Translations under genes and position numbers: made by a program | In this document: positions 1-64,000 of the stretch, one piece after another | Layout: each line of letters opens with the position of its first letter | Position numbering within the stretch: position 1 is the stretch's first letter | NCBI GenBank assembly: GCA_963764625.1 | Contig: CAVXTH010000006.1 | Location: forward strand, 586,029 to 650,028 | Length of the DNA: 64,000 bases | Reading direction: 5' to 3' | Source: Candidatus Krumholzibacteriota bacterium | GTDB taxonomy: Bacteria; Krumholzibacteriota; Krumholzibacteriia; JAJRXK01 | The notes under the pieces: generated by a model | Database searches by the model: none | The model's input: the letters and a program-made list of their open reading frames with translations, nothing else | What the model was told of the DNA's origin: nothing

Positions 1-2093
1 GAGTTGATCGAACTCAGTCTGCGATTGGTGACCATCGATCAAGACGTTCCGTTGAGTTTGCGCTGGAAGGACGCGGAACTCGGCGAGTATCCGGAAGAAT
101 TCTATGAGATCTGCCGTGAGCTCGAGTTCACGCGCCTTTTGCAACGGCTGACCCGAGCCGCGGCGGACGAGGGCCAGACCCGTGCTCAACGAAGGTGAGG
201 TCGACGCGCAAAAGGCGGAGGAGCCCGAGGAAGCGGTGGGGGGGAATCCCCTCGTCACTACGAGCTCGTAGCTTCGCTCGAACGTCTCGACGAGGTGCTG
301 CGAGAGTTCGATTCCCACCGGGGCCCGGTTGCGCTCGACACCGAAACCACTTCCCTGGATCCGCTACGGGCCGAACTGGTGGGCATCTCACTGAGCAAGC
401 GTGAGGGTTACGCCTACTACATTCCCGTCGATGCCGGCGCCGAGAAGAGCGGCGACCGGACTCTCTTCGACGAGCCCGTCGAGGCAGCCCGTCTGCCCTG
501 GCCCGAAGTACGCGAGCGTCTGGCCCCCAGGCTGGCCGATCCCAAGAGGGATTTCGTGGGGCAGAACCTGAAGTACGATCAGCTCGTGCTCGATCACCAC
601 CAGGCCCCGGTCGCCCGGGTGGACTTCGATACTATGATCGCCAGTTACCTTCTGGCCCCCGAGCGGCGGCGACACAACCTCGATGTCCTGGCCGAAGACG
701 AGTTGGGACTCACCACCATCACCTACGGTGAGTCTGTTCAAGGGAGCGGGTACGAAGGACATTCGGCAACTTCCTCTGGAGAGAGTGTGCGAGTACGCGG
801 CGGAGGACGCGGATGTCACTTTGCGCCTGAGCGAGGTATTCCGGCCGCGACTGGTGGCGGAGAGTCTCGATCACCTCATGAGCGAAGTCGAGTTGCCACT
901 GTCTCAGGTCCTGTTGCGGATGGAGCGACGGGGCATTCGTCTGGACGTTCAGCAGCTGTCTACGCTGGCCAAGGAACTGAAAACCTCCATGATCGAACTG
1001 GAGCTGCGGTGTCATGAGCTGGCCGGTGAACCCTTCAATCTCAACAGCCCGAAACAGCTCCAGACCATCCTCTTCGGTAAGCTCGGCTTGAAGTCGGGCA
1101 GGAAAACGGCGACCGGGTATTCCACCGACGTGGAAGTGCTCACCAGGCTCGCGGAGGAGCATCCCCTGCCCAAGGCGCTCCTGGAGTACCGTCACGTATC
1201 CAAGTTGCTCTCCACCTACGCCGAGTCTCTGCCCCGTCTGGTCAATCCCGATACCGGCTGCGTGCACACCTCGTTCAATCAAGCCGTCGCGGCCACGGGG
1301 CGTCTGAGCAGCACCGATCCCAATCTGCAGAACATTCCGGTGCGCAGCACGCTGGGGAAGAGGATCCGCGAGGCCTTTATCCCTCGGGAGAAGGGCTGGT
1401 GTCTTCTCGCCTCGGACTACTCGCAGATCGAGTTGCGTCTGATGGCGCACTTTGCCCACGACGAGGCGATGATCGCGGCCTTCGCCCGCGGGGAGGACAT
1501 CCACGCACGCACCGCGGCCGAGGTAGCCGGTGTGGGGCTGGAAGAGGTCGAGCCCTCGATGCGCGCGCGCGCCAAGGCGATCAACTTCGGGATCCTCTAT
1601 GGGATGGGTTCGCGAGCACTCGCCCAGCAAATTTCGGTCAGCAATCAGGAGGCGAAGCAATTCATCGAGGACTACTTCGCGCGCTTTCCCCGGGTGCGTT
1701 CGTTCATCGACGAGACGATCGCTAAGGCCAGGCAAGAGGGCGAAGTGCGCACCATCCTGGGCCGCCGTCGCCGTCTTCCCGAGCTGAGCTCGAGTCATCC
1801 CCGTCAGCGCTCGTTCGGCGAACGAGTTGCGGTCAATACCCCCATCCAGGGCTCGGCTGCCGATCTCATCAAGGTGGCGATGATTCGGCTCGACGAGCGG
1901 ATTCTCCGCGATGAGCTTACCCGCACGACTTCTTCTGCAAGTCCACGACGAATTGGTGCTCGAGGTGCAGGAGAAACGGAAAGAGGAAGTGGCGGACGTG
2001 GTGCGCGAGGAGATGGAAGGAGTTTTCGCATTGAGCGTCCCCTTGCTGGTCGACATTTCATTCGGTGCGAATTGGGCGGAGGCGAAGCCATGA
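1..2093 (+). pseudogene. polA: DNA polymerase I; the 5' end lies outside the window. The reading frame is interrupted at least three times: in-frame TGA at 196-198, shifts near ~755 and ~1905
   Basis: Segments in three frames match Pol I: the 5'-nuclease end (EFYEICRELEFTRLL), the 3'-5' exo (ALDTETTSLDP), the polymerase core (RLSSTDPNLQNIP, ASDYSQIELRLMAH, NFGILYGM) and the C-terminal QVHDELVLEV motif. No single frame connects them. Confidence 0.6.
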
Positions 2094-2764
2094 CCCGGGC
2101 GGAAGGAAACGCGGTGAGAGTGGTGGTGGTCACCGGCCAAACCGGCACCGGAAAGAGCACGGTCTGTTCGTGGTTGGCGCAACGTGGGGCCTTCGTGCTC
2201 GATGCCGACCGCATCGGGCACGAAGTGCTGCGGCGCGAGGAGATCATTCTCCGGCTGAGCGAGACCTTTTCGACCGCGGTGCTGCGCGACGATGGTCAGA
2301 TCGATCGCGCCCGCCTGGGAGGGCTCGTGTTCGCCGATCCGGAATCCCTGCGCGCTCTCAATGCCCTGGTGCATCCCCCGCTGGTGGAGGAGCTTCGCGC
2401 CCGCATCGCAACCCTGCGGCGCACCCGGGCCGCCGAGTTGATCGTGGTGGACGCAGCGCTGTACTTTCTCTTTCCCGACCGTCTCGAGTGCGACGCCGTC
2501 GTGTTGACCAGGACCTCGCCGCGAATCCAGCTGCAGCGCATCACGGAGCGGGACGGGCTCTCCGAAGAAAGCGCTCGCGAGCGCCTGGAGCGGCAGCGGG
2601 AGATCCTGGAGCACGAGGCCGAGGCGGACTATGTCCTGGACACCTCGGCCGCGCCTAGCCAAGTTCGACGAGAACTGCTACTTAACATGGACGCTCTCCT
2701 GGGAACCTCCCTGGTACTGAGCGACCCGTTGGCCCGCTACTGGCAGCCGGAGGTTCAGAGCTGA
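2090..2764 (+). CDS. coaE: dephospho-CoA kinase
   Basis: P-loop VVVTGQTGTGKST; about 224 aa; ATGA overlap with the polA stop; usual position downstream of polA. Confidence 0.8.
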   Translation: MTRAEGNAVRVVVVTGQTGTGKSTVCSWLAQRGAFVLDADRIGHEVLRREEIILRLSETFSTAVLRDDGQIDRARLGGLVFADPESLRALNALVHPPLVEELRARIATLRRTRAAELIVVDAALYFLFPDRLECDAVVLTRTSPRIQLQRITERDGLSEESARERLERQREILEHEAEADYVLDTSAAPSQVRRELLLNMDALLGTSLVLSDPLARYWQPEVQS

Positions 2765-3865
2765 TGAACGAACCAAGCACACCCTCCCTGGACGAGATCC
2801 GCGACAGAACCTTCAGACTCAAGGAGGGTCTTTGACCTTCCGCAGCTTCAAACCCGCCTGTCCGAGCTGGAAAAGGCCATGGCGGCCAATGACTTCTGGT
2901 CGGATCAAGAACAAGCCCGTGAAGTGATCGAGGAGTCCAACCGGATCAAGCGTTGGACCGAACCCCTGGCCGAGCTCGAGAAGACGCTCGAAGAGGCCGA
3001 GTTGTATCTGGAGATGGGGGAGGACGACCCCGAGGCGGCGGGTGAAGCCAGGTCGGCGCTCTCGAGGGCCGCCAAGAAGATCGATCAATTGGAGGGCCAG
3101 TACATGTTGGGTGGCCCCGACGATCCCAAGGGGGCCATGATCGAAATCCACCCCGGGGCGGGGGGCACCGAGAGCCAGGATTGGGCGGAGATGCTCCTGC
3201 GCATGTACAGCCGTTTTTGCGAAGCCGAAGGATGGAATTTCAAGCTCATGGAGGTCGCGCCCGGCGACGAGGCGGGGATCAAGACCGCGACGATGGAAGT
3301 CACCGAGTCCTTTGCCTACGGCTATCTGAAGGGAGAGAGCGGCGTTCATCGTCTGGTGCGAATCTCGCCTTTCGACGCGCAGAGCCGGCGTCACACTTCG
3401 TTTGCGTCGGTTTTCGTCTATCCGCTCGTGGAGGACCAGGACGTCGACATCGAAATCGAAGACAAAGACCTGCGAGTGGACACCTACCGCGCTAGCGGCG
3501 CGGGTGGACAGCACGTGAACAAGACGGACAGCGCGATACGTATGACCCACCTTCCGACGGGCATCGTCGTGCAATGCCAGAACGAACGCAGCCAGCACCG
3601 AAATCGAGAGTCCGCGATGCAGATGCTGAGGACGCGTCTCTATCACTTGCGAATGGAGCAGGAGAAGGCGAAGCAGCAAGAACTCGAGGATACCAAGATG
3701 AAGATCGACTTCGGGAGTCAGATTCGCTCCTACGTCCTGCAGCCCTACACCAAAGTGAAGGACCACCGCACCGAGGTCGAGGTCGGCGACGCCAGAAGCG
3801 TCCTGGACGGCGACCTCAAAGCCTTCATCGATTCTTATCTGCGCTGGGCCGGGCAGGCGGCTTGA
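2764..3865 (+). CDS. prfB: peptide chain release factor 2, with programmed +1 frameshift at CTT TGA C (2830-2836)
   Basis: Frame-0 leader MNEPSTPSLDEIRDRTFRLKEGL ends at an in-frame TGA preceded by the SD-like AAGGAGGG. The +1 frame continues into the RF2 body (SPFDAQSRRHTSFASV, GGQHVNKTDSAIR, GGQ motif). Confidence 0.9.
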
Positions 3866-3950
3866 CAGCCACAGCCGGCCCGACGATACTTCCGACCCCG
3901 GTGGATTCCCTTGGAATTTAGGCACTTGCGGCTACGACCTTAGGAAGACG

Positions 3951-5426
3951 ATGGAAGACCAACACCGGCTCGTACAGATGCGCCTAGAGAGACTGCAGGG
4001 TCTGAAGGACACCGGCGCTGAGCCCTATCCCTACGGCTTTGTCCGCACGCATCACCTCGCGGAGATCATCGACTCGGGCGAGGAACTCCTCGCCTCGTCG
4101 GTCCCGGTCTCTCTGGCGGGACGGATGATGTCCAAGCGCCGGCACGGGAAGGCGGGCTTCGCTCACATCGAGGACGAGCTGGCCCGGTTGCAGATCTACC
4201 TCCGCAAGGACGAGGTGGGCGAGGAAAACTACGAACTGTTCAAGCTCCTGGAGGTCGGCGATTTCGTTGGGGTGGAGGGGTCGCTCATGCGAACCAAGAC
4301 CGGAGAGCTGACGGTCCACGTCCAGAAGATCGTGCCCCTCACCAAAGCACTTCGTCCTCTGCCCGAAAAGTGGCACGGCTTGACCGACAAGGAGATTCGG
4401 TACCGGCAGCGATACCTCGATCTCATCATGAACCAAGAGGTCAGGGCCACCTTCCGGCGTCGATCTGAAGTGATTGCCACCATTCGCGAGGTGCTGCTGG
4501 AGGAGAACTTCCTCGAAGTCGAAACGCCAATTCTTCAGCCGCTCTACGGTGGAGCGACGGCGCGCCCCTTCACCACGAACTACCACTCGCTTTCGGACAT
4601 GAAAGTCTACCTTCGGATCGCCAACGAGCTGTATCTGAAGCGGCTGATCGTCGGCGGCTTCGATCGTGTTTTCGAATTCGCGAAGGATTTCCGAAACGAG
4701 GGGATGGATCGCACGCATAACCCCGAATTCACCATGATGGAATGCTACGCGGCGTACTGGGACTACGTGGACGTCATGAATCTGGTGGAGCGGATCTTCG
4801 CGCGCCTGGTCGAACGCTTCACGGAAGGCGGAATCCTGCGCTACGGAGAACACGAGATCGACTTCAGCCACGGTTTCCGCCGGGCGCGTTTCCTCGAGCT
4901 CCTGCACGAGAAGACCGGTATCGATTTCGCCTCCTTGAGCCCGGAGGAGATTCGCGTCCAGGCGAAGACTCTGGGGGTAGAGGTCGACGAGAGCATGGGG
5001 AAGGGAAAGCTGCTCGATGAGGTGTTCAGCGCGAAGGTGGAACCCGATCTCGTGCAGCCGACTTTCGTCTGCGATCATCCGAAAGAGCTGAGTCCCCTGG
5101 CCAAAGCCCATCGTAGCGATTCCGAGCTGGTGGAACGGTTCGAGCCCTTCGTAGCTGGTTTCGAAGTGGGAAACGCGTTCAGCGAGCTGAACGATCCTCA
5201 GGATCAACGGGCCCGGTTCGAAGATCAGCTTCGACTCCGCGAAGAGGGAGACGAAGAGGCGCAGCAACTCGACCAGGATTTCCTGCGCGCGCTCGAGTAC
5301 GGCATGCCGCCCACCGGCGGGCTTGGCCTGGGAATCGACCGCATCGTCATGCTCTTCACCGACAGCCACAGCATCCGCGACGTGCTGTTCTTTCCGCAGA
5401 TGAGATCCGAGGCCGAGTCGAGCTAG
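3951..5426 (+). CDS. lysS: lysyl-tRNA synthetase (class II)
   Basis: 491 aa; OB-fold N-terminus and class II motifs (FRNEGMDRTHNPEFTMMECY, GGLGLGIDRIVML); prfB-lysS synteny. Confidence 0.9.
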   Translation: MEDQHRLVQMRLERLQGLKDTGAEPYPYGFVRTHHLAEIIDSGEELLASSVPVSLAGRMMSKRRHGKAGFAHIEDELARLQIYLRKDEVGEENYELFKLLEVGDFVGVEGSLMRTKTGELTVHVQKIVPLTKALRPLPEKWHGLTDKEIRYRQRYLDLIMNQEVRATFRRRSEVIATIREVLLEENFLEVETPILQPLYGGATARPFTTNYHSLSDMKVYLRIANELYLKRLIVGGFDRVFEFAKDFRNEGMDRTHNPEFTMMECYAAYWDYVDVMNLVERIFARLVERFTEGGILRYGEHEIDFSHGFRRARFLELLHEKTGIDFASLSPEEIRVQAKTLGVEVDESMGKGKLLDEVFSAKVEPDLVQPTFVCDHPKELSPLAKAHRSDSELVERFEPFVAGFEVGNAFSELNDPQDQRARFEDQLRLREEGDEEAQQLDQDFLRALEYGMPPTGGLGLGIDRIVMLFTDSHSIRDVLFFPQMRSEAESS

Positions 5427-5453
5427 ACCGGTCACGAGTCTAGATGCGAAGGG

Positions 5454-6737
5454 GTGCAGATGGGTTTCGCGGGCTTCATCGCCCAACGCTATCTTCGGAC
5501 CCAGCGATCTCGGTTCGTGAGCGTCATCACGATCATCGCCATCGTGGGGATCACTCTGGGTGTCATGGTCCTCGACACCACACTGGCCGTCATGAATGGC
5601 TTTCAGGACCAGATCCGCTTCACTTTCGTGGAAAACATGCCCATGGTTACGGTGATGACCCAGGCCCCTTCGGGCTTCGGCGAGGTCGAGAAGATCGTGG
5701 ACGAAGTGAAACAATTTCCTCCCGTGGTGGGAGCCGCGCCTTACATCCGCAAGGAAGCTCTCCTCACCTTCGAGAGATTCGGGGGACGGACCAAGGATAG
5801 ACCCTGCGTGATCTGGGGCATCGATCCCAGCCGGCAGAAGAGCGTGACGAAGACTCTCGATTCGGTGACGCCGGCCTTCACCGATTTTTCCACTGAAGGA
5901 TTCGTGGGCGTCGATCCGGGCACGCCGGGAATCGTGCTCGGAGACATGCTGGCCAAGAGTATGCGGGTCGGCGTCGGCGACGTGCTCACGCTCACCACGG
6001 TGCGCAAGACGGGTGGGTCCCGACAGTACGAGGGCCACTCGATCGCGGTCGCGGTGGTGGGGATCTTCACCAGCGGGATGTACCAGTTCGACGATGTGTT
6101 CGCCTACATGAACATCGAGGATGTTCGCCGCATCTTCGTGGTCATCGGAGGCGCCGATGGCGTGGGCATCAAGGTGGACAAGATGATGCGCGCTCCCGCC
6201 TACGCCGATTCGCTTGCCCACCGCCTCGGACTGCCCTACTTCACGAACGACTGGATCTCGCTCAACCGTGCTCTTTTCCGCTGGATCCGGATCGAGAAGG
6301 TCCTGATGTTCGTGCTGCTCTCTATGATCACTCTGGTCGCGAGCTTCATGGTGGTGGCGATCCTGCTCATGATGGTGAGGGACCGGCAGCACGACATCGG
6401 CGTCTTTCTCTCGCTGGGAGTGCGCAAGGATCAGCTCGTGGGCGTCTTCGTTCAGCTTGGAATGATCATCGGGGGTGGAGGGGTTTTTCTGGGAACGCTC
6501 CTGGGATATCTCCTTTGCCGTTTCCTCGACAGCCAGGGACTGTGGGCCCTGGTGGAACGCCTGGGTCTTCCCTCTCCGGCGGACGTGTACTTCGTGGACA
6601 AGCTCCCGGTCCACATGCAGATGGGAGACTTCGTGCTGGTGGGGGGCGTGACTCTTTTGATGTGTCTGCTCGCCACTCTGCTTCCCTCGTGGTTCGCGAC
6701 GCGGTTTACTCCGGTGGAGGTCCTTCGCTATGAGTGA
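5454..6737 (+). CDS. lolC: lipoprotein-releasing system permease (FtsX/MacB-type)
   Basis: N-terminus FIAQRYLRTQRSRF...LGVMVLDTTLAVMNGFQ typical of LolC/LolE; 4 TM; followed by the lolD ATPase. Confidence 0.75.
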   Translation: MQMGFAGFIAQRYLRTQRSRFVSVITIIAIVGITLGVMVLDTTLAVMNGFQDQIRFTFVENMPMVTVMTQAPSGFGEVEKIVDEVKQFPPVVGAAPYIRKEALLTFERFGGRTKDRPCVIWGIDPSRQKSVTKTLDSVTPAFTDFSTEGFVGVDPGTPGIVLGDMLAKSMRVGVGDVLTLTTVRKTGGSRQYEGHSIAVAVVGIFTSGMYQFDDVFAYMNIEDVRRIFVVIGGADGVGIKVDKMMRAPAYADSLAHRLGLPYFTNDWISLNRALFRWIRIEKVLMFVLLSMITLVASFMVVAILLMMVRDRQHDIGVFLSLGVRKDQLVGVFVQLGMIIGGGGVFLGTLLGYLLCRFLDSQGLWALVERLGLPSPADVYFVDKLPVHMQMGDFVLVGGVTLLMCLLATLLPSWFATRFTPVEVLRYE

Positions 6738-7425
6738 GCCATGGTTGGAGGCGACCGAGCTGCACATGTCCTACCACACCGGCCGGCGGGACGTGACCGT
6801 GTTGCGCGGCATCGATCTGGCCGTCGCTCCCCGCGAAGTGGTGGCGGTGACCGGGGGAAGCGGATCGGGAAAGACCACCCTGCTGAATCTGCTGGGCTCC
6901 CTGGATCGCCCCGGCCAGGGTTCGATCCGTTGGGGAGGCGAGGAGATTTTGCGCCTGAATTCGAAGGATCTCAGTCGGCTGAGGAATCAGGCCGTGGGCT
7001 TCGTATTTCAGTTTCATCACCTTCTGCCCGATTTCACCGCTTTGGAGAACATCATGATGCCATCCCGCATCGCGGGCGCGTCGCCGGCCAAGGCTGAGAT
7101 GCGAGCTCGCGATCTGCTGGAGCGAGTGGGTCTGCTGGACTGGGCGGAGCACCGACCGGGAGAACTCTCCGGAGGTGAGCAGCAGAGAGTGGCGGTGGCG
7201 CGGGCGCTGATGAACCATCCGCGCCTGTTGCTGGCCGACGAACCAGCCGGTAATTTGGATTCAGGTCGCGCAGCAGAACTCACCCAGCTATTGCTCCAAG
7301 CGCGGGATGAAGAGGATCTGGCGGTGGTCGTGGTCACGCACGATGAAACGGCGGCTTCTCGCGCGGACCGGTGGTACACCCTTCACGACGGCCGGCTCGA
7401 GGAGCGGTCGTCGCGGGGGAGCTAA
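6730..7425 (+). CDS. lolD: lipoprotein-releasing system ATP-binding protein
   Basis: Walker A GGSGSGKTT, ABC signature LSGGEQQRVAVARAL, Walker B LLLADEP. Confidence 0.8.
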   Translation: MSEPWLEATELHMSYHTGRRDVTVLRGIDLAVAPREVVAVTGGSGSGKTTLLNLLGSLDRPGQGSIRWGGEEILRLNSKDLSRLRNQAVGFVFQFHHLLPDFTALENIMMPSRIAGASPAKAEMRARDLLERVGLLDWAEHRPGELSGGEQQRVAVARALMNHPRLLLADEPAGNLDSGRAAELTQLLLQARDEEDLAVVVVTHDETAASRADRWYTLHDGRLEERSSRGS

Positions 7426-7434
7426 GGTGTTCCG

Positions 7435-7965
7435 ATGATTTGCCAGCGATGCGGAAAGAGGCCCGCGGAAGTCCAATACACCGAGATGATCGGTGGCCAC
7501 AAGACGATGCAGTGGCTGTGCTCTCAATGCGCGCGCGAGGCCGGTCTGCTGGTTACCCTCAATCTCTCTTCCTTGACTCACGGTTCCACCGCGAAGCTCT
7601 TCTCGGGCGGGCAGGGCGCACCGGCCACGCTCCGCTGTCCCGAATGCGGAACCGACGCCGAGAGCCTGCGGCGCAGCGGACTGCTGGGATGTCCTCACTG
7701 CTACGAGGTTTTCCGCACGCAGCTCGAACCCCTCCTGCGAAGTGTTCACCACGCAACCGACCATCATCCGAGCGACGGCGGCGACGATTCGCTCAGCCGG
7801 CTGGAGCGAGTGCTGGAGTCTCTGCGGCGCGAGCTCAGCGAGTCGGTGCGCCGCGAGGAATTTGAACGGGCCGCCTCCATCCGCGACGAAATCCGCCGCT
7901 ATGAGAAGGAGAAGGCGGAACTCGCGAGTTCCCGGGAGGAAGAGGAGGGAGGAGGGGACGAATGA
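7435..7965 (+). CDS. mcsA: McsA-like activator of protein arginine kinase (two CxxC zinc fingers plus a UVR motif)
   Basis: CQRCGKRPA...CSQC and CPECG...CPHCY zinc-finger pairs, then a UVR-like EEFERAASIRDEIRRYE; immediately upstream of mcsB. Confidence 0.7.
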   Translation: MICQRCGKRPAEVQYTEMIGGHKTMQWLCSQCAREAGLLVTLNLSSLTHGSTAKLFSGGQGAPATLRCPECGTDAESLRRSGLLGCPHCYEVFRTQLEPLLRSVHHATDHHPSDGGDDSLSRLERVLESLRRELSESVRREEFERAASIRDEIRRYEKEKAELASSREEEEGGGDE

Positions 7966-9029
7966 GATTTGAAGAGATGGCCCACGCCCCGGCTCCCTGG
8001 CAGGTACAGGACGCTCCCGAGCGAGACATCGTGTTGAGCTGCCGCATACGCCTGGCGCGCAACCTGGAGGGGGAGTTTTTCCCCCATCTGTTGGGGGAAG
8101 ACGCGCTACGCAGTCTGAGGACCCGCATCCTCGAGGCGGCCTCGAACTGTCCCTGCGCGCAGGAGCCGGCGTCCTGGGCCATGGAGGAACTCGAGGAACT
8201 CGAGCGGCGTTTCCTCCTCGAACGGCACCTCGTCTCCCAGGAGCTGGTGGCCACGCCACTGGGGCGGGCGGTGGTGGTGAGCGGGGACGAGTCGCGGGGC
8301 CTCATGGTGAACGAGGAGGACCATCTGCGGATCCAGGCCTTCGGCCCCGGACTGAATCCAAAGGAAACCTATGATATTGCAGTACGTTTCGCGTCTGAGC
8401 TCGAGGAACACTTGACCTTTGCCCACAGCCCGCGCTTGGGCTACTTGAGTGCCTGCCCCACGAATTTGGGCACCGGGCTGCGCGCGTCGGTCCTGCTGCA
8501 CCTGCCCGGGCTCTCCCTCACGCAGGACCTGGAGAAGGTGTTGCATAGCCTGAAGGTGCTGAACTATACCGTACGGGGATTCTACGGCGAGGGAAGCGGG
8601 GCTCTGGGAGCGCTCTTCCAGGTGTCCAATTCGGCCACTCTGGGGCTCTCAGGGGCTCAGATCGTGGACGATCTGCTCCACCACCTCCGCAAGGTGATCT
8701 CCGTGGAGCGGGAGGCACGAGCCGTGCTTCTGCGGCGCGAGGGGAAGCGGATCGAGGACCGGGTCTGGCGCGCCTGGGGAATTCTCAACCACGCACGGCT
8801 CCTCAGCACGCGCGAGGCCTTCGATTTGCTTGGTGATGTACGGTTGGGGATGAACTTCCGTTTGCTCCCCGGGGTGGACGAAACGACCCTACGGTGTCTT
8901 CTTGTGACTATTCAGGGGGCGCACCAGGAGATCATGGCGCAGCGTAACTTGAAGGCTCCCCAGCGCGATGAGCGGCGAGCGAAATACGTTCGGCGCACGC
9001 TGGCAAAGGCTAGGAGAGACTCAGAATGA
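7962..9029 (+). CDS. mcsB: protein arginine kinase McsB (phosphagen-kinase family)
   Basis: Phosphagen kinase active-site signature [13 protein letters not shown]; 355 aa; lies between mcsA and clpC. Confidence 0.8.
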
Positions 9030-11503
9030 ACGACCGCTTCACCGAGAGAGTCCGCAAAGTCCTCTTTCTCGCCAGAGACGAGGCCGGACGGATGCAGCAC
9101 GACTACATCGGCACCGAGCACCTCCTCTTGGGAATCATCCGAGAAGGGGAGGGTATCGCGGCCCAGGCTCTCCAACGGCTCAACATCGGCTTCGATCAGA
9201 TCCAACAGGCAGTCGAGGACATCGTGACGGCGCAGAGTGGTACGCTCACGATCGGCGAGATCCCCTTCACCCCGCGAGCCAAGCGGGTTCTCGAACTCTC
9301 CATCGACGAAGCGCGCATGCACAATCACAACTACGTGGGCACCGAGCACTTGCTGTTGGCTCTCATCCGGGAAGGCGAAGGCGTGGCGGCGCGCGTGTTG
9401 AACGAACTCGGAGCTGACCACGACAAGGTCAAGAAGGAAGTGATGAAGCTTCTGGGTGGAACGGCAAAGGGCGGGACGGCCGCTGCGGGTACGCAGAAAA
9501 AGGAAACGCCGGTCCTGGATCAATTCGGCCGCAACCTGAGCCAGCACGCCCGCGAGGGGAAGCTCGATCCCACCATTGGCAGGGACAAGGAGATCGAGCG
9601 CGTCATTCAGATTCTCTCGCGCCGGAAGAAGAACAACCCGGTTCTGATCGGCGAACCCGGAGTGGGCAAGACGGCGATCGCCGAAGGGCTGGCCCAGACC
9701 ATCGTCGATGGACGAGCCCCCGAGCTCCTGAAAGACAAGGAGATCATCACGCTGGATCTGGCCAGCGTGGTTGCCGGCACCAAGTATCGCGGGCAATTCG
9801 AAGAACGGCTCAAGGCGATCATGAACGAGATTCACGAGAGCGACCACGTCATTCTCTTCATCGACGAGCTGCACACCATCGTCGGTGCCGGTGGGGCGGA
9901 GGGCGCCATCGACGCTTCGAACATGTTCAAGCCATCCTTGGCTCGCGGTGAGATCCAGTGCATCGGCGCCACCACTCTGGACGAATACCGAAAGTTCATC
10001 GAGAAGGACGGCGCTCTGGAGCGGCGATTCCAGTCGATCATGGTGAATCCTCCCAGCGAGGATGAGACCGTCGCGATCATTTTCGGATTACGGGACAAGT
10101 ACGAGCAGCACCATCAGGTCCACTTCACCGACGAGGCGATCCGCACCGCGGTGTACCTGAGTGTGCGCTACATCGCGAATCGGAGTCTGCCCGATAAGGC
10201 CATCGACGTGATCGACGAGGCCGGCAGCCGCGCCCGACTGGCCGCCTCCGCCGTGCCGGGTGATCTGCGCGAGCTGGAGAAGCGCATCGAGGAGCTCTCG
10301 GAAAAGAAGGAAGCCGCCATTCTGGGGCAGGAGTTCGAAAAGGCCGCCGGCTTCCGCGACGAGGAGAAGGAGCTCAGGATCCAGCTCGGCAAGCAGAGAA
10401 AGACCTGGTCGGAGCAGCGCAACGAGGTCAGGACCGAGGTGAGCGCGAAAGACATCAGCCGGGTCATCGCCGACATGACGGGCATTCCGGTGACCGAGGT
10501 CGAGGAGGAGGAGACCGAGAAGCTGCTCCGCATGGAAGACAGCCTCAGGGAGACGATCATCGGCCAGGAGGAAGCGATCTCGGCAGTCAGCAAGGCGATC
10601 CGCCGCAACCGCGCCGGTCTGCGCGATCCGCGACGGCCGATCGGTTCCTTCGTCTTCTTGGGACCCACCGGGGTGGGAAAGACGGAAGTGGCCCGCCAGC
10701 TCACCAAGTTCCTCTTCGACGATTTGAAGAACATGATCCGGATCGACATGTCGGAGTACATGGAACGGTTCTCGATCTCCCGACTCGTGGGTGCCCCTCC
10801 GGGCTACGTGGGATATGACGAGGGGGGAATCCTCACCGAGAAGGTGCGGCGGCAGCCCTACTCCGTCGTCCTTCTGGACGAGATCGAGAAAGCTCACCCC
10901 GACGTATTCAACTTGCTCTTGCAAGTGCTCGAGGACGGTATCCTCACCGATTCCTTCGGCCGCAACGTCGACTTTAAGAACACGGTTCTCATCATGACGA
11001 GCAACGTGGGAAGTCGGCGAGAGGCTCTGCGCAAGAGCGTGGGTTTCGGAGCTCCGGGCAAGGGCGGAGACGAGAAGGCCATGCGGGCCAACGTCACCGA
11101 GGATCTGAGGAAGACCTTCAGCCCCGAATTCCTGAATCGCATCGACGAGGCCATCATCTTCCACCCGCTGGACCGCACTCACATGACCAGCATCCTGGAA
11201 ATCCTGCTGCGCGAGATGGAGACCCGGATGGAGAGCCTGGACATCAGCCTGAACTACTCCCAGGAGGCCAAGGAGTTCTTGGTCTCCATCGGATTCGACC
11301 CCGAACTCGGCGCTCGGCCTCTGCGGCGCGCACTGCAGAGGTACGTCGAGGATCCCCTGAGCGAGCAACTTTTACGCGGCAACATTCGCAGCGGCAACAA
11401 GGTCGACGTCCGAGTGGTCGATGGAAATCTGCGCTTCGAAGTCGTGACGGACGACCCGAAAGGGAAACCCTCGGAGGCAGAGCCAGCCGGCAATGCCTCC
11501 TGA
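9026..11503 (+). CDS. clpC: ATP-dependent Clp protease ATP-binding subunit ClpC
   Basis: Two Clp_N repeats ([17 protein letters not shown] / [17 protein letters not shown]), two AAA+ modules (GEPGVGKTA; GPTGVGKTE), UVR linker; 825 aa. Confidence 0.9.
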
Positions 11504-11516
11504 GCCGGGGCGAGAG

Positions 11517-11553
11517 AAGGGGCGGGTTCCAGAGGATCCGCCCCTTTGGGTTC
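11517..11553 (+). terminator. rho-independent terminator after clpC (GGGGCGG stem, 12-nt loop, CCGCCCC, then TTTGGGTT)
   Basis: GC-rich inverted repeat followed by a T-rich tract 14 nt past the clpC stop. Confidence 0.55.
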
Positions 11554-11698
11554 CCGTAGGTTGACCGCGGAGAGCCCTGCGTTTACCTTCCCCTCTCGTT
11601 TGAGGGCGGCCGAGGTGGGAACCCTTCCTTCCGCCTGACGTACACCATTCTAGGCGAACCGCGCGTTTAGTCTTGAACCCTACTTCTCCAAGAAGCGT

Positions 11699-14011
11699 AT
11701 GATCGAAACCCCGGTTTTGCGTGCTCGGGCCTGGGTCCTTCCCTTGGCAGTTGCGGCAATCATGGCGTTGTCGGCCTCTCCGGCCGTGGCGACCAAGCTC
11801 GTGCGCGTCCGAGTGGTGGGAATTTCCACCGTCACCGCGGATCAGGTCATCGCCTGGAGCGGACTCGAGGTGGGCAAGGATATCTCCAAGGAGGGTGTCT
11901 CCGCCGCGGTGAGGAAGCTGGCGGCGCTGGGGAAGTTCAGCGAGGTCTTCGCCTACAAGACGGACGTCAAGACCGGGATGGAACTCATCCTGAATCTGTC
12001 CGAGTACCCCCGCCTGGCCGGAATCGAATTTGCGGGAGCCAAGGAGCTCAAGCCCAAGGACCTCAAGGAGGAGGTCGAGCTGCGGGTGGGAGACTTCCTC
12101 ACCCCCGGGGCGGTGACTCGCGCGAAACTGAAGATCAAAGAGAAGTATCAGTCCGAAGGCTATTACAGCGCCACCGTCAACACCGATTCGACGGCCTACT
12201 CCGCCGGAGGTCGCCAGACCCTCGTGTTCAAGATCATCGAGGGCCAGAAGGTGAAGGTCCACTCGATCAACATCGAGGGCAACCTCCAGGTCAACTCCGA
12301 TGACTTGCGCAAGGGTTGGAAGACGAAAACGGACAACTGGATTCGTGGCGGGACCTTCAAGCGTCCCGAGTACGAGGAAGATCTACAGAAGCTGGTAGAC
12401 AACTACCGCGACAAGGGCTTCCTCGACGCCCAGGTCCTGAATGAGCGCAAAGAATTCCTCGAGGACGGAAAGAAACTCGACATCTACATCAATGTGAGCG
12501 AGGGCCCCCGTTACGATGTGGGGAATCTCACCTGGGAGGGGAACACCGTCTTTCCCGACGACCGCATCGCCCAGGAGTTGAAGCTACACAAGGGCGCCGT
12601 CTTCAGTGAGTCCGTATTTCAAGAAACGGTGCAGGATCTCAACAGTCTCTACTGGGAAGCCGGGTACATCTACATCACGGTGGAGCCGACACGCGATATC
12701 GAGGGTCACACGGTCAACGTACACCTCAAATTCCGCGAGGGCCGGCCAGCGAGCGTTCACGACATCATCATCACGGGAAATACCAAGACGCACGAGATGG
12801 TGGTCCGCCGCGAACTGAGGATTCGCCCCGGCGATCTCTTCGTGAGCAGTCGGCTCCAGGACAGCCAGCGGCGCGTGTTTCAGTTGGGCTTCTTCGAGGA
12901 CGTGCAGGTCGATTTCAAGCCGGCGACTCCCGAGGGGGACATCGATCTCATCCTCAACGTGAAGGAAAAGCAGACCGGACAGTTCAGCATGGGCATGGGC
13001 TTCTCGCAGCAGAGCCGCGCCACCGGCTTCCTGCAGGTCGGGGAAACCAACCTGATGGGGCGTGGGAACGCCCTGCAGTTCTCCTGGCAGTTCGGATCGC
13101 GGGCAAGCTATCTCAATCTGAGCTATACCATGCCCTGGTTCCGGGGCACTCCGACTCTCCTGGGGATCGATGCCTACAATCGCTTCAGCAACCAGGTGAA
13201 CGACTACTACGATACCCGGGTGAAAGGCGGCGCCATCCGCCTGGGTAGGCCGATTCCCGGCACGCGCTTCAGCCGAGCCAGCCTTCGCTACAGCTATTCC
13301 TGGACCACTCTGAGCAACTTCGATCCCGCCTACGTGAGGACCCTGGATCAACTGGAGAGGCAGCAGGGGCAGACGGACCTCCAGCGCCTGGACAAGACCG
13401 ATTGGCCCGAGAGGCGGAGCACGGTGACCCTCTCGCTCTCGCGGAACAGCACCGACAGCCCGTTCTTTCCCACCAACGGGAGCAGCGCGGTCTTCCGTTA
13501 CGAGCTGAACGGCGGTCCTCTGGGGGGCGATCTGGATTTCCACCGTATCGAGGCCAATTACGACTTCTACCAGGCGCTGCCCTGGAAATTCGTGTTCCAC
13601 GTGGGTAACGTCGCCGGATGGCTGAGGGCGTTCGGGAAAACCTCCCAGGTTCCCGACTACGAGAAGTTTCGACTGGGAGGCAACCGCCTCTACGCGCTCC
13701 GTGGATACCGGGATCTGGAGGTCGTGCCGCGCGGCAATCTCAGTTTCGTCGGTGGGGAATTCTTCACCACTCTCACCACCGAGGTGCTCTACCCGGTCAC
13801 GAAGGCGGTCCAGCTGGTGGGCTTCGTAGATCAGGGGGACACCTGGAATTCCTTCTCGGAGGCCGATCTCACCAATTTGCGCAAAGGCGCCGGATTCGGA
13901 GTGCGCCTGGAGGTTCCGCTGGTGGGGAGGGTCGGTCTTGATTACGGTTACGGCTTCAACAAGGCGAATCCATCGTGGGAAACGCACTTCAACTTCGGAG
14001 CTTTCTTTTAG
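11699..14011 (+). CDS. bamA: outer membrane protein assembly factor BamA
   Basis: 770 aa; signal peptide; POTRA repeats; Omp85 beta-barrel; aromatic C-terminus NFGAFF; followed by skp-lpxD. Confidence 0.9.
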   Translation: MIETPVLRARAWVLPLAVAAIMALSASPAVATKLVRVRVVGISTVTADQVIAWSGLEVGKDISKEGVSAAVRKLAALGKFSEVFAYKTDVKTGMELILNLSEYPRLAGIEFAGAKELKPKDLKEEVELRVGDFLTPGAVTRAKLKIKEKYQSEGYYSATVNTDSTAYSAGGRQTLVFKIIEGQKVKVHSINIEGNLQVNSDDLRKGWKTKTDNWIRGGTFKRPEYEEDLQKLVDNYRDKGFLDAQVLNERKEFLEDGKKLDIYINVSEGPRYDVGNLTWEGNTVFPDDRIAQELKLHKGAVFSESVFQETVQDLNSLYWEAGYIYITVEPTRDIEGHTVNVHLKFREGRPASVHDIIITGNTKTHEMVVRRELRIRPGDLFVSSRLQDSQRRVFQLGFFEDVQVDFKPATPEGDIDLILNVKEKQTGQFSMGMGFSQQSRATGFLQVGETNLMGRGNALQFSWQFGSRASYLNLSYTMPWFRGTPTLLGIDAYNRFSNQVNDYYDTRVKGGAIRLGRPIPGTRFSRASLRYSYSWTTLSNFDPAYVRTLDQLERQQGQTDLQRLDKTDWPERRSTVTLSLSRNSTDSPFFPTNGSSAVFRYELNGGPLGGDLDFHRIEANYDFYQALPWKFVFHVGNVAGWLRAFGKTSQVPDYEKFRLGGNRLYALRGYRDLEVVPRGNLSFVGGEFFTTLTTEVLYPVTKAVQLVGFVDQGDTWNSFSEADLTNLRKGAGFGVRLEVPLVGRVGLDYGYGFNKANPSWETHFNFGAFF

Positions 14012-14037
14012 CTTCTGCAGACGAGGAGAGTCGAGGC

Positions 14038-14589
14038 ATGAGACTCACGTATCGAATCAGCACTTTCTTGCTGCTCACGGCCCTTTCGGTTCTCGCGTTC
14101 TCGGGTCCCGCTCGAGCCGCTGAGAAGAACCTGAAGATCGGCACCATCGACAGTCAGCGAATCTTCAGGGAATACCAAGAGGCCAAGGACGCGGAGGCGG
14201 TGTTTCAGGACGAAATGAAACAGTGGCAGTCCGACCTCGAGGGCATGGAACGCGAGATCCTCTCTCTCCGCGAGAAGATCCGCTCGCAGCAGTTGCTCCT
14301 GTCCCAGGACAAACTGGATGAGCTTCAGAGCCAGCTGGAGCAGAAGAGCCAGGCCTATGATCAGAAGCGGAGCGAGATTCTCGATCCCACCAACGGTCTG
14401 GCGGTGAAGCGAAACCAGGAGCTCAGCCAGCCCATCAACGACCAGATCACCACGGTGGTGGAGCGCCTGGGCGCCGAGGGCGGCTACGATCTCATTCTGG
14501 ATACGTCGACCGTCAATATCGTCTATCAAAACAAGGACTTGGATCTAACGGACAAGGTATTACAGGAACTGGAACAGTCGGGAAAGTAG
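14038..14589 (+). CDS. skp: periplasmic chaperone Skp/OmpH
   Basis: Signal peptide MRLTYRISTFLLLTALSVLAFSGPARA; coiled-coil OmpH-like body; RBS GAGGAG; bamA-skp-lpxD synteny. Confidence 0.8.
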   Translation: MRLTYRISTFLLLTALSVLAFSGPARAAEKNLKIGTIDSQRIFREYQEAKDAEAVFQDEMKQWQSDLEGMEREILSLREKIRSQQLLLSQDKLDELQSQLEQKSQAYDQKRSEILDPTNGLAVKRNQELSQPINDQITTVVERLGAEGGYDLILDTSTVNIVYQNKDLDLTDKVLQELEQSGK

Positions 14590-14654
14590 CCCCCGGGCAT
14601 TGGGATTTGACAATGTGGAGGCGAGCTGCCAGCATGAATCGGCGTCATACGCGA

Positions 14655-14680
14655 AAAGGGGCCGCCGCGGCCCCTTCGAC
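14655..14680 (+). terminator. possible weak terminator after skp (GGGGCCGC-C-GCGGCCCC palindrome)
   Basis: Perfect 8-bp GC stem; weak T tract (TTCGAC). Confidence 0.3.
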
Positions 14681-14722
14681 GTATGGTAGGGAGACGCCCA
14701 TCCCCGTGAGGAGGCCGTAGAG

Positions 14723-15778
14723 TTGGATTCGATCGGGCTACGAGAGTTGGCGGAGCGCATCGGCGGACGTCTGGAAGGCGGCGGTAACCCGCTCATCCGG
14801 GGGGTTGCCGGAATCCGCGAGGCGCAGGCGGGGGAAATCACCTTTCTCGCGCACGCTCGCTATCTCAACTATCTGGAAGACACGCGAGCTTCGGCCCTGA
14901 TTTGCAAACCCGACCTCAAGAGTACGCTGCCGACCATCCGCATGGACGATCCTCACCTGGGCTTTCTGAGAGCGATCGAGTTGTTCTGCGAGCCCAAACA
15001 GGACTACTTCGCCGAGGGTGTCGATCCCAGCGCACAGGTGCATCCGAGCGCGCGTTTGGGCGAGGGGGTGCGGGTCGGCCCCGGTGCGATCATCGGAGAG
15101 AATTGCGAGATCGGCGAGCACTCCATCGTCGGCCCCGGCGCAGTCGTGATGCCCAAAGTGAAGATCGGCGAGCGTTGCCTCCTCTACCCTAACGTGGTAG
15201 TCCGCGAAGAGTGTCAAATCGGAGACCGGGTCATTCTTCACGCGGGCGCGATCATCGGAAGCGACGGCTTCGGCTTTGCCAAGCAGGCCGGCGCCTATCA
15301 CAAGGTTCCCCAAATCGGCCGCGTCATCATCGAAGACGACGTCGAGATCGGAGCCAATAGCTGCGTCGATCGCGCGACCGTGGGACGCACCGTCATCGGC
15401 ACCGGCACCAAGATCGACAATCTGGTGCAGATCGCGCACAACGTGACGATCGGCCAGCACACCGTGATCTCCGCCCAGACGGGAATCTCGGGATCCACGA
15501 ACGTCGGCGACGACGTCATGATGGCGGGACAGGTGGGAGTGGTGGGGCATATCAGCATCGGGAACGACGCGAGGATCGGAGCCCAGAGCGGGATCTCCAA
15601 GGACATCCCCGCGGGAGAGCAGTGGTTTGGCTATCCCGCGCGCAATTCCCGCGAAGCCCGAAGACTCCTGGTTCACTACAATCGCCTGGAGCGTTACGCG
15701 GAAGAGATCAGCGATTTGAGGCGGCGTATCCAAGAGCTGGAGAAGTCTAAGAGTGCTGCGTCAACAACGAACTCTTAA
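14723..15778 (+). CDS. lpxD: UDP-3-O-acylglucosamine N-acyltransferase
   Basis: Left-handed beta-helix hexapeptide repeats; N-terminal LpxD domain; TTG start with GAGGAGG RBS. Confidence 0.85.
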   Translation: MDSIGLRELAERIGGRLEGGGNPLIRGVAGIREAQAGEITFLAHARYLNYLEDTRASALICKPDLKSTLPTIRMDDPHLGFLRAIELFCEPKQDYFAEGVDPSAQVHPSARLGEGVRVGPGAIIGENCEIGEHSIVGPGAVVMPKVKIGERCLLYPNVVVREECQIGDRVILHAGAIIGSDGFGFAKQAGAYHKVPQIGRVIIEDDVEIGANSCVDRATVGRTVIGTGTKIDNLVQIAHNVTIGQHTVISAQTGISGSTNVGDDVMMAGQVGVVGHISIGNDARIGAQSGISKDIPAGEQWFGYPARNSREARRLLVHYNRLERYAEEISDLRRRIQELEKSKSAASTTNS

Positions 15779-17066
15779 AGCTCCCGTAGAATTCAAGGGA
15801 ATCGGGCTCCATACCGGAGAGCGAGCCAGCGTCCGATTCCTTCCCGCCGAGCCCAACCAAGGCCTGCAATTCAAAGTGCGGAGGGGCGAGGAGTGGGTGG
15901 TGATCCCCGCCAGCGTCGATTCCATTCCCGACGATCAGCCTTTCCAGCGCAACACCACCCTCCGCAGTGGGGGAGTGGAGATCCACACCGTCGAACACGT
16001 TCTGGCCTCGCTCTACGGCCTTCGCATCGATAACGCGTGGATCGAACTGGACGCCACCGAGCCGCCCGAACCCGAGGAGGGATCCTGCCGCGCGTTCGTG
16101 GACAAGCTTCTCGCCGCCGGCATCGTGGATCAGGGCGTGCCAGTGGTCTATTACGAAGTCAAGCGCCCGGTGCAATGGAGTCAGGGTCAGATCGGAATCA
16201 CCGCCATTCCCTACGATGGCTTCCGTCTCAGTTTCACCATTCAGTACGACAATCAGGTCATCGGTACCCAGTACGGGAGCTATGCCATCACTCCCGACTC
16301 CTTCGCCAAGGAGATCGCGCCCAGTCGCACCTTTGCGCTCAAGCGGGAGATCGACCACCTGCAGGCCATGGGACTCATCAAGGGGGGCACCTACCGGAAC
16401 GCCCTGGTGGTCGACGAAGACCGGGTGCTGAACGAGGAAGGCCTCCGATTTCCCGACGAATTCGTCCGGCACAAGATCCTGGATCTGCTGGGAGACCTGG
16501 CTCTTTTGGGGATGCCCATCAAGGGTCACGTGATCAGCCTCAAGAGCGGCCACGAGACGAATGTCAGATTCGTAAGGCGTCTGGCGGCGATGGAAAAGCG
16601 CCGGATGGGCATCTATCCGGCCAAGAAGCCGACCTACTGGGACATCAGTGCCCTCATGGAGTTCTTGCCCCATCGCTATCCATTCTTGCTCATCGATCGC
16701 GTGCTGGAAGTGGAGCCGGGCAAACGCGCCAGGGGCCTGAAGAACGTTACCATCAACGAGCCGTTCTTCCGCGGTCATTTTCCCGGACACCCCATCATGC
16801 CCGGCGTGTTGATCGTGGAGTCGATGGCGCAGTTGGGAGGTGTCCTGCTGCTCAGCATGATCGAGCAGCCAGAGACCAAACTCGTGTATTTCTCCTCGAT
16901 CGACAAAGCTCGATTCCGCAAGCCAGTCTTGCCCGGCGATCAGCTGGTCATCGATCTCAAGCTCGTTCGCTTCCGACGCAATACCTGTAAGATGGAGGCA
17001 TTTGCTACCGTGGATGGCGAACGGGTGGCTGAGGCGGAGATGTTGGCGGCGATCGTGAACCGCTAG
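15753..17066 (+). CDS. lpxC: bifunctional UDP-3-O-acyl-GlcNAc deacetylase / 3-hydroxyacyl-ACP dehydratase (LpxC-FabZ fusion)
   Basis: N-terminal LpxC (KGIGLHTGERASVRF, HTVEHVLASL); C-terminal FabZ hot-dog fold (FFRGHFPGHPIMPGVLIVESMAQ); 437 aa. Confidence 0.85.
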   Translation: MLRQQRTLKAPVEFKGIGLHTGERASVRFLPAEPNQGLQFKVRRGEEWVVIPASVDSIPDDQPFQRNTTLRSGGVEIHTVEHVLASLYGLRIDNAWIELDATEPPEPEEGSCRAFVDKLLAAGIVDQGVPVVYYEVKRPVQWSQGQIGITAIPYDGFRLSFTIQYDNQVIGTQYGSYAITPDSFAKEIAPSRTFALKREIDHLQAMGLIKGGTYRNALVVDEDRVLNEEGLRFPDEFVRHKILDLLGDLALLGMPIKGHVISLKSGHETNVRFVRRLAAMEKRRMGIYPAKKPTYWDISALMEFLPHRYPFLLIDRVLEVEPGKRARGLKNVTINEPFFRGHFPGHPIMPGVLIVESMAQLGGVLLLSMIEQPETKLVYFSSIDKARFRKPVLPGDQLVIDLKLVRFRRNTCKMEAFATVDGERVAEAEMLAAIVNR

Positions 17067-17076
17067 AGGATCAGTC

Positions 17077-17874
17077 ATGCGCACCGACAAGATGAGCGAA
17101 TCCGGAGCCCTTCTCCATCCCACGGCGATCATCGATCGCAGAGCGGAACTCGCATCCGACGTACGGGTCGGGCCGTACACGATCATCGGCCCCCATGTTC
17201 GGATCGACGAAGGCACAGAAATCAAGGGACACGTCGTTCTCGAGGGCAACCTCCACGTCGGGAAGCGCAATCGAATCTTCACCGGGGCCGTACTCGGGAC
17301 ACCTCCCCAAGATCTGAAATACCGCGGCGAGGTCTGTTCCGCGATCATCGGTAACGACACGACCATTCGCGAATACGTCAGTTTGAACGTGGCCACGACC
17401 CCCGACGGAATGACCAGGGTCGGTGACCACTGCCTCCTCATGACCTACGCCCACATCGCGCACAATTGCACCATTGGAAACCACGTCATCATTGCCAACG
17501 CGACACAGCTCGGGGGCCACGTGCACATCGCCGACTGGGCCATCGTGGGGGGAGTCGTCGGGGTGCATCAGTTCTCGGTCGTGGGAGCCCATGCCTTCGT
17601 GGGGGGGGCGAGTCGCCTGGTGGTGGACGTCCCGCCTTTCGTTCGGGCGGCCGGGAGCCCCGTTAGGGCCGGCGGAATCAACTCGATGGGTCTTCGCCGG
17701 CGCGACTTCAGTGAAGAGCGTATTGCCGTGATCAAGGAACTCTACCGTACCCTGTACCGTCGTGGTCTTCCGATCGAAGAAGCGAAGAAGAGAATTCGAG
17801 AGTGCGGAGACGAGTTCGTCGCCCAGGCATTCGAAGATTTCTTCTCCCGCAGTCACCGCGGTATCTGCCGCTGA
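17077..17874 (+). CDS. lpxA: acyl-ACP--UDP-N-acetylglucosamine O-acyltransferase
   Basis: Hexapeptide repeats; 265 aa; lpxD-fabZ-lpxA-lpxB order. Confidence 0.85.
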   Translation: MRTDKMSESGALLHPTAIIDRRAELASDVRVGPYTIIGPHVRIDEGTEIKGHVVLEGNLHVGKRNRIFTGAVLGTPPQDLKYRGEVCSAIIGNDTTIREYVSLNVATTPDGMTRVGDHCLLMTYAHIAHNCTIGNHVIIANATQLGGHVHIADWAIVGGVVGVHQFSVVGAHAFVGGASRLVVDVPPFVRAAGSPVRAGGINSMGLRRRDFSEERIAVIKELYRTLYRRGLPIEEAKKRIRECGDEFVAQAFEDFFSRSHRGICR

Positions 17875-17885
17875 GTGATCCCACC

Positions 17886-19019
17886 ATGCGCGCAGGCGTA
17901 GGCACCTTACTCATTTCGTGCGGCGAACCCAGCGGTGAAAACTACGCCGTCGAACTCTCGCGCCAACTCGAGGCGGAGCGCCCCAATCTTCGCCTCGTCG
18001 GAATTGGCGGTCCGCGTCTCGCCCACGAAATCGAGGAAATCTGGGCGGGGCTCGAGGAACTCTCCGTCATGGGTTTCGCGGAAGTCCTGCGGCATCTCCC
18101 TCGCCTGCGGCGGCTCAGGGAACGCATCGCCGAGCGCGCGGCGCGCGAGAAGGTCGATCTGTTGGTCGCCGTCGATTACCCCGGATTTCATCTGAGTCTG
18201 GCCGGCGCGATGAAGAAGCGCGGCATCAAGACGCTGCACTACATTCCCCCCAAGACCTGGTCGTGGGGCGCCTGGCGGAATCGCGCGCTCCGCGCGAGCG
18301 TCCATCGCTGTGCCGTCATCTTCCCCTTCGAGGAGAAGTACTACCGCCAGCGGGGTATCGACGCGACTTTCGTCGGTCACCCTCTGCTCGACCAACACGC
18401 CGCCGCCTTGGCCGCCGAGTCTTCGGCCCGAGAGGGTCTGCTCTTGATCCCGGGCAGTCGGCCGCAGGAGATCCGCCGGATCGGGCCCAGCCTGGCGCAG
18501 GTCGCGCGGCAGCTCCAAGATGAGGGATTGGTGGGATCGGTGCGCGTCAGCCGGGCATCCGCTCTGGATCGCGAGCTTTTTGGCGGGATGCTCGAGATCT
18601 GCCCTCACATGGAGATCGTGGAAGGGCCCCTGATGGATCATCTCAAATCCGCGGCGGCGGCGATCGTGTGCAGCGGCACCGCGAGCGTGGAGACGGCGCT
18701 CTCGCGGACCCCGCACGCCATCGTCTATCGCACCTCGCGTCTCACCTATGCGGTGGCGCGGCAGCTGGCCACGGTTCAGGCCATCGGAATGTCGAACATC
18801 GTCCTGGGCCGCACCGCGTTTCCCGAATTCGTCCAGTCCGAGCTGCGTCCTCGGATCTTGGCCGAGACCATGCGTGAGCTCCTCGATGCGAATTCGCCGG
18901 CACGAGCGCGGCAGGAAAGCGCATTCAGCGAGCTCATCCAATGCCTGGGCAAGGGTGAAGGCGCGGCCATGAATGTGGCGCGGATGGCCCTGGAGATCCT
19001 CGACGAGACGCACTCGTGA
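17886..19019 (+). CDS. lpxB: lipid-A-disaccharide synthase
   Basis: N-terminus LLISCGEPSGENYA typical of LpxB; about 378 aa from the ATG at 17886. Confidence 0.85.
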   Translation: MRAGVGTLLISCGEPSGENYAVELSRQLEAERPNLRLVGIGGPRLAHEIEEIWAGLEELSVMGFAEVLRHLPRLRRLRERIAERAAREKVDLLVAVDYPGFHLSLAGAMKKRGIKTLHYIPPKTWSWGAWRNRALRASVHRCAVIFPFEEKYYRQRGIDATFVGHPLLDQHAAALAAESSAREGLLLIPGSRPQEIRRIGPSLAQVARQLQDEGLVGSVRVSRASALDRELFGGMLEICPHMEIVEGPLMDHLKSAAAAIVCSGTASVETALSRTPHAIVYRTSRLTYAVARQLATVQAIGMSNIVLGRTAFPEFVQSELRPRILAETMRELLDANSPARARQESAFSELIQCLGKGEGAAMNVARMALEILDETHS

Positions 19020-19891
19020 ACCGTATATTAACTCCTGCTTTGAATGCCTTCTTACACCCACGAGCCGATCTACGCGTCCCTCCGCTGCGCGCCGCCTACG
19101 CTCTGCTTCGCAGGAGCGTCCGGATCCGTTTGGAAGGCCGTCTCGAGGCCTTGGAAGCAGCACGCCAGGGATCACCGCGGATCTTTGCCTGCCGGCACGG
19201 TCAGCTCTTGCCGTTACTCTTCGCGGTCGAGCCCTACGGTCTCAGCATCGTGATCAGCAAGAGCCGCGATGGAGAGCTTCTGGCCGCACTGCTTGGCCCC
19301 TATGGTTTCGGATTCGTGCGGGGAAGCAGCTCCCTCGGGGGCCGAGTGGCCGCCCTGCAGGCCATGCGCGTGCTGGCGGGCGGCGCCAGTTTGGGAATCG
19401 CGGTGGATGGACCTCACGGACCTCGCGGTATGGTTCAGGAGGGGATCCTCCGTCTGGCCCGGCGCGCGGAGGTTCCCATCGTGCCCCTGGTGGCCAAAGG
19501 AAGCGCCAGAATCGTGCTGCGGCGGAGCTGGGATCACTTCGAACTTCCCCTGCCCGCCACCAGCGTGAAGGTCGAGGTCAAGAGTCCGGTCCTGGTGGGA
19601 ATGGGGAGCCGAGGGTCTGAACGTGGCCGGCCGCAACTTGGCGGCACGTCTCGAGGGGAACTGGAAGGAGACGGTCGCGCTGAACCCACCACCCCCGGCG
19701 CGTTCCTCCTATGGACATTCTGGATCGTAGAAGCTGGCCGGAGCGCTTGCTCAGCGCCCTGGACGAGAGCGACAATCCCTGGTCGCTTTTTTTCGAGCCG
19801 CCTTCGTGGGCATACCGTTGTGCCGCCTCGTGCGAGCGCAGGCTGCGGCCGCGCCGAAGCCTCCCCGAGCATGTTTTCAGTGTCGGCATAG
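19016..19891 (+). CDS. DUF374 (lysophospholipid-acyltransferase-like) protein; the C-terminal ~90 codons of the ORF look like out-of-frame read-through into lpxK, and a likely authentic C-terminus lies in another frame
   Basis: DUF374-like core (SLGIAVDGPHGPRG...PIVPL...SWDHFELPLP) up to about 19600. An alternative frame 19569-19728 encodes a plausible end ...VAGRNLAARLEGNWKETVALNPP*. Confidence 0.5.
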   Translation: MNRILTPALNAFLHPRADLRVPPLRAAYALLRRSVRIRLEGRLEALEAARQGSPRIFACRHGQLLPLLFAVEPYGLSIVISKSRDGELLAALLGPYGFGFVRGSSSLGGRVAALQAMRVLAGGASLGIAVDGPHGPRGMVQEGILRLARRAEVPIVPLVAKGSARIVLRRSWDHFELPLPATSVKVEVKSPVLVGMGSRGSERGRPQLGGTSRGELEGDGRAEPTTPGAFLLWTFWIVEAGRSACSAPWTRATIPGRFFSSRLRGHTVVPPRASAGCGRAEASPSMFSVSA

Positions 19892-20727
19892 GCAACCTGC
19901 GGGTGGGAGGAACCGGAAAGACCCCACTGGTCGGCTGGTTGGGTGGTGAGCTCAGCCAGAGAGGATTTCGCTGCGCGATCGTCAGCCGGGGATATCGCGC
20001 GCACGGGGGGGGCGACGAGCCGGAGTGGCTGAAGCAGCGGACCGGGGCCGCTGTCATCCTCGATTCGAATCGTCGCCGGGCCTTCGGGCGCGCGCTCCGT
20101 GAAGGAGCGCAAATCGTGATTCTCGATGATTCCCTCCAGGCCCGCGACCGGGCGTCGCTACAGATCGGCGTTCTACTGGCCCGGGACCTGATGAGCCCAC
20201 CGCGCGTACTTCCCGCGGGTCCCGCCCGGGAATCGATGAATGCCCTCTCGCGTTGCCAGCTTCTTTTGGTGCGCCTTGAAACGGGCGACCCTTTGAAGGA
20301 GCGGCTGGCCGAAGTAGCGCAAGCATACTGTGAGCAGGTGTATTTCTTTCGTCTTGTGCCACGGCAGCTCGTGCGGGCAAAGGGGGAAACGGCGGAACTT
20401 GCCGAACTGACAAGGCTGGGAACTTGCCTCCTGGTGAGTGGCCTGGCGCGACCGGAATCCTTTGAAGCGGATGCGCGCGAGACGGGAGCGCAGGTGGTAG
20501 CAAGTCTACGCTACTCCGACCATGCATCGTTCGACCCGAAACGGGCGCGGGAGATCGAGGGGATCGCTCACGAGCGAGAGGCGCGCGCGCTCCTCTGCCC
20601 CGAGAAGAACCTCACCCGGCTCGCGGCACTTGGGCTCTCCCTGCCGTTGTGGGCGCTTCGTTCTCAGATCGAATGGGAAGGGGAGGATCCCCTGCCGTGG
20701 GTTCTGCAGGCCGCGGGCGCCAAATAA
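19711..20727 (+). CDS. lpxK: tetraacyldisaccharide 4'-kinase
   Basis: P-loop VGNLRVGGTGKTP at the position expected for LpxK; 338 aa. Confidence 0.85.
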   Translation: MDILDRRSWPERLLSALDESDNPWSLFFEPPSWAYRCAASCERRLRPRRSLPEHVFSVGIGNLRVGGTGKTPLVGWLGGELSQRGFRCAIVSRGYRAHGGGDEPEWLKQRTGAAVILDSNRRRAFGRALREGAQIVILDDSLQARDRASLQIGVLLARDLMSPPRVLPAGPARESMNALSRCQLLLVRLETGDPLKERLAEVAQAYCEQVYFFRLVPRQLVRAKGETAELAELTRLGTCLLVSGLARPESFEADARETGAQVVASLRYSDHASFDPKRAREIEGIAHEREARALLCPEKNLTRLAALGLSLPLWALRSQIEWEGEDPLPWVLQAAGAK

Positions 20728-20732
20728 AAGCG

Positions 20733-20763
20733 CGGCGAGTCCCAGAGGACCCGCCGCGCGAGG
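20733..20763. terminator. bidirectional hairpin between the convergent lpxK and the minus-strand lipoprotein gene
   Basis: GCGCGGCGAGTCC / GGACCCGCCGCGC inverted repeat (12 of 13 bp) with a 4-nt loop. Confidence 0.45.
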
Positions 20764-20785
20764 GGCTTCCGAATGTGCGCTTATG

Positions 20786-21370
20786 TCAATTGATGACGAC
20801 GCCGATGAATTGCACCGGAATGGACGCGCCGAAGGAGTAGATGGTCGAGGTCGAACCCGACTCGTGTCCGGTAAAGGTCACCTTCGCCTGCGCAAAGAAG
20901 GGCGGATCGCCAGTGGCCAGTCCTTGCAGGAAGGGCTGCAATTTCATGTCAAAGGTCACCAGAGGGATGGCGAATTCGGCATCGGTGCCGCGCTTCACGA
21001 GCTGGCTGAAATCGAAGGCACGATCGTAGGCCGGCAGTTGGTCCGCGGCCGTTCCCAGGACCAGCGGTTGCCACTGGACCGTCACGCGATCGATGACGAA
21101 GGCGCCGAAGGGATCCGTTTCGGTCGCGGTGGTGAATTCGTTGTAGGCCCGGTTGCGAACGATGACCTTCACGCTTCCCTCGGGAATGAAGTCGTCGGCG
21201 GTGCCGACGGTCTCGTCGCTGCCCGGATCGAGCTGCGCATCCACCACGGGAGCGCCGTCGTTGACGGAGACGACCTCCATCACGCTGCGGCCGATGCCGT
21301 TATCGGAACAGCCCGCGAAAAGAAACAGACTCAGGCCCACGACTAGAAGTAGATGAACTTTGGTACGCAC
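20786..21370 (-). CDS. hypothetical lipoprotein (signal peptide plus lipobox LFAGC)
   Basis: GTG start with GGAGGA RBS; N-terminus VRTKVHLLLVVGLSLFLFAGCSDNG. The minus ORF upstream of this start overlaps the nadB promoter region and is not credible as coding. Confidence 0.6.
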   Translation of the reverse strand: MRTKVHLLLVVGLSLFLFAGCSDNGIGRSVMEVVSVNDGAPVVDAQLDPGSDETVGTADDFIPEGSVKVIVRNRAYNEFTTATETDPFGAFVIDRVTVQWQPLVLGTAADQLPAYDRAFDFSQLVKRGTDAEFAIPLVTFDMKLQPFLQGLATGDPPFFAQAKVTFTGHESGSTSTIYSFGASIPVQFIGVVIN

Positions 21371-21685
21371 GGAAGTCCTCCCCTGCACGGCACCTGTGGC
21401 CGTGAAGTTGGAAAAAGCCAATCGAGACCCAAAAGCGCCGTCCCGGGTCACGTCTCCTGGGCAGCAAGGCGTATGCCACCGGAACTGGGGATCTAATCGG
21501 ATTGATTCCAAGGGGATACAGCGCTGTACGAGCTCGCGGCGCGGCGCCACTGCGGCAGCTTGCGCAGATCTCGCCTCCAAGGGGCTGCAAGCTGCAATTC
21601 GGGACTCGGGGTCCTCGATGCTTCCCCTTTCGCCATCGAGCGCCCTTTGGCCTACTCTATGGGCGCTAATAGCGAAAGGATCCCG

Positions 21686-23320
21686 ATGCGATCGCTCAGC
21701 TCCTCGGTGGATGTCCTGGTCATCGGAAGCGGACTGGCTGGCCTGCGGGCGGCCCTGAGCCTGGCCAAGACCGCCAAAGTGCGCCTGGTGACTAAGGCAC
21801 GCGACCACCACAGCAACACCAATCGGGCCCAGGGCGGCATCGCGGCGGTGTTGGGCTCCGATGACGATTTCGCCCTCCATGTCGCAGATACGCTCACGGC
21901 CGGTGCTGGCCTCTGCCACGAAGATCGGGTCCGGGCGATGGTCGAGAACGCTCCCCGTCTCATCGATGGCTTACTCGCGGTCGGAATGGACTTCGATCGC
22001 AAGGCGGATGGAAGCTACGAGATGGGTCGCGAGGGGGGGCACAGCCGCCGGCGCGTGGTCCACTCCGGGGACTTCACCGGCCGGGCGGTGGAGCAGTCCA
22101 TGCTGGCCGCAGTGCGCGCCCATCCTTCAGTCCAGGTGCTGGAAGATCATTTCGCGATCGATCTTCTCAAAGATGAGAAGGGCCGCGTGGTGGGCGCGTT
22201 GGTCTGGGATGAACGCGGCGGCGAGGCCCTGGCCAATCTCGCGCAGTACACCGTCCTGGCCACCGGCGGGTCGGGAAAGGTCTACCGCTACACCACCAAT
22301 CCCGACATCGCGACCGGGGACGGCGTGGCCATGGCCTGGCGGGCGGGTGCCACGGTGGGGAATCTCGAATTCGAACAGTTTCATCCTACTTGTCTCTACC
22401 ACCCATCGGCCAAGAGTTTCCTCATCAGCGAAGCGGTACGGGGAGAGGGGGCGGTCCTGCGCACCCTCGATGGCGAGGCCTTCATGCCTCGCTATCATGA
22501 ACTTGCGGATCTGGCGCCGCGGGACATTGTGGCTCGTGCAATCGATACCGAGATGAAAGCGCGCGGCGACAAACACGTCTTGCTCGATGCCACGGTCATC
22601 CCCGCCGAATTGGCCTCTCGGCGGTTCCCCAACATTCGCGCCCGGTGCCTGGAGTTCGGAATCGATCTCACGCGCGACATGATTCCGGTGGTGCCAGCGG
22701 CGCACTACGCCTGCGGAGGAGTGGTGACGGACCAACGCGGCGCAAGTGACCTCGAGGGTCTCTTCGTGGTGGGGGAGTCAGCCCTCACCGGCATCCATGG
22801 AGCCAACCGCCTGGCTTCCAACAGTCTGCTCGAGGCTCTCTACTACGGCGAGAAGGCGGCGGAGGAGATTACCCTGCGACTGGCGAACGAATCTCGTCCC
22901 ATCAAGTCGGCCATCATTCCCGATTTGGGCAGTGAGGCGCAGGAGCCCACGCCCTTGCGACACGACTGGGAGACCGCTCGTAAGACGATGTGGAACTACG
23001 TGGGAATCCAGCGCGATCTGGATCGGCTCGGGGTGGCGCAGCGGCGCATGGACGACATGGCGGCCGAGGCGGAGCGCTCGTACGGGACGCAACGGCCGAG
23101 CGTCGACCTGTTGGAACTGAGAAACGTCACGCTTCTAGGAAGCCTCGTGGTGCGCTGCGCCACCTTTCGCAAGGAGAGCCGTGGGCTCCACGCTCTGGCG
23201 CAGTATCCGGACGTGAACGATGAAGAATTCTTGGGCGACACCTGCATTCGCCTGAACGAAGAAGCCCACCTTCGACCCTTGAAGGCGGAGAAAGCCAATG
23301 CGACTCGCGACCGCGTTTGA
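21686..23320 (+). CDS. nadB: L-aspartate oxidase
   Basis: FAD-binding DVLVIGSGLAGL; succinate-DH/fumarate-reductase flavoprotein-like body; about 544 aa. Confidence 0.8.
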   Translation: MRSLSSSVDVLVIGSGLAGLRAALSLAKTAKVRLVTKARDHHSNTNRAQGGIAAVLGSDDDFALHVADTLTAGAGLCHEDRVRAMVENAPRLIDGLLAVGMDFDRKADGSYEMGREGGHSRRRVVHSGDFTGRAVEQSMLAAVRAHPSVQVLEDHFAIDLLKDEKGRVVGALVWDERGGEALANLAQYTVLATGGSGKVYRYTTNPDIATGDGVAMAWRAGATVGNLEFEQFHPTCLYHPSAKSFLISEAVRGEGAVLRTLDGEAFMPRYHELADLAPRDIVARAIDTEMKARGDKHVLLDATVIPAELASRRFPNIRARCLEFGIDLTRDMIPVVPAAHYACGGVVTDQRGASDLEGLFVVGESALTGIHGANRLASNSLLEALYYGEKAAEEITLRLANESRPIKSAIIPDLGSEAQEPTPLRHDWETARKTMWNYVGIQRDLDRLGVAQRRMDDMAAEAERSYGTQRPSVDLLELRNVTLLGSLVVRCATFRKESRGLHALAQYPDVNDEEFLGDTCIRLNEEAHLRPLKAEKANATRDRV

Positions 23321-24116
23321 CGGCACCTTCTATCCCGCCGAGCCTGACGCTCTGGCGGAGGTGGTCGATCATTTCCTCGACCGCGCTCCGGCAGCTCCCG
23401 AGGGAAAGATCCTGGGAGCGGTCGTCCCGCACGCGGGCTACATCTATTCGGGAATGACCGCGGGAATGGCCTTCGGCGCCTTCCGCGGGCTAAAGCCCGA
23501 AGCAGTGATCCTTCTGGGCCCCAGTCATCGCGTCCGCCTGCGGGGGATTCGGGTGCTTCATGCAGACGGTTTCGAAAGCCCCCTGGGCACGCTCCCCGTC
23601 GATGCAGAACTCAGGGCCGAACTGCTCATCCTGTTGGGGCCCGGCGCGGAAGGTCCCGCGTTTTGTGAGCACTCGGTCGAGGTGCAGCTTCCCTTTCTTG
23701 CCCGCGCATTGCCCCAGGTCCCGGTGATCGAAATCGTCTTCGGCCCCTGGGAGGAACGAGATATCCAGCGCGTGGCGAAAGCCCTTCTGGCGCTGCAGCG
23801 AAGACACGAGATCTTGGTCGTGGCCAGCAGCGATCTCTCGCACTATTACGATCACCATCGGGCGAAGGTTCTGGACCAGCGATTCCGCGAACTGCTGCTC
23901 CACGAAGACAGCGTTCGCCTGGGGGAGGCTCTGAGAAGGGGAGAGACGGAGGCCTGTGGCGCGGGACCAGTTCTCACCCTCATGAATCTCACCGAGGCGC
24001 TGGGGGGCCGTTTCGAGGCAATTCACCAGTGCGACAGCAGCCAGGCGAGCGGTGACGAGAGCCAGGTCGTCGGATATATTTCCGCTTTGGCCCTACTTCC
24101 CGGGGAGACCGGATGA
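23298..24116 (+). CDS. MEMO1-family protein (AmmeMemoRadiSam system protein B-like)
   Basis: Conserved AVVPHAGYIYSGMTAG and DLSHYY motifs of the MEMO1/extradiol-dioxygenase-like family; 272 aa. Confidence 0.7.
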   Translation: MRLATAFDGTFYPAEPDALAEVVDHFLDRAPAAPEGKILGAVVPHAGYIYSGMTAGMAFGAFRGLKPEAVILLGPSHRVRLRGIRVLHADGFESPLGTLPVDAELRAELLILLGPGAEGPAFCEHSVEVQLPFLARALPQVPVIEIVFGPWEERDIQRVAKALLALQRRHEILVVASSDLSHYYDHHRAKVLDQRFRELLLHEDSVRLGEALRRGETEACGAGPVLTLMNLTEALGGRFEAIHQCDSSQASGDESQVVGYISALALLPGETG

Positions 24117-24853
24117 AGCCATGGTACGAAACGGCGTTTGGCGACTTCTACCTCGAACTCTACTCCCACCGAGATCTAGCGGAGGCCGAAAAGGTCCTCG
24201 GCCTGGCGTTCGCGCACGATGAGCTGCGAGACAAAACGGTGATCGACGTCGCATGCGGAGCCGGCCGCTACCTCGAAGAACTGCAGAAGCGAGGGGCGTG
24301 GGCGATGGGAGTGGATCTCTCATCTACCTTGCTGCGCGCGGCCAAGGAACACGACTCTCGCCTGCGCCTGGCGCGTGCCGACATGCGGGTCCTTCCCCTT
24401 CTTGATCACGCAATGGACTGGGCGCTGTCTCTGTTTACTTCTTTCGGCTACTTCGAGAGCGTGGAGGAGCATCGAGAGCTGGCGGCCGAACTCACTCGCG
24501 TGGTCAAGAGAGGAGTGATCGTGGATATTCCCAATCCACGCTTTCTCGAAAGTGCGCTGGCGCCGGAGAGTTCACGGGTGGTGGCGAATCACCGCATCGA
24601 GGAGCGGCGTCGTCTTCTGAATGATCCGCGTCGCGTAGTGAAGCGAGTGCGGATTCATGACCTCAAAGGCGTACTCGTCCAAGAATACGAGGAGCGCGTC
24701 ATGCTCTTCTCGCAGGCGACTTTCGTGGAGTTGTTCGAGGCAGCCGGTCTGTCGGTGACGGGAATGTACGGCGACTATGAAGGTTCTCCGTTTCGCGAGG
24801 AGGAAAGCCCTCGGCAACTGGGACGCTTCGAACGGGTAGGGAGCCGCGTATGA
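24113..24853 (+). CDS. class I SAM-dependent methyltransferase (candidate N-methyl-bacillithiol methyltransferase)
   Basis: SAM-binding motif I VIDVACGAGRY; 246 aa; translationally coupled to bshC. Confidence 0.6.
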   Translation: MKPWYETAFGDFYLELYSHRDLAEAEKVLGLAFAHDELRDKTVIDVACGAGRYLEELQKRGAWAMGVDLSSTLLRAAKEHDSRLRLARADMRVLPLLDHAMDWALSLFTSFGYFESVEEHRELAAELTRVVKRGVIVDIPNPRFLESALAPESSRVVANHRIEERRRLLNDPRRVVKRVRIHDLKGVLVQEYEERVMLFSQATFVELFEAAGLSVTGMYGDYEGSPFREEESPRQLGRFERVGSRV

Positions 24854-26448
24854 GCGGGGGACTATTCACCGATTCCAACCCCCTGGTTGCGTTCGAGGCT
24901 TCGCCTGGAATGTCCGAGTACGCGAAGCGTTGGCTGGAGGCAGACGAGTCGCTGCCCGCGCCGGCCAGTCTGCGTCTCTACGCGGAGGCTCCACGATCTC
25001 GATCGGGCTCCGCCTTCCAGGACGCCGCGTTCTCGGCCGAGCTGCGCAACCGTCATCACGCTCTGAAGGCCAGCGAGGCCTCGCTGGCGAACGTGGGGGC
25101 GCTGGCGAAGGGGGCTCCCTGCGTCATCACCGGGCAGCAGCCCAGCTTGCTGGGCGGACCGCTGTACTGTGCGTGGAAACTCGCGGGAGCGGTCGGGCTG
25201 GCGGCTTCGCTCTCGCGCGAGCTCGGCCGCGAAGTCGTCCCCGTGTATTGGTGCGGCGCGGATGACTCGGATTTCGAGGAGGCTCGCCGGGCCTGGCTCT
25301 GGAATTCCGAGTCCGGAGCGGTGCGGGCGGAACTCGCCAAGGCGCTGGCGCGCCCCGGGGAGATGGTGGGTTCTATTTCGGGAGCCGAAATCGAAACGGT
25401 GGAGCGCAACGCACTCCGAGCGATGGGCGCGAATTCCCACGGCGAACTCGTGAAGTGGTTCGAGACGATGGAACCGTCTTGGGATCTGGGCGAGCGCAGT
25501 CAGGCGCTCTATCTGAAGCTCTTCGCGCAAGCCGGTTTGGTGGTGGTCGACGCGCGTTCGGGGCGCTTGCGCGAGCTGGGACGCGAGCTCATGACCCGCT
25601 ACGCGCAGGTACGCGCCGAAGTGGCTTCGGCGGTGGAGAAGCGAGGAGAAGCGTTGCGGCGCGCGGGTCTGTCGGTGGCACTCCATCCGGCCGCCATCCA
25701 CAGTGGACTCTTTCGAGTGCGCGAGGGACGCAGAGAAAAACTTGAACCACAGGAGATCCTGCCCGCGTGCGAGGCCAACGACGACCTCAGTCCGGCCGTT
25801 CTATTGCGTCCGGTGCTCCAGGACGCGTTGTTGGCTCCCATCGCCGCCGTCCTTGGTCCCTCCGAGCTGCACTATCACGCGCAGCTCGCGCCGGTCTACG
25901 AGATTCTGGCGGTAGAAGCGGCGTCGCCGGCGCTGCGGCCGCAGTTGACTTTCCTGCCACCGGACCTTGCCTGGCCCGCTTCTATGGCCCGTCAGAGAGC
26001 GCTCCTGCAGGGCGGAGACACCGCGCGACAGGTCCTGGGCGTCCTGTCGATTCCCCACGACTGGGAAGAGGCGAGGCACAAGCTGAGCGACTCGATCGAG
26101 GCGGCGCTACGGGAGTTCGAAGCGACTCTCGGAGAGGTGGCGGAACAGTCGAAGATCTCCCGCACCCTGCAGAAGCTGCGGGAGGCCGGGGAGAGAATCG
26201 AGGAGACGCTCGCCGCGCAGTCGTTGAAGACCAGGAGCGAGAAAGATCGCTCCCTTTTGCTCGTGCCCGATCTCCTCGGCCTTCGCGGAGCCCCCCAGGA
26301 GAGGACCTACTCGGCGGTGGTGGCGTGGGAGTGGTTCGGCAGCTCCTTCGTGGACCACCTAAAAGAGCTGGCAGGCCGCTACGCACTCGACCTGAAAGAA
26401 GGCCGGGCACCAATCTACCGGGCGCGCATGCCCAGGGAGAAGACATGA
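24850..26448 (+). CDS. bshC: putative bacillithiol biosynthesis cysteine-adding enzyme BshC
   Basis: 532 aa, close to the BshC/YllA size of about 540 aa; operon position immediately upstream of bshB-bshA. Family assignment rests on context and size, not on motifs I can verify. Confidence 0.5.
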   Translation: MSGGLFTDSNPLVAFEASPGMSEYAKRWLEADESLPAPASLRLYAEAPRSRSGSAFQDAAFSAELRNRHHALKASEASLANVGALAKGAPCVITGQQPSLLGGPLYCAWKLAGAVGLAASLSRELGREVVPVYWCGADDSDFEEARRAWLWNSESGAVRAELAKALARPGEMVGSISGAEIETVERNALRAMGANSHGELVKWFETMEPSWDLGERSQALYLKLFAQAGLVVVDARSGRLRELGRELMTRYAQVRAEVASAVEKRGEALRRAGLSVALHPAAIHSGLFRVREGRREKLEPQEILPACEANDDLSPAVLLRPVLQDALLAPIAAVLGPSELHYHAQLAPVYEILAVEAASPALRPQLTFLPPDLAWPASMARQRALLQGGDTARQVLGVLSIPHDWEEARHKLSDSIEAALREFEATLGEVAEQSKISRTLQKLREAGERIEETLAAQSLKTRSEKDRSLLLVPDLLGLRGAPQERTYSAVVAWEWFGSSFVDHLKELAGRYALDLKEGRAPIYRARMPREKT

Positions 26449-27188
26449 ACCGCAGACCCCGCGAAGCTCGCGTCGACGCTCTCTTCCTGTCTCCGCACCC
26501 GGACGACGTCGAGTTGTTTTGCGGCGGCACCGTGGCCAGGCTGGTGGAGCTGGGGCACGAGGTCGCTCTCACCGACCTGACGCGCGGAGAGATGGCGAGC
26601 AATGGCACGGCAGAGGAGCGACGAGAAGCGAGTCTTCGCGCCGCGAGAGCCCTCGGAGTGGCGGGCGAGCGCCGCGTGCTCGACTTTCCCGACGGGGGGG
26701 TAAGCCCGGGCGATCCCCACCAGCTCGAGGTTATGGTCGAGCTGCTGCGCGAACTCCGTCCGCGCGTGCTCTTTCTACCCCATCGCGTCGATCGACACCC
26801 AGACCACGTGGCGGCCGGTCTCCTGGCCCGGCGTGCGAGCTTCTTTGCGGGAGTCCACCGTTTCGAAGCTGAGGGCGAACCCTACCGCCCCGAGCTCGTG
26901 GTCGCCTACCCGTGTCATACTCCGACCCGGGTTTCGTTCACGGTGGACGTGAGCGGTGTGATCGAGAAACGACGGCAGGCCATCGCCTGTTACGAGAGTC
27001 AGTTCCAGGCCGGTCCGAAGTCCAAAGCGACTCTCATCAATCACCCGGGCTTTCTCGCCGCGCGTGAGGCGCGCCTGCGTGAGTGGGGATTCGCTTGCGG
27101 AGTCGAGTTCGCCGAGGGATTCGTTCTGGAAGAACCGCTTCTTCTCGCCGATCCCCTGGCAATTCTCGGCCGCGGGAGAGGGCAATGA
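26445..27188 (+). CDS. bshB: PIG-L family N-acetylglucosaminyl-malate deacetylase BshB
   Basis: PIG-L/LmbE motifs (LFLSPHPDDVELFCGGT, HPDH); 247 aa; overlaps the bshA start. Confidence 0.75.
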   Translation: MNRRPREARVDALFLSPHPDDVELFCGGTVARLVELGHEVALTDLTRGEMASNGTAEERREASLRAARALGVAGERRVLDFPDGGVSPGDPHQLEVMVELLRELRPRVLFLPHRVDRHPDHVAAGLLARRASFFAGVHRFEAEGEPYRPELVVAYPCHTPTRVSFTVDVSGVIEKRRQAIACYESQFQAGPKSKATLINHPGFLAAREARLREWGFACGVEFAEGFVLEEPLLLADPLAILGRGRGQ

Positions 27189-28336
27189 ACGCGACGAAAT
27201 ATCGCATCGGGATGACTTCCTTCGCCGCGCAGGGCGGAAGTGGAGTGGTGGCCAGCGAATTGGGATTGGCTCTGGCCTCCCGTGGTCACGAAGTTCACTT
27301 CATTGCCAATGCTCTGCCGGTACGCCTGCGCGAGTTCGAGCCCAAGGTGTTCTTTCACGAGGTGCAGACGGTTCAATACCCGGCCTTTCCCCACGCGCCG
27401 TATACCCTGGCGCTGGCCACCAAGATGACGGAGGTCGCGCGCTACCACGATCTCGAGATTCTGCACGTACACTACGCGATTCCCCACGCGGCGAGCGCTT
27501 ACCTCGCCCAGAAGATGTTGGCTCCTAGCGGAATCAAAGTGGTCACGACGCTTCACGGCACCGACATTACTCTGGTAGGTCAAGAGCCGAGCTTCTGGCC
27601 GCTGACTCAGTTCTTGATCGAGCAGAGCGACGTGGTCACCGCGGTGAGCCACGACCTGGCGCAGCAAACTCGGCAGATCTTTCGCACCGACCGCGAGATT
27701 CGGGTCATCTACAATTTCGTCGACCCGGGACATTTTCGGCCCCGTCCCGACCTGAAGCGAAACAACCCGCTGGCCCCCGCCGGGGAGAAAGTGTTGCTCC
27801 ACGCGAGTAATCTCCGGCCGGTGAAGAACGTCGAGACGGTTGTGAGGGTGTTCGCCCGCGTGGTGGCCGAAGTCAAGTGTCGCCTGGTCATCGTGGGAGA
27901 CGGGCCGGAAAGGGGACCGGCGGAGCGACTCGCGGAGAAGATGGGAGTTTGCGACAGGGTTACCTTCTTGGGCGCGCGGGAATCGATGGAGGAGCTCATG
28001 GCCATGGCCGACGTGCTGCTGTTGCCGAGCGAGCACGAGTCGTTCGGGCTCGTCGCGCTCGAGGCGATGAGTGCGCAGACGCCGGTGGTGGCCTCCAAGC
28101 GCGGCGGTCTGCCCGAACTCATCGAAGATGGGGAAACCGGCTTTCTCCACGAACCCGAGGACATCGAAGGGCAGAGCGCCTCGGTCCTCCGGCTGCTCCG
28201 CGATGAGGCCCTGGCCAAGAAAATGGGAGAGCGGGCGCGAGAGGTGGCCAAGGAACGCTTTTGCACCGATTGTATTCTGGACTCGTATCTCGATATGTAT
28301 CATGAGATTAGAGATGGGTCATCCTCCGTGGGTTGA
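27185..28336 (+). CDS. bshA: N-acetyl-alpha-D-glucosaminyl L-malate synthase BshA (GT4)
   Basis: N-terminus KYRIGMTSFAAQGGSGVVASELGLALASRGHEVHFI closely resembles the BshA consensus; E-x7-E GT4 C-terminal domain. Confidence 0.8.
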   Translation: MNATKYRIGMTSFAAQGGSGVVASELGLALASRGHEVHFIANALPVRLREFEPKVFFHEVQTVQYPAFPHAPYTLALATKMTEVARYHDLEILHVHYAIPHAASAYLAQKMLAPSGIKVVTTLHGTDITLVGQEPSFWPLTQFLIEQSDVVTAVSHDLAQQTRQIFRTDREIRVIYNFVDPGHFRPRPDLKRNNPLAPAGEKVLLHASNLRPVKNVETVVRVFARVVAEVKCRLVIVGDGPERGPAERLAEKMGVCDRVTFLGARESMEELMAMADVLLLPSEHESFGLVALEAMSAQTPVVASKRGGLPELIEDGETGFLHEPEDIEGQSASVLRLLRDEALAKKMGERAREVAKERFCTDCILDSYLDMYHEIRDGSSSVG

Positions 28337-28388
28337 CAGAACGCGCCGCTGCTCTAGACTCTCTTGAAGCCCACGGGAATTTTCGAGG

Positions 28389-28796
28389 ATGGTAGAGGTG
28401 AGCGAGAAATCAACGAGCAACCGGGATGTGATCTCCCGCCTAGAGAAGCACGCCGAGTCTGGAAAGTACTGTCTTGCCGCTTACGATTTCGTGTTGCGCG
28501 GACTGGACCAGACGATTCGTGCTCTACCAGAGGTTCGTCACGTCAACGGCCAGGAGCTCATGGAGGGGTTGCAGGCATTCGCCAAGGAACAATTTGGTCC
28601 CATGGCCAAGCACGTGCTCAATTCCTGGGAGATCACGCGCACCGAGGATTTTGGTGAAATCGTGTTCGAACTCGTCGATCAGGGCATTCTGCGCAAGACG
28701 GAGGAAGACCGTCCCGAGGATTTTGCCGATCGCTTCGATTTCGACGTGGTTTTCGAACGGGACTACTACAAAGACCACAAGATCCCGAGCGCTTGA
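28389..28796 (+). CDS. conserved hypothetical protein (135 aa, acidic C-terminus)
   Basis: Clean ORF with an RBS; no recognisable motif. Confidence 0.5.
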   Translation: MVEVSEKSTSNRDVISRLEKHAESGKYCLAAYDFVLRGLDQTIRALPEVRHVNGQELMEGLQAFAKEQFGPMAKHVLNSWEITRTEDFGEIVFELVDQGILRKTEEDRPEDFADRFDFDVVFERDYYKDHKIPSA

Positions 28797-29371
28797 TGGT
28801 CGAGCACCTGCTTTCCGCTCTCATCCTCGGGGGCGGTCGGTCACGCCGCATGGGCCGCGACAAACGGCTCATTTCCCTCCAGCAGAACCATCACCTACTT
28901 GCCGCGATCGTGGCCACGCTTCACACCCTGGAGCTGCCGATCTGGTTTGCAGGGCCGGCGCAGGATGGCGCCCGCCCCGAGCTCGAAGGGGTCGCGGTGT
29001 TGTGGGATCTGCATCCTTACCAGGGGCCTTTGACCGCGCTAGTGGACGCGTGGAGCGTAGTGCGAACGGATCTTGTGGTGGTGGGCGCGGATCTTCCCCG
29101 CTTGCGGGGGGAGTTCTTGCTGAGGCTGGTCGACGACGCCAATGCGCATCCCGAGGCCGAGGCGGTGATTCCCAGCGACGGTGAGTTCTGGCAACCGCTC
29201 TGCGCCGTATATCGGACTCGTTGTTTGACGGCGCTGACCGAGTCGGTTCGCTCGGGCGAGGCATCACTCCTGGCGAGTTTGCAGAGCGGGGATCGTCATG
29301 AACTGCGCATCGTCGACGCCGTAGGAGAGCCGAGTCTGACGAACTGGAATCGTCCACCGGACCGTGACTGA
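28796..29371 (+). CDS. mobA: molybdenum cofactor guanylyltransferase
   Basis: LILGGGRSRRMGRDK nucleotide-binding motif; about 191 aa. Confidence 0.7.
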   Translation: MVEHLLSALILGGGRSRRMGRDKRLISLQQNHHLLAAIVATLHTLELPIWFAGPAQDGARPELEGVAVLWDLHPYQGPLTALVDAWSVVRTDLVVVGADLPRLRGEFLLRLVDDANAHPEAEAVIPSDGEFWQPLCAVYRTRCLTALTESVRSGEASLLASLQSGDRHELRIVDAVGEPSLTNWNRPPDRD

Positions 29372-29411
29372 TCGCAGCGCGGGTTTCGGCCCAAGAGGAG
29401 GTGCACACCCG

Positions 29412-29924
29412 ATGGAAAAGACGTCCAAAGGCAAGACACTGTCTCACCTGGATTCCAGCGGTCGGCCGCGGATGGTCGACGTTGGCGACAAACCTCCGAG
29501 CGATCGCCGCGCGATCGCGAGAGGGCGCATTCGACTCTCGGCGGCGGCCTGGAAGGCGCTTCTCACCCCAGAGGGCACCGGGAAAGGGGAGACGCTCAGC
29601 GTGGCGCAGGTGGCGGCGATCCAGGCGGCCAAGCGAACCGGGGAGTTTATTCCGCTCGCGCACCCCTTGCCCTTGTGTGGGGTGGAGGTCAGCTGGAAGA
29701 AAAGGAGCCAGCGACGCATCCTCGAGGTGAGCGTGCGCGTGCGCACGATCGGACCGACTGGCGTGGAGATGGAAGCGCTGGCGGCGGTCAGTGCCGCGCT
29801 TTTGACGGTGTACGACATGCTCAAAGCGGTGGATCGGGGGATGGTCGTGGGGCCCATTTGGCTCTCGCGGAAAGAGGGCGGCCGCAGCGGGCTCTGCCGC
29901 TTCGACGATCCTCCTCTGAGCTGA
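29412..29924 (+). CDS. moaC: cyclic pyranopterin monophosphate synthase accessory protein
   Basis: MVDVGDKP...AKRTGEFIPLAHPLPL...TGVEMEALAAVSAALLTVYDM matches MoaC. Confidence 0.8.
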   Translation: MEKTSKGKTLSHLDSSGRPRMVDVGDKPPSDRRAIARGRIRLSAAAWKALLTPEGTGKGETLSVAQVAAIQAAKRTGEFIPLAHPLPLCGVEVSWKKRSQRRILEVSVRVRTIGPTGVEMEALAAVSAALLTVYDMLKAVDRGMVVGPIWLSRKEGGRSGLCRFDDPPLS

Positions 29925-30117
29925 TTCTCCTTGACCGCTGCCCTGGACTGCATCTATACAACCAGAACACCCCTGGGAACCCAATTCGTTCGGGAAACGT
30001 ACACGGTGGGGGTCGGTAGTCCCGCCAACCGACCTCGTTGCGGGCAGGCAACGCGGACCCTCCTTCAAGCACAAAGCAATCGGGCTCAGCCAACGCGAAG
30101 AGCCCGTAGGAGCGACG

Positions 30118-30864
30118 ATGCTTCATAGTCTGGCACTCGCGACCATTTTCGGCGATTTCGGCGACATCATCGCGACTTCATCCCTCTTCGCGAAGTTCAT
30201 CATTCTCGTTCTTTTCGTGCTCTCGATCGTGTCCTGGGCCGTGATCGCGGACCGCTATCGGCGATTGCGTCGCGCGGATGCCGAAGATGCCCAATTCTGG
30301 GAACGATTCGATCAAATGGAGAGCTACGAGGAGATGGAAGGTCTCACCCAGTGGTGCGAGAAGAACCAGGATTCGAGCCTGGGGACGATTTTTCGCTTCT
30401 TCCACCGCGAATTCTGGCCCCGCTATCTCTCCCATCGAACGCAAGGCAGTGAGGACACCCTCAGGGGTTTGCTGCGACGCGGGGCCGATCGTGTTGCCAC
30501 CAAACGGATCGAAGAACTGGAGAGGGGCGTCACCTGGTTGGCCACCCTCAGTTCGATCGCCCCGTTTCTGGGGTTGTTGGGTACGGTCTGGGGCATCATG
30601 GGCTCGTTCCTCCAAATCGGCCGCCAGGGGACCGCGACCCTCGACGCGGTGGGTCCCGGCATCGCCGAAGCCCTGGTGACGACGGTCTGCGGACTCTTCG
30701 TCGCCATTCCCGCGGTCATCGGCTACAACTGGCTCTTGCGTCGCATTCGCGGGCAGGAGAGCGAGATGCTGCGGCTGATCAGCATTTTGGAAGATCACGT
30801 GGCGACAGAGACCCTCTCGGTGGGTGAGGAGGAGGTGCGTGTCAACGCGGGGGGATTCCACTGA
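30118..30864 (+). CDS. tolQ: Tol-Pal system protein TolQ (MotA/ExbB family)
   Basis: 3 TM; MotA/TolQ/ExbB proton-channel signature; first gene of the tol-pal block. Confidence 0.8.
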   Translation: MLHSLALATIFGDFGDIIATSSLFAKFIILVLFVLSIVSWAVIADRYRRLRRADAEDAQFWERFDQMESYEEMEGLTQWCEKNQDSSLGTIFRFFHREFWPRYLSHRTQGSEDTLRGLLRRGADRVATKRIEELERGVTWLATLSSIAPFLGLLGTVWGIMGSFLQIGRQGTATLDAVGPGIAEALVTTVCGLFVAIPAVIGYNWLLRRIRGQESEMLRLISILEDHVATETLSVGEEEVRVNAGGFH

Positions 30865-31286
30865 TGCGTACCAGCGGCTCGCTCCGGGGACGAGCACACT
30901 ATTCGCAACTCGCGGAAATCAACGTGACCTCTCTGGTCGACGTCACCCTGGTTCTGCTCATCGTCTTCATGCTCACCGCGCCCTTCATTCAGGGTGGGGT
31001 TGAAGTCGATTTGCCTTCCACCCATTCCGTACAGGAAGTAGCGCAGGAGGGCATCGTCATCTCGTTGGACAAATCCCGGCGCGTGTACGTGGATGATGAC
31101 CCGGTTCCCATGAGCCAGTTGGCGGAAATCCTTCGCGCCAGTCATCCTCAGGGTGATTCCCGTCCGGTGTATCTCCGCAGCGACCAAGCGGTGCCATATG
31201 GCTTCGTGATTCGCGTCATGGGAGAGATCAAGGCGGCGGGAGTCGAAACCCTCAGCCTGGTGGTCGAGCCCGAGACCGAGAGCTGA
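30864..31286 (+). CDS. tolR: Tol-Pal system protein TolR (ExbD family)
   Basis: INVTSLVDVTLVLLIVFM TM helix; 140 aa. Confidence 0.8.
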   Translation: MRTSGSLRGRAHYSQLAEINVTSLVDVTLVLLIVFMLTAPFIQGGVEVDLPSTHSVQEVAQEGIVISLDKSRRVYVDDDPVPMSQLAEILRASHPQGDSRPVYLRSDQAVPYGFVIRVMGEIKAAGVETLSLVVEPETES

Positions 31287-31299
31287 AGCGCAAGGCCTC

Positions 31300-32058
31300 A
31301 TGCGAAACACCCTCTTGGCATCGTTCTTCGCGCACATCGTCGCGACACTGCTCTTCGGAGCGGTGAGCGTAGCCTTGCGCCGACCTCTCCAACCCGCGGA
31401 GTACATCAGCGTGAACTTGGCTTCGCTCCCTCTGGTCGAGCCCAAAGCAAAGCCCGCCGAAGTGGTGAGGGAGAAACCGGTACCCTTGGCGCCCCAGGAA
31501 GTGAAGAGCACCGCGCCCGAACCCGAGATGGACCTGAGCCAGCCGAAACCCGAGGAGCCCACCGAGCAGCTCGTGCCTCCTCGCCCCGATCTGCCTCCGG
31601 CCAGCAAGAAGGAAAAACCCAAGGAGCTGCCAAAAGAGAAGCTTCCAGAACCCGCGCCGCCCACCACCGCCAAGCAAGAGCCGAAAGTGGAGGCCAAGGA
31701 AGCGCCGCCTCAGGAAACGGCCTCGACCCAGTCGAACTCCGGCCCGGCGGTGCAGGTCGAGAAGCACGAGGGAGTTCCCGACTACTATCTCGCCCTGCTG
31801 CAGCGCAAGATCGACCGTCGCTGGGAGCCTTCTGCCGCCACGACCCGAGGGGGCCCGGCGGTCGCCTGTCTCATCCGCTTTCGCGTGTCGCCGGCGGGAA
31901 TCATCGAAGATCCCAGAATCGTCGAGAGCAGCGGCTTTTCCGTGTTCGACCGGGAGGCCCTGCGTGCCGTCATCTCCGCTTCTCCCTTGCCGCCGCCGCC
32001 CGCGGGTTCGCGCGCCTCGGAGCTTCCCATCAGCGTTCGATTTCACCTGGAGCCATAG
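31300..32058 (+). CDS. tolA: TolA/TonB-family energy transducer (Pro/Lys-rich linker plus TonB_C domain)
   Basis: N-terminal TM, proline-rich spacer, C-terminal TonB-like domain; position between tolR and tolB. Confidence 0.65.
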   Translation: MRNTLLASFFAHIVATLLFGAVSVALRRPLQPAEYISVNLASLPLVEPKAKPAEVVREKPVPLAPQEVKSTAPEPEMDLSQPKPEEPTEQLVPPRPDLPPASKKEKPKELPKEKLPEPAPPTTAKQEPKVEAKEAPPQETASTQSNSGPAVQVEKHEGVPDYYLALLQRKIDRRWEPSAATTRGGPAVACLIRFRVSPAGIIEDPRIVESSGFSVFDREALRAVISASPLPPPPAGSRASELPISVRFHLEP

Positions 32059-32066
32059 GAGCAACC

Positions 32067-33413
32067 GTGCGCGGTCCGACCGTCAAAATCCTCTTCTTCT
32101 GCGTTTGCCTCTTCCTGCTCACAGGGGAGAGCTTCGCGCAGAAGGACCAAGGTGTTCTCATCGACTTGCATCGTCAGGGGTCGCGCCGCGTACGCCTCAC
32201 CCTGCTCTCACTGGAAATCGAGAGCGGGGAAGCCACGGTGGCAAGTCAGGGGGCAGCGTTGGCGTGTCGTCTGGTGCGCGACTTCGCCTACAGCGGCGTC
32301 CTGGAAGTGGTGGGATCTCTTCCTGAGGGAGTGACATTGCCGCCGACGACTCCGGCAGCTTCCACGGAAGAAGAGCCCAAACCCGACGCCGTCGTTGGGC
32401 TCAGCCTGAGCGGTGAGGATCCGACCGGAATGGTTCTGACCGCGCGATTGCTGGCTCCGGGCGCGCAGACTCTCATCGTGGGGAAGCGATACGTCGTCGA
32501 TCTCAAAGATCCCGGTCCCGCGGTGCATCACTTCTGCGACGTGGTGGTGAACCGACTGACCGGCGAAGCCGGAATCGCGCGCACCCGGATTCTCTTCAGT
32601 CGAGGGAACCGAGAGAAGCGTGAGATCTTTCTGGTCGACTACGACGGTGAGAACCTGAAACAGGTCACGCGCAACGGAAGCATCAACCTGGCTCCCTGCT
32701 GGTCCCCGGACAGCAACCGGGCCTGCTATACCTCGTACTACCAAGGACGCCAACGACTGCTGATTCTGGACGGGAAGACCGGGCGAAGCGAGCGCGTGAG
32801 CGACTTCCCCGGCCTGAACGTGGGGGCGAGCTGGGATCCGCGTTCGGGTGGACTCGTGGTCACCCTCAGCCGCGACGGAAACGCTGAGATCTATAGGATT
32901 GACGGGAAGGGGGGCATCGTGCAGCGTCTGACGCACGGTCCCTCGATTGAATGCTCCCCGGATTTCGATCCCACCGGGCAGCAAGTGGTCTTTACCAGCG
33001 ATCGCACCGGAAGGCCGCAGATTTATGTCATGGATCGCGAGGGCGCGAACCGCCGTCGCTTGAGTTATGAAGGTGATTACAACGACAGCGCGGATTGGTC
33101 GCCTCGTGGAGACCGCATTGCCTATGTCTGCCGGATCGCCGGACGCTTTCAGGTTTTTACCATCGAACCCGACGGAAGCAATCTGCAACAGATCACCTTC
33201 AGCCAAGATGGAAACAACGAAGACCCCTCGTGGGCTCCCGATGGACGCCACCTGGTGGTGAGCAGCGATCGCTCAGGACAAACGAGTCTCTGGGTCTTGG
33301 ACGTCGAAGGCGGGACTGCTCGCCGACTGACCAGTGGAGCAGAGGACGACACCTGTCCCGATTGGAGCGGAACGGACAATCCGGCCGTGCCCTCGGGCAA
33401 TTCCGATTCGTGA
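32067..33413 (+). CDS. tolB: Tol-Pal system beta-propeller protein TolB
   Basis: Signal peptide; TolB N-domain; WD40-like repeats (SPDG...YTS, DIYVMD). Confidence 0.85.
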   Translation: MRGPTVKILFFCVCLFLLTGESFAQKDQGVLIDLHRQGSRRVRLTLLSLEIESGEATVASQGAALACRLVRDFAYSGVLEVVGSLPEGVTLPPTTPAASTEEEPKPDAVVGLSLSGEDPTGMVLTARLLAPGAQTLIVGKRYVVDLKDPGPAVHHFCDVVVNRLTGEAGIARTRILFSRGNREKREIFLVDYDGENLKQVTRNGSINLAPCWSPDSNRACYTSYYQGRQRLLILDGKTGRSERVSDFPGLNVGASWDPRSGGLVVTLSRDGNAEIYRIDGKGGIVQRLTHGPSIECSPDFDPTGQQVVFTSDRTGRPQIYVMDREGANRRRLSYEGDYNDSADWSPRGDRIAYVCRIAGRFQVFTIEPDGSNLQQITFSQDGNNEDPSWAPDGRHLVVSSDRSGQTSLWVLDVEGGTARRLTSGAEDDTCPDWSGTDNPAVPSGNSDS

Positions 33414-33426
33414 GGAGGAAACGCGT

Positions 33427-34020
33427 ATGAACCGTCAAACCTTTCATGCCGCGCGCAGTCTCAGCTACACCGTAGCTCTCATCGCCCTACTGATCCTGGG
33501 CTTCACCCTGAACGGATGTGGGAAGAAGAACGAAGAAGTACAGACCAATCCCGAAGACAGCGGGATGAGTGGTGACAAGGGGGTCGACAACGTCGATCTC
33601 AAGGAGGGCTCGTTCGAGGGGAAGGACATGGGGAACGAGGGAGTGGAGAGCTCCGATCTCCAGACCCCCACCGAAGAGCCCACGCCGGCAGTCGTGCTGC
33701 AGGATGTGTTCTTCGACTATGACAAGTCCGATCTCTCGGACGAAGCGCGCACCACTCTCAACCAGGACGGGCGCTTGCTTCGCGATCAGAAGGACGTTCG
33801 CATCCTCATCGAAGGTCATTGCGATGAGAGGGGCACCGTTCAGTACAACCTTGCCCTGGGCGAGAAACGAGCCAAGGAAGCCAAGGCCTACCTGGTGGAT
33901 CTCGGCATTGCGTCCACCAGAATCGACGTCGTGAGCTACGGCAAGGAGAAACCGTTCGCGTTGGGTCACGACGAGGCGGCCTGGATGCAGAATCGACGAG
34001 CCCACCTGTTGGTTCGCTAG
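33427..34020 (+). CDS. pal: peptidoglycan-associated lipoprotein Pal (OmpA-family)
   Basis: Lipobox LNGCG; OmpA_C domain (VLLQDVFFDYDKSDL...IEGHCDERGTVQYNLALGEKRA). Confidence 0.85.
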   Translation: MNRQTFHAARSLSYTVALIALLILGFTLNGCGKKNEEVQTNPEDSGMSGDKGVDNVDLKEGSFEGKDMGNEGVESSDLQTPTEEPTPAVVLQDVFFDYDKSDLSDEARTTLNQDGRLLRDQKDVRILIEGHCDERGTVQYNLALGEKRAKEAKAYLVDLGIASTRIDVVSYGKEKPFALGHDEAAWMQNRRAHLLVR

Positions 34021-34033
34021 AGAGGAGCCGATC

Positions 34034-34942
34034 ATGAGACGCGAGAGATCGATGTTTGCAGTGGCGCTTGCCCTCTTGTTTCTGCCGGGATGCGCGCAGC
34101 TCACGCGGATCGAAGACAAAGTCGACGACGTCTCCGCGACGAGCCACGGCCTGGAGCGCCAGCAGAGCGCGACCGCCGAGCAGGTGGACGGGATCAAGAA
34201 GTCGCTCGAGTCGGAGGGAATCACCAGCGACGAGAAACGCGCCGATCTGCTCTCGCGGTTCAAGGACATGGAGCGTTCCGTGCAGCAACTCGAAGCACGC
34301 GTAGAGGACCAGGGAAACCTGCTCACCCACATCCAGGCGAGTCTCGACTTGTTGGTCGCGGGCGAGAATCCGAATCCTCGAACAAGAGCGGCGCAAGACG
34401 AGAGCTACGGCACGGAGCCCGATTCGAGCGCGACGACCGGCGGAGGCACGCCGCCGCCGGCCGATCGCGCTGCCCCGCCTCCCGCGAGCGACGCGGGGGC
34501 GGGCGAGAGCGCGGTGGATTCGATGTCTTCCACCCAGGGGGTCTCCTCGGGCTCGCCCGGGGTCGAGGTGTATGACGCAGCCTTTCGTGACTTCACGAAG
34601 GGTTCGTACAGCCTGGCGCGCGAAGGCTTCAAGGAGTTCCTGGCGCGCTACCCCGACTCGGATCTCTCGGACAACGCGAGCTACTGGATCGGAGAGACCT
34701 GGTACGCCCAGGGGAACTACCAGGAGGCGGTGCGTCACTTCGATGCGGTTTTGCGGACTTACCCTGAGGGTGATATAATTCCTGGCGCTCTACTCAAGTC
34801 GTCGAATTGCCACCTCGAGCTCGGCGAAAAGGATCGCGCGCTCGAGGGCTATCGGCGGCTGGTTCGGGAGTATCCCAACAGCGATGAAGCGTTCATCGCC
34901 CAACACAAACTCACCGATGCTGGGGTCGCCACCAAACCCTGA
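34034..34942 (+). CDS. cpoB: Tol-Pal system protein CpoB/YbgF (coiled coil plus TPR)
   Basis: Signal peptide; N-terminal coiled coil; C-terminal TPR (SYSLAREGFKEFLARYPDSDLSDNASYWIGETWYAQGNY). Confidence 0.75.
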   Translation: MRRERSMFAVALALLFLPGCAQLTRIEDKVDDVSATSHGLERQQSATAEQVDGIKKSLESEGITSDEKRADLLSRFKDMERSVQQLEARVEDQGNLLTHIQASLDLLVAGENPNPRTRAAQDESYGTEPDSSATTGGGTPPPADRAAPPPASDAGAGESAVDSMSSTQGVSSGSPGVEVYDAAFRDFTKGSYSLAREGFKEFLARYPDSDLSDNASYWIGETWYAQGNYQEAVRHFDAVLRTYPEGDIIPGALLKSSNCHLELGEKDRALEGYRRLVREYPNSDEAFIAQHKLTDAGVATKP

Positions 34943-34949
34943 GAGGACC

Positions 34950-35282
34950 ATGCCGAAAATACCTGCCCTACGCGTTGCACGGAGTCTAGAACAGGCCTTC
35001 CGCCCGCACGACCTCTGCTCCGTCGATTCGGACTACCACGTCTTCGTGGTGGCCTACTCGGGCTCGTACGTGGAACACAGCCATCCGGCCGACGAGTTCA
35101 TCCTCATCCTGGAGGGCGAGCTCACGATCGAAGTCGCCGGGGGAGCCCAGATCCTGCGCCAGGGTGACGCCTTCCTCGTACCCACGGGGACCCTCCATCG
35201 TCCGCGCAGCGCCCGCCGCACCCTTGCTCTCGTGATGGAGCGCCGCGGCCTCCAAACCAGAGCCCGGGGACCCCTGCCGTAG
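34950..35282 (+). CDS. cupin-domain protein
   Basis: Cupin motifs HSHPADEFILILEGE and GDAFLVPTGTLH; 110 aa. Confidence 0.6.
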   Translation: MPKIPALRVARSLEQAFRPHDLCSVDSDYHVFVVAYSGSYVEHSHPADEFILILEGELTIEVAGGAQILRQGDAFLVPTGTLHRPRSARRTLALVMERRGLQTRARGPLP

Positions 35283-35349
35283 GGTTCGTGGAGGCGGTTG
35301 CCTTTCCTGTTTTCTTCGCCTATCCTAGTGCGCAGGAAGGAGGAGCGAC
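35283..35349 (+). promoter_or_regulatory. lexA promoter/operator region (candidate palindrome TCCTAGTGCGCAGGA just 5' of the RBS)
   Basis: 67-nt intergenic segment upstream of lexA; imperfect palindrome with TCCT/AGGA arms; the lineage-specific LexA box is not recognised with certainty. Confidence 0.3.
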
Positions 35350-35952
35350 GTGTATCTCACCAAACGGCAGTCTCAGCTCCTGGACTATCTGCGCTCGAGC
35401 ATCGCGAGTAACGGCTATGCGCCCAGCCTCGAGGAAATCGCGGCTCACTTCGAACTCTCCTCGGTAGGTACGGTTCACAAGCACCTCAAGGCGCTCGAGG
35501 ACAAGGGCGTCATCCAACGGCAGTGGAATCGCAGCCGGGCGATCGAGGTCGTGGGTCTCATGGACGGCAAGGCGCGCCGCCTGCCGTTGTTGGGAACGGT
35601 GGCCGCGGGCCGACCCATCGAAGCGGTTCCGGAGTCGGAGAGCATCGCGGTTCCCGAAGACATGATCGGCCGGGGACCCGCCTACGTGCTGCGGGTCAAA
35701 GGCGATTCGATGCTCGGCGATTCCATTCGGGACGGCGATTACGTGGTGGTGGAGCAACGGGAGCATCCGGACAACGGCGACATCGTCATCGCGCTCCTCG
35801 AGGGTGAAAACGTCACGCTCAAGCGCTTCTATCGCGAGGGAAACATGGTGCGGCTCGAACCAGCGAGCAGTACCCACGATGTGATCTCGGTCCCGGCGGA
35901 TCGAATGCAAATCCAGGGAATCGTGGTGGGTATTCTGCGCCGCTTTTTCTAG
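35350..35952 (+). CDS. lexA: LexA repressor
   Basis: wHTH N-domain; Ala-Gly cleavage site (VAAGRPI); Ser (KGDSMLG) and Lys (TLKRF) of the S24 peptidase dyad; GTG start with AGGAAGGAGGAG RBS. Confidence 0.9.
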   Translation: MYLTKRQSQLLDYLRSSIASNGYAPSLEEIAAHFELSSVGTVHKHLKALEDKGVIQRQWNRSRAIEVVGLMDGKARRLPLLGTVAAGRPIEAVPESESIAVPEDMIGRGPAYVLRVKGDSMLGDSIRDGDYVVVEQREHPDNGDIVIALLEGENVTLKRFYREGNMVRLEPASSTHDVISVPADRMQIQGIVVGILRRFF

Positions 35953-35955
35953 GCC

Positions 35956-37071
35956 ATGGTTCGTCCACGCCTTCTTCATCTGCGGTTCGAACCGCGCTCC
36001 GTCGCCTCGACACATCCCCGAAAGCCGAACCCGGCCGCGCCCCGTCCCGCTTCGACAGACGAGTTTTCCCTGCGCCGTCTGCGGCCCTGGTCGCCTTCGC
36101 CCCGAATCGATGGAAGCGCGGCGGTTGCTTCGCTCGGTGCCTTTGCCACCGAGCCGGGTCTGCCAGGATCCTTCTTGAAATTCCTCGAGGACACAGCGCC
36201 CAAGGTGGAGCCCATCGGGCGTTGGGGAGTGCTGCTGGATCTCAGTGGTTGCGAACGGCTTCATCCCAATCGGGGAACCCTGCTGACGGAGATCAACCAG
36301 CAGCTGCCGCGGAACGGCTCACTCGGCATGGCAGCGGGAGAAGGAGCGACGCGAGTGGTCGCGCGTCTGGCCGCTGCGGTGGCGCCGCCAGGAAGTTGGT
36401 GGAGCGTGGAGCCGGCGGCGAGCGCGAGCTTCCTCGCGCCCTTCCCCCTGCAGTGTCTGAGGGACGAATACCCGCGCTGGGTCGAGGCTCTGAGCGATCT
36501 GGGTCTGTGCACTCTGGGCGATCTGGCCGCGATCCCCACGGACTTGCTCCAGCGGGCGCTGGGCGTGGGCGCGCGGGCCATTTGGGAGGACGCCAGGGGC
36601 GAAGGATCGCACACGGTGCATCGCCGGCTCGAACCACCGCTGCTCCGCGCGCGGCACCGCTTCGTGCTTCCTGAGAGCGAACCGGGCCTGGTCGCTTCGG
36701 CTCTGGGGGTTTTAGCAGATCGTCTAGCGGTCGAGCTCCAATCGCACCAACTGGTCGCAGGCCGGCTCCAGTTACGGATCGGTTTTCACGGAGGGGGACG
36801 GATGCAGCGCAGCATGACGCTGTCTTCGGCCTCTGACCGTCTCCACGACATCCGAGCTGCGGGCTGGACGCTGTGGAAAGAGGGAGCGCAGCGGCGGACC
36901 GCCGTCACCGGTTGCGAGCTTCGCGCCGAGTTGCTTCGCAAGCGCCCGGCCGAGAGCCTTTGCTTCGATTTCGCGAGAGCACGCGAGGACCTGGCCCCGG
37001 CCATCAACTCGATCCGGCAACGCTTCGGGTCGACGGCGATTCAGTGGTCACCCGAGCTCTGGATGGATTAG
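35956..37071 (+). CDS. imuB: ImuB-like Y-family DNA polymerase homolog (N-terminally divergent; probably non-catalytic)
   Basis: VLLDLSGCERLHPNRGTLL resembles the ImuB LDVTGCAHLFGG segment; thumb/HhH region FLAPFPLQCLRDEYPRWVEALSDLGLCTLGDLAAIPTDLLQRALG matches the Y-family L..LwGiG...L..lGi.T.gdLa consensus; directly downstream of lexA. Confidence 0.55.
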   Translation: MVRPRLLHLRFEPRSVASTHPRKPNPAAPRPASTDEFSLRRLRPWSPSPRIDGSAAVASLGAFATEPGLPGSFLKFLEDTAPKVEPIGRWGVLLDLSGCERLHPNRGTLLTEINQQLPRNGSLGMAAGEGATRVVARLAAAVAPPGSWWSVEPAASASFLAPFPLQCLRDEYPRWVEALSDLGLCTLGDLAAIPTDLLQRALGVGARAIWEDARGEGSHTVHRRLEPPLLRARHRFVLPESEPGLVASALGVLADRLAVELQSHQLVAGRLQLRIGFHGGGRMQRSMTLSSASDRLHDIRAAGWTLWKEGAQRRTAVTGCELRAELLRKRPAESLCFDFARAREDLAPAINSIRQRFGSTAIQWSPELWMD

Positions 37072-37158
37072 TTCCTGAGCTGCGGGATCGAAGTCCCAAG
37101 CTCGTCGTGAGAGGAGTGTGGTATCCTCAAAGCGGATTCGCACAGGAGACACTTCTAC

Positions 37159-38253
37159 ATGGCAACCCGGCGCCGCATCGTTCGTGCTTTCGCTCTTGGA
37201 GGAGCCAGCGTGATCGCGATGGTGATGCTCCTGGAGCTCGTGCTGCGGCTTTTTCTGGCGAGCCCATTCCACATGGTACGCGACGACCACCTCGGTTTGC
37301 GGGGACGCCCTGACGCGATCGTCATCCAGAGTCGAGAAGGCTATTCCAGAAATCGGTTGAACCACGAGGGAATGGCGGACCACGAGCCCGATCCGAACGC
37401 GTCCGAGCGGATCCTCGTGGTCGGTGATTCCTACACCGAAGCTCTGAACGTTCCACTTCAGGAAAATCTCACCTCGGTTGCCGAGTTCCTTTTGCCCGGG
37501 GCGGAAGTGATCAACGGCGGCGTATCGGGGCGCTCGCCGGTGCAGTCGGTGGCCGCGGCACGCGAATACGCCAAGCACGCTTCGCTCGATGCCATCGTCT
37601 TGCAGGTTTCCGAAGGTGATCCGGAGGAGATGTTTCGTCCTGACCGCCTCTTCCTCCAGCGTGACGAAGACGGACACTGGGAAGAAGTCATCCCACCAGG
37701 ACTGACACGACACACGCCCTTGGGTCGACTGAAGTTATGGCTGATCTCGCACTCTTCCTTGGCAAACCTCGTGGTGCGGCGCATGGAATTGCTTCAAGTG
37801 CAGGAGCGACAGAGGCTGGCTCGGAAGTGGGCCCAGGAGGCGCCGGCATCCACTCCACCGCTCGCGGAGGACGACGAGGTTCTGCTGAAAGCCGCTTCAG
37901 CGATGGACTTTCTGGTCGCCGAGCTACGTAAACTGAGTCCTCGAGTGATCCTTCTGGTGGTGCCCACCCTCGACTACGAGACGCCGGGTCTTCCGCTCGT
38001 GCGGCCGGACCGGGTGGAGTTCTGGGATCGCTATGCGCGCTCGCGTGGGATTCCCCTCGTCGATCCGTCGGCGGCTCTGCGCGAGGATTTCTACCACACC
38101 GACATTCCGGGGAACGGCTTCCAGAACTCAGTGCTCGGGGAAGGGCACCTTAACCGCCGAGGTCACGCGGTGGTGGGGCATTGTCTCGCGGCGACCTTGA
38201 AGGAGGTCCTGGCGGCGTCCAACGGCAAGAAGAGTCACAGTCCGGCCGGCTGA
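37159..38253 (+). CDS. membrane-anchored SGNH/GDSL-like hydrolase
   Basis: N-terminal TM; block I VVGDSYTEA; block V-like GEGHLNRRGH. Confidence 0.55.
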   Translation: MATRRRIVRAFALGGASVIAMVMLLELVLRLFLASPFHMVRDDHLGLRGRPDAIVIQSREGYSRNRLNHEGMADHEPDPNASERILVVGDSYTEALNVPLQENLTSVAEFLLPGAEVINGGVSGRSPVQSVAAAREYAKHASLDAIVLQVSEGDPEEMFRPDRLFLQRDEDGHWEEVIPPGLTRHTPLGRLKLWLISHSSLANLVVRRMELLQVQERQRLARKWAQEAPASTPPLAEDDEVLLKAASAMDFLVAELRKLSPRVILLVVPTLDYETPGLPLVRPDRVEFWDRYARSRGIPLVDPSAALREDFYHTDIPGNGFQNSVLGEGHLNRRGHAVVGHCLAATLKEVLAASNGKKSHSPAG

Positions 38254-38285
38254 CGCACTCAACCCGCCTTGTCCGCGGACCCTTC

Positions 38286-39290
38286 TTAGGAATTGCCCTC
38301 ACGGAAGAGCTCGCGTTGCAGCGAGGAGGAGCCGGACGACTCCGCCGCGTTGTTCGTCTCTTTATCTTCGAAGGAAACGGGGCGAGGGTCGGTTGCTCCC
38401 GCGCGCTGGAGGTCCTTCTTGATCTCGGGGAATTCCTCCTCGAGCCACGAGGGAAATTCCGGCACGTCTTCACCGAGCAGCGCTCGGATCTGCAGGGCGT
38501 TCACCACCGCCTGTCCCTGGAAGTGATTGTTGGTGATGATGTAGCTTTCGCGCGTTCGTGCTGACGGCGACTCGAGCGCTTCGATCCACGGCTTCAGCTC
38601 TTCGAGGCGGTAGCGGTAGTCGTAGCGCTGGTCCCGCCCGGCGCCGGACCGGAACCAGCTCTCGCGATTCCGGCCGTGCAAGCGAAGATAGAGAATCTCC
38701 TGGCTAGACTGGAGCACCGGAGGCAGACTGTTGCCGATCACCGGCTGATCGACGCTCACGACCGCGAGCCTGGAGTCGCCCCGGTGAACCCGTCCCTCCT
38801 CATCTCCCCAGCTTCCGTGGCGTAGCTCGAAGACCACCGGCCGCGATGCGAGGCGATCGGCGAGCTTGAGAAGGTACTCGAAGTGCTCCTCGGTCCGCCG
38901 GAAGGACCAGGGGAACTGGGCGAGGATCGGCCCGAGCCGCCCGCTCTCCTCCAGAGGCTTCAGAAAGTCCTCGAACTCCCGCAGCGCTCGCGGCGAAATC
39001 CGGGGGTCATCGTGGGTGAACGAGCGATGGAGTTTCACGCAGAACCTGAAGTCCTCTCGTTCCCGCACGCGATGGACCCAGGACTGGGAAGTCCTTGGGC
39101 CCGGGATGCGGTAGAAGCTCGAATTGACCTCTAGTGTGGAGAAGAAGCGCGCGATCCACTGCAGGGGGTCGAAGCGCTTCGGGGGCTTGGGTGGATAGAC
39201 ACGGCCCTCCCAATCGGGGTAGCTCCAGCCGGCGGGGCCGATTCGGGGCCGAAATGGGGCCTTCAAAGCGGGTGGGGAAGCGTCTTTCAT
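38286..39290 (-). CDS. DUF72 (YecE-family) protein
   Basis: N-terminal IGPAGWSYPDWEGRVYP signature of DUF72; 334 aa; one of only two minus-strand genes. Confidence 0.75.
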   Translation of the reverse strand: MKDASPPALKAPFRPRIGPAGWSYPDWEGRVYPPKPPKRFDPLQWIARFFSTLEVNSSFYRIPGPRTSQSWVHRVREREDFRFCVKLHRSFTHDDPRISPRALREFEDFLKPLEESGRLGPILAQFPWSFRRTEEHFEYLLKLADRLASRPVVFELRHGSWGDEEGRVHRGDSRLAVVSVDQPVIGNSLPPVLQSSQEILYLRLHGRNRESWFRSGAGRDQRYDYRYRLEELKPWIEALESPSARTRESYIITNNHFQGQAVVNALQIRALLGEDVPEFPSWLEEEFPEIKKDLQRAGATDPRPVSFEDKETNNAAESSGSSSLQRELFREGNS

Positions 39291-39436
39291 GCTCTCAGTG
39301 TAGCGCAGAGCCGGTCCGAGGGCCGCCTGTGGCGTTGACGATCGGTGGAGCCGCTCCTACCATCCGACGAAAGGGTCGAATCCGAGTTTCCGGTGCTTTT
39401 GGCGCCCAGCGAGGAACAACGCATTCCGGAGGAATC

Positions 39437-39892
39437 ATGCGCCTGACGGACACGCTCTCTTGCCGAGGCGGCGGTCGAATGGACGACGCCTTCGAGTTCT
39501 TTTTCGGCGCCAGCCGGGGACGATCGCACCCCTTCGGGATGCAGTCCGACCTGGGCTGGCATCCGGCCGCCGACGTCTATGAAACGAAAGATGAATTCAT
39601 CATTCAGATGGACCTGGCGGGCATGAAGCGCGACGAAATCGAGGTCCTCATCGAGGACGATTTCGTGCGAGTGCGTGGAGAGAGAACCAACATTGCTCCC
39701 GCGGGGAAGAAGCACTTCCACAAAATGGAAATTCAGATCGGACCCTTCGAGCGACACATCCAAGTCCCCGACACCGTGGACCTTTCAAGCGCGAGCGCAT
39801 CGTACCGCTCCGGGTTTCTGTTCATTCGCCTGCGGCGAGGAAATCTGACGCCCTCGCCACCGCGTAGCATTCCCATCGAGCAGAAAGACTGA
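39437..39892 (+). CDS. Hsp20/alpha-crystallin small heat-shock protein
   Basis: ACD core (PAADVYETKDEFIIQMDLAGMKRDEIEV...GFLFIRL); GGAGGA RBS. Confidence 0.8.
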   Translation: MRLTDTLSCRGGGRMDDAFEFFFGASRGRSHPFGMQSDLGWHPAADVYETKDEFIIQMDLAGMKRDEIEVLIEDDFVRVRGERTNIAPAGKKHFHKMEIQIGPFERHIQVPDTVDLSSASASYRSGFLFIRLRRGNLTPSPPRSIPIEQKD

Positions 39893-39914
39893 CGACCGCC
39901 CCGGCCAAGGAGAC

Positions 39915-42299
39915 ATGGTGTCCACAGAGAAGCAGCAGCACCAACCGGAGATGTCCATGGAGCTCGGTCGAATTCCGACGAGCATGGCCATACTGCCCAT
40001 CAGTGAGGCCGTGGTGTTTCCGTACATGATGGTGCCCTTGGTTCTGTCCGATCCCAATCTCATTCGTCTCGCCGACGACGCGCTTGCCGACGCGAAAGTC
40101 CTGGGCACCTTCGCGCAGCTTCCGGCCAGGAACGAAGAAGAGGAGGAACCGCCGTTCGGCGAGGACATCTACGAGGTCGGCACCGCGGTGGCGATCCAGA
40201 AGATGCTGCGCTTTCCCGACGGGAGCATGCGTCTCTTGGGGCAGGGCGTCGCGAGAATCCGCCGCAAACGCTACAAATCGACCGAGCCGTATCTGGTCGC
40301 CGATGTCGAGGTGCTCGAGGAGCTTCCCGCCACCGATACGCGAACCATCGCCCTGATGCGGGGGGTTGCGAACAACTTCATCAAGATCGTCGAATCGAGC
40401 GAAGCGCTGAGCGATGAGCTGAGAGTGGTCGCGATGAACATCGACGATCCGGGACGTCTCGCGGACATGGTTGCGACGAACCTGGAGATTTCCGTCGAAG
40501 AGAAGCAGGAGGCGCTGGAGATTCTTCATCCGCGGAAGCGGCTGGAGATGCTGAGCAAGGTCGTGCTGCGCGAGTTGGAGGTGGTGGAGCTCGGGGAACG
40601 CATCCAGAGCCGCGTGCGCAAGGCGATGGACAAGGACCAACGGGAGTACTACCTGAGGCAGCAGCTCAAGGCGATCCAACGTGAGCTGGGTGACGTCGAT
40701 CAGAGTACGGTCGAACTGGACGAGTTGAGAGAGGCGATCGAGGAGGCCGCGCTGCCCGACTCCGTGCGGGAGGTCACGGTCAAGGAATTCGGACGGCTCG
40801 CGCGCATGAGTCCAGGTGCGAGCGAATACACAGTCTCGATGACCTACATCGATTGGATCCTCGATCTGCCGTGGCTGAAGTCCACCGAGGACAACCTGAA
40901 TCTCAAGCGGGCGGAGAACATTCTCGAACGCGATCACTACGGGCTCCACGACGTGAAGGAACGCATCCTGGAGTTCCTCGCGGTCAAGAAGCTCAAGAGC
41001 GACATGCGCGGACCCATCCTCTGTCTCGTCGGCCCTCCGGGCGTTGGCAAGACGAGTCTGGGCAAGTCGATCGGCGAGGCGATCGGGAGGAATTTCTATC
41101 GCCTGAGCCTGGGAGGAATGCGAGACGAAGCCGAGATCCGCGGCCACCGGCGCACGTACGTGGGCGCAATGCCCGGTCGAATTCTGCACGGCATCAAGAC
41201 CGCAGGATCGAGGAATCCTCTCATCATGCTCGACGAGATCGACAAGCTGGGCAGTGATTTTCGGGGCGATCCGGCCAGCGCGCTTCTCGAAGTGCTGGAT
41301 CCAGCCCAGAACAACACCTTCACCGATCACTACCTCAATATGCCCTTCGATCTCTCTGACGTGCTTTTCATTTGCACCGCGAACATGTTGGACACCATCC
41401 CCAGGCCGCTTCTCGACCGTATGGAGATCATTCACATCGCGGGATACACGCGCCTCGAAAAGTTGGAGATCGCCAAGCGTTACTTAGTGCCGCGCCAGGT
41501 GACCGAGAACGGTCTCACGCGGGGCAAGATTCGCTTCACCGACGCGTCGATCACCCACATGATCACCGAGTACACGGCCGAGGCGGGAGTTCGAAACTTG
41601 GAGAGGACGATCGGGAGCATTTGCCGCAAAGCCGCACGCGGTTTCGCGACGGGCAAACGCAAGCCGGTGAACATCTCGGTGAAGAACCTCGAAACCTATC
41701 TCGGAGTTGCCCACTTCGCCGAGGACGAGAGAAAGAGCCATCCGATGATCGGAGTCACGGCTGGCCTCGCCTGGACCTCGGTGGGAGGGCGGATTCTTTT
41801 CGTCGAGGCGGTGGAGATGCCGGGTAATGGAAATCTGCGGCTGACCGGACAACTGGGAAGCGTGATGCAGGAATCGGCGCAGGCCGCATTGAGCTACATC
41901 CGCTCGCGCTACTCGAAGACCGAAGAGCAAGCGAAGTGGTTCAGCACTCATGACATCCACATCCATCTTCCTGCCGGGGCCGTTCCCAAGGACGGACCCA
42001 GCGCGGGGGTGGCAATCGCGACCTCGCTGATGAGCCTCTTCCGCAAGATCCCGGTTCACCACCGGGTTGCCATGACGGGCGAAATCTCACTGACGGGGGA
42101 GGTGATGCCTATCGGTGGTCTCAGCGCCAAGATCCTCGCCGCCCATCGAGTGGGCATGCGGGAGGTCATCATCCCGGCCGCGAACGAGAAGGACCTCGAG
42201 GACCTCCCTGAGGAGGTGACCGGGGCGATCGATTTCCACCCGGTCTCCTGGGTGGAAGAGGCTTGGAAAGTTGCCCTCACCCGAGACTTTCAGGAGTAG
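39915..42299 (+). CDS. lon: ATP-dependent Lon protease
   Basis: LON N-domain; AAA+ (GPPGVGKTSLGKSIA); S16 protease domain with catalytic DGPSAG; 794 aa. Confidence 0.9.
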   Translation: MVSTEKQQHQPEMSMELGRIPTSMAILPISEAVVFPYMMVPLVLSDPNLIRLADDALADAKVLGTFAQLPARNEEEEEPPFGEDIYEVGTAVAIQKMLRFPDGSMRLLGQGVARIRRKRYKSTEPYLVADVEVLEELPATDTRTIALMRGVANNFIKIVESSEALSDELRVVAMNIDDPGRLADMVATNLEISVEEKQEALEILHPRKRLEMLSKVVLRELEVVELGERIQSRVRKAMDKDQREYYLRQQLKAIQRELGDVDQSTVELDELREAIEEAALPDSVREVTVKEFGRLARMSPGASEYTVSMTYIDWILDLPWLKSTEDNLNLKRAENILERDHYGLHDVKERILEFLAVKKLKSDMRGPILCLVGPPGVGKTSLGKSIGEAIGRNFYRLSLGGMRDEAEIRGHRRTYVGAMPGRILHGIKTAGSRNPLIMLDEIDKLGSDFRGDPASALLEVLDPAQNNTFTDHYLNMPFDLSDVLFICTANMLDTIPRPLLDRMEIIHIAGYTRLEKLEIAKRYLVPRQVTENGLTRGKIRFTDASITHMITEYTAEAGVRNLERTIGSICRKAARGFATGKRKPVNISVKNLETYLGVAHFAEDERKSHPMIGVTAGLAWTSVGGRILFVEAVEMPGNGNLRLTGQLGSVMQESAQAALSYIRSRYSKTEEQAKWFSTHDIHIHLPAGAVPKDGPSAGVAIATSLMSLFRKIPVHHRVAMTGEISLTGEVMPIGGLSAKILAAHRVGMREVIIPAANEKDLEDLPEEVTGAIDFHPVSWVEEAWKVALTRDFQE

Positions 42300-42301
42300 A
42301 C

Positions 42302-43363
42302 GTGCCGCCTTCGTTTCTTTCGCGGGTTCTGGGGCGCCCCACCAACGGGGCGGTCGCTAGCAAAGACGCCTTCCGTCTGCCGGGCGCTCTGTTCGACGGC
42401 GTACGTGTGCTCCTCATCGACTCGGGCGATTACACCGATCTGCTCTTCGCCATGCCTCTGATCGAGGAGATCCACGACCGCTTTCCCAATTCGAAGGTGG
42501 GGCTCGTCAGCGACGACCGGGCCCATTATCTCGCCCTTTCGAGCGGTGCATTTCACGAATTGGTTGTGTATTCCCCCGAACAGTTGAACTTGAACTCGAA
42601 GGGCTTCGAAAACCTGGCCGAGGCGGTGCATGCCGAGCCCTGGGACGTGGCGATCCTCCTGGGCCGGGGACCCGATCAGGCGCGGGAGGAGTTGGCTCTG
42701 GCCAGCGGGGCCCAGCTCCGGGTAGGGGCGGCGCACGCGAAGAGCTACCCGCGGATCAACTGCGCGGTGCGCGCCACTCGCGAGGCCCACTACCCGTATC
42801 GGCGCACCGCGACCTGGGGCAAGCTCTTCGGCCTTCCCCTCGACCACGCGCCCCTGCACTGGCCGTTGCCGGATTCCAAGGTACGCCAGGTCGCTCAACT
42901 GGTGCACTTCAACAAACCGCGCAAGGACGAGCTCCTCATCGGAGTCGATCCGGGGCAGGGCAAGGTAGGCACTCTGTTGGGGGCGGAGAACCTGGCCTTT
43001 TTGGCCAACCATTTGGGGAAGCGAATTCGCTCCAAGACATTGGTGCTCTCGGCGGACGAGAACACCGAAAGAGTGGCCGAATTCAGCGCACTCCTCACTC
43101 TGGAGAAACTGGAGCTGCCCCGTCCCACGCTGCTGGAAACAGTACTCCTCTTGAGCCAGTGCGAGGTCCTGGTGGCCGGAAACACCGATCTATTCCATTT
43201 TGCCGTCGCCCTGGGAGTGCCCGCGCTTGGCCTCTTCACCTCGCGCGATGGAAAGCGTTGGCGTCCCGACGAGGGAGAGCGCGTGGAGATTCTCGAACTC
43301 GAAGATGGCGGAAATCTCGAACTCTCCACCGTGTCGACTTGCTTCGATCGTCTTATCGGATGA
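42302..43363 (+). CDS. glycosyltransferase family 9 (LPS heptosyltransferase-like)
   Basis: GT9 architecture (RVLLIDSGDYTDLLFAMPLIEEI ... VAGNTDLFHFAVALGVPALGLF); GTG start with AGGAG RBS. Confidence 0.65.
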   Translation: MPPSFLSRVLGRPTNGAVASKDAFRLPGALFDGVRVLLIDSGDYTDLLFAMPLIEEIHDRFPNSKVGLVSDDRAHYLALSSGAFHELVVYSPEQLNLNSKGFENLAEAVHAEPWDVAILLGRGPDQAREELALASGAQLRVGAAHAKSYPRINCAVRATREAHYPYRRTATWGKLFGLPLDHAPLHWPLPDSKVRQVAQLVHFNKPRKDELLIGVDPGQGKVGTLLGAENLAFLANHLGKRIRSKTLVLSADENTERVAEFSALLTLEKLELPRPTLLETVLLLSQCEVLVAGNTDLFHFAVALGVPALGLFTSRDGKRWRPDEGERVEILELEDGGNLELSTVSTCFDRLIG

Positions 43364-43417
43364 TCGACCGAGTCGAAATCCTTCCGCCCGACTCTCAACG
43401 AAAGAATCGCCGCGAGT

Positions 43418-45361
43418 ATGCGTGACTGGCTCCGACTGCTGGGAATGTTGCGTTCCTATCGACGCCAGAGCGCCATGCTGGTCGTAAGCATTTTCTTGGC
43501 CTCGGTGCTTTCCACCGTCGGGATCACCTTCATCTCACCGCTCTTGCGAATCCTCTTCCTCGACCAACCGGCAACGCCTGCGGTGGAGATGGTCCACAGC
43601 GCCGGTCAAGAGGCAAACCCCAACGGTGCGGCGGTGCGGGAGGAGACGGCCAAGCCGAACCCGTCGAACGCGATTCCGGTTCCCGAGAAACTCTCGCGTG
43701 CGCGGCACGGAATCCAGACCTGGGTCGAGAGTCATCTGTACAAAGGCGATCGGGGCGCGATGCTCTTGCGCGTCTCGGTGTTGCTCTTCTTGCTCTACCT
43801 GGCCAAGAATCTCTTCGCCTTCGCCCAGGGAGGTCTTACCGCCATCCTCGAGCAGAAAGTCATCTACGACATTCGGCAGAACCTGTTCCAGGCCATCCAG
43901 AGCATGCCGTTGCGATACTTCTCCCAGGAGAGAACCGGCTATCTGATGAGTCGGGTGATCATCGACGTCGATATGATGCGCGGAGGGCTTGTGGGCTGCG
44001 CCTCGCAGATCCTGTCCAACACGATCATGGTCACTTTCGCCCTGGTGCTGGTGCTGTGGTGGAGCTGGCAACTCTCCTTGGCCACTTTGATCATTGTTCC
44101 GCCCAACATCCTGCTCATGGGCTATCTCAGCAAGAAGATGCGCAAGGGAAGCCATCGGACGCAGGAATCGATGGGAGCGCTCGCCACGGTCTTGCAGGAA
44201 ACCATCGCGGGAATTCGCATCGTGAAAGCATTCACCATGGAAGCGGCGGAGAAGTTGCGCTACGGAAAGGAGAATCAGCGCTACTACAAGGCCTACACCA
44301 AGATGAAAGTGCTCGAGGCCCTCTCCTCGCCAGTGAGCGAGGTGTTGGGAATCGCCACCGCGGTCGTGATCCTCGCTTTCGGCGGTCACCTCGTTCTCGC
44401 CGGAAGGCTGCGCCCCGATCTTTTGGTGGCGTTTCTCGGCGTCATGCTCTGGGTCATCGGTCCCATCAAGAACCTCATCAAGGTGAACAGCACCCTGCAG
44501 CAGAGCCTGGCTGCGGCCCGACGGGTGTTTCTCATTCTCGACTCGGAGAAAGAAGAGCTCAACGAGAACGGACTTCGAGAGTTCGACGGCCCCCGCCAGG
44601 CGATCGTGTTCGACCAGGTCTCGTTCGACTATCGCAACGACGTGGCGGTGTTACGCGACATTTCGCTTACGATTCCCGCGGGGAGCACGCTGGGAATCGT
44701 GGGACCCTCAGGAGCGGGCAAGTCGACCCTGGTCGATCTCATCCCACGCTTCTACCATCCCAGCGCGGGCCGGATCACTCTTGACGGCGTTAATCTGGAA
44801 GACATCTACCTTCCCACGCTGCGGTCGCTGGTGGGGGTGGTGACGCAAGAGGTCATCCTCTTCAACGATACCATCTCTTCGAACATCTCCTACGGTTCCT
44901 CGAATGCCACCCGCGAGGCCATCATCGCGGCCGCGAAGGCCGCGAACGCGCATGATTTCATCAGCGAGTTTCCCGAGGGCTACGAGACGACCGTGGGGGA
45001 GAGAGGAACGCAGCTCTCCGGAGGCCAGAGGCAGCGGATCGCGATCGCGCGGGCGATCCTCCGCGACCCACCAATTCTCATCTTCGACGAAGCAACCAGT
45101 TCCCTGGACACCGAGAGCGAAAAGCTGGTGCAGGAAGCGATCGAGAGGTTGGTGGAGGGACGCACCACGATCGTGATCGCGCACCGTCTTTCGACCCTGG
45201 TGCGCGCCGACAGTATCGTGGTGCTGGAGGACGGCCGCATCGTGGAGGAGGGTGTGCACGAGAGTCTGCTCGAGCATCAGGGCGTCTACCGGAGGTTGTA
45301 TGAGCTCCAGGACAGCGGGCGACCGACCAAGCCTGGCCCTTCTCCCGAACTGGCTGGGTGA
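43418..45361 (+). CDS. msbA: ABC transporter permease/ATPase (MsbA-like lipid A/LPS core exporter)
   Basis: 6-TM ABC exporter domain plus NBD (GPSGAGKST, LSGGQRQRIAIARA, ILIFDEATS); located inside the heptosyltransferase cluster. Confidence 0.75.
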   Translation: MRDWLRLLGMLRSYRRQSAMLVVSIFLASVLSTVGITFISPLLRILFLDQPATPAVEMVHSAGQEANPNGAAVREETAKPNPSNAIPVPEKLSRARHGIQTWVESHLYKGDRGAMLLRVSVLLFLLYLAKNLFAFAQGGLTAILEQKVIYDIRQNLFQAIQSMPLRYFSQERTGYLMSRVIIDVDMMRGGLVGCASQILSNTIMVTFALVLVLWWSWQLSLATLIIVPPNILLMGYLSKKMRKGSHRTQESMGALATVLQETIAGIRIVKAFTMEAAEKLRYGKENQRYYKAYTKMKVLEALSSPVSEVLGIATAVVILAFGGHLVLAGRLRPDLLVAFLGVMLWVIGPIKNLIKVNSTLQQSLAAARRVFLILDSEKEELNENGLREFDGPRQAIVFDQVSFDYRNDVAVLRDISLTIPAGSTLGIVGPSGAGKSTLVDLIPRFYHPSAGRITLDGVNLEDIYLPTLRSLVGVVTQEVILFNDTISSNISYGSSNATREAIIAAAKAANAHDFISEFPEGYETTVGERGTQLSGGQRQRIAIARAILRDPPILIFDEATSSLDTESEKLVQEAIERLVEGRTTIVIAHRLSTLVRADSIVVLEDGRIVEEGVHESLLEHQGVYRRLYELQDSGRPTKPGPSPELAG

Positions 45362-46358
45362 TTTGGTGATGGCCTTGCCGGCTCTACGGTGTCTCCAGGA
45401 GGAGGGACCGGTAGTGGGCGTGGGCGCGCCGGCCCTGCTGGAGCTACTCGAGGATCTCGGCGCGGTCGATGCGAGCGTGCGTTACGAGCGCCGCGGCGCC
45501 GACCGGGGCCCGCGGGGTCTGTGGCGCACCGCGCGGCGGTGCGCGCGCTTCCATCCGCGCAGGGCCTTGATCTTTCCGCCCTCCTTTCGCGCGGCTCTGT
45601 TGGCCTTTCTCAGCTCGTGCCCTCATCGACGCGGTCATCCGGTCGACGGACGGCGGTTCCTGTTGAGCGATCCCTATCCGCAGCCGAGCCCGCCGCGCAG
45701 CCGGCATCAAGCCGAAGTCTGGTGGGCCATGGCGAAGGGGGTGGAGCTGGACGAGACGCCTCCGCAAGCAGCGCCCCTCGTTCCAGGAAAGGGCTCGCGA
45801 AGAGCTCTTGGCGCCCTGCGCGCGCGGATGAAGCGGCTGGCCGCACCCGGGCGCTACGCGGTGCTTGCGCCCGCGGTCCGCTATGGGCCAGCTAAGCAAT
45901 GGCCAGCCAATAACTTCGCTGTATTATCTCAGAAGCTAGTTGAAGAGATGAATCTGCAGGTGGTGGTGGTCGCCGGGGCCGGAAGCGAGGAAGCGGGGGT
46001 GGCGGAGGCGGTGGAGCACGCGGCCGCGGTGGTGAATCTGGCCGGACAGACCGATTTGTTGGCCCTGAGTGGATTGCTCCATGAGGCCGCGCTCTTCGTG
46101 GGGAACGACAGTGGTCCGGCGCACCTGGCGGCCGCGCTGGGGACGCCCACGGTGACGATTTTTGGTTCGACGAACCCGATCTGGACCGCGCCGCGGGGAG
46201 AACGGGTGAGAATCGTGGGTCCCCATCCGGTGCCGTGCAGCCCGTGTTACTTGAAGAGCTGCCCCATCGGTCTGCCCTGCCTCGAGGAGTTGGGGGTGGA
46301 GCAGGTGTTTCAGGAAGTTCTCGAACTCGTGCGCGGAGAGAGTGCAAGCGATGTCTGA
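45300..46358 (+). CDS. glycosyltransferase family 9 heptosyltransferase (WaaF/WaaC-like)
   Basis: LALLPNWLGDLVMALPALRCL N-terminus; C-terminal VGNDSGPAHLAAALGTPTVTIFG GT9 signature. Confidence 0.75.
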   Translation: MSSRTAGDRPSLALLPNWLGDLVMALPALRCLQEEGPVVGVGAPALLELLEDLGAVDASVRYERRGADRGPRGLWRTARRCARFHPRRALIFPPSFRAALLAFLSSCPHRRGHPVDGRRFLLSDPYPQPSPPRSRHQAEVWWAMAKGVELDETPPQAAPLVPGKGSRRALGALRARMKRLAAPGRYAVLAPAVRYGPAKQWPANNFAVLSQKLVEEMNLQVVVVAGAGSEEAGVAEAVEHAAAVVNLAGQTDLLALSGLLHEAALFVGNDSGPAHLAAALGTPTVTIFGSTNPIWTAPRGERVRIVGPHPVPCSPCYLKSCPIGLPCLEELGVEQVFQEVLELVRGESASDV

Positions 46359-46953
46359 GAACCAGCAAAGGAAATGGCGCGCCGTGGTCTGGCTCGACCG
46401 GGACGGAACGCTCGTCGACGACCCGGGCTATCTCGACGACCCGGTGCAGCTTCGTCTCCTTCCGAACACGGCGCGCGCGGTGGCGCGACTCAACGCGGCC
46501 GGGTTTTGCGTGGTGCTCATCACCAATCAGAGCGGCATTGCGCGTGGTTTGATGAGTCGCGAGACGGTCGAGGGCATTCACGCCGCGCTCCGCGAGATCT
46601 TGGCACGCGAATCGGCCCATCTGGACGGCATCTATTTCTGCCCGCACCTTCCGGCCGAGGAGACGAAGCGGGGGGAAGAGCCCTGCGCGTGCCGCAAGCC
46701 AAAAAAGGGTCTGGTGGTTCGTGCCACGCAGGAGCTCGGTCTTGGAGGCCTTCCCTCGGTCGTGGTGGGAGACAAGGCGAGCGATCTCGAACTGGCGCGA
46801 CGGATTGGCAGTCGCAGCGTACTCGTGCGGACGGGCGAGGGCCGAAGCACCGAGGGTTCTCTCGAGCGCTCTTCCGTCACCGCGGACCACGTGAGCGATG
46901 ACCTCGCAGGGGCGGCCGAGTGGATCGTGAGCACCCTGGGGCGGGCTCGATGA
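46351..46953 (+). CDS. gmhB: D-glycero-D-manno-heptose 1,7-bisphosphate phosphatase
   Basis: HAD motifs (VVWLDRDGTLV; CACRKPKKGL zinc-binding insert; VVGDKASD). Confidence 0.85.
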   Translation: MSENQQRKWRAVVWLDRDGTLVDDPGYLDDPVQLRLLPNTARAVARLNAAGFCVVLITNQSGIARGLMSRETVEGIHAALREILARESAHLDGIYFCPHLPAEETKRGEEPCACRKPKKGLVVRATQELGLGGLPSVVVGDKASDLELARRIGSRSVLVRTGEGRSTEGSLERSSVTADHVSDDLAGAAEWIVSTLGRAR

Positions 46954-48011
46954 GTTCGGAACAGACGAAACCGGTGCGGAGGATCGTGGTGACACGGCTG
47001 CGTTACTTGGGCGATGTCGTGTTGAGCACTCCTCTTCTCGCAGCGTTACGCGAAGCCCATCCCGAGGCCACGATCGAATATCTGACTTTGGCGAACTACG
47101 CCGAGGTTCTCTTGCACCACCCCTGCGTGGATCGAATCCACGCCTTACCCAACAAAGCCGGTCCGCTCGCGAGCCTCAAGATGGCGGCGACGCTCGCGTG
47201 GCCGCGCGTCGATTGGTGGTTCGATCTCTTCGGAAATCCGCGAAGCGCTCTGCTGTGTGCCCTGGCGCGACCTCGGCATTCCGTGGGACCAGCCCGAGGG
47301 ATTCGCTCGCGGGTTTTCCAGCACCGTCGCGGTGGGCCGGAACATCCGGTCTCCGCCATCGACCATCACCTCGACAAGGCAGAGCCCTTGCTCGGCCACG
47401 TGGAAGGGCGCCGCGTGCGCTTGGAACTGAGCCCCGAAGAACTCGACGCGATTCAAACCAGGTTTCCGGCGCTGGGCGAGAAGTCGCCCATTCTGCTGCA
47501 TCCGGGAGCTACCTGGCCCAGCAAGGCCTGGCCCGCGGCCAAATGGTCGGCTCTCGTCGAAGCGCTGGAACGTGCCCACCTGGGGCCGGTTTGGATCCTG
47601 TGCGCGAGTGGGGAGGAGGAACTCAGCCACGCCATCGCGGCGCGCGCGAATGCGCAGTGCCGCGTCCTCGCACCGCTGAGTCTGAGACCGCTTATGGCGC
47701 TCATCGCGAGGGCACGAGCGTACGTGGGAAACGATGGTGGCGTGTTGCACTGCGCGGTGGGGCTCTCCACGCCCACCGTCGGTCTCTTCGGCCCCACCGA
47801 GCGCGAGATCTGGTTCCCCCACGAGCGCTTCGGTGGTTGTCGTCTGATCCAGGAGGAAGTCCCCTGCCGGCCCTGTCATCGGCATGAATGCGATCATCTT
47901 TCGTGCCTGCGCGCGCTTCCGGTGTTTCGCGTGGTGGAGAGTCTGCGCGAGCTTCTGCAAGAAGTCGAAGGACCGTCCTTCAGGCGGGGAGGACTGGTGG
48001 CCCATGGCTGA
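46950..48011 (+). CDS. glycosyltransferase family 9 heptosyltransferase
   Basis: RRIVVTRLRYLGDVVLSTPLLAALREAHPEA; C-terminal YVGNDGGVLHCAVGLSTPTVGLFGPT. Confidence 0.75.
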   Translation: MSSEQTKPVRRIVVTRLRYLGDVVLSTPLLAALREAHPEATIEYLTLANYAEVLLHHPCVDRIHALPNKAGPLASLKMAATLAWPRVDWWFDLFGNPRSALLCALARPRHSVGPARGIRSRVFQHRRGGPEHPVSAIDHHLDKAEPLLGHVEGRRVRLELSPEELDAIQTRFPALGEKSPILLHPGATWPSKAWPAAKWSALVEALERAHLGPVWILCASGEEELSHAIAARANAQCRVLAPLSLRPLMALIARARAYVGNDGGVLHCAVGLSTPTVGLFGPTEREIWFPHERFGGCRLIQEEVPCRPCHRHECDHLSCLRALPVFRVVESLRELLQEVEGPSFRRGGLVAHG

Positions 48012-49032
48012 TCCGCGTCACGTACTGATTCTGCGCCGGCGGGCCGTGGGGGATATCATCGTCTCACTTTCCCTGGTGCGCGCTCTTCGCCGCCTTTGGC
48101 CTCAGGCGCGCCTCTCTATGGTGGTGGACCGCATCGCGTCCGAGTTGATCGAGCATTCCGGCGCCGTGGACGAAGTCCTCGTCTATGCACCGCCCTTGGG
48201 AACAGCCGCGCGTCTCGCGCACGACCTGAAGTGGATCGCCAAACTCCGGGCCCAGGACTACGATGTCACGCTCGATCTTCTGGGAACCCCGCAGACGGCT
48301 CAGTGGACGCGGCTCATTGCCTCCCGCGTGCGGGTGGGACGAAGAAGACGGTGGAGGAGTTGGGCCTACAACTACCTGCTCGAGCCATGCCACAGCGGGG
48401 TCCGCTTCGCGGGTGACGAGGTCCTGGATTTCGCGCGGGCTCTGGGGGCTCGGGTGAAGGACTGGGAACCGGCCGCGGTCCTGCCCCCGGACGATGCCGG
48501 GCCGTCGGGAGCTCTCCCGGTCGGAAAGGGCCCTTGGGTGGTGTTGCACGCCCCCGCGAACTGGGAGGCGAAGGCCTGGCCTACGCGGCATTGGGTCGAG
48601 CTGGTGCGAGGGCTCTCCGCCGCCGGGATCGAGCGCATGGAGCTGTCGTGGGGCCCGGGGGAAGAAAAGTGGCGCGATGAGATCATGCGGGAAACCGAAG
48701 GGTTGGTTCAGGCCATGCCACCCACTACTCTGCTGGAACTCGCGCGCCGGCTCTCGCGATGCGATCTACTCGTCTCGATCGATAGCGGTCCGGTTCACCT
48801 GGCGGTAGCGGAAGGAACTCCAACTCTGACCCTCTTCGGCAGCACCGACGAACGAGGATGGCACCATTCCTCATCCATCCATCGTGCGCTCGTGCACGAG
48901 GTGGAATGCCGGCCGTGCGATCTGACGACCTGCCCGGTGCAGGGACATCCCTGCCTCGATTCTCTGCCGCCGGCGCAAGTGTGCACGGCGGCACTCAAAC
49001 TCCTGGCGGAACGGGCGGAGGTTCGGGGATGA
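48004..49032 (+). CDS. glycosyltransferase family 9 heptosyltransferase
   Basis: VLILRRRAVGDIIVSLSLVRALRRLWPQA; C-terminal LVSIDSGPVHLAVAEGTPTLTLFGST. Confidence 0.75.
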   Translation: MADPRHVLILRRRAVGDIIVSLSLVRALRRLWPQARLSMVVDRIASELIEHSGAVDEVLVYAPPLGTAARLAHDLKWIAKLRAQDYDVTLDLLGTPQTAQWTRLIASRVRVGRRRRWRSWAYNYLLEPCHSGVRFAGDEVLDFARALGARVKDWEPAAVLPPDDAGPSGALPVGKGPWVVLHAPANWEAKAWPTRHWVELVRGLSAAGIERMELSWGPGEEKWRDEIMRETEGLVQAMPPTTLLELARRLSRCDLLVSIDSGPVHLAVAEGTPTLTLFGSTDERGWHHSSSIHRALVHEVECRPCDLTTCPVQGHPCLDSLPPAQVCTAALKLLAERAEVRG

Positions 49033-49860
49033 GCTCGATCGGGGCGATCGTGATCACGCGAAACGAGGCACGCAATATCGAGGCGTGCATGCAAGGGCTT
49101 GCCTTTTGTGCGCAACGGGTGATCGTGGATTCGTTCAGTGATGACGAAACGGTGGAGCTCGCCCGCCCCCTCGCTGACAAGATTTATCGACGCACATTCA
49201 CCAGCTGGGGAGAGCAGAAGAACTGGGCGCTCGAGCAACTCGACACCGAGTGGGCGCTCATCGTCGACGCTGACGAGCGCGTGGGAGAAGCGCTGTCCCG
49301 GGAGATCCAGGGGGCCGTAACTTCCGGCGCGAAGGATGCATATTGGATAAGGCGGAAGAATTACTTCTTCGGCCGTTGCATCCGCGGAGCGGGCTGGAAT
49401 CGGGATAGAGTACTGCGGCTCATGCGCTTGCAGGCGGGGCGCTACGACGAACGACGGGTGCACGAGGAAATCCGGCTGCACCCGGGGCGGCGTGCGGGGG
49501 AACTCGAACACCGGCTGGATCATTTCTCCTATGAGGACTGGTCTTCCACTTTCGCCCGGATGTCGGCCTACAGTAGCCGCGGAGCGGCGGACGCACTGGC
49601 GGCGGGACAGCGCGCCACGATCTGGCGCCTGATCTCTCGCGCCCAGTGTGCGGTTCTGGAGGCAGTATCTCCTGCAGGGAGGCTTTCGGGACGGAGTGCA
49701 CGGTCTGGTTCTCTGCGGGCTTGGCGCCTCTCAGCTTTTCTTGAAGCTGGCCAAGATGCGTTTGGGCGAGCTTCCCATGACCGCCGAGGACAATGGCGCG
49801 GGAGAAGTGGAAATCGTGCAAGGTCCCGCCCCGCGAGAGAGCGAGAAGGAGAACGAGTGA
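49029..49860 (+). pseudogene. GT2 LPS-core glycosyltransferase (WaaE/KdtX-like), interrupted by a frameshift near 49640-49660. The N-terminal part lies in the 49029 frame; the C-terminal 70 codons lie in the 49648-49860 frame
   Basis: GT2 N-terminus IVITRNEARNIEACMQGL...VIVDSFSDDET...DADER; the conserved C-terminal amphipathic tail (RFWRQYLLQGGFRDGVHGLVLC...KLAKM) is out of frame. Confidence 0.6.
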
Positions 49861-49871
49861 GGCTCAGGTTC

Positions 49872-50639
49872 ATGGCACGACGCACCTTCGTGGTGGCTCC
49901 CCTTCTCCTTGTGGCACTGAGCTTCGGTGCCCCCGGAAGATCGTACGCCTCGCCCGGTTTCGGAGCGGGAGAGGAAGCTGAGTTCAAGATCAGTTACGGA
50001 GTCATCAGCGCGGGAGAGGGGACTCTCTCCGTCCTGCCGTTTCTGGACTACGACGGATCGCACTGTTATCACTTTCGGTCGCGCGCCCGCAGCAATCGCT
50101 TCTTCAGCGCCATCTTTCGCGTCCGGGACCAGGCCGACTCGTTCATGGATGCCGACTCTCTCGTCACGCGCTACTTCAACAAGCATCTACGCGAGGGCAG
50201 TTTTCGGCGCGACGTGGAGATTCATTTCGATCAGAAGGCGAGGAAGGCGTATTTCCCGGACGGAACGGTCGACGAGATCCGCCCGAATACCCAGGACGTT
50301 CTCTCGGCCTTCTTCAAAGTGCGCGCGATGAAGCTCGAAGTTGGAATGGAGTTCGACGTGCCCACTCACGGCGACAAGGAGATGTATCCGCTGAAAGTGA
50401 AAGTGCTTCGCCGCGAATCAGTGGAGAACGAAGCTCTGGGGGCTGTGGATTGCATCGTGGTGCAACCGTTCCTGGATGACGACGGCCTCTTCAAACACGA
50501 GGGTGATCTCTTGTTGTGGATGAGCGATGATGAGAGGCACATTCCAGTGAAGATGCGGGCCAACGTTCCGGTGGGAGCGATCGAAGCGGACCTGATTCGG
50601 TACACGCCTCCGGACGCCCCGCCGTCGAGTGGGAACTAA
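49872..50639 (+). CDS. DUF3108-like secreted protein
   Basis: Signal peptide MARRTFVVAPLLLVALSFGAPGRSYA; 255 aa; ATG in frame inside the long 48858-50639 ORF, downstream of the GT2 stop. Confidence 0.55.
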   Translation: MARRTFVVAPLLLVALSFGAPGRSYASPGFGAGEEAEFKISYGVISAGEGTLSVLPFLDYDGSHCYHFRSRARSNRFFSAIFRVRDQADSFMDADSLVTRYFNKHLREGSFRRDVEIHFDQKARKAYFPDGTVDEIRPNTQDVLSAFFKVRAMKLEVGMEFDVPTHGDKEMYPLKVKVLRRESVENEALGAVDCIVVQPFLDDDGLFKHEGDLLLWMSDDERHIPVKMRANVPVGAIEADLIRYTPPDAPPSSGN

Positions 50640-51924
50640 CGTGCGCGAGCGATCCTGTGAGGTCCTCATTTTCGGTGGTGGGTGCGCGGGCCTCTGGATT
50701 CTGGAGAGGCTCGTGCAAGCGGGGTACGATGCCCTTTTGCTCGAGTCAACCGCTCTGGGCGCGGGGCAGAGTATCCAGGCGCAGGGCATCATTCACGGCG
50801 GGGGCAAGTACGCCCTACGCGGGGTGCATGACTTCGAAGCGGTCAAGGCGATCCGCGAGATGCCGGAATGCTGGCGACGTCATTTGCGCGGCGAGGAAGA
50901 ACCCGATCTCTCGGCCGCCCGCGTTCTCTCCGAATCCTGTCTCCTCTGGGTCCCCAGGGCCGGCTGGTGGTCGCGTTTGAGCGCCTACGCGTTCCTCCCG
51001 GTGGTCAAGAAGGCGGGCCTTCTCCATGCCGGCCCCATGAAGCTGGAGAGTAAAGAATGGCCACAGGCACTCCGCGGGTCGGCTCGGGTGGTCTATTCGA
51101 TGGCGGAACCGGTGCTTGCCACCGGTTCGCTCCTGGCCGCCCTGGCGGCCCGCCATCCCCAGCGATTGCTCCGCTATGCGCCGGGGGCGGAGCTCAGACA
51201 CTTGAGAATTGATCTGAAGGCAAATTGCCAACACATTATCACAATTGAAGATCCAGAGATAGAGGAACCCCTGCGGCTGCGGACGCGCGCCGTCGTCTAC
51301 GCGGCGGGTGCTGGCAATGAGGCCCTCGTGAGACGATCGGCGGCGGGGGACGTACCCATGCAGAGACGCCCGCTGCGTATGATGATGCTGCGCGGGCCGC
51401 TTCCCACGCTGTACGGACACATGATTTCAGGGGGCAAGACGGCGATGACCGTGACCACCCATCCACTGGCGAAGGTGGACCGGCCAGGTGAGAGCGCAGA
51501 GCAGGTCTGGCAGGTGGGGGGGGAACTGGCGGAGCGGTTCGCCGAGCGGGGCGAGAGCGAGGAGCTGAGGGTCGAGTTCCGGCGTCACCTGTCCCGGTTC
51601 TTGCCAGGGTTGGACTTCTCGCGGGTGTCCATGGCGAGCTATTCCGCAGTCCGAGCGGAATCGAGGTCCCGCGATTTGCGGCGACCCAGCGGGGTTCAGG
51701 TGAAGAGGCTGGGGCCGCGCGCGCTGGTGACCTGGCCTACCAAGATGGCTCTGGCTCCGGTCCTCGCGCGCGAAGTCACCGCTGAAGTGAACCGGGACCT
51801 CGGCCCGCCGGCGCGGGAAGAACACGCAGCGCCGCAGCGGGGCCCGGAGGTCCCGTGGCCTCGACCCGAACTGGCCAAGTATCCCTGGGAAGAGGGAGAG
51901 CTGACGTGGCGCCCCGTGCTCTAG
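50629..51924 (+). CDS. FAD/NAD(P)-binding oxidoreductase
   Basis: N-terminal Rossmann dinucleotide motif EVLIFGGGCAGLWILERL; 431 aa. Confidence 0.55.
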   Translation: MGTNVRERSCEVLIFGGGCAGLWILERLVQAGYDALLLESTALGAGQSIQAQGIIHGGGKYALRGVHDFEAVKAIREMPECWRRHLRGEEEPDLSAARVLSESCLLWVPRAGWWSRLSAYAFLPVVKKAGLLHAGPMKLESKEWPQALRGSARVVYSMAEPVLATGSLLAALAARHPQRLLRYAPGAELRHLRIDLKANCQHIITIEDPEIEEPLRLRTRAVVYAAGAGNEALVRRSAAGDVPMQRRPLRMMMLRGPLPTLYGHMISGGKTAMTVTTHPLAKVDRPGESAEQVWQVGGELAERFAERGESEELRVEFRRHLSRFLPGLDFSRVSMASYSAVRAESRSRDLRRPSGVQVKRLGPRALVTWPTKMALAPVLAREVTAEVNRDLGPPAREEHAAPQRGPEVPWPRPELAKYPWEEGELTWRPVL

Positions 51925-51935
51925 GAAGCACCGGA

Positions 51936-52697
51936 ATGAGTGTCGGCAGAGTGGGCCTGGGCACGGTCAAACTCGGTCGCAACTCCGGGGTGAAGTACCC
52001 CGAGGCCTTCGAGCTTCCGAGCGAGACTGAGGTGCGAGAATTCCTCGAGACATCGTGGGGGCTGGGGGTCCGTCTCTACGACACCGCCCCCGCCTACGGA
52101 AGCAGCGAAGAGCGCCTGGCGCCCTTCGTGGCGCGACACCGGAAGGAGATGATTCTCTGCACGAAGTGCGGAGAGGAGTTCGGGGCAGGCGGCTCGCGCT
52201 ACGACTACTCAGGTCATTTCTTGCGCGCTTCGGTGGAAGCGAGTCTTCGCCGGCTGGGCACCGAGTATCTCGATATTCTCCTCATTCACTCCAACGGGGA
52301 TGATCGGCACATCCTGAACGAAACGGACGCAGTCGAGACGCTGTCGCAGTTGAAACGAGAGGGGAAGACCCGCGCCATCGGGATCTCGGCGAAGACTCCC
52401 GAGGGGATTCGCGGAGCCGCGGGTTCTCTAGATGTAGTCATGGCGCCCTATAGTCTCGCAAGGCCGCACTTGGCCGAGCCGCTGGAAGAAGTCCATGCCC
52501 AGGGCGTGGGCGTTCTTTCGATCAAGGGACTGCAGAGCGGTCATCTCGCCGTCGAGAGTGCGGATTTGGCGGAAGAAGCTCTGCGACACGTCTTTTCGCG
52601 GAGCTTTCTCGATGTGCTGATCCTCGGTACAATCAAGAGTGATCACCTGGCGCAGGCGGTGACGCTGGCCCGCGCTCTCGACGATTCCGGTCGGTGA
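51936..52697 (+). CDS. aldo/keto reductase
   Basis: AKR motifs (LYDTAPAYGSSEERL; ILLIHSNGDD); AGGAAG RBS. Confidence 0.7.
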   Translation: MSVGRVGLGTVKLGRNSGVKYPEAFELPSETEVREFLETSWGLGVRLYDTAPAYGSSEERLAPFVARHRKEMILCTKCGEEFGAGGSRYDYSGHFLRASVEASLRRLGTEYLDILLIHSNGDDRHILNETDAVETLSQLKREGKTRAIGISAKTPEGIRGAAGSLDVVMAPYSLARPHLAEPLEEVHAQGVGVLSIKGLQSGHLAVESADLAEEALRHVFSRSFLDVLILGTIKSDHLAQAVTLARALDDSGR

Positions 52698-52698
52698 G

Positions 52699-54255
52699 AT
52701 GAACCACGAGATGAACCTCTTTCCCAATGCCCCAGCTCGCCCGAGCCTGAGCGAGGAGCGCCTTGCCATGGCCCTCTTCCTCATCTTTCTGTTGGGCCTG
52801 CTGCTGAGGCTCTTTGGACTCTCGCATCAAAGCCTCTGGATCGACGAGATGATCACGCTGCGCCAGGGCCTGATTCCGGGGCACGGACTCTGGGAACAGT
52901 TCCTGGATGACTATCACAATCCCCTTCCCATGCTGGTCATCACCCAGCTCGCCCACCTGAGCCACTCGGAAACGGTGCTGCGTTTTCCCGGCGCGGTATT
53001 GGGAGCCTTGAGCGTGCCGCTGATCTTCTTGCTCGGACGGCGTCTCGCGGGCGCGCGAACCGGGCTCTTCGCCGCACTCCTCTTGGCGGTGAGTCCGTTC
53101 CATCTCTTCCACTCGCAGGAGCTTCGCGGGTATGCGTGGATGATCTTCTTCGGACTGGCCACCACCCTGGTTGCGGTGAACGTTCGGAGGCGTTTGAGCT
53201 GGCCGCGCGCGCTTCTTCTCGCGCTCCTGGGCATCGCCACCACTCTGTGCAATCTCGAGGGTCTGTTCTGGATGGGCAGTCTGGCGTTGGCCTGTCTTGC
53301 CGCCGGCCTGGTGAAACGCCGCGATCTGAAGACCTGGGGGGTGGCCTTCGGACTCATCGTCTTGGTCACTGCACCGTGGTGGACCGGAACCCTGCACACG
53401 CATCACGAGGAGAGACTTCTGCCGGGGGAACAGACGGGAGTTCCCATGCGCGGGAGCACCACTCTGGGGAAATGGGCGATTCCCTACACCGGCTTCGTAC
53501 TCGCGATGGGAAATACCTTGGGCCCGACACCGCTCGAGCTTCACGCCGAGAGCGAGAGCACGATCGAAGGAAAGCTCGGTCTCGCGCGGAGGCATTGGCC
53601 CGCGGTGGCGGGTGTGGCCGGACTCGTTCTCGTGCTCGGTCTCAGCGGGATTCTCGCTCTGCGTTCGCGCGCCGGCCTTCTTCTGTTGTGGGTGATCGTG
53701 CCGGTCACAATCGCAATTTGGCTGGCGGCGAGAAACGTGAAGCCTCTGAACCCTCGCTACTGCATCGCTGCGCTGCCGGCCCTCATGCTGCTGTTCGCGG
53801 CGGGTCTGGATGCCCTGCCGAGAAAGACCGCCCTCATGGTGCTCATTGCGTGGCTCGCATTCTGCGGGGTGGCAGACTACCGCTACCACTTCATGCCCGA
53901 ATACCAGCGGGAAGACGTACGGGGAGCCGTGCGATTGGTGGAAGAACGTGAAGGGCCCGACGACTTCATCATCGCCCCGACTGTTTTCGGGGTGTTTCAG
54001 TGGTATTATCGAGGGAGGAATCCAGTCGAATCCTACTGGTGGTCCAAAGTGGATACCTCTCTCGCCGATGTTACGCGCCGCCTGGATCTCCTGGATCCCG
54101 GACGCAAGTTCGCCTGGTACGTTCGCTGCCGCCCCTGGCACGATGACCCCAACGGTTGGCTGCTCGGGGCGTTCGAGGAAAACTGGCGCTACCGCGCCCT
54201 GTTTCAATTGCCCGGGGTCGAGGTCTATCTCTTCGAGCGCAGAGGAGCGCACTGA
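52699..54255 (+). CDS. GT-C family glycosyltransferase (ArnT/PMT_2-like; polyprenyl-phospho-sugar dependent)
   Basis: 518 aa; about 11 predicted TM helices; N-terminal PMT_2/ArnT-like region (SLWIDEMITLRQG...FHLFHSQELRGYAWMIFF). Confidence 0.65.
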   Translation: MNHEMNLFPNAPARPSLSEERLAMALFLIFLLGLLLRLFGLSHQSLWIDEMITLRQGLIPGHGLWEQFLDDYHNPLPMLVITQLAHLSHSETVLRFPGAVLGALSVPLIFLLGRRLAGARTGLFAALLLAVSPFHLFHSQELRGYAWMIFFGLATTLVAVNVRRRLSWPRALLLALLGIATTLCNLEGLFWMGSLALACLAAGLVKRRDLKTWGVAFGLIVLVTAPWWTGTLHTHHEERLLPGEQTGVPMRGSTTLGKWAIPYTGFVLAMGNTLGPTPLELHAESESTIEGKLGLARRHWPAVAGVAGLVLVLGLSGILALRSRAGLLLLWVIVPVTIAIWLAARNVKPLNPRYCIAALPALMLLFAAGLDALPRKTALMVLIAWLAFCGVADYRYHFMPEYQREDVRGAVRLVEEREGPDDFIIAPTVFGVFQWYYRGRNPVESYWWSKVDTSLADVTRRLDLLDPGRKFAWYVRCRPWHDDPNGWLLGAFEENWRYRALFQLPGVEVYLFERRGAH

Positions 54256-54899
54256 TGGTGGCCCGCGCTCTCGGCGCCGAGTTGGCCAAGACGCACTGGT
54301 TCTATGAACCGGTCAAACGGCTCTTCGACCTCGTTGCCGCCACCCTGGGCCTGATCTTTTTCCTGCCCCAAGTTCCTTTCCTCGCTCTACTGGTGAAACT
54401 GGAATCACCGGGTCCCTTTCTGTTCCGGCAGGAGCGGGTGGGCAAGGGCGGCCGGCATTTCTTCTGCTTCAAGATCCGTTCGATGGTGGTCAACGCCGAG
54501 GCGCTCAAGCAGAGTTTGTCGCATCTCAACGAGGCCGACGGGGCCGCATTCAAGATCCGTCAAGATCCGCGCATCACTCGCGTGGGACAGTTCGTACGGC
54601 GTTCGTCGCTCGACGAATTCCCCCAGCTTCTCAATGTCCTGCGCGGGGAGATGTCCATCGTGGGCCCGCGCCCTCAGGTTCCCGAGGAAGTGGCCCAGTA
54701 CCGCCCGGAGCATCGAGCGCGTCTGGAAGTAAAACCGGGCCTCACCTGTCTCTGGCAGGTCAGCGGACGCAACGATCTCGATTTTGAGGAGTGGATGCGC
54801 ATGGACCGCGAATACGTGCGGAGGCGGGGACTGAAACTGGATCTGTGGATCCTCCTGCACACCCTTCCCGCCGTGATCGCGCGCAAGGGCGCGTATTGA
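54255..54899 (+). CDS. polyprenyl-phosphate sugar-1-phosphate transferase (small PglC/WbaP-C-like bacterial sugar transferase)
   Basis: PF02397 signature (LDEFPQLLNVLRGEMSIVGPRP ... PGLTCLWQVSGRN); single N-terminal TM. Confidence 0.8.
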   Translation: MVARALGAELAKTHWFYEPVKRLFDLVAATLGLIFFLPQVPFLALLVKLESPGPFLFRQERVGKGGRHFFCFKIRSMVVNAEALKQSLSHLNEADGAAFKIRQDPRITRVGQFVRRSSLDEFPQLLNVLRGEMSIVGPRPQVPEEVAQYRPEHRARLEVKPGLTCLWQVSGRNDLDFEEWMRMDREYVRRRGLKLDLWILLHTLPAVIARKGAY

Positions 54900-54947
54900 G
54901 ATGGTTCGAGGGCAAGTTCTGAACTCACCACCAAGGCCGTCTCCCTC

Positions 54948-55865
54948 ATGAGCGATGCCACTTTCGCTTCCGGACGTCTCTCGACCTGGCTGCGCTTCAC
55001 GCGGCCCTTCACCCTTTGGCCCCCGGGCCTGGGAATGATCAGCGGTGGATTGACCGCCATGGGCGCCTATCCGCGCGAGAGCTTCAGCGGGGACATTCTG
55101 GTCAAGCTCGTCCTGGGCGCCGTGATGGCCGCGGTCCTCAACGCGGCCAGCAACGGGATCAATCAGATCTACGACCTCAAAGTCGACCGGGTGAACAAGC
55201 CGGAGAGAGCGCTGGTGACCGGAGCGATGAGCGTAGGGGAGGCCAAGATCCTCTCGGCCGTTCTGTACCTCGTGGCAATGATCCTGGCGGCGCTGATCAA
55301 CATCGAGTGCTTGCTCTTGGCCGCGGTCGCGGCGGTGTTGACCTGGGTGTATTCCGCGCCTCCCTTGCGCAGCAAGCGACACGGCTGGTGGGCCAACCTG
55401 ACCATCGCGGTTCCCCGTGGGCTCTTGCTCAAGGTGTGCGGTTGGGCCTCGGTGAAAACCTTCATGGCCTTCGAACCGTGGTACATAGGGTCTATCTTCT
55501 TTCTCTTTCTGCTGGGAGCCTCCAGTACAAAGGATTTCGCGGATATGGAAGGAGATCGCCTGGGCGGGTGCGAAACGCTTCCTCTTCGCTACGGAGTTCA
55601 TCGCGCGGCCTGGATGATCGCACCTTCCTTCGTGCTTCCGTTCATCATGCTCCCGCTGGGCACCGAGCTTGGAATTCTTACCGGCAATCCCCTTCTGCTG
55701 AATCTGTTGGGACTGGGTCTGGCGGCCTGGGGCTGTTATACGGTGTATCTTCTAGTACGGCGTCCCGATGAGCTCGCGACCACCGAGAATCATCCTTCCT
55801 GGACCCACATGTACCTCATGATGATGGCGCTGCAGGTGGGCTTCGCCATCTCGTACCTGTTCTGA
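54948..55865 (+). CDS. UbiA-family prenyltransferase / polyprenyl-phosphate phosphoribosyltransferase-like
   Basis: Asp-rich motifs NQIYDLKVDRVNKPERAL and KDFADMEGD; about 8 TM; 305 aa. Confidence 0.7.
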   Translation: MSDATFASGRLSTWLRFTRPFTLWPPGLGMISGGLTAMGAYPRESFSGDILVKLVLGAVMAAVLNAASNGINQIYDLKVDRVNKPERALVTGAMSVGEAKILSAVLYLVAMILAALINIECLLLAAVAAVLTWVYSAPPLRSKRHGWWANLTIAVPRGLLLKVCGWASVKTFMAFEPWYIGSIFFLFLLGASSTKDFADMEGDRLGGCETLPLRYGVHRAAWMIAPSFVLPFIMLPLGTELGILTGNPLLLNLLGLGLAAWGCYTVYLLVRRPDELATTENHPSWTHMYLMMMALQVGFAISYLF

Positions 55866-55879
55866 ACGAGGGGAGAGTC

Positions 55880-56263
55880 GTGATCGTCGGCCTGGGAATC
55901 GACCTCTGCGAAGTGAGACGCCTGCGCGATCTGGAAGAACGCTATGGCGAGCGATTCCTGCGCCGCATCTTCACGGACAAAGAGCGGGACCGCTGCGCGG
56001 GACGGCGCCACCACGAATGCCTCGCCGGACGGTTCGCGGCCAAAGAAGCGGCGCTGAAGGCCCTGGGCACCGGACTCTCGCAGGGCATCGCCTGGCGTGA
56101 CGTCGAGTTGACGCGGGGGGAATACCAAGCTCCCACCATCCTCTTTCATCGGCGGGCCCGCGAGATCTTCGAGCGTCTGGGGGGGAAGCGGGTGCAGGTT
56201 TCGATCACGCACGACGGAGGCAACGCGGCCGCAGTCGTGATTCTCGAAGGAGAGAGCTCATGA
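55880..56263 (+). CDS. acpS: holo-[acyl-carrier-protein] synthase
   Basis: IVGLGIDLCEVRRL...FAAKEAALKALG ACPS motifs; 127 aa. Confidence 0.85.
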   Translation: MIVGLGIDLCEVRRLRDLEERYGERFLRRIFTDKERDRCAGRRHHECLAGRFAAKEAALKALGTGLSQGIAWRDVELTRGEYQAPTILFHRRAREIFERLGGKRVQVSITHDGGNAAAVVILEGESS

Positions 56264-56931
56264 ATCGAGACTCTCTGGCTCTCCTGGTCTCGGGGGCCTG
56301 GCTGCTGGTGGTCCTGGTCATCGCCGAGCTCGCGCGGCGGAGAGGCATGGCGCGGGTGGACACGCGGCGCCTGGTTCACGTGGCCATCGCGAGCTGGATC
56401 GTTCCCACCTTCTTGCTCTACGAGAGCTGGCCGTGGGCCGCTGCGCCGGCCTTCGCCTTCGTGATCGTCAACGCCCTGAGTCTCCGCTTCGATCTCATCA
56501 AGAGCGTGGAAATCCGCGAGCGGAGCCTGGGGACGGTATTCTTTCCCCTCAGCGTGGGCATCCTGACCATCTTGGGCTGGCACGATCCCTGGCGGCCAGT
56601 GGCCGCGGCCGGAGTGTTGAGCATGGGGTGGGGAGACGCTTCGGCCTCGTTCGTGGGCCGCCGTTGGGGTCGTCGTCTCTACCATGTCGCCGGTCACCAA
56701 AGGAGCGTGGAGGGTTCTCTGACCATGCTCGTGATCAGTTGGCTGGCTGTGCTCGTGGCGGGCGCTCTCTTGGGGAGGGGAGTCGATCCCGGTTGGGCCG
56801 AGGCGGGCCTGCTCGCGGCCCTGGTGGCCACCGTGCTCGAAGGAATCTCGTTGTTCGGCGCGGACAATCTTCTGGTGCCCCTGTCCACCTCCGCCATGCT
56901 GGCCCTCATGCACGGGAGGCTGTGGGTGTGA
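56260..56931 (+). CDS. CTP-dependent polyprenol kinase-like membrane protein (dolichol kinase / phytol kinase VTE5 / CdsA superfamily)
   Basis: 6-7 TM; C-terminal GWGDASASFVGRRWG matches the GDxxAxxxGxxxG motif of the CTP-dependent kinase family. Confidence 0.55.
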   Translation: MNRDSLALLVSGAWLLVVLVIAELARRRGMARVDTRRLVHVAIASWIVPTFLLYESWPWAAAPAFAFVIVNALSLRFDLIKSVEIRERSLGTVFFPLSVGILTILGWHDPWRPVAAAGVLSMGWGDASASFVGRRWGRRLYHVAGHQRSVEGSLTMLVISWLAVLVAGALLGRGVDPGWAEAGLLAALVATVLEGISLFGADNLLVPLSTSAMLALMHGRLWV

Positions 56932-57977
56932 TGGAGACCTCGAATTTCGCTCCGGTGGACCGGGTGTTTCTCACCGGGGGCACGGGCTATTTGGGCAAGC
57001 ACTTGGTGCGCGAGTTTCTCGAAGCCGGCTACGAACTGCTGTTACTCACGCGCGAGAATTCCGATCGCAGCGGCCTGCCGCTAAAGGGTGTCCGCTACGT
57101 GGAAGGTGACTTGCTCGATCCTGCTAGCTACGCGCACGTGCTGGGCGAAGTGGGAGCGGTGGTGCATTCGGCCGGCCTGGTCAGCCGCTGGGAGAAGGAC
57201 AAAGACCGTTTCGATCGGGTGAATGTCGAAGGCCTCGACGGATTGCTACGCGCCTGTACCCAGGCCCAGGTGGCGCGCGTGGTGTACACCTCTTCGTTCT
57301 TCGTGCTGGGTCCGGGAGAGGACGCCGCGCCGCGCGACGAGACGCAGCGCATGCCGGTCGCTGGCTTCAACGATTACGACCGAACCAAGATTCTGGCGGA
57401 AAAATGCGTGGGCGCGCACCGACGCCAAGGACTCGACGTCATCAGTGTGCTGCCCACCGTGATCTACGGTCCCGGTGCGAGAACCCAGGGGAACCACGTG
57501 GCGGAGATTCTGGAAGATCTGCTTGCGGGAAAGCTCCCGGGCGTGATCGGAAGTGGTGCGCAGGTCTGGAACTACGTCTTCGTGCGCGACGCCGCGCGCG
57601 GACATCGGCTGGCTCTGGAGAAGGGGGAAGCCTGCGGCGACTATCTTCTGGGAGGAGAGAACGCGAGCATGCTGGAGTTTCTGGACCTCGCAGCCGAGAT
57701 CGGTGAAGTCTCTGCCCCCAAGAGAAAGGTCCCCTTCAGGGTTCTGATGGCGGTGGCGCGTCTGCAGATGTTGAGAGCTCGTCTCACCGGCAAGGCTCCC
57801 GAACTCACCAGTGGCATGGTGCGAAGTTATCAGTACGATTGGGCGTTCAATGACGCGAAGGCGCGCCGCGAGCTGGGCTACGAGGGTAGAGACCTCCACG
57901 ATGGTCTCAGTGAGACCATCGGATGGTTGCGCGCGGGCGGAGTCTCTCCGTTTCGCGAACGGTGGGAATTCCAGTGA
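56931..57977 (+). CDS. NAD-dependent epimerase/dehydratase family SDR
   Basis: N-terminal Rossmann motif VFLTGGTGYLGKHL; 348 aa. Confidence 0.75.
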   Translation: METSNFAPVDRVFLTGGTGYLGKHLVREFLEAGYELLLLTRENSDRSGLPLKGVRYVEGDLLDPASYAHVLGEVGAVVHSAGLVSRWEKDKDRFDRVNVEGLDGLLRACTQAQVARVVYTSSFFVLGPGEDAAPRDETQRMPVAGFNDYDRTKILAEKCVGAHRRQGLDVISVLPTVIYGPGARTQGNHVAEILEDLLAGKLPGVIGSGAQVWNYVFVRDAARGHRLALEKGEACGDYLLGGENASMLEFLDLAAEIGEVSAPKRKVPFRVLMAVARLQMLRARLTGKAPELTSGMVRSYQYDWAFNDAKARRELGYEGRDLHDGLSETIGWLRAGGVSPFRERWEFQ

Positions 57978-58720
57978 ATGCCCTCCCCGCCTTCAGCTAT
58001 GGCTTCGATTGGCACGCGCTCGCTCTCCCTCTGCTGGGGAACCTGCTGCTGGCGGTCGTGGCCTGGCGCCGATCGCTGGTCAGCCGCAGTGGCTTTTGGG
58101 GCGGAGCGCTGTTGGGAAGCTGGATCCTGATCCTGGGCGGCGGGGGAGCCTACCTGCTCCTGTGCGCATTCTTTGTCCTGGGGACCTCCGCGACTCGGCT
58201 GGGCTATCGGCGGAAGGCGGAGCGAGGACTGGCCCAGGAGGAGCAGGGACGCCGGGGGGCCCGTCACGTGCTCGCGAATTGCGGCGTCGGGTTGCTTCTG
58301 GTCACGCTCTATCCCCGTCATTTCTCGTTCGCCCTCGGCGCGGCGTATGTTGCCTCCTTCGCCACCGCGACCGCGGACACCCTGGGCAGCGAGGTCGGTC
58401 AGTTGTGGGGCCGGCGGACCTTCGACCTCTTGCGCTTCCGCCCAGTCCCGCGCGGCAGCGAGGGCGGAGTCTCGCTGGAGGGAACCCTCGCGGGGGCGCT
58501 GGGGGCCGTGATTCTGGCGCTGCTGGGCTCCTTTCTGCGATTCTATCCACTTTCGCTGTGCTGGATTCCCGCCCTGGCCGGGGTTCTCGGAAGCGCCCTG
58601 GAGAGCCTCCTGGGGAGTTCAGCGAGGCTGCGCGCGGGACTGGACAACGAGCTGCTGAACTTTCTGAACACGGTGTTTGGCGCCATTCTGGCCTGGACCG
58701 CGCTCCAGATGCTGTATTGA
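57974..58720 (+). CDS. DUF92 / COG1836 integral membrane protein (VTE6 phytyl-phosphate-kinase family)
   Basis: Multi-TM; conserved ATATADTLGSEVGQ segment typical of DUF92; GTG start overlapping the upstream stop. Confidence 0.55.
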   Translation: MNALPAFSYGFDWHALALPLLGNLLLAVVAWRRSLVSRSGFWGGALLGSWILILGGGGAYLLLCAFFVLGTSATRLGYRRKAERGLAQEEQGRRGARHVLANCGVGLLLVTLYPRHFSFALGAAYVASFATATADTLGSEVGQLWGRRTFDLLRFRPVPRGSEGGVSLEGTLAGALGAVILALLGSFLRFYPLSLCWIPALAGVLGSALESLLGSSARLRAGLDNELLNFLNTVFGAILAWTALQMLY

Positions 58721-59117
58721 GGCATCCCGGCCGGCGGTTTGCTTGAGTTTTCCCCAAGGGAATGCTAGACTTGAACTTCGATCAAAGAGGGATCCGCGGC
58801 CGGTCCTACGCCAGACCCGCGTCGACTTCCGATCTCTCACATAGGAACGCAACTTTGCTTCCGCACCAAAGGAGTGCCCGTAGAGCTTGGTTAACGCGGT
58901 TCCCTCGTCGTGGGGAACGTTGACATCCGGGGGGGACGTAGCTAGCTACCGAAGGCAGGAATCCGTGAGGAGAATCTGCGCGGTCTGGTAGAACCCTTGG
59001 TGAGAGCTCCAGGTGCACGGTCTCAACGATCGTAAACCCGCTGTCATCTCGCTGAACTTTTGCCTCTTCAAGGCGAACCCTCGTGCCATGGTTGGGGCGG
59101 GGGAGGAGTGTAGTGTC

Positions 59118-59933
59118 ATGTCCCTCGAGGTTTACTCCGCGAAACGCTCGCTTCTCAGGCTCTGGCCGGTACTCTTGCTATTCGGTTTGGGCGCCTGCGG
59201 TTCGAGTGCCTACACCGACGTCGATCTCCAGAAGGATCTCGACGTTCCCAGTGCGAGTCATCTGAGTCCGGAGGCTCAGACCTTCGCGGCCGCGCCGGAT
59301 ACCATGCAAGTGCCGCCGGTCTACCGCATCGGCAGCGGCGATGTGCTCGAAGTGGTCTTCTTCACCCATCCGGACCAGAACCGCTTCGTGACGGTACGGC
59401 CGGACGGGCGGATCACGCTGCCCTACGTGGGCGATTTGATGGCGCGGGGGAAGGAGCCCACGAAGCTTGCGAGCGAGATCCAGAACGACTACTCGAGAGT
59501 GCTGGTCGATCCCAAAGTCGATATCCTGGTGAACAAGATCGGCGGGAAGTACTACGTGCTGGGGGAAGTGAAGAACGCGAACGAGTTCAGTTACGAGCGG
59601 CCTCTCACTCTTCTACAGGCTATTGCCGGTGCTGGTGGGTACAGTAACGACGCACGGCTCTCCAATTTCGTTCTGATTCGGGTCGACGGGAAAGGCGGAC
59701 GTTTCGCTGCTGTCTTCAACATGCGCGAGTACATGAGCCAACGAAAAAAACGAGGGGACATCTACATCCAGCCGGATGACATCGTCTGGGTGCCCAAGGA
59801 CAACATCAGCCGCTGGGACAATGCAGCCCGAAAGTTGTTTGGCACCGTCGTGCACGCAGAGGATATGGTCTACAAGGGGCTGCAGATAGTCAAATTCGAC
59901 GAGGTCTACCCGGGCAGATATTACGCTCCTTGA
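59118..59933 (+). CDS. polysaccharide export outer-membrane lipoprotein (Wza/Poly_export family)
   Basis: Lipobox LFGLGACGSS; Poly_export motif YRIGSGDVLEVVFF; SLBB-like region; GGAGGAG RBS. Confidence 0.8.
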   Translation: MSLEVYSAKRSLLRLWPVLLLFGLGACGSSAYTDVDLQKDLDVPSASHLSPEAQTFAAAPDTMQVPPVYRIGSGDVLEVVFFTHPDQNRFVTVRPDGRITLPYVGDLMARGKEPTKLASEIQNDYSRVLVDPKVDILVNKIGGKYYVLGEVKNANEFSYERPLTLLQAIAGAGGYSNDARLSNFVLIRVDGKGGRFAAVFNMREYMSQRKKRGDIYIQPDDIVWVPKDNISRWDNAARKLFGTVVHAEDMVYKGLQIVKFDEVYPGRYYAP

Positions 59934-59963
59934 GATCGCAACGCCGATTGGGAGAAGGAAGCC

Positions 59964-61409
59964 ATGTCAGGACTCTACAGCCAAGGACCGGTACAGGGGG
60001 AGCGCGATACCACGATGCGCGACCTTCTGTCGGTCGTGTTCAAGCGCAAGTGGCTCATCATCATCTTTTTCCTGGGAACCTCGGTCCTGGTGGCCCTGAA
60101 GGTGGTCACCACTCCGGAGACCTGGTCGGCCGACGCCACCCTCATGTTACAGCGGCAGGGACGAACTAGTGTGATGGAGAACAGTTCCAGGGCCTTGCCT
60201 TGGGTGGAGGTGATGGAGTCGGAGGTCGAAATCGCCCGCAGTGTCCCGGTGCTGCAATTGGCGCGCGCCAAACTCAAGGAACCCACGAAGGACTTTCCCG
60301 AGGGTATCGATCTGAGCATGGGCGCTCTGGGCGCACAAATCAAATCGGGAGGCGTCGGAGAGTCAAACGTGGTGTACATCACAAGCATCGGCGATCAGCC
60401 CAAGAGAGCCATCCGCATAGCCAACAAGGTTGCTGAAGCCTATGTCGAATACCATAAGAAGATGTTCGCGCTTCCCGATGCGGCAAGCGCAGTCAAGGCG
60501 CAGACGGATTCGACTCTCAAGGCTCTATCGGACTTGCAGAATGAGCGGCAGCGAATCTTGAATGAGGCGGGGTTCACCGATCTCAAAGCCGAAGAGACGA
60601 ATCTCCACTCGTTGCGGCGCGAACAGCGCAGCAACCTCAGTCAGGCGGAACTGGAGATAAGTACTCTTCGTGAACAGGTAGCGGCCATACCAAAGGATGT
60701 TAATGGAATTGGCAGCGATCTTCCTTTCAATATACCGAGAGGATACGCGCAGCAGGAACTCATGATGAATGCGGTAGAAAGATACCGTAGGAGTCAACAT
60801 GATCTTGAGGAACTGAAATCTCAGTATACGGAAGAGCATCCCAAGGTCAAATCCGCGGAACTCGAACTCCAAGAGCGTCGCAAGGCTCTGGAGAGTTCTA
60901 TCCAGCAATTAGTTTCGCTCAAGACTGAGGAACTCAAGATCGCGGAGGCCAAGCGCGATGGAATTATGCACCAGATTCAGAAGATCGACGCGCAGCTGGC
61001 CAGGATGCCCGATTTTAATCGCAAGGTGAGCTTCCTCGATACCCAAATCGACAGCGCCGAGAAGCAGTACGCCAAGCTGAACTCGAAGTACGTGGACACC
61101 CAGCTGAGCCAGGTGAGCTACCAGGACTACGGCGTTTCGCTGCTCTCTCCGGCGGTGTCCGCCTACAAGAACACCCGCGGCGATCTGGTCCGCATGGCCC
61201 TGGCGCCCCTCCTGAGTCTGTTGGCCGGCATCGGTCTGGCCTTCTATCTGGAAAATCTGGATCACTCGATGAAGACGCGCGAGGACGTGGAGCATCATCT
61301 CGAGATTCCCGTCCTGGCCAGTTTCCCCGACGTGGACGAGGGGGAATCGGATCTCGAGCCCCGGACGAGGCGAACCCCCTTCTGGAAAGGCCGCCGGGGC
61401 GGCCGCTGA
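59964..61409 (+). CDS. polysaccharide chain-length determinant (Wzz/PCP periplasmic domain; lacks a kinase domain)
   Basis: Wzz N-terminus (LRDLLSVVFKRKWLIIIFFLGT); long coiled-coil periplasmic region; second TM near the C-terminus; 481 aa. Confidence 0.75.
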   Translation: MSGLYSQGPVQGERDTTMRDLLSVVFKRKWLIIIFFLGTSVLVALKVVTTPETWSADATLMLQRQGRTSVMENSSRALPWVEVMESEVEIARSVPVLQLARAKLKEPTKDFPEGIDLSMGALGAQIKSGGVGESNVVYITSIGDQPKRAIRIANKVAEAYVEYHKKMFALPDAASAVKAQTDSTLKALSDLQNERQRILNEAGFTDLKAEETNLHSLRREQRSNLSQAELEISTLREQVAAIPKDVNGIGSDLPFNIPRGYAQQELMMNAVERYRRSQHDLEELKSQYTEEHPKVKSAELELQERRKALESSIQQLVSLKTEELKIAEAKRDGIMHQIQKIDAQLARMPDFNRKVSFLDTQIDSAEKQYAKLNSKYVDTQLSQVSYQDYGVSLLSPAVSAYKNTRGDLVRMALAPLLSLLAGIGLAFYLENLDHSMKTREDVEHHLEIPVLASFPDVDEGESDLEPRTRRTPFWKGRRGGR

Positions 61410-61459
61410 ACCGAGCACGCGATTTGGCCGGGGAAGTACCGGCCCGGGAACGGTAGACG

Positions 61460-62980
61460 ATGTATCGGCACCATTTCGGCCTGCGGGAGAAGCCCTTTCA
61501 GATCGCTCCCAGTCCGAGGTTCCTTTTTCCCTCCGAGACGCACGACGAAAGTCGCGCGCGCATTCTCTATGGGATCGAGGACAACCGCGGGTTCGTCGTG
61601 GTCTACGGCAGGGTCGGCCTGGGAAAGACCACGGTGTTGCTCTCGGTGCTCGAGGAACTCGACGCCAAGACCCGAACTGCACTTCTCTATCAGCCCATTT
61701 CCAGCTTTCACGATCTGCTGCGCATGACTGCTCATGAGTTCGGTCTGGGCAGCGAGAACCGGGATGAGGTGAATCTCATCTGGGATCTGAACGAGTTTTT
61801 CATCCAGAGGCTGTCCGAGAGTGAGAAATGCGTGCTCATCGTCGACGAGGCGCAGAATCTCAGCCTCGAGATCCTGGAGAAGCTTCGGACGCTCAGCAAT
61901 CTGCAAACCGAGAGCGCCTCGCTCCTGCAAATCGTTCTGGTGGGTCAACCCGAGCTGTACGACAAGCTCTCCGATCCCCGGTTATTGCAGCTGCGGCAGC
62001 GGGTGGGCGTGTGGCACGAAATCGAGTCCCTCAATCGCGAGGAAACCACGGACTATATCTTGCATCGCCTGCAGCGGGCCGGTGCGCGCCGCCCCAAGGA
62101 AATCTTCTCGGTGAGAGTGTGCGAGCGCGTTCATGAGTTGACCGGAGGCGTCCCCAGAGTCATCAACCAGGTATGCGATACAGCGCTGATGATCGCTTAC
62201 GGCAAGGAATCGCCGCAAGTCGAGGTGGAGGATGTGGTGGAGGCGGCCCACGAGTTACACCTGGTGGAGGAAGAGCCCAAGCCTCGCGAGACGCAGCTAG
62301 CGAAGGAACGTCCCACTGAGGAACTCAAGAAGAGTCCGGTGTGGGCTCGACTCAGCTTCGCCGCGGTCATCTTGCTCGTCGTTCTGGGAGCGATTTGGAT
62401 ATTCTTCGGGGGAAATTTGCGGCTCGCGCTCCGGGGCGACCGCATGGCTACCGGGAGCGGCATCGTGGACGCGGTGGCCGCTTCACCCGCGACCGATTCC
62501 ACCGCCGCGGCGCAGAATCTCCCCGCGGTCCAGAAGGAGGAGATGCGGGTTCCGAAGGAGTCGGGCAAGGAGACTCCGGCCACGAGTCCCGGCGACGAAA
62601 TCTCTCCGGAGAGAATGGAGCGCATGAAGGCCCACCTGGAGAACGTTCGCAGTTTGCGCGCGGCCGGGAAACCCGTCTATACGGTGCATTTGAATTCGTT
62701 CAAAGAGGTGGCGCGCGCGCAGGAATTCGCTAGTGATATCGCGAGGGAACAAAACTGGGAGCAGCCGGTATTCATGGAGCGGAGCGGGCGTAATCCGGTC
62801 TGGTACCGGGTGTTCGCCGGAGAGTTCGGGCGGAGCCGCGATGCCCTGGCCTGGATCGAACAACTCAAAGTTGAACGAAGAGTGGTCTACGCCAATCTCC
62901 AGCAGCTGAGCCGTGATGTCGAGGTGCTCGTGCCGACCGAACCGGATTCGCGCGTGTCCCTGAATGGAGTGGACGGATGA
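61460..62980 (+). CDS. ExeA/GspA-like AAA ATPase with C-terminal TM and SPOR-like peptidoglycan-binding domain (PEP-CTERM-locus-type secretion ATPase)
   Basis: Walker A GRVGLGKTT; Walker B VLIVDEAQNL; TM at about aa 300; C-terminal SPOR-like fold (YTVHLNSFKEVARAQEF...WYRVFAGEF). Confidence 0.7.
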   Translation: MYRHHFGLREKPFQIAPSPRFLFPSETHDESRARILYGIEDNRGFVVVYGRVGLGKTTVLLSVLEELDAKTRTALLYQPISSFHDLLRMTAHEFGLGSENRDEVNLIWDLNEFFIQRLSESEKCVLIVDEAQNLSLEILEKLRTLSNLQTESASLLQIVLVGQPELYDKLSDPRLLQLRQRVGVWHEIESLNREETTDYILHRLQRAGARRPKEIFSVRVCERVHELTGGVPRVINQVCDTALMIAYGKESPQVEVEDVVEAAHELHLVEEEPKPRETQLAKERPTEELKKSPVWARLSFAAVILLVVLGAIWIFFGGNLRLALRGDRMATGSGIVDAVAASPATDSTAAAQNLPAVQKEEMRVPKESGKETPATSPGDEISPERMERMKAHLENVRSLRAAGKPVYTVHLNSFKEVARAQEFASDIAREQNWEQPVFMERSGRNPVWYRVFAGEFGRSRDALAWIEQLKVERRVVYANLQQLSRDVEVLVPTEPDSRVSLNGVDG

Positions 62981-63807
62981 GCAGCATTCGTGATGCCCTC
63001 AAGCGTGCCGAGCGGGAACGACTGCGGCGGCAGGAAGAGGCGAAAACATTGAGTGAAGCGCGTACCTCGCAGGAGGAGTCCGGGGCCTTGTCCACCGAGG
63101 CGGATGGCCAGCGCAGCGCTACCGACCCGCGCCGCGAGCTCAAGGTGGTCGACAGTCAGCGGATCTTCACGGTCGAAGTGCCGATGGGTTTCACGGAAGA
63201 ATTGGCGCTGTTCCGTCAGGGAGTGGAAGCGGCGGTCCCCAAGCCCAGGCGTTCGTTTATCCTCAGCGGCGCCACCGCCGGCGAAGGAGTCACCACGCTG
63301 ACCACCTTCCTGGGGACGAGTCTCGCGGTGCGCGACGGCAAGAAGACGGTAATCATCGACGCCAGTTTCAAGTCACCGCGATTCTCGCGCATCTTCGGCC
63401 TTCTCGGTCGTCCGGGCCTCTCCGACTACTGCAGCGGTTCAGCCGAGTTGGCGGAGGTCCTCGCCAAGACCGATTGCGATCAACTCTTCCTCATGGGAGT
63501 GGGAACCGAGCTCTATAACCCTTCCCTCATTCTCAGTTCCGATCGTGCTCGCAGCCTCGCTTCAGAGCTCACGCAACGCTTCGACTACGTGCTGTTCGAC
63601 ACCGGCGCCGTGCTGAACCACGCCGAGACCTCCATGCTCTCCTCCAGCGTCGACGGAGTGGTGTTGATCGTCCGCTCGGGCAAAACGAAACGCGAGGTTC
63701 TCCTCAAGGCGGAAAAACTCATTCGCTTCAGCGGTGGCCGGGTGATCGGCTCGGTCCTGAACCGTCGTCAGTATCCCATACCCGATTCGATCTACAAGCG
63801 ACTCTAG
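62977..63807 (+). CDS. BY-kinase (CpsD/Wzc C-terminal domain)-like protein with degenerate Walker A (GEGVTT instead of GEGKST)
   Basis: ParA/MinD-like fold (ILSGATAGEGVTTLT; Walker B YVLFDTGAV; GVVLIVRSGKT); only two Tyr in the C-terminal tail. Confidence 0.65.
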   Translation: MSSIRDALKRAERERLRRQEEAKTLSEARTSQEESGALSTEADGQRSATDPRRELKVVDSQRIFTVEVPMGFTEELALFRQGVEAAVPKPRRSFILSGATAGEGVTTLTTFLGTSLAVRDGKKTVIIDASFKSPRFSRIFGLLGRPGLSDYCSGSAELAEVLAKTDCDQLFLMGVGTELYNPSLILSSDRARSLASELTQRFDYVLFDTGAVLNHAETSMLSSSVDGVVLIVRSGKTKREVLLKAEKLIRFSGGRVIGSVLNRRQYPIPDSIYKRL

Positions 63808-63823
63808 GCCGGCGAAAGAAGCG

Positions 63824-64000
63824 ATGTCCCTCGCCCTCGACGCCCCACTGCTGCCATCCGGTTGTCACGCCCAAGAGCATCGCGTCAGAGAATTCCTCGA
63901 GCGCCTGGTCGAGCAAGCCCACAAGGCGCTAGGTACACGACTGCGGGCCGTGGTGTTGGGGGGAAGTCTGGCACGGGGAGAGGGAGTGGTCCTTTCCCGC
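63824..64000 (+). CDS. partial ORF running off the window end (possible nucleotidyltransferase-like N-terminus, GGSLARGEG)
   Basis: ATG at 63824; open to the window end; GSxARGE-like motif. Confidence 0.3.
   Translation, partial: MSLALDAPLLPSGCHAQEHRVREFLERLVEQAHKALGTRLRAVVLGGSLARGEGVVLSR

Follow-up and report, generated by a model that had tools for sequence, protein, structure and literature searches.

Four overlapping genes in the order nmbA-bshC-bshB-bshA (24113–28336) probably form a self-contained cassette predicted to direct the biosynthesis of N-methyl-bacillithiol in an uncultivated bacterium, within the 64,000-nucleotide stretch of Candidatus Krumholzibacteriota DNA analyzed here (hereafter the window). 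The proposed route is modeled on the characterized pathways of B. subtilis and Chlorobaculum tepidum. BshA would combine UDP-GlcNAc and L-malate into GlcNAc-Mal, BshB would deacetylate this intermediate to GlcN-Mal, and BshC would add cysteine to give bacillithiol (BSH); the NmbA-like methyltransferase is predicted, from its sequence, to transfer a methyl group from SAM to the amino group of the cysteine in reduced BSH. The chemical product that we infer is N-methyl-bacillithiol. The initial annotation had proposed a complete low-molecular-weight-thiol gene set in one unit, and all four enzyme families could indeed be assigned. The cassette is a neat instance of a known pathway, and not a surprising one.

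Gene organization

The locus comprises the following features:

21555–21595, + strand: conserved inverted repeat in the leader of nadB, arms GCAGCTTGC / GCAAGCTGC, loop of 23 nt
21686–23320, + strand: nadB, L-aspartate oxidase, 544 aa (NF006567, 638.7 bits, cut-off 629)
23298–24116, + strand: Memo-like gene, 272 aa, AmmeMemoRadiSam system protein B family
24113–24853, + strand: nmbA-like class I SAM-dependent methyltransferase gene, 246 aa, predicted bacillithiol cysteine-N-methyltransferase
24850–26448, + strand: bshC, 532 aa, cysteine-adding enzyme of bacillithiol synthesis
26445–27188, + strand: bshB, 247 aa, BshB1-type GlcNAc-malate deacetylase
27185–28336, + strand: bshA, 383 aa, N-acetyl-alpha-D-glucosaminyl L-malate synthase
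28333–28360, + strand: promoter-like motif TTGACA-N16-TAGACT, whose -35 hexamer includes the bshA stop codon

The Memo-like gene, the methyltransferase gene, bshC, bshB and bshA are five co-directional genes that together occupy 23298–28336. The open reading frames lie exactly where the initial annotation had placed them, with contiguous bshC, bshB and bshA overlapping by 4 nt in the order C-B-A and with the methyltransferase stop codon overlapping the bshC ATG (ATGA, 24850–24853). The same 4-nt ATGA overlap is found at all four junctions from the Memo-like gene through bshA, and a GGAG-type Shine-Dalgarno-like sequence lies 7–10 nt 5' of each overlapping ATG, an arrangement that suggests translational coupling of the overlapping genes. 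The Memo start is overlapped by 23 nt by the 3' end of nadB, the gene with which the co-directional string probably begins. Since 4-nt overlaps are common across the window (e.g., mcsA/mcsB/clpC and Minf_1886/mobA), overlap by itself is weak evidence for a functional link.

Assignment of the Bsh enzymes

Profile searches with the NCBI equivalog models placed BshA above the cut-off of TIGR03999 over the full model length (493.9 bits, cut-off 273.7), and GT4 domains were found in this protein. The 247-aa BshB likewise exceeded the cut-off of TIGR04001, the BshB1 model (233 bits, cut-off 182.5), scored only 34 bits with the BshB2 model, and contained a PIG-L domain (91.5 bits). BshC scored 211.9 bits with TIGR03998, under the equivalog cut-off of 265.8 (E 1.9e-62, profile positions 34–520 of 529), and was well above the cut-off for the BshC Rossmann-like domain PF10079 in Pfam (171.7 bits, cut-off 27). 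This 532-aa protein matched BshC models only, with nothing from other families; its sole match among solved structures was B. subtilis BshC (4WBD, E 1.2e-16), and a 532-aa member of its 90%-identity cluster carries the JGI label YllA/UPF0747. By these sequence matches it is a divergent member of the BshC family and not a non-member, in keeping with the earlier assignment to YllA/BshC.

The window thus encodes orthologs of BshA, BshB1-type deacetylase and BshC with the same predicted three-step chemistry as in B. subtilis, and the gene arrangement differs. In B. subtilis, bshB1-bshA belong to the mgsA operon and bshC is found with panE (review PMC5790435), so that the pathway is divided between two operons with unrelated genes and nmbA is absent, whereas in the window all steps and the methylase are contiguous. 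Co-localization has precedent in this pathway, as bshC was originally found through its co-localization with bshA (PMC5790435).

The methyltransferase as a putative NmbA

Profile searches with the methyltransferase returned generic class I SAM methyltransferase domains only. In a PDB-wide phmmer search, the best solved-structure match was 9RI2 (113.5 bits, E 1.1e-31, query residues 2–236), which is the C. tepidum NmbA (CtNmbA) biochemically shown to N-methylate BSH (PMC12719100); the runner-up, DesVI (3BXO, 42.5 bits), was about 70 bits behind. Pairwise comparison with CtNmbA (CT1040, 266 aa) gave 34% identity over 245 aa, or about 95% of the 246-aa query (E 6e-38), values that lie within the published limits for NmbA orthologs relative to CtNmbA (BLAST E <= 1e-20, coverage > 80%, identity > 25% and similar length; PMC12719100). 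In a neighbor-joining tree, the protein fell inside the group containing CtNmbA and the Paenibacillus homologs, with a long branch to DesVI as the single outgroup. It therefore groups with NmbA and not with unrelated small-molecule methyltransferases, which upholds the proposal that it is NmbA-type. In addition, bshA, bshB and bshC co-occur with the methyltransferase gene, all three being located directly 3' of it.

Conserved motifs point in the same direction. Motif I (VIDVACGAG) has the AxGxG form common to NmbA (VLDIAxGxG), and SFGYF corresponds to the NmbA aromatic pair (Y134/F135 in CtNmbA), which stabilizes the SAM adenine (PMC12719100); F108, S110, F111, G112, Y113 and F114 were invariant in alignments of 15 and 36 sequences. 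Among residues of CtNmbA whose roles come from docking only, W16, R70 and K198 have identical counterparts in the window protein (W4, R52 and K177), W20 and H31 are replaced by A8 and S18, and H32, adjacent to H31, is kept as H19. The AF2 model (pLDDT 92.5) shows both the N-terminal beta-strands and the inserted ones that were expected. Foldseek with this model ranked 9RI2 first by E-value (2e-19, TM-score 0.68–0.75), with a higher TM-score for 3D2L (0.80, against 0.70 for 9RI2). NmbA has a four-strand Cap domain forming a narrow "basket" above the active site, and AlphaFold models fail to reproduce its crystal topology (PMC12719100). Fold comparison has little discriminating power here.

We consider it unlikely that the cassette yields plain bacillithiol only, with the methyltransferase acting instead on a BSH conjugate, an intermediate of the pathway or some other small molecule. 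NmbA homologs that stand alone in the similarity network may methylate other acceptors (PMC12719100), and such a role for the window protein would be consistent with its modest identity to CtNmbA, the loss of W20 and H31, its UbiE-like annotation at JGI and the similar scores of several natural-product methyltransferases in the fold search. However, UbiE/MenG models gave only 35–44 bits against cut-offs of 158–327, and NmbA has a clear lead among the sequence matches. The identity to CtNmbA also resembles that of the Paenibacillus homologs (36–38%), of which the P. polymyxa protein PpNmbA was shown to be active (PMC12719100), and the direct linkage with bshC in many phyla, described below, is hard to reconcile with a substrate unrelated to BSH.

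Conservation of the cassette across lineages

Among the best 80 methyltransferase homolog loci retained from a capped genome scan, 47 have bshC immediately 3' on the same strand. These bshC-linked loci span seven phylum-level labels, although 40 of them are labeled Gemmatimonadota and are mutually non-independent. The complete order nmbA-bshC-bshB-bshA also occurs, with different flanks, in two MAGs labeled Anaerolineae (L023) and Planctomycetota (L072), and within the window's own clade it was found in about 10 distinct contigs, in which methyltransferase identity falls to 40%. Because the order recurs in both these clade contigs and MAGs labeled as other phyla, the arrangement is not due to chance. 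One clade member (L090) has Memo followed directly by the Minf_1886 gene and lacks the four cassette genes, and its flanks are as similar as those of the others (NadB 75%, Memo 56% and Minf 68%). Thus, the four cassette genes behave as a unit, occurring in members of one clade either all together or not at all.

These observations leave very little room for the view that the genes are mere neighbors in a gene-dense single-strand region, neither expressed nor selected as a unit. Such a view would fit with the + strand holding almost all genes identified in the window and with the many unrelated pairs that overlap, and no promoter or terminator delimiting the 5' end of the block was found. It is opposed by the recurrence of the order between different flanks, by the joint presence or absence of the four genes and by their encoding consecutive steps of one pathway.

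Loci from other uncultivated lineages (Gemmatimonadota from L007 onwards, L023, L072 and L049, labeled Eisenbacteria) share gene order, strand and tight spacing or overlaps with the window, with methyltransferase identities of 34–41%, but lack the upstream Memo and nadB genes; most Gemmatimonadota loci hold only the nmbA-bshC pair. The linkage is therefore widespread and the identical four-gene order exists in other phyla, so that the rarity implied by the initial annotation was overstated. No mention of nmbA-bshC linkage was found in the two NmbA papers (PMC6282198 and PMC12719100). The 2025 supplement does list accession numbers that run consecutively, a hint of such linkage (PMC12719100).

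In C. tepidum, N-methyl-bacillithiol synthesis involves BshA CT0548, BshB CT1419, BshC CT1558 and NmbA CT1040 (Hiras 2018, PMC6282198; Hammerstad 2025, PMC12719100). The window encodes these four enzyme families as well, but the widely separated locus numbers of C. tepidum differ from the one overlapping nmbA-C-B-A block seen here, and the window's host is an uncultivated diderm; the closest named relative of its BamA, at 50% identity, comes from Candidatus Krumholzibacteriota. The published NmbA survey searched validly published phyla only (PMC12719100, methods), and Candidatus Krumholzibacteriota apparently lies outside its range.

The Memo-like neighbor

By sequence, the Memo-like protein is a standard AmmeMemoRadiSam protein B, with 225.2 bits for TIGR04336 (cut-off 26) and 158 bits for PF01875. 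Like MEMO1, it keeps the His, His, Asp/His and Cys motifs, aligned with human MEMO1 (3BCZ) as PHAGY, GPSH, SSDxxH and CG. It differs from the AmmeMemoRadiSam system (TIGR04335/04336/04337) in context, being located between nadB and nmbA, with neither AMMECR1 (protein A) nor the radical-SAM activase in any open reading frame scanned across the window.

The initial annotation had suggested that this protein takes part in thiol chemistry. A fifth component of the thiol system, whether a metal-dependent redox enzyme, a partner in BSH/N-Me-BSH metal handling or a demethylase, seems improbable to us, despite several suggestive observations. Memo and nmbA share an ATGA stop-start overlap, and the adjacency is kept clade-wide, even in L091, where NadB and Memo are 51% and 43% identical and the downstream context is different. 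The MEMO1-aligned motifs are intact; MEMO1 is a Cu(I)-binding protein (PMC9477392), BSH has a high affinity for Cu+ (PMC5790435), and there is no known N-Me-BSH demethylase (PMC12719100). Moreover, the usual AMMECR1 partner is missing beside the window Memo, whereas in more distant homologs outside the clade, at 35–43% identity, AMMECR1 is either part of a fusion or encoded directly before Memo.

On the other hand, Memo adjoins nmbA in the window's clade only, and no Memo gene lies near any of the 47 nmbA loci outside the clade that are linked to bshC; the only Memo match within 10 kb of the 80 best loci is about 5.7 kb away in L073, a locus without bshC. The nadB-Memo adjacency is kept in every clade locus that reaches upstream of Memo and is retained in L090 without the four cassette genes, indicating that Memo travels with nadB. 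Upstream synteny (lpx genes and nadB) is also conserved, and the Memo-nmbA adjacency is therefore not independent evidence; 4-nt overlaps are moreover routine in this genome. The suggested role in thiol chemistry is thus unsupported, and the Memo-like gene is probably not part of the thiol pathway. There is a slim chance that a stand-alone Memo, whose translational coupling to nmbA is kept throughout a deep clade of uncultivated bacteria, was recruited to BSH/N-Me-BSH chemistry; if true, this would be the first clue to what bacterial Memo proteins do.

Transcription and regulatory elements

No conserved internal promoter was found within the nadB...bshA string, and co-transcription, suggested by the gene overlaps, would therefore probably start upstream of nadB. 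In the proposed organization, nadB and the Memo-like gene would share this transcriptional string with the N-methyl-bacillithiol cassette, but as backbone genes and not as members of the pathway. The promoter-like motif after bshA matches 10 of 12 consensus positions and is kept at the same position in L004, L087 and L090, although the hexamer of L090 contains the Memo stop codon. This motif marks where the cassette ends on its 3' side.

The inverted repeat in the nadB leader had no Rfam match. Its arms show almost no variation in four of the five clade members, and its loop is variable; in the remaining member (L089), changes break two pairs. This repeat may serve the nadB...bshA string as an operator or an RNA hairpin.

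Organization of the gene string

Four genes, nmbA-bshC-bshB-bshA (24113-28336, + strand), probably constitute a self-contained cassette for N-methyl-bacillithiol (N-Me-BSH). They stand behind nadB and a Memo-like gene in the following string:

21686-23320, + strand, nadB
23298-24116, + strand, Memo-like gene
24113-24853, + strand, class I SAM methyltransferase (nmbA)
24850-26448, + strand, bshC
26445-27188, + strand, bshB
27185-28336, + strand, bshA

The initial annotation had placed a bacillithiol operon with a coupled methyltransferase and a MEMO1-like gene at 23298-28336, and both coordinates and description were borne out by this six-gene string. At the last four junctions (Memo through bshA), ATGA overlaps place each stop codon inside the start of the next gene, and a GGAG-type ribosome-binding sequence lies 7-10 nt 5' of each overlapped start; the Memo start itself is overlapped for 23 nt by nadB. 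We infer that the four cassette genes are co-transcribed and translationally coupled. Comparable overlaps are frequent across the window, for example in mcsA/mcsB/clpC and Minf_1886/mobA, and thus overlap by itself is a weak guide to function.

The bacillithiol enzymes

BshA scored 493.9 bits against a cut-off of 273.7 (TIGR03999), and BshB scored 233 bits against the 182.5 of the BshB1 model TIGR04001. The 532-aa protein, previously proposed as a BshC/YllA family member, matched only BshC models in profile searches, with 171.7 bits on Pfam PF10079 (cut-off 27) and 211.9 bits (E 1.9e-62) over nearly the whole of TIGR03998, under the equivalog cut-off of 265.8. Its sole solved-structure match was 4WBD, the BshC of B. 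subtilis. Judged by these matches, the proposal holds, and the protein is clearly classed as a divergent BshC. As bshC was first identified in part because it sometimes co-localises with bshA (review PMC5790435), the contiguous bsh arrangement is unsurprising in itself. Separately, the BshC gene call of a distant relative, L091 (8555-9730), is only 391 aa long and stops directly before bshB, apparently without the C-terminal ~140 residues found in the window BshC.

Assignment of the methyltransferase

Profile libraries assigned the 246-aa methyltransferase to generic class I methyltransferase domains only, plus sub-threshold UbiE/MenG matches. UbiE/MenG, the name given to it by JGI, was ruled out, as these matches reached 35-44 bits against cut-offs of 158-327. 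Among solved structures, the top match was 9RI2 (E 1.1e-31, 113.5 bits, residues 2-236 of 246), and the runner-up was DesVI (3BXO) at 42.5 bits. 9RI2 is the crystal structure of the NmbA of Chlorobaculum tepidum (CtNmbA, CT1040), and both CtNmbA and a Paenibacillus polymyxa homologue N-methylate reduced bacillithiol (BSH) with SAM in vitro (PMC12719100). Pairwise, the window methyltransferase is 34% identical to CtNmbA over 245 aa (E 6e-38), in the same range as the Paenibacillus homologues (36-38%), and it satisfies all published thresholds for NmbA orthologs, namely E <= 1e-20, coverage > 80%, identity > 25% and similar length (PMC12719100). Motif I is the AxGxG variant (VIDVACGAG), and the SFGYF block, which contains the Y134/F135 pair, is kept, as are the equivalents of CtNmbA W16, R70 and K198; A8 and S18 stand in place of CtNmbA W20 and H31. 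A neighbour-joining tree placed the window protein and its closest relatives in one group with CtNmbA, Paenibacillus, Brevibacillus and many MAG homologues, and set off the DesVI outgroup by a long branch. Together, the structure match, the ortholog thresholds and the tree support the NmbA-type reading first put forward from the sequence alone.

The fold comparison, which was expected to single out NmbA, does so marginally only. The top Foldseek PDB matches of the AlphaFold2 model (pLDDT 92.5) were both chains of 9RI2, with TM-scores of 0.68-0.75, below the 0.80-0.83 of the uncharacterised 3D2L. Because AlphaFold models are reported to mis-predict the Cap domain of NmbA (PMC12719100), this evidence is only weakly discriminating.

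Linkage of nmbA and bshC across lineages

Species-representative genomes were scanned with an alignment of methyltransferase homologues, and the window proteins were run by tblastn against the best 80 loci. The highest identity to the window methyltransferase among the genome-scan matches listed was 40%, with no close relative among them. In 47 of these best 80 loci, bshC follows the methyltransferase directly and in the same orientation. These 47 are all 40 loci labelled Gemmatimonadota, which are not mutually independent, a Bacillota MAG, and six more that bear the labels Calditrichaeota, Anaerolineae, Zixiibacteriota, Aminicenantes, Eisenbacteria and Planctomycetota. By our count, seven different phylum-level labels, all of them the submitters' own, carry nmbA directly before bshC among the best 80 loci. 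The complete, tightly packed order of the cassette recurs in two loci labelled Anaerolineae (L023) and Planctomycetota (L072), and the Eisenbacteria locus (L049) has methyltransferase-bshC-bshA; in Paenibacillus and related isolates the methyltransferase is unlinked.

That this linkage recurs in several phyla is strong evidence from gene context for bacillithiol as the compound on which the methyltransferase family acts, and it backs the NmbA assignment independently of sequence similarity. The main alternative, that the window enzyme methylates an acceptor other than BSH, is improbable in our judgement. Operons and gene neighbourhoods go unmentioned in the NmbA papers (PMC6282198; PMC12719100), although accession numbers that follow one another in the 2025 supplement are a hint of nmbA clusters (PMC12719100). 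The cross-phylum linkage is a useful by-product of this analysis.

Boundaries of the cassette and the Memo-like gene

The order nadB-Memo-methyltransferase-bshC-bshB-bshA was found, where sequence reaches, in all contigs with a methyltransferase at 47-100% identity, and the longer contigs of this clade keep the flanks, with lpx genes upstream and Minf_1886, mobA, moaC and exbBD-tonB downstream. A metagenome scan with Memo returned four close relatives only, all with the same arrangement. L091, more distant from the window (NadB 51%, Memo 43%, methyltransferase 40% identity), retains the string with different downstream genes. The locus of another clade member, L090 (GCA_029932915.1, JAOZPE010000004.1, 5388-8854), has the order nadB-Memo-Minf_1886-moaC, without the four cassette genes and, separately, without mobA; its flanks are as window-like as those of other members (NadB 75%, Memo 56%, Minf 68%). 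The four cassette genes are thus present or absent as a single unit. The L090 junction resembles a clean excision between ...CCGG|ATGA and ...GG|TTGA, and loss in L090 would be the more parsimonious direction because L091 retains the string.

On its 3' side the cassette is delimited by a promoter-like motif, GGTTGACA-N16-TA(G/C)ACT, just 5' of the Minf_1886 gene. The gene before the motif, bshA in three genomes and Memo in L090, always has its stop codon inside the -35 hexamer.

Promoter-like motif TTGACA-N16-TA(G/C)ACT in four clade members
28333-28360, window
12247-12274, L004
~10594-10621, L087
~7809-7836, L090

The Minf_1886-family gene itself (28389-28796, + strand; TIGR04138, 125 bits) is a conserved hypothetical whose NCBI model name ties it to Planctomycetes and Verrucomicrobia. 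Its synteny holds across all clade members, and in the window it shares a 4-nt overlap with mobA.

The Memo-like protein scored 225 bits on the AmmeMemoRadiSam protein-B model (cut-off 26) and, aligned to human MEMO1, has intact PHAGY, GPSH, SSDxxH and CG motifs. Its homologues outside the clade (35-43% identity) are fused to AMMECR1 or have AMMECR1 directly upstream; no AMMECR1 or radical-SAM partner was found in the window. At two such loci, L093 (4438-5837) and L094 (4429-5870), an overlapping AMMECR1 gene, the Memo homologue and a DUF2520 Rossmann-like gene follow one another, and no radical-SAM gene adjoins them.

The initial annotation suggested that the Memo-like gene might take part in thiol/redox chemistry. 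Its place directly before the cassette is set against the L090 locus, which keeps nadB-Memo without the cassette genes, and against the 47 bshC-linked nmbA loci outside the clade among the best 80, none of which has Memo nearby. Memo goes together with nadB rather than with the cassette, and a role in thiol chemistry is unlikely. This separation of Memo from the cassette is a useful by-product of the presence/absence comparison.

Candidate regulatory elements

A sigma-70-like site at the 3' end of Memo (24052-24080) was rejected as an internal cassette promoter; relatives do not retain its -10 hexamer, which overlaps the codons for the conserved GYxSA residues, and the site is a by-product of those codons. 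No conserved internal promoter was found in the cassette string, so transcription probably begins upstream of nadB. The nadB leader carries an inverted repeat, GCAGCTTGC ... GCAAGCTGC (21555-21563 / 21587-21595, + strand), with a 23-nt loop in the window. Four of five clade members have practically the same arm sequences, L089 differs at a few positions, and the loop is variable. The repeat might serve as an operator or form an RNA hairpin that regulates nadB and the genes after it; no match came from a permissive Rfam scan of the leader. The 10 terminator-like sites found are within the chance range (6.3 +/- 2.2 expected), and neither a whole-window Rfam scan at gathering thresholds nor ARAGORN detected RNA genes.

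Predicted pathway and its significance

In the predicted pathway, BshA would form GlcNAc-malate, BshB would deacetylate it, and BshC would add cysteine to the deacetylated product; the NmbA-like enzyme would then methylate the cysteine amine of reduced BSH. With BshA and BshB1 over their cut-offs and contiguous with BshC and the NmbA-like methyltransferase, the cassette appears complete, as had been supposed, and we infer that its product is N-Me-BSH. The pathway was already predicted in > 1,700 species in the NmbA paper, and its current understanding is unchanged, the cassette being a compact version of it. Predicted N-Me-BSH use is now extended to an uncultivated diderm lineage whose nearest named relative is Candidatus Krumholzibacteriota, a candidate phylum that would fall outside published surveys limited to validly named phyla. 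The compact 4.2-kb cassette, with its overlapping genes and defined boundaries, offers a convenient single fragment for heterologous N-Me-BSH production.

Host and other features of the window

Genes are densely packed along this chromosomal window, and nearly all those identified are on the + strand. In order, it carries polA/coaE, prfB, lysS, lolE-like/ABC ATPase, mcsA-mcsB-clpC, bamA, skp, lpx genes and nadB, and continues after the cassette with mobA/moaC, exbBD-tonB, tolB-like, lexA, lon, several heptosyltransferases and polysaccharide-export genes. Genes for a bacilliredoxin, a BSH-disulfide reductase, a BSH transferase or the like were not seen anywhere in it. Most named BamA homologues carry just the label 'bacterium', and one, 50% identical, is assigned to Candidatus Krumholzibacteriota, a soft hint only; the host is an uncultivated LPS-bearing diderm, possibly in or near that phylum.

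Known chiefly from Firmicutes, the quality-control module of protein-arginine kinase and ClpC is encoded by mcsA-mcsB-clpC. Here, mcsA-like (UVR motif), mcsB (ATP:guanido phosphotransferase) and clpC (7435-11503, + strand), with 4-nt overlaps, stand in an LPS/BamA diderm. One ORF (683-2764, + strand) joins a DNA_pol_A polymerase domain (residues 90-412) to a CoaE dephospho-CoA kinase (480-655), which could be a real fusion or the result of a stop or frameshift overlooked between polA and coaE. The prfB gene for release factor 2 (2764-3865, + strand) appears to use the classical programmed +1 frameshift: the ATG at 2764 opens a short frame ending CTT TGA C (2830-2836), an SD-like AGGAGG (2822-2827) lies 5' of the frameshift site, and the PCRF/RF-1 domains follow in the +1 frame to 3865. 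Further downstream (42263-49032, + strand), four family-9 (heptosyltransferase-type) glycosyltransferase paralogues are interspersed with genes for an MsbA-like ABC exporter and for a HAD phosphatase, a gene set that suggests an elaborate LPS core region.

Follow-up and report, generated by a model that had tools for sequence, protein, structure and literature searches.

Four genes in this Krumholzibacteriota operon, encoding a UbiA-superfamily prenyltransferase, a VTE5/dolichol-kinase-like protein (VTE5L), an extended SDR and a DUF92 membrane protein, are the only functional unit within it and probably build an isoprenoid membrane lipid. In the reading that we favour, at a probability of about 0.45, CTP-dependent double phosphorylation of a free prenol would be followed by O-prenylation of a membrane acceptor by UbiA. 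The families of these proteins, their catalytic motifs, their co-localisation across phyla and the fusion of the two kinase-like proteins are observed; from these we infer the substrates, step order, chain length, acceptor and role of the SDR as follows. With CTP as donor, the VTE5-like enzyme would place a first phosphate on a free isoprenoid alcohol within the membrane; DUF92 would add the second, as VTE6 does on phytyl phosphate, and the resulting prenyl diphosphate would be allylic and, most likely, about C20 in length. A UbiA enzyme resembling archaeal DGGGP synthase (DGGGPS) and chlorophyll synthase (ChlG) would then ionise this diphosphate at its Mg-binding Asp motifs and prenylate an oxygen nucleophile, either a hydroxyl or a carboxylate, on an acceptor bound to the membrane. 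The HpnA-like SDR may make the alcohol (prenal to prenol), or may reduce or oxidise the acceptor or product, which would be an envelope lipid of the isoprenoid ether or ester type. Several points count against this reading: salvage seems redundant where prenyl diphosphates arise de novo, hosts that are not phototrophs offer no evident source of free prenol, and, as set out below, some UbiA orthologues lack kinase neighbours, a Gln replaces one Asp of the first UbiA motif, and kinases and cytidylyltransferases look alike in sequence and fold.

Table 1. Genes of the distal operon in the window (the whole 64,000-nucleotide stretch analysed), with profile matches
Feature	Coordinates	Strand	Profile or motif
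FAD oxidoreductase, DAO family, upstream of GT-C; lineage-specific context	50629-51924	+	PF01266, 52.7 bits
AKR (aldo-keto reductase), directly upstream of GT-C, coupled	about 51935-52697	+	PF00248, 108.5 bits
GT-C fold glycosyltransferase, ArnT/PMT-like, 518 aa	52699-54255	+	PMT_2 (PF13231), 34.5 bits (cutoff 26.1)
PGT, small monotopic phosphoglycosyl transferase, PglC/WbaP C-terminal type, 214 aa	54255-54899	+	Bac_transf (PF02397), 215.7 bits; TIGR03025, 281 bits (under cutoff 295.55)
UbiA-superfamily prenyltransferase, 305 aa; hub gene of conserved module	54948-55865	+	PF01040, 137.6 bits
AcpS, holo-ACP synthase	55880-56263	+	ACPS, 68.4 bits; TIGR00516, 99.4 bits (cutoff 59.8)
VTE5/dolichol-kinase-like (VTE5L), putative CTP-dependent isoprenoid alcohol kinase, 223 aa; core module	56260-56931	+	CTP motif
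Extended SDR, HpnA-like/3-beta-HSD-like NAD(P) oxidoreductase, 348 aa; core module	56931-57977	+	Epimerase (PF01370), 135.8 bits; TIGR03466 HpnA, 210.6 bits (under cutoff 367.65)
DUF92/TIGR00297 (VTE6-type) membrane protein, putative prenyl-phosphate kinase; core module	57974-58720	+	PF01940, 170.2 bits
Wza, downstream of DUF92	59013-59933		
Wzz, downstream of Wza	59964-61409		

The seven open reading frames from GT-C to DUF92, which the first-pass annotation had described as coupled genes that read like a self-contained pathway, were all found on the plus strand with junctions that amount to translational coupling. GT-C/PGT and VTE5L/SDR each overlap as TGATG and AcpS/VTE5L as ATGA, and DUF92 starts at a GTG (57974) that shares the sequence GTGA with the SDR stop codon; this start gives 248 aa, the same length as the orthologues, with an upstream ATG at 57923 as an alternative. 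Spacings are 1 nt from AKR to GT-C, 48 nt from PGT to UbiA and 14 nt from UbiA to AcpS. The set is not self-contained: the seven genes are the tail of a longer co-directional string that begins at least at an MsbA-like ABC gene (43418), continues through three heptosyltransferases, a GT2 gene, DUF3108, the FAD oxidoreductase and AKR, and then runs in order through GT-C, PGT, UbiA, AcpS, VTE5L, SDR and DUF92 to Wza/Wzz. They form the distal part of one long envelope (LPS/exopolysaccharide) operon. Apart from UbiA, discussed below, the proteins fall into the families originally named. The solved structure closest to the SDR is 3wj7, a 'putative oxidoreductase' (9e-41), and a sequence search among solved structures gave no homologue for GT-C.

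Comparison across 84 related loci separates the core from its surroundings. UbiA, VTE5L, SDR and DUF92 are the only genes that travel together, in Krumholzibacteriota, Acidobacteriota and one Planctomycetota-labelled MAG, and they do so in four different orders: UbiA-(AcpS)-VTE5L-SDR-DUF92 in Krumholzibacteria, SDR-VTE5L::DUF92-UbiA or a convergent UbiA / DUF92::VTE5L-SDR in Acidobacteriota, and VTE5L-SDR-DUF92-UbiA at locus L083. Counting only loci with flanks of 4 kb or more on each side, 6/6 in Krumholzibacteria and 27/31 in Acidobacteriota have DUF92 no further than 6 kb from UbiA; the SDR adjoins its three partners in both groups as well as at L083 and L057. The kinases are not obligatory neighbours of UbiA, since none of nine Eisenbacteria-like and neither of two Wallbacteria loci carries them near the UbiA orthologue, whose partner there is a membrane protein of 250 aa or a variant radical SAM enzyme.

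Conservation of the neighbourhood extends across phyla for the four core genes and stops at Krumholzibacteria for GT-C, PGT and AcpS. These three, together with the FAD oxidoreductase and AKR, are conserved only inside Krumholzibacteria and absent at every other locus among the 84; GT-C and PGT are found at no Acidobacteriota, Eisenbacteria-like, Wallbacteria or Planctomycetota-labelled locus. Both adjoin UbiA only where the entire gene order is inherited, and the earlier proposal that they consume a polyprenyl-phospho-sugar within one shared pathway is not supported. In this lineage the modification of glycan or LPS falls to GT-C, PGT, the FAD oxidoreductase and AKR, and PGT probably starts the glycan exported by Wza/Wzz. 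AcpS, suspected from the start of being incidental, is indeed a housekeeping passenger (TIGR00516) inside the module, lying between UbiA and VTE5L only in Krumholzibacteria (L001-L004, L006, L008 and L082). An unrelated gene lodged mid-module, and an order in Krumholzibacteria that is simply inherited, could suggest that the four core genes are themselves no more than co-transcribed housekeeping membrane enzymes with unrelated roles. We regard this as highly improbable: distant phyla keep the four families side by side although order and orientation take four different forms, and 38 loci have two of them fused, and this combination of fusion and rearranged synteny strongly disfavours it.

Both CTP-type enzymes are indeed present, with a functional link between them, in line with the first-pass annotation, which had named a CTP-dependent kinase-like protein and a VTE6-family DUF92 protein. 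VTE5L carries the dolichol/phytol-kinase CTP motif on a CdsA/CarS-like fold; the motif is of the kinase type and the CdsA signature is absent, and neither sequence nor fold distinguishes kinase from cytidylyltransferase activity. DUF92 shares 38-42% identity with cyanobacterial proteins of the TIGR00297/VTE6 type. At all 38 Acidobacteriota loci carrying VTE5L, DUF92 and UbiA, the two kinase-like domains occupy a single open reading frame; public gene calls (411-434 aa) agree, and the VTE5L profile matches the N-terminus of one such product, P0201, at 95.9% probability. The CTP motif, the VTE6-type identity and this fusion make phosphorylation of a free isoprenoid alcohol, once or twice as first suggested, a reasonable reading of how UbiA may be fed.

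Phytol salvage in plants and cyanobacteria is a close precedent. VTE5 phytol kinase acts first and VTE6 phytyl-phosphate kinase (DUF92/COG1836) second, the same order as the domains of the fusion from N to C, and they feed the UbiA-family enzymes VTE2/HPT, ChlG and MenA. The scheme proposed here would likewise use the same two membrane enzyme families serially with CTP and a UbiA-superfamily transferase that consumes an allylic C20 diphosphate. The hosts here, however, are not phototrophic and show no bch or chl genes close by, and the transferase falls under the NCBIfam cutoffs for HPT, ChlG and MenA. The module also differs in its constant HpnA-like SDR, in the kinase fusion of Acidobacteriota and in its placement within LPS/EPS operons. 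It was the clustering of COG1836 with isoprenoid genes in prokaryotes that first pointed to VTE6 (PMC9782597, PMC3223725).

UbiA, about 60% identical across phyla, is a distinct subfamily nearest, in both sequence and predicted fold, to archaeal DGGGP synthase and chlorophyll synthase. Both Asp-rich motifs originally reported are present (N72-Q-x-x-D76-x-x-x-D80 and D196-x-x-D199-x-x-x-D203), and the first Asp of the canonical NDxxDxxxD is replaced by an invariant Gln. DGGGPS, the closest solved structure and sequence, shares its catalytic residues. This raises the possibility of an archaeal-type ether lipid, in which UbiA would prenylate a prenyl- or acyl-glycerol phosphate, one CTP enzyme would act as a CarS/CdsA-like cytidylyltransferase to give a CDP-lipid, and the SDR would supply the glycerol phosphate backbone or reduce a dihydroxyacetone-phosphate intermediate. 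Archaeal diether synthesis proceeds through GGGPS, DGGGPS and CarS and has a counterpart in FCB-group bacteria, whose DGGGPS homologues yield a lipid of the archaeol type in E. coli (Villanueva et al. 2020, PMC7852524). Both Krumholzibacteriota and Eisenbacteria are related to the FCB group, and VTE5L has its structural relatives in CarS and CdsA. We nevertheless consider this scheme unlikely. All DGGGPS NCBIfam models score far under cutoff (97.8 vs 296 and 80 vs 353), the motif 2 region YSAPPLRSK...GWWAN looks closer to ChlG than to DGGGPS, and no GGGPS/PcrB-like open reading frame was found in the window or at 83 loci (L001-L083), a weak test given an approximate query. Moreover, the motif of VTE5L is that of a kinase rather than a cytidylyltransferase, plant VTE6 is a kinase, and an SDR stands in place of G1P dehydrogenase.

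The first-pass annotation instead likened UbiA to decaprenyl-phosphate phosphoribosyltransferase, and this comparison fails: the UbiA profile gave no similarity to Rv3806c (8j8j) at E<=10. Nor is there support for the pathway built upon it, in which the kinase(s) would make a polyprenyl phosphate, UbiA would add a phospho-pentose from PRPP, the SDR, FAD oxidoreductase and AKR would epimerise the lipid-linked sugar, and GT-C would transfer it to lipid A/core or protein in the periplasm. The enzymatic logic does parallel mycobacterial DPA synthesis and the three-component pentofuranose systems of PPPRS, MATE flippase and GT-C GT136 (Kelly et al. 2024, PMC11127046), and this genome places a UbiA-fold enzyme in one envelope-glycan locus with GT-C, an FAD oxidoreductase and reductases, these last three translationally coupled; the module also occupies LPS-related operons in two phyla. 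Yet UbiA lies outside the PPPRS/DPPRS family, the Asp beside the catalytic Asn that PPPRS requires (D248 of ORF15) is the invariant Gln here (NQxxD for NDxxD), and phosphoribose phosphatase, MATE/GtrA flippase and DprE1-family oxidase are absent, the FAD protein belonging to DAO. GT-C, DAO and AKR are kept with UbiA only within one phylum, and a second kinase that makes a diphosphate has no role, so that we find this route quite improbable. The claim of novelty also divides: the proposed pathway corresponds to the systems already described (PMC11127046), whereas for the four-gene core we found no description in the literature. In common with ArnT/PMT/Gtr periplasmic glycosylation from polyprenyl-phospho-sugar donors, GT-C matches PMT_2 and sits in an LPS-core locus, but the analysis recognised neither a flippase nor a polyprenyl-phosphate glycosyltransferase of the ArnC/GtrB type here.

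A glycan-carrier role has some room, given that the operons holding the module are LPS-related in two phyla, both here (msbA/GT9) and in Acidobacteriota (lptD-rmlD). VTE5L could act as an undecaprenol/polyprenol kinase that refills polyprenyl phosphate for PGT, GT-C and O-antigen/EPS synthesis, with DUF92, UbiA and the SDR processing the same polyprenol, for example in carrier remodelling or recycling. Its dolichol-kinase-type motif and the recurrence of envelope-glycan genes around the module, PGT and Wza here and a GT4 (MraY/WecA-type) gene at L083 included, fit this picture. We doubt it strongly: it leaves no role for a prenyl-diphosphate-using UbiA conserved across phyla, the fusion of VTE5L with a second kinase of VTE6 type argues for a diphosphate product rather than a monophosphate carrier, and bacteria normally obtain undecaprenyl phosphate by dephosphorylating the diphosphate. 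In support of the favoured reading, L083 also carries an FPP/GGPP-type synthase in the same gene string as the module. In the window, the GT2 gene upstream is frameshifted and its PF00535 match is weak (25.2 bits).

Comparison across lineages reduces the seven genes, which the first-pass annotation had read as a self-contained glycan-carrier pathway, to a smaller conserved core of four, encoding the UbiA-family transferase, a VTE5-like protein (VTE5L), an SDR and a DUF92 protein. We examined 84 loci (80 around UbiA orthologues in GTDB species genomes, three from protein look-ups and the window) and mapped the window proteins onto them by tblastn and iterated HMM searches. The complete synteny from GT9 to ExeA is confined to Krumholzibacteria, and is uninformative because gene order there is merely inherited. 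Outside this group, none of the 84 loci has the GT-C, PGT, AcpS, DAO or AKR gene adjoining UbiA, whereas SDR, VTE5L and DUF92 do adjoin it. Synteny therefore rules out GT-C, PGT and AcpS as members of the module: a pathway that includes GT-C and PGT is not supported, AcpS is incidental, as had been allowed for, and the neighbourhood expected to be conserved is so only for the core. When only loci with 4 kb or more on each flank are counted, DUF92 lies within 6 kb of UbiA in 6/6 from Krumholzibacteria, 27 of 31 from Acidobacteriota and one of two from Planctomycetota-labelled MAGs, and in none of the nine Eisenbacteria-like and two Wallbacteria loci.

Gene order within the core (U, UbiA; V, VTE5L; S, SDR; D, DUF92) runs U-(AcpS)-V-S-D in Krumholzibacteria, either S-V::D-U or convergent U / D::V-S in Acidobacteriota, and V-S-D-U in L083, one of the loci collected. 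In all 38 Acidobacteriota loci with VTE5L, DUF92 and UbiA (38/38), VTE5L and DUF92 are contiguous in one reading frame. Public gene calls made independently, 411-434 aa long, back this fusion, and the N-terminal 188 residues of one public record, P0201, align to the VTE5L profile with an hhalign probability of 95.9%. The two proteins are thus coupled in both settings, by a shared operon in the window and by fusion in Acidobacteriota. Adjacency that persists despite rearrangement, together with the domain fusion, gives strong evidence that the four proteins act in one process; that they form no functional unit is scarcely credible, as both the fusion and the rearranged synteny contradict it.

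All seven ORFs claimed for the window are present on the + strand (see table). Profile searches uphold their family names, namely PMT_2 (GT-C), Bac_transf (PGT), UbiA, ACPS, extended SDR (Epimerase, HpnA-like) and DUF92, with VTE5L the sole weak assignment among the seven. GT-C scores 34.5 bits against PF13231 (PMT_2/ArnT-like; gathering score 26.1), with no solved relative matched in a PDB sequence search, and PGT scores 215.7 bits against PF02397 (PglC/WbaP catalytic domain, monotopic phosphoglycosyl transferase; 27). Window GC is 60-65%, GC3 is 0.74-0.83 across all seven genes, and their junctions are tightly coupled. The cluster is not self-contained, as the same co-directional gene string runs on upstream and downstream. 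A terminator and promoter scan of 58500-59200 found no signal above chance and gives no 3' operon boundary. For DUF92, the GTG start is more likely than the ATG of the public call, because it creates the GTGA overlap with the SDR stop and agrees with the 248-aa length of the orthologue at locus L082. Separately, the upstream GT2 seems frameshifted: its L082 orthologue aligns to frame 3 (49044-49577) with residues 7-184 and to frame 1 (49639-49839) with residues 205-274. Because the alignment splits over two frames, the 593-aa ORF joining GT2 and DUF3108 is a read-through artefact, a pseudogene or an assembly error.

Features of the window (window positions) and of related loci (positions within each locus)
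Feature	Position	Junction or remark
MsbA-like ABC transporter	43418-45361	upstream, same co-directional string
Three family-9 heptosyltransferases, GT2, DUF3108		upstream of the flagged genes, co-directional string
GT2, apparently frameshifted	49029-49860	inside ORF 48858-50639
DAO-family FAD oxidoreductase, aldo-keto reductase (AKR)		upstream, co-directional string
GT-C	52699-54255	1-nt gap from AKR stop to start
PGT	54255-54899	overlap TGATG with GT-C
UbiA	54948-55865	48 nt after PGT
AcpS	55880-56263	14 nt after UbiA; purine-rich stretch upstream
VTE5L (223 aa)	56260-56931	overlap ATGA with AcpS
SDR	56931-57977	overlap TGATG with VTE5L
DUF92, likelier start	GTG 57974	overlap GTGA with SDR, provided this start
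DUF92, public gene call P0142 (265 aa)	ATG 57923	55-nt overlap with SDR (57923-57977)
Wza, Wzz, ExeA/SPOR ATPase		downstream of DUF92, past a 292-nt gap
Partial AAA_31/BcsQ-like ATPase		downstream, same string; below Pfam threshold
L066, lptD, rmlD, SDR, VTE5L::DUF92, ubiA	1193-9032	overlapping string with the module as its tail
L023, fused VTE5L::DUF92	6599-7957	
L031, radical SAM	8920-10116	
L032, radical SAM		
L033, radical SAM	1918-3162	4-nt overlap with UbiA
L042, radical SAM		
L007, radical SAM		
L083, radical SAM	9712-10896	
L082, Phosphodiest	11708-13501	
L083, Phosphodiest	1-2002, 3392-5302	

Orthologues of the window UbiA in Candidatus Krumholzibacteriota MAGs are 89% and 71-77% identical to it, which places the window in that lineage, and the subfamily is very conserved between phyla (~60% identity). 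Its top NCBIfam ranks are PRK12884, ChlG, BchG, DGGGPS and homogentisate phytyltransferase (E 1e-35 to 1e-27), all well under the cutoffs: it scores 97.8 vs 296 (PRK12882), 80.1 vs 353 (PRK12883) and 121.4 vs 269 (PRK12884) for the DGGGP synthase equivalogs, and 115.1 vs 313 (PRK07566) and 99.5 vs 212.3 (TIGR01476) for chlorophyll/bacteriochlorophyll synthases. We rejected its identification as a bona fide ChlG, BchG, HPT, MenA, UbiA, CyoE, MqnP or EboC, for which all scores are far under the NCBIfam cutoffs. In PDB searches with phmmer, DGGGPS (6m31) matches at 3.6e-22 and chlorophyll synthase at 8e-17, improving to 4.5e-29 and 2e-22 with a 17-orthologue profile. The likeness to decaprenyl-phosphate phosphoribosyltransferase (DPPRS) proposed earlier did not materialize, as Rv3806c is unmatched by this profile even at E<=10. 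A comparison with individual proteins gave values of 28.1 (26%) for DGGGPS (6m31), 24.9 (21%) for ApUbiA, 24.2 (23%) for AfUbiA, 21.0 (13%) for UBIAD1 and 19.7 (13%) for DPPRS (8j8j).

The residues important in MjDGGGPS are N62, D66, D70, Y125, K130 and the motif-3 aspartates (PMC9385802); every one is kept in the window UbiA, as the invariant N72, D76, D80, Y135, K143 and D196, D199 and D203, respectively. The first motif reads N72-Q73-x-x-D76-x-x-x-D80, with Gln in place of the Asp after Asn, and Q73 is invariant in 17 sequences. In polyprenyl-phosphate phosphoribosyltransferase (PPPRS), the first Asp of N-D-x-x-D-x-x-x-D is required (ORF15 D248; PMC11127046), whereas UbiA has Q73 at this position. 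Motif 2, YSAPPLRSK..GWWAN (YSAPPL.xK..GW..N), is closer to ChlG. UbiA therefore represents a distinct subfamily inside the clade of C20-diphosphate-using O-prenyltransferases. A DPA-like pentose route of UbiA followed by an epimerase, as suggested in the first-pass annotation, is very unlikely; of the systems already described, mycobacterial DPA synthesis and the three-component systems of PPPRS, MATE and GT-C (PMC11127046) come closest to it. Family, motif, partner genes and conservation all argue against it: among the genes at 43418-63807 we recognized no phosphoribose phosphatase, flippase or DprE1/DprE2-type epimerase, and the FAD protein belongs to the DAO family.

VTE5L scores 18.5 bits against Pfam CTP_transf_1 (cutoff 24) and has no NCBIfam match; its L083 orthologue, at 25.3 bits, is above threshold. 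The GDxxAxxxGxxxG motif noted originally is indeed present (D126-A-S-A-S-F-V-G133-R-R-W-G137 ... R-S-V-E151-G-S) and is followed by RSxEGS and DNxxVP. Across 15 aligned homologues all these motifs are invariant, including D126, G133, G137, E151, G152 and S153. We take DxxAxxxGxxxG followed by K/R-S/T-x-E-G to be the CTP-binding motif of dolichol kinase. VTE5L also has a polytopic, CdsA/CarS-like fold, and JGI pipelines label its homologues phytol or dolichol kinase. DUF92 scores 170.2 bits against PF01940 (gathering score 27.5) and 159.4 bits against TIGR00297, under the cutoff of 205.85. Sequence searches of the PDB with VTE5L and DUF92 gave no matches. An iterated VTE5L profile picks up DUF92 domains at 54-99 bits, and the two are distant paralogues in one CTP-enzyme superfamily. 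In public records the fused proteins (~415-435 aa; in L013-L080, and P0201 and P0209) are named only 'TIGR00297 family protein'.

An archaeal-type ether-lipid branch, in which one CTP enzyme would be CarS-like, draws on DGGGPS being the top match of UbiA and on precedent in the FCB group (PMC7852524), but is improbable given the missed DGGGPS cutoffs, the kinase-type motif of the CTP enzyme and the lack of a GGGPS nearby. On this last point, phmmer found no GGGPS/PcrB match in the window and 83 related loci (L001-L083), a weak test because of the PcrB query used. The SDR scores 135.8 bits against the extended-SDR family PF01370 and 210.6 bits against TIGR03466 (HpnA), under the cutoff of 367.65; among solved structures it comes nearest to an uncharacterised oxidoreductase (3wj7, 9e-41), followed by sterol C4 decarboxylase-type and sugar-nucleotide enzymes. 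Because it also matches NAD_binding_4 and thioester-reductase models, we entertained an alkyl (non-isoprenoid) ether route, with the SDR as an acyl reductase feeding the kinases and UbiA, and ruled it out on chemistry, since UbiA-type transfer requires an allylic diphosphate (PMC9385802).

The best-supported reading, to which we assign a probability of roughly 0.45, transfers the VTE5-VTE6 logic of plants and cyanobacteria to the module. VTE5 is a CTP-dependent phytol kinase and VTE6, a DUF92 protein, is a phytyl-phosphate kinase; in series they yield phytyl diphosphate for UbiA-family transferases. By analogy, the module would convert a prenol to prenyl phosphate, prenyl diphosphate and finally an O-prenylated lipid, with the SDR making the alcohol from an aldehyde or modifying the acceptor or product. 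The data show family membership, motifs, conservation and the fusion, from which the substrates, chain length, acceptor and role of the SDR are inferred. Three observations fit the proposed sequence: the N-to-C order of the fusion is the order of the two reactions, DUF92 shares 38-42% identity with cyanobacterial TIGR00297 proteins, and the transferase belongs to the C20-diphosphate clade. It was the clustering of COG1836 genes in prokaryotes that first pointed to VTE6 (PMC9782597, PMC3223725). Carrier-lipid maintenance by a polyprenol kinase would agree with the envelope-glycan context, but it leaves the transferase and second kinase without explanation and strikes us as quite implausible.

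In Acidobacteriota the module sits after lptD and rmlD in an overlapping, operon-like string, as observed in L066. Together with the msbA and triple-GT9 string of the window, this ties the module to LPS-assembly genes in two phyla. A further reading, possible if rather doubtful, is an undescribed, widespread bacterial pathway whose product would be an isoprenoid membrane lipid with an O-linked prenyl group, perhaps a prenyl glycerol ether of archaeal-like type or a prenyl ester, and so a new class of isoprenoid lipid in bacterial envelopes. Its hosts would be Acidobacteriota, Krumholzibacteriota, Eisenbacteria-like lineages, Wallbacteria and others; a fused CTP-dependent prenol/prenyl-phosphate kinase would supply the DGGGPS/ChlG-like transferase, its genes would be co-transcribed with those for LPS assembly at the outer membrane (msbA plus heptosyltransferases in the window; lptD-rmlD in Acidobacteriota), and in some lineages an uncharacterised membrane protein of 250 aa would join it, along with a variant radical SAM enzyme.

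The self-contained seven-gene glycan-carrier pathway of the first-pass annotation is thus only partly supported. Both the families taken singly and the VTE5-VTE6 logic are known already; what makes the locus interesting is the smaller conserved core with its presumed lipid product. In literature on COG1836/DUF92/VTE6, TMEM19, prenyl-phosphate kinases, Acidobacteriota DGGGPS and Krumholzibacteria ether lipids, we found no description of the bacterial four-gene set, the kinase fusion, the SDR partner, the DGGGPS/ChlG-like transferase subfamily or the LPS-operon context. If the proposal is true, abundant non-phototrophic soil and sediment phyla hold a complete route from prenol to prenyl diphosphate, tied to a dedicated O-prenyltransferase, which would imply that bacterial envelopes contain an isoprenoid lipid not recognised so far. 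It would also bear on the role of bacterial DGGGPS-like enzymes in the 'lipid divide' debate, and on that of DUF92/TMEM19 proteins outside plastids. The natural kinase-kinase fusion would be a handy single protein on which to test prenol salvage biochemistry. The analysis also disposes of a tempting annotation that lacks support, that of a DPA-like pentose pathway equipped with a GT-C of its own.

Further genes accompany the module elsewhere. In L083 its upstream side holds a pair of membrane-anchored Phosphodiest proteins plus an FPP/GGPP-type synthase, and its downstream side a 250-aa polytopic protein that belongs to no family, together with a 'variant radical SAM' (NF045502); none of these four types occurs in the 64-kb window. 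Membrane-anchored Phosphodiest proteins (alkaline-phosphatase superfamily) flank the module in L082, a Krumholzibacteria relative, as well. The 250-aa polytopic protein, conserved at 242-272 aa with no Pfam or NCBIfam family, lies directly 3' of UbiA in 13 mostly Eisenbacteria-like loci (L009-L012, L014, L015, L035, L036, L051, L057, L081, L083 and L007), and is found also in lineages without nearby kinase genes. L033 (JAJFLN010000584.1), labelled Candidatus Cloacimonadota, has a UbiA orthologue 55% identical to that of the window, then a radical SAM gene, with no adjoining GGGPS. GGGPS and DGGGPS are reported as co-localised in Cloacimonetes (PMC7852524), and given this contrast L033 may represent another UbiA subfamily or a binning issue. 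The NF045502 radical SAM gene (232.8 bits, MSMEG_0568-related) is coupled to the UbiA 3' end in six loci, including Wallbacteria, a hint that the prenylated product may be modified further.

Follow-up and report, generated by a model that had tools for sequence, protein, structure and literature searches.

The 276-aa product of a gene near the end of the 64,000-nucleotide stretch of Candidatus Krumholzibacteriota DNA analysed here (the window) is a complete BY-kinase fold without the Walker A lysine, the second Walker A′ aspartate and the tyrosine cluster. Sequence comparison places this BY-pseudokinase in a large, strongly conserved, multi-phylum family that shares the same losses. Its gene is the last of four co-directional open reading frames, encoding a Wza-like exporter, a co-polymerase (PCP), an ExeA-like ATPase and the BY-kinase-fold protein (all coordinates below are on the + strand). 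The four genes and their positions are as the original prediction gave them; gene calling on an independent JGI contig gives these genes too, among them one for a protein identical to the BY-kinase-fold protein. The best explanation, which taken as a whole is probable, is that the four genes form the core for export and co-polymerisation in a polysaccharide pathway of the Wzx/Wzy-dependent type, in which a BY-pseudokinase scaffold is combined with an XrtA-type-derived module and an ExeA-like ATPase. Because the kinase-like protein falls in a large conserved family of 'dead' kinases, the module is a real variant, though a largely explicable one, of a type of system that was described recently.

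A BY-kinase fold without its catalytic residues

The BY-pseudokinase (62977..63807) consists of an N-terminal basic helix, a disordered linker and a complete BY-kinase Rossmann-like domain. The top Foldseek PDB matches of its AF2 model (pLDDT 90.1) are Etk, CapAB, Wzc, VpsO and BceF (E 1e-16 to 1e-13), and the matches include entries of Wzc-K540M with MgADP. At the sequence level it matches TIGR03018 at 102.2 bits (cutoff 230.65) and TIGR01007 at 101.9 bits (cutoff 108.05). The degenerate Walker A reads GEGVTT (63280..63297). HMMER alignments to three solved kinases place V105 (63289-63291) opposite the catalytic lysine of BceF (GIGKS), VpsO (GEGKT) and CapB (GAGKS); this bears out the predicted Lys-to-Val replacement and disposes of a possible misassignment of the motif, there being no lysine at the site. 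Alignment to BceF, VpsO and CapB also shows that S130 replaces the second aspartate of DxD in the Walker A′ sequence IIDASFK (63352..63372; canonical hhhDxDxR). The Walker B-like sequence YVLFD (63586..63600) keeps its aspartate, D208. In place of a Tyr cluster the protein ends in the family-specific motif LNRRQYPIPDSIYKRL (63757..63804). The last 16 residues do contain the two predicted tyrosines, Y266 and Y273, but the tail is a new conserved motif and not a shrunken Tyr cluster, because Y273 alone is conserved (34/34 close homologs and at least 90% of a wider homolog set) and the Y266 position is usually Phe.

Whether the loss of the lysine is lineage-wide had been set beforehand as a question for homolog alignment, and the answer is clear: the residue is present in none of 77 related genomic loci and is absent from 140 of 144 further 50%-cluster representatives, being kept in four. 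A set of 119 homologs contains 88 K-less proteins, mostly without the second Walker A′ aspartate (at this column 69 have N, 10 have S and 3 have D) and mostly with the tail motif. It also contains 29 K-containing proteins, of which 28 have DxD and most have Tyr-rich tails. The tail motif, LNRRxFPIPxxIYKRL, is found in 132 of the 144 representatives and in none of the K-containing members of the 119-homolog set. There are also intermediate proteins, such as that of locus L108, with both the lysine and a Tyr-containing tail (...HIPGYIYRYL). The Walker B aspartate is kept in 87 of the 88 K-less homologs. Across 34 close homologs there are 64 invariant columns and a mean column identity of 65%, which points to strong purifying selection on the close family. 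The K-less gene always adjoins, or lies one gene from, a gene for a PCP that has no kinase domain and keeps the conserved cytoplasmic tail, and a few family members are fused (P0183, 723 aa; P0254, 698 aa).

The exporter, the co-polymerase and a proposed non-catalytic role

The first gene (59118..59933) encodes a 271-aa Wza-like short lipoprotein OPX with Poly_export and SLBB domains and the lipobox LFGLGAC. It matches PF02563 at 72.7 bits, PF10531 and PF22461 as well, and TIGR03027 at 106.5 bits, below the cutoff of 180. It has no C-terminal outer-membrane helix and is Class-3-like, following the concept of PMC12819527. The second gene (59964..61409) encodes a 481-aa PCP-2b-type co-polymerase without a kinase domain (PF02706, Wzz). 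By hydropathy it has a first TM helix at residues 24-42, a long periplasmic region and a second TM helix at residues 408-426; TIGR03017 (89.6 bits) and TIGR03007 (63.6 bits) match it, each under its cutoff. The protein had been described as a periplasmic Wzz domain only. This description has to be revised, as a conserved cytoplasmic C-terminal tail of about 50 residues is present (ENLDHSMKTREDVEHHLEIPVLASFP..., 61251..61406), and about 45 related loci encode PCPs that share its motif ExLDHSx[KR][TS]xx[DE]VExxLx[IV]P[VL]L[AG]S. In Wzc and CapA the cytoplasmic PCP tail completes or activates the kinase domain, an analogy drawn for EpsV/CapA in PMC12004946.

In the preferred explanation the BY-pseudokinase would bind the PCP cytoplasmic tail and act as a cytoplasmic scaffold that governs PCP oligomerisation without tyrosine phosphorylation or dephosphorylation. 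Its own tail, ...FPIPxxIYKRL, is probably a remnant of a Tyr-rich tail (that of Wzc docks into the adjacent protomer) and would serve as a fixed inter-subunit or PCP contact. In an AF2 chimera of the PCP tail and the pseudokinase the tail has a pLDDT of 41-50 and no docking is resolved. Precedent and mechanism come from the BY-pseudokinase/PCP-2 concept published in 2025 for EcpK/EpsV and HfsB/HfsA (PMC12004946), with which the predicted 'regulatory pseudokinase' agrees. Compared by published description rather than by sequence, as holds for both EcpK and HfsB, the EcpK/EpsV pair is similar in having a stand-alone BY-kinase-fold protein without catalytic Lys or Tyr-rich tail (PMC12004946), a partner PCP-2 that lacks a kinase domain and has a cytoplasmic C-terminal tail, and a Wzx/Wzy pathway with a short OPX, at a locus where no cognate phosphatase was found. 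In EcpK none of the three Walker motifs is left and several helices and strands are missing (PMC12004946), whereas the window family retains the fold in full, together with the P-loop Gly, the Ser/Thr, the Walker B Asp and the acidic residue that comes first in Walker A′. The EcpK tail is a Lys/Arg-rich helix without Tyr, in contrast to the window family's motif with its invariant Tyr, and the window family, unlike EcpK, is often coupled to a TIGR03015-type ATPase. GumC of Xanthomonas campestris, termed a 'pseudo-BY-kinase' in a review (PMC9800525), also lacks a Y-cluster in its BY-kinase-like cytoplasmic domain, which is PCP-associated and has been proposed to work independently of phosphorylation; GumC is a single fused polypeptide, while the kinase-like protein of the window is separate.

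The prediction that the protein is unable to bind ATP goes too far. With its fold complete and the P-loop Gly, the Walker B Asp and the Ser/Thr that follows the Lys position all retained, the BY-pseudokinase may have kept nucleotide or Mg binding and be more than a scaffold; ATP-Mg binding and oligomerisation both survive in the Wzc K540M mutant (PMC9800525). A tentative refinement of the scaffold explanation, the two not being mutually exclusive, is a non-catalytic nucleotide switch in which ATP/ADP-Mg occupancy, and not phosphorylation, would toggle ring closure and PCP oligomerisation. It is consistent with the retention of the P-loop Gly in 139, the Ser/Thr in 137 and the Walker B Asp in 136 of the 144 representatives despite the missing lysine, with an alignment (A1) in which D208 is invariant and G104 nearly so, with the closure and oligomerisation of Wzc K540M on either ATP-Mg or ADP-Mg (PMC9800525), and with the MgADP-containing entries among the fold matches. 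However, the residue in place of the Lys varies (C, T, A, V, S, N), with no basic substitute evident that could compensate, the second Walker A′ Asp is lost too, and conservation of the Gly and Asp could be purely structural.

The ExeA-like ATPase

The third gene (61460..62980) encodes a 506-aa AAA ATPase of the TIGR03015 (ExeA/GspA-like) type with a cytoplasmic AAA core (residues 1-267), one TM helix (298-316) and a periplasmic, peptidoglycan-binding SPOR domain (406-472; 62675..62875; PF05036, E 7.8e-7, 29.8 bits, cutoff 21). The match to TIGR03015 spans positions 1-267 of the 269-position profile and scores 272.8 bits (cutoff 324.5), that to AAA_22 86.9 bits. The Walker A (GRVGLGKTT, 61607..61633) and Walker B (DEAQ, 61844-61855) are intact here and across all 39 ATPase homologs, with G53, G55, K56, T57, D129, E130 and A131 invariant. 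ExeA/GspA of type II secretion (Aeromonas ExeAB) combines an AAA ATPase, a TM helix and a periplasmic peptidoglycan-binding domain. The window protein has the same layout, in which a cytoplasmic AAA_22-type ATPase at the N-terminus is followed by a single TM helix and, at the C-terminus, a periplasmic wall-binding domain. This domain is PG_binding_1 in ExeA/GspA and SPOR in the window; out of 39 homologs, those from other lineages have SPOR (7), Sel1 (8) or LysM (3) at its position. In addition, the best family match is TIGR03015 and not a T2SS model, and the locus, unlike that of ExeA/GspA, has no ExeB/GspB or secretin nearby. The ATPase may act like ExeA/GspA, as a peptidoglycan-anchored AAA ATPase that would touch the pseudokinase/PCP base and help to assemble or remodel the trans-envelope PCP-OPX conduit where it crosses the cell wall.

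The ATPase was thought to have been inserted into the export machinery. The order PCP-ATPase-kinase is, however, that of locus L089 and of the verified XrtA-type locus L090. In the window the ATPase stop and the start of the kinase-like gene overlap by four nucleotides (ATGA, 62977..62980), suggesting translational coupling; L090 and 22 of 46 K-less loci share this overlap. A C-terminal extension of at least 100 aa, typically TM plus SPOR, LysM or Sel1 at pseudokinase loci, is present in 35 of 39 ATPases from K-less loci versus 1 of 9 from K-containing loci (Fisher p ~1e-5, counting kin genomes as independent samples). The intact ATPase motifs, the overlap and this tracking of the K-less state by the extension would suit a cycle in which ATP hydrolysis by the membrane-/peptidoglycan-anchored ATPase drives assembly and disassembly of the PCP/pseudokinase complex in place of the kinase/phosphatase cycle. 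Such a replacement is nevertheless unlikely. In L089, L090 and seven metagenomic loci the ATPase, in a shorter form, is coupled just as much to kinases that remain catalytically intact, so its role predates and does not depend on kinase loss. About 40% of K-less loci have no ATPase gene beside the kinase-like gene; the ATPase cannot therefore be obligatory for pseudokinase function, and the suggestion that it supplies the energy is not general. No published function for TIGR03015 proteins was found in the literature searched.

Relation to XrtA/PEP-CTERM loci

For each of the four proteins the best or near-best NCBIfam match is a PEP-CTERM/XrtA-associated model, every score lying below its curated cutoff; the models of the XrtA module are TIGR03027 (export), TIGR03007 (chain length), TIGR03015 (ATPase) and TIGR03018 (tyrosine autokinase), the four whose use had been advised. 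Because these models match best or nearly so and the order and ATPase/kinase overlap are identical in L090, the module is a derivative of an XrtA/PEP-CTERM-type EPS module. The two loci have in common four protein families in the same order, with the ATPase between PCP and kinase, and a Bac_transf phosphoglycosyl transferase (PGT), Wzy_C and GT4s nearby. The L090 kinase has KEGKS, DxD and a YYY tail whereas that of the window is catalytically dead, and the L090 ATPase, at 318 aa, lacks the TM/SPOR extension. L090 also encodes an exosortase (XrtA model 210.9 bits, cutoff 208), EpsI, a sigma-54 activator and asparagine synthase; no exosortase components were found in the window. The predicted PEP-CTERM/exosortase architecture thus stands for models and gene order and fails, at the level of the locus, for the exosortase.

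It is doubtful, and somewhat less probable than an ATPase-driven cycle, that this is an ordinary XrtA/PEP-CTERM system with xrtA, epsI, prsK/R and PEP-CTERM proteins outside the window. The family matches could be read in this way, as could the downstream GT4 of relatives (best matches TIGR03088/TIGR04063), Wzy_C-like neighbours that match TIGR03097 weakly and one PEP-CTERM-like ORF near the acidobacterial locus L053. Against it, all four scores are sub-cutoff, no exosortase, EpsI, sigma-54 activator or PEP-CTERM tail occurs within the 64-kb window, and no exosortase or EpsI occurs within ±10 kb of 80 related K-less loci. The search, by one phmmer probe and regex, covered the window and these flanks; in L090 the probe recovered its own sequence, and in L130 and L169 it picked up exosortases. 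Downstream genes of syntenic relatives encode a Wzx-like (Polysacc_synt_3) flippase-like protein and Wzy_C and are Wzx/Wzy-type for 10 kb. The Wzx/Wzy context comprises these two proteins, GT4s and an initiating Bac_transf PGT, which in the window lies in the same polysaccharide region (54255..54899; TIGR03025, 281 bits; gene call on L001). In L090, and in most K-less loci other than the window, the PGT gene follows shortly after the kinase-like gene.

The conserved tyrosine and the downstream gene

The conservation of Y273 and the existence of intermediates such as the L108 protein would fit a retained phospho-regulation in which a genuine BY-kinase encoded elsewhere phosphorylates Tyr273. 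This is improbable: phmmer probes of the window and related loci turned up no second BY-kinase, the genes listed in syntenic loci include no phosphatase of the LMW-PTP or PHP family, and in the EcpK case EPS is affected little or not at all by the genuine BY-kinases and the phosphatase of M. xanthus (PMC12004946). A misaligned Walker A or a decaying pseudogene can be dismissed, since V105 aligns with the lysine of three solved kinases, the AF2 model is a high-confidence canonical fold, the close family is highly conserved and an independent contig carries the identical protein; nothing was found in favour of such an artefact.

The next gene of the operon starts at 63824 and is cut by the window end (63824..64000). 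In relatives it encodes proteins of about 400-430 aa that match no Pfam or NCBIfam family and have an NTase-like motif (GGSLARGEG...SDIDL). Among the related loci compared, this family is met solely in those of Krumholzibacteriota.

Fold and motifs of the kinase-like protein

The genes at 59118-63807 of the window encode a pair of BY pseudokinase and PCP-2 co-polymerase that is derived from an XrtA-type export module, together with a predicted wall-anchored TIGR03015 ATPase. The kinase-like protein (62977-63807, 276 aa), whose start overlaps the ATPase stop (ATGA), has the BY-kinase P-loop fold. An AF2 model based on a 68-sequence alignment has a pLDDT of 90.1, and the top Foldseek matches in the PDB are exclusively BY-kinase domains, namely Etk (3cio), CapAB (4jlv/3bfv), Wzc (7nhs/3la6), VpsO (6u1q) and BceF (6z0p), with E-values from 6e-16 to 3e-13. 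The NCBIfam matches are of BY-kinase, MinD and BcsQ types only.

The nucleotide-binding motifs are only partly preserved. In HMMER alignments the Walker A sequence GEGVTT lies opposite GIGKS of BceF, GEGKT of VpsO and GAGKS of CapB, and the catalytic Lys of the consensus GxxGxGK[ST] is replaced by Val (V105), exactly as in the original prediction. A misassigned Walker A is rejected by this residue-level alignment to solved kinases. IIDASFK aligns with LIDADMR, LIDCDLR and VIDGDMR, so that the first Asp of the Walker A' motif (hhhDxDxR) is kept, with S130 in place of the second and Lys in place of the Arg. VLFDTGAV aligns with VLIDSPPV and IVIDTPPC; the Walker B Asp survives as D208, an invariant residue of the family, and the Pro of the consensus hhhhDxxP (here YVLFDTGA) is absent from the close clade. 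The tyrosine cluster had been described as reduced to two residues. Two Tyr do lie in the last 16 residues, LNRRQYPIPDSIYKRL, but only Y273 is conserved, as part of a fixed motif, and there is no Tyr-rich cluster of the kind found in lysine-containing homologs, which mostly carry 3-6 Tyr. With a BY-kinase-like structure and neither the catalytic residues nor the Tyr-rich tail, the protein matches the structural description of a BY pseudokinase (Blocher et al. 2025). The observation behind the original prediction is confirmed, and its interpretation is supported in part.

The protein scores 102.2 bits against TIGR03018 (XrtA-associated tyrosine autokinase), under the curated cutoff of 230.65. 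The same is true of lysine-containing kinases from a verified XrtA-type exosortase locus (L090, 147.4 bits) and from a second ATPase-containing locus (L089, 194.5 bits).

A large family lacking the catalytic lysine

Loss of the lysine is lineage-wide. The 42 closest of 119 database homologs (≥50% identity) read GEG[V/T]TT or a near variant and contain no Lys, one truncated protein being without the region, and the residue is also missing from many distant homologs among the 119. The 88 lysine-less homologs have mostly replaced the second Asp (Asn in 69, Ser in 10) and kept the Walker B Asp (87/88). Most end in LNRRx[FY]xIPxx[IL]Y[KR]RL with few Tyr. The 29 lysine-containing homologs keep DxD in 28 cases, have mostly Tyr-rich tails and never show this tail motif.

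A one-genome-per-species scan with the tail motif and the pattern TKREVLxKA[ED] found 80 loci in Krumholzibacteriota, Eisenbacteria, many Acidobacteriota, Gemmatimonadota, Planctomycetota, Verrucomicrobiia, Desulfobacterota-type MAGs, Entotheonella and a gammaproteobacterium. None of the 77 alignable non-redundant proteins from these loci has Lys at the Walker A position, which is occupied by Cys (45), Thr (14), Ser (7), Ala (6), Val (5) or Asn (1). When 1.84 billion cluster representatives were searched with a profile, 30,396 proteins matched at E ≤ 1e-30, ordinary BY-kinases included. Among the best 150 of these, 144 were new, each representing a 50%-identity cluster; 140 are without Lys, 132 have the tail motif, and the P-loop Gly is present in 139, the Ser/Thr that follows the Lys position in 137 and the Walker B Asp in 136. 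The family is thus large, occurs in at least eight named lineages and is dominant in soil Acidobacteriota. In soil, exopolysaccharides are important to aggregation and carbon.

Constraint on the close family is strong, with 64 invariant columns in 34 sequences; Y273 is among them and Y266 is usually Phe. The catalytic residues have been selectively lost from a conserved protein, and pseudogene decay is rejected by this conservation. Fitch parsimony on a crude NJ tree counts about four changes of the lysine state, which is therefore clade-structured, a pattern compatible on such a tree with one or several losses of the Lys.

Two kinds of unusual homolog were noted. Three long lysine-less proteins with the tail motif, P0183 (723 aa), P0254 (698 aa) and P0158 (530 aa), carry the kinase-like domain at the C-terminus and are presumably PCP fusions, that is, pseudokinase versions of a PCP-2a-like protein. 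Locus L108 (Ga0315281_10014723) has a kinase downstream of the ATPase with intact GEGKT and DxD and a tail ending in ...QYHIPGYIYRYL. This tail (...ILTNIQYHIPGYIYRYL) resembles the lysine-less motif yet holds four Tyr. The L108 kinase is a possible evolutionary intermediate between Tyr cluster and fixed tail, and its sequence suggests that the lysine-less tail may have descended from a Tyr cluster.

Operon and export proteins

The four genes are tightly packed and co-directional. Genes 1 and 2 are 30 nt apart, genes 2 and 3 are 50 nt apart, genes 3 and 4 overlap by 4 nt and the next gene follows after 16 nt. The preceding gene is separated from the first of the four by a 397-nt gap, and for this reason the operon probably begins there. 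An independent JGI metagenome contig (L001, 11.5 kb), which reaches 530 nt past the window end, carries calls for the identical proteins. The exact proteins are on record on this contig and one other, large contig only, and the downstream context is taken from syntenic relatives. The host organism is known from metagenome-assembled genomes only, and the closest genomic relatives (90%, 76% and 72% identity for the kinase-like protein) are MAGs assigned to Candidatus Krumholzibacteriota or unclassified bacterial ones. The GC content at 60001-62000 (PCP gene and beginning of the ATPase gene) is 0.576 versus 0.60-0.65 in the rest of the window. In the closest genome (L009, CAVSGG010000005.1) the ATPase gene at 8484-10004 is split into three ORFs of 335, 142 and 118 aa and the other genes are all intact; assembly frameshifts are a more likely cause than a real pseudogene.

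The first gene (59118-59933, 271 aa) encodes a short lipoprotein exporter (OPX) of the Class 3 kind, with Poly_export and SLBB domains, the lipobox LFGLGAC and no C-terminal membrane helix. Class 3 OPX proteins are thought to depend on a separate outer-membrane beta-barrel (PMC12819527); no separate outer-membrane porin for the window OPX was identified. In the locus of homolog P0069 (L007) a single 663-aa protein combines the OPX domain with a GT4 glycosyltransferase, and the gene for the lysine-less protein is flanked by genes of the sulfatase/Phosphodiest family. In Krumholzibacteriota, too, the pseudokinase region is followed by a Phosphodiest-family gene.

The co-polymerase (PCP; 59964-61409, 481 aa) combines a Wzz domain with two TM helices and lacks a kinase domain. 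Its cytoplasmic tail, ENLDHSMKTREDVEHHLEIPVLASFP..., has a motif kept by PCPs from about 45 related loci. In Wzc and CapA the cytoplasmic tail of the PCP completes or activates the kinase domain, and the EpsV tail has been modelled as binding EcpK (PMC12004946). An AF2 chimera of PCP tail and pseudokinase, computed from the window sequences only, gave a pLDDT of 41-50 for the tail.

The TIGR03015 ATPase

The third gene (61460-62980, 506 aa) encodes an ATPase with a TIGR03015 core, a TM helix and a SPOR domain. Residues 1-267 match positions 1-267 of 269 in the TIGR03015 profile ('XrtA/PEP-CTERM system-associated ATPase') at E 3e-81; the score of 272.8 bits lies under the curated cutoff of 324.5, as do those of the L090 and L089 ATPases (313.5 and 255.5 bits). 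The AAA_22 domain, with intact Walker A (GRVGLGKTT) and DEAQ box (VDEAQ), is followed by one TM helix (residues 298-316) and the SPOR domain (residues 406-472). GxGKT and DEA are kept in 39/39 aligned homologs, and the Acidobacteriota P-loops are intact (PGMGKT[TS]).

The ATPase had been regarded as inserted into a split export machinery. This does not hold, as L089 and L090, with intact kinases and Tyr-rich tails, already show the order Wzz - AAA_22 - kinase, and L090 shares with the window a 4-nt overlap between ATPase and kinase genes. The window arrangement is therefore that seen with intact kinases. The order Wza-PCP-ATPase-kinase-like protein occurs in about 45 of 81 lysine-less loci, counting PCPs too divergent for phmmer, and most of the remainder have Wza-PCP-kinase-like protein without ATPase. 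The 4-nt overlap of the ATPase and kinase-like genes recurs in 22/46 loci. A metagenome scan seeded with the ATPase recovered mostly generic ExeA-like ATPases outside EPS loci, with 8/80 loci informative.

What differs is the architecture of the ATPase. A C-terminal extension of at least 100 residues is present in 35/39 ATPases beside lysine-less proteins versus 1/9 beside lysine-containing kinases, where the L089 and L090 proteins, for example, are AAA_22 proteins of only 308 or 318 aa. Fisher's test gives p ~1e-5, which overstates the evidence because the genomes are related. A TM helix is detectable in the extension in 25 of the 39 lysine-less loci. The extension ends in SPOR in seven of the 39 homologs, in Sel1 in eight and in LysM in three; SPOR-ended proteins come from Krumholzibacteriota, Eisenbacteria and Gemmatimonadales, and Sel1- and LysM-ended ones from Acidobacteriota. 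SPOR and LysM are peptidoglycan-binding domains. The periplasmic end is exchanged between lineages when the Acidobacteriota loci L032-L081 are set against the window and L012, L013, L035 and L055, the signatures being SPOR, LysM-like (…LNP…GQxIxLPL) and Sel1-like (…AEVELARLYLEG…QNCxQA…).

The window ATPase resembles ExeA/GspA in combining an AAA ATPase, a TM helix and a predicted periplasmic peptidoglycan-binding domain. It differs in its wall-binding module, which is SPOR instead of PG_binding_1. Its neighbours are the OPX, the PCP, the pseudokinase and glycan-synthesis genes, and no T2SS families (ExeB/GspB, secretin) appear in the Pfam lists of the window locus or its relatives. By analogy, this architecture supports, without proving, the idea that the ATPase helps to build or hold the PCP-OPX conduit where it crosses the wall. 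No paper on TIGR03015 proteins was found in the literature searched. The uncharacterised ATPase now gains a testable context, being coupled to a kinase or kinase-like gene in active and dead systems alike and having mostly a long, usually membrane-anchored extension in the dead-kinase systems.

No exosortase or PEP-CTERM genes found in the window

The gene order had also been taken to match PEP-CTERM/exosortase-associated EPS loci. The order is that of L090, but at the level of the locus the exosortase link itself fails: no exosortase was found, and Wzx/Wzy-type genes lie downstream in the relatives. The exosortase of L090, which passes the XrtA cutoff (210.9 versus 208 bits), served as phmmer probe and had no match in the window or in 88 loci besides its own. 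It did pick up exosortases in two ATPase-seeded metagenome loci. L090 further contains EpsI, a sigma-54 activator, Poly_export, Bac_transf, Wzy_C, asparagine synthase and GT4s. With the L090 probes, phmmer detected neither EpsI nor the sigma-54 activator in the 64-kb window, and neither exosortase nor EpsI in any lysine-less locus. No PEP-CTERM tails turned up in the 64-kb window in a regex screen, which gave a single candidate in the 80 loci. Neither PEP-CTERM substrates nor, by the sigma-54 activator probe, PrsK/PrsR regulators were seen in the window. The candidate is an ORF at 4686-5372 on the minus strand of L053 (…VPEPSSIYLLGVGLVGVSLGKLRR…), upstream of the Wza gene in an acidobacterial genome, and it is the sole PEP-CTERM-like ORF seen near any lysine-less locus. 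Multi-TM neighbours that recur resemble Wzy_C/O-antigen ligase, MurJ/Wzx and DltB.

Proposed control of the co-polymerase without phosphorylation

Control of PCPs without tyrosine phosphorylation is a current question, opened by EcpK in 2025. M. xanthus EcpK has a BY-kinase fold without Walker motifs or Tyr tail; EPS depends on it, and it binds EpsV, a PCP without a kinase domain (Blocher et al. 2025, PMC12004946). It has been grouped with Caulobacter HfsB/HfsA and the pairs of Cuthbertson et al. 2009 in a third PCP-2 subfamily, one that is independent of phosphorylation and has the pseudokinase as scaffold (Blocher et al. 2025, PMC12004946). GumC was called a 'pseudo-BY-kinase' in a 2022 review (PMC9800525). 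Given these precedents the window system belongs to a described kind; it is no new kind of machine, a pseudokinase as such is no longer surprising, and current models are not overturned. The pairs listed in Cuthbertson et al. 2009 reportedly include SYN_00779/00780. The window system, too, has a BY-kinase-fold pseudokinase paired with a kinase-less PCP-2, and a Wzx-like protein, Wzy_C and a PGT are found in the cluster or its syntenic relatives, as would be expected for a member of this PCP-2 subfamily. In contrast to EcpK as published, its family keeps the whole fold with the Mg/phosphate-binding residues, ends in a conserved tail of its own that contains an invariant Tyr and has an ATPase partner. 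Family size, the selectivity with which residues were lost and the correlated ATPase change are all open to experiment, and no description of them was found in the literature searched.

The 276-aa protein is most likely a BY pseudokinase that would bind the PCP tail and scaffold PCP oligomers independently of tyrosine phosphorylation. Consistent with this, phmmer found no further BY-kinase either in the window or in the related loci, and no phosphatase family is among the genes listed in the syntenic loci. Retention of the P-loop Gly, the Ser/Thr and the Walker B Asp leaves room for a further possibility, compatible with scaffolding, in which binding of nucleotide and Mg still acts as a conformational switch; this is put forward tentatively. 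The Wzc K540M variant still closes and oligomerises with ATP-Mg (PMC9800525). The degeneration is intermediate, the catalytic Lys and Asp being gone and the Mg/phosphate-binding scaffold kept, and the family is therefore a good system to separate scaffold from nucleotide-switch models.

That the ATPase has taken over from the phosphorylation cycle is attractive given the correlation between kinase state and ATPase architecture. It is nevertheless unlikely, as the same ATPase accompanies active kinases and about 40% of the lysine-less loci have no ATPase. Improbable as a whole is a single evolutionary switch in Acidobacteriota, Krumholzibacteriota, Eisenbacteria, Gemmatimonadota and others, by which loss of kinase chemistry and gain of a membrane- and wall-anchored AAA ATPase would have turned a kinase/phosphatase timer of PCP assembly into an ATPase-driven cycle that senses peptidoglycan state through SPOR, LysM or Sel1, with the pseudokinase ring held permanently by the FPIPxxIYKRL tail and opened by the ATPase.

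Neighbouring genes

Downstream, the next 10 kb of the syntenic Krumholzibacteriota loci hold genes for an unknown 410-aa protein, a Phosphodiest-family enzyme, a Polysacc_synt_3 flippase-like protein, an ArnE/F-like protein, an 829-aa unknown, Wzy_C and GT4s. The gene directly after the pseudokinase (63824-64000 in the window; 10851-12083 in L002 and 10904-12184 in L004) encodes about 400-430 aa with an NTase-like GGSLARGEG...SDIDL signature and has no Pfam or NCBIfam match; it clusters with Krumholzibacteriota loci only and is therefore a lineage-specific member of the operon.

Directly upstream, a conserved, syntenic set at 52699-58720 comprises a GT-C/PMT_2-like glycosyltransferase, a small Bac_transf PGT, a UbiA prenyltransferase, holo-ACP synthase, a CTP_transf_1-like membrane protein, an NAD-dependent epimerase and DUF92. 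Together, UbiA, epimerase and GT-C suggest a pathway that supplies the polysaccharide with polyprenyl-phosphate-sugar donors. Further away are a Lon protease (39915-42299) and a 593-aa DUF3108 protein (48858-50639). A row of four GT9 (heptosyltransferase-family) paralogs with an MsbA-like ABC exporter and a HAD phosphatase at 42263-49032 looks like an LPS-core-type region beside the EPS region.
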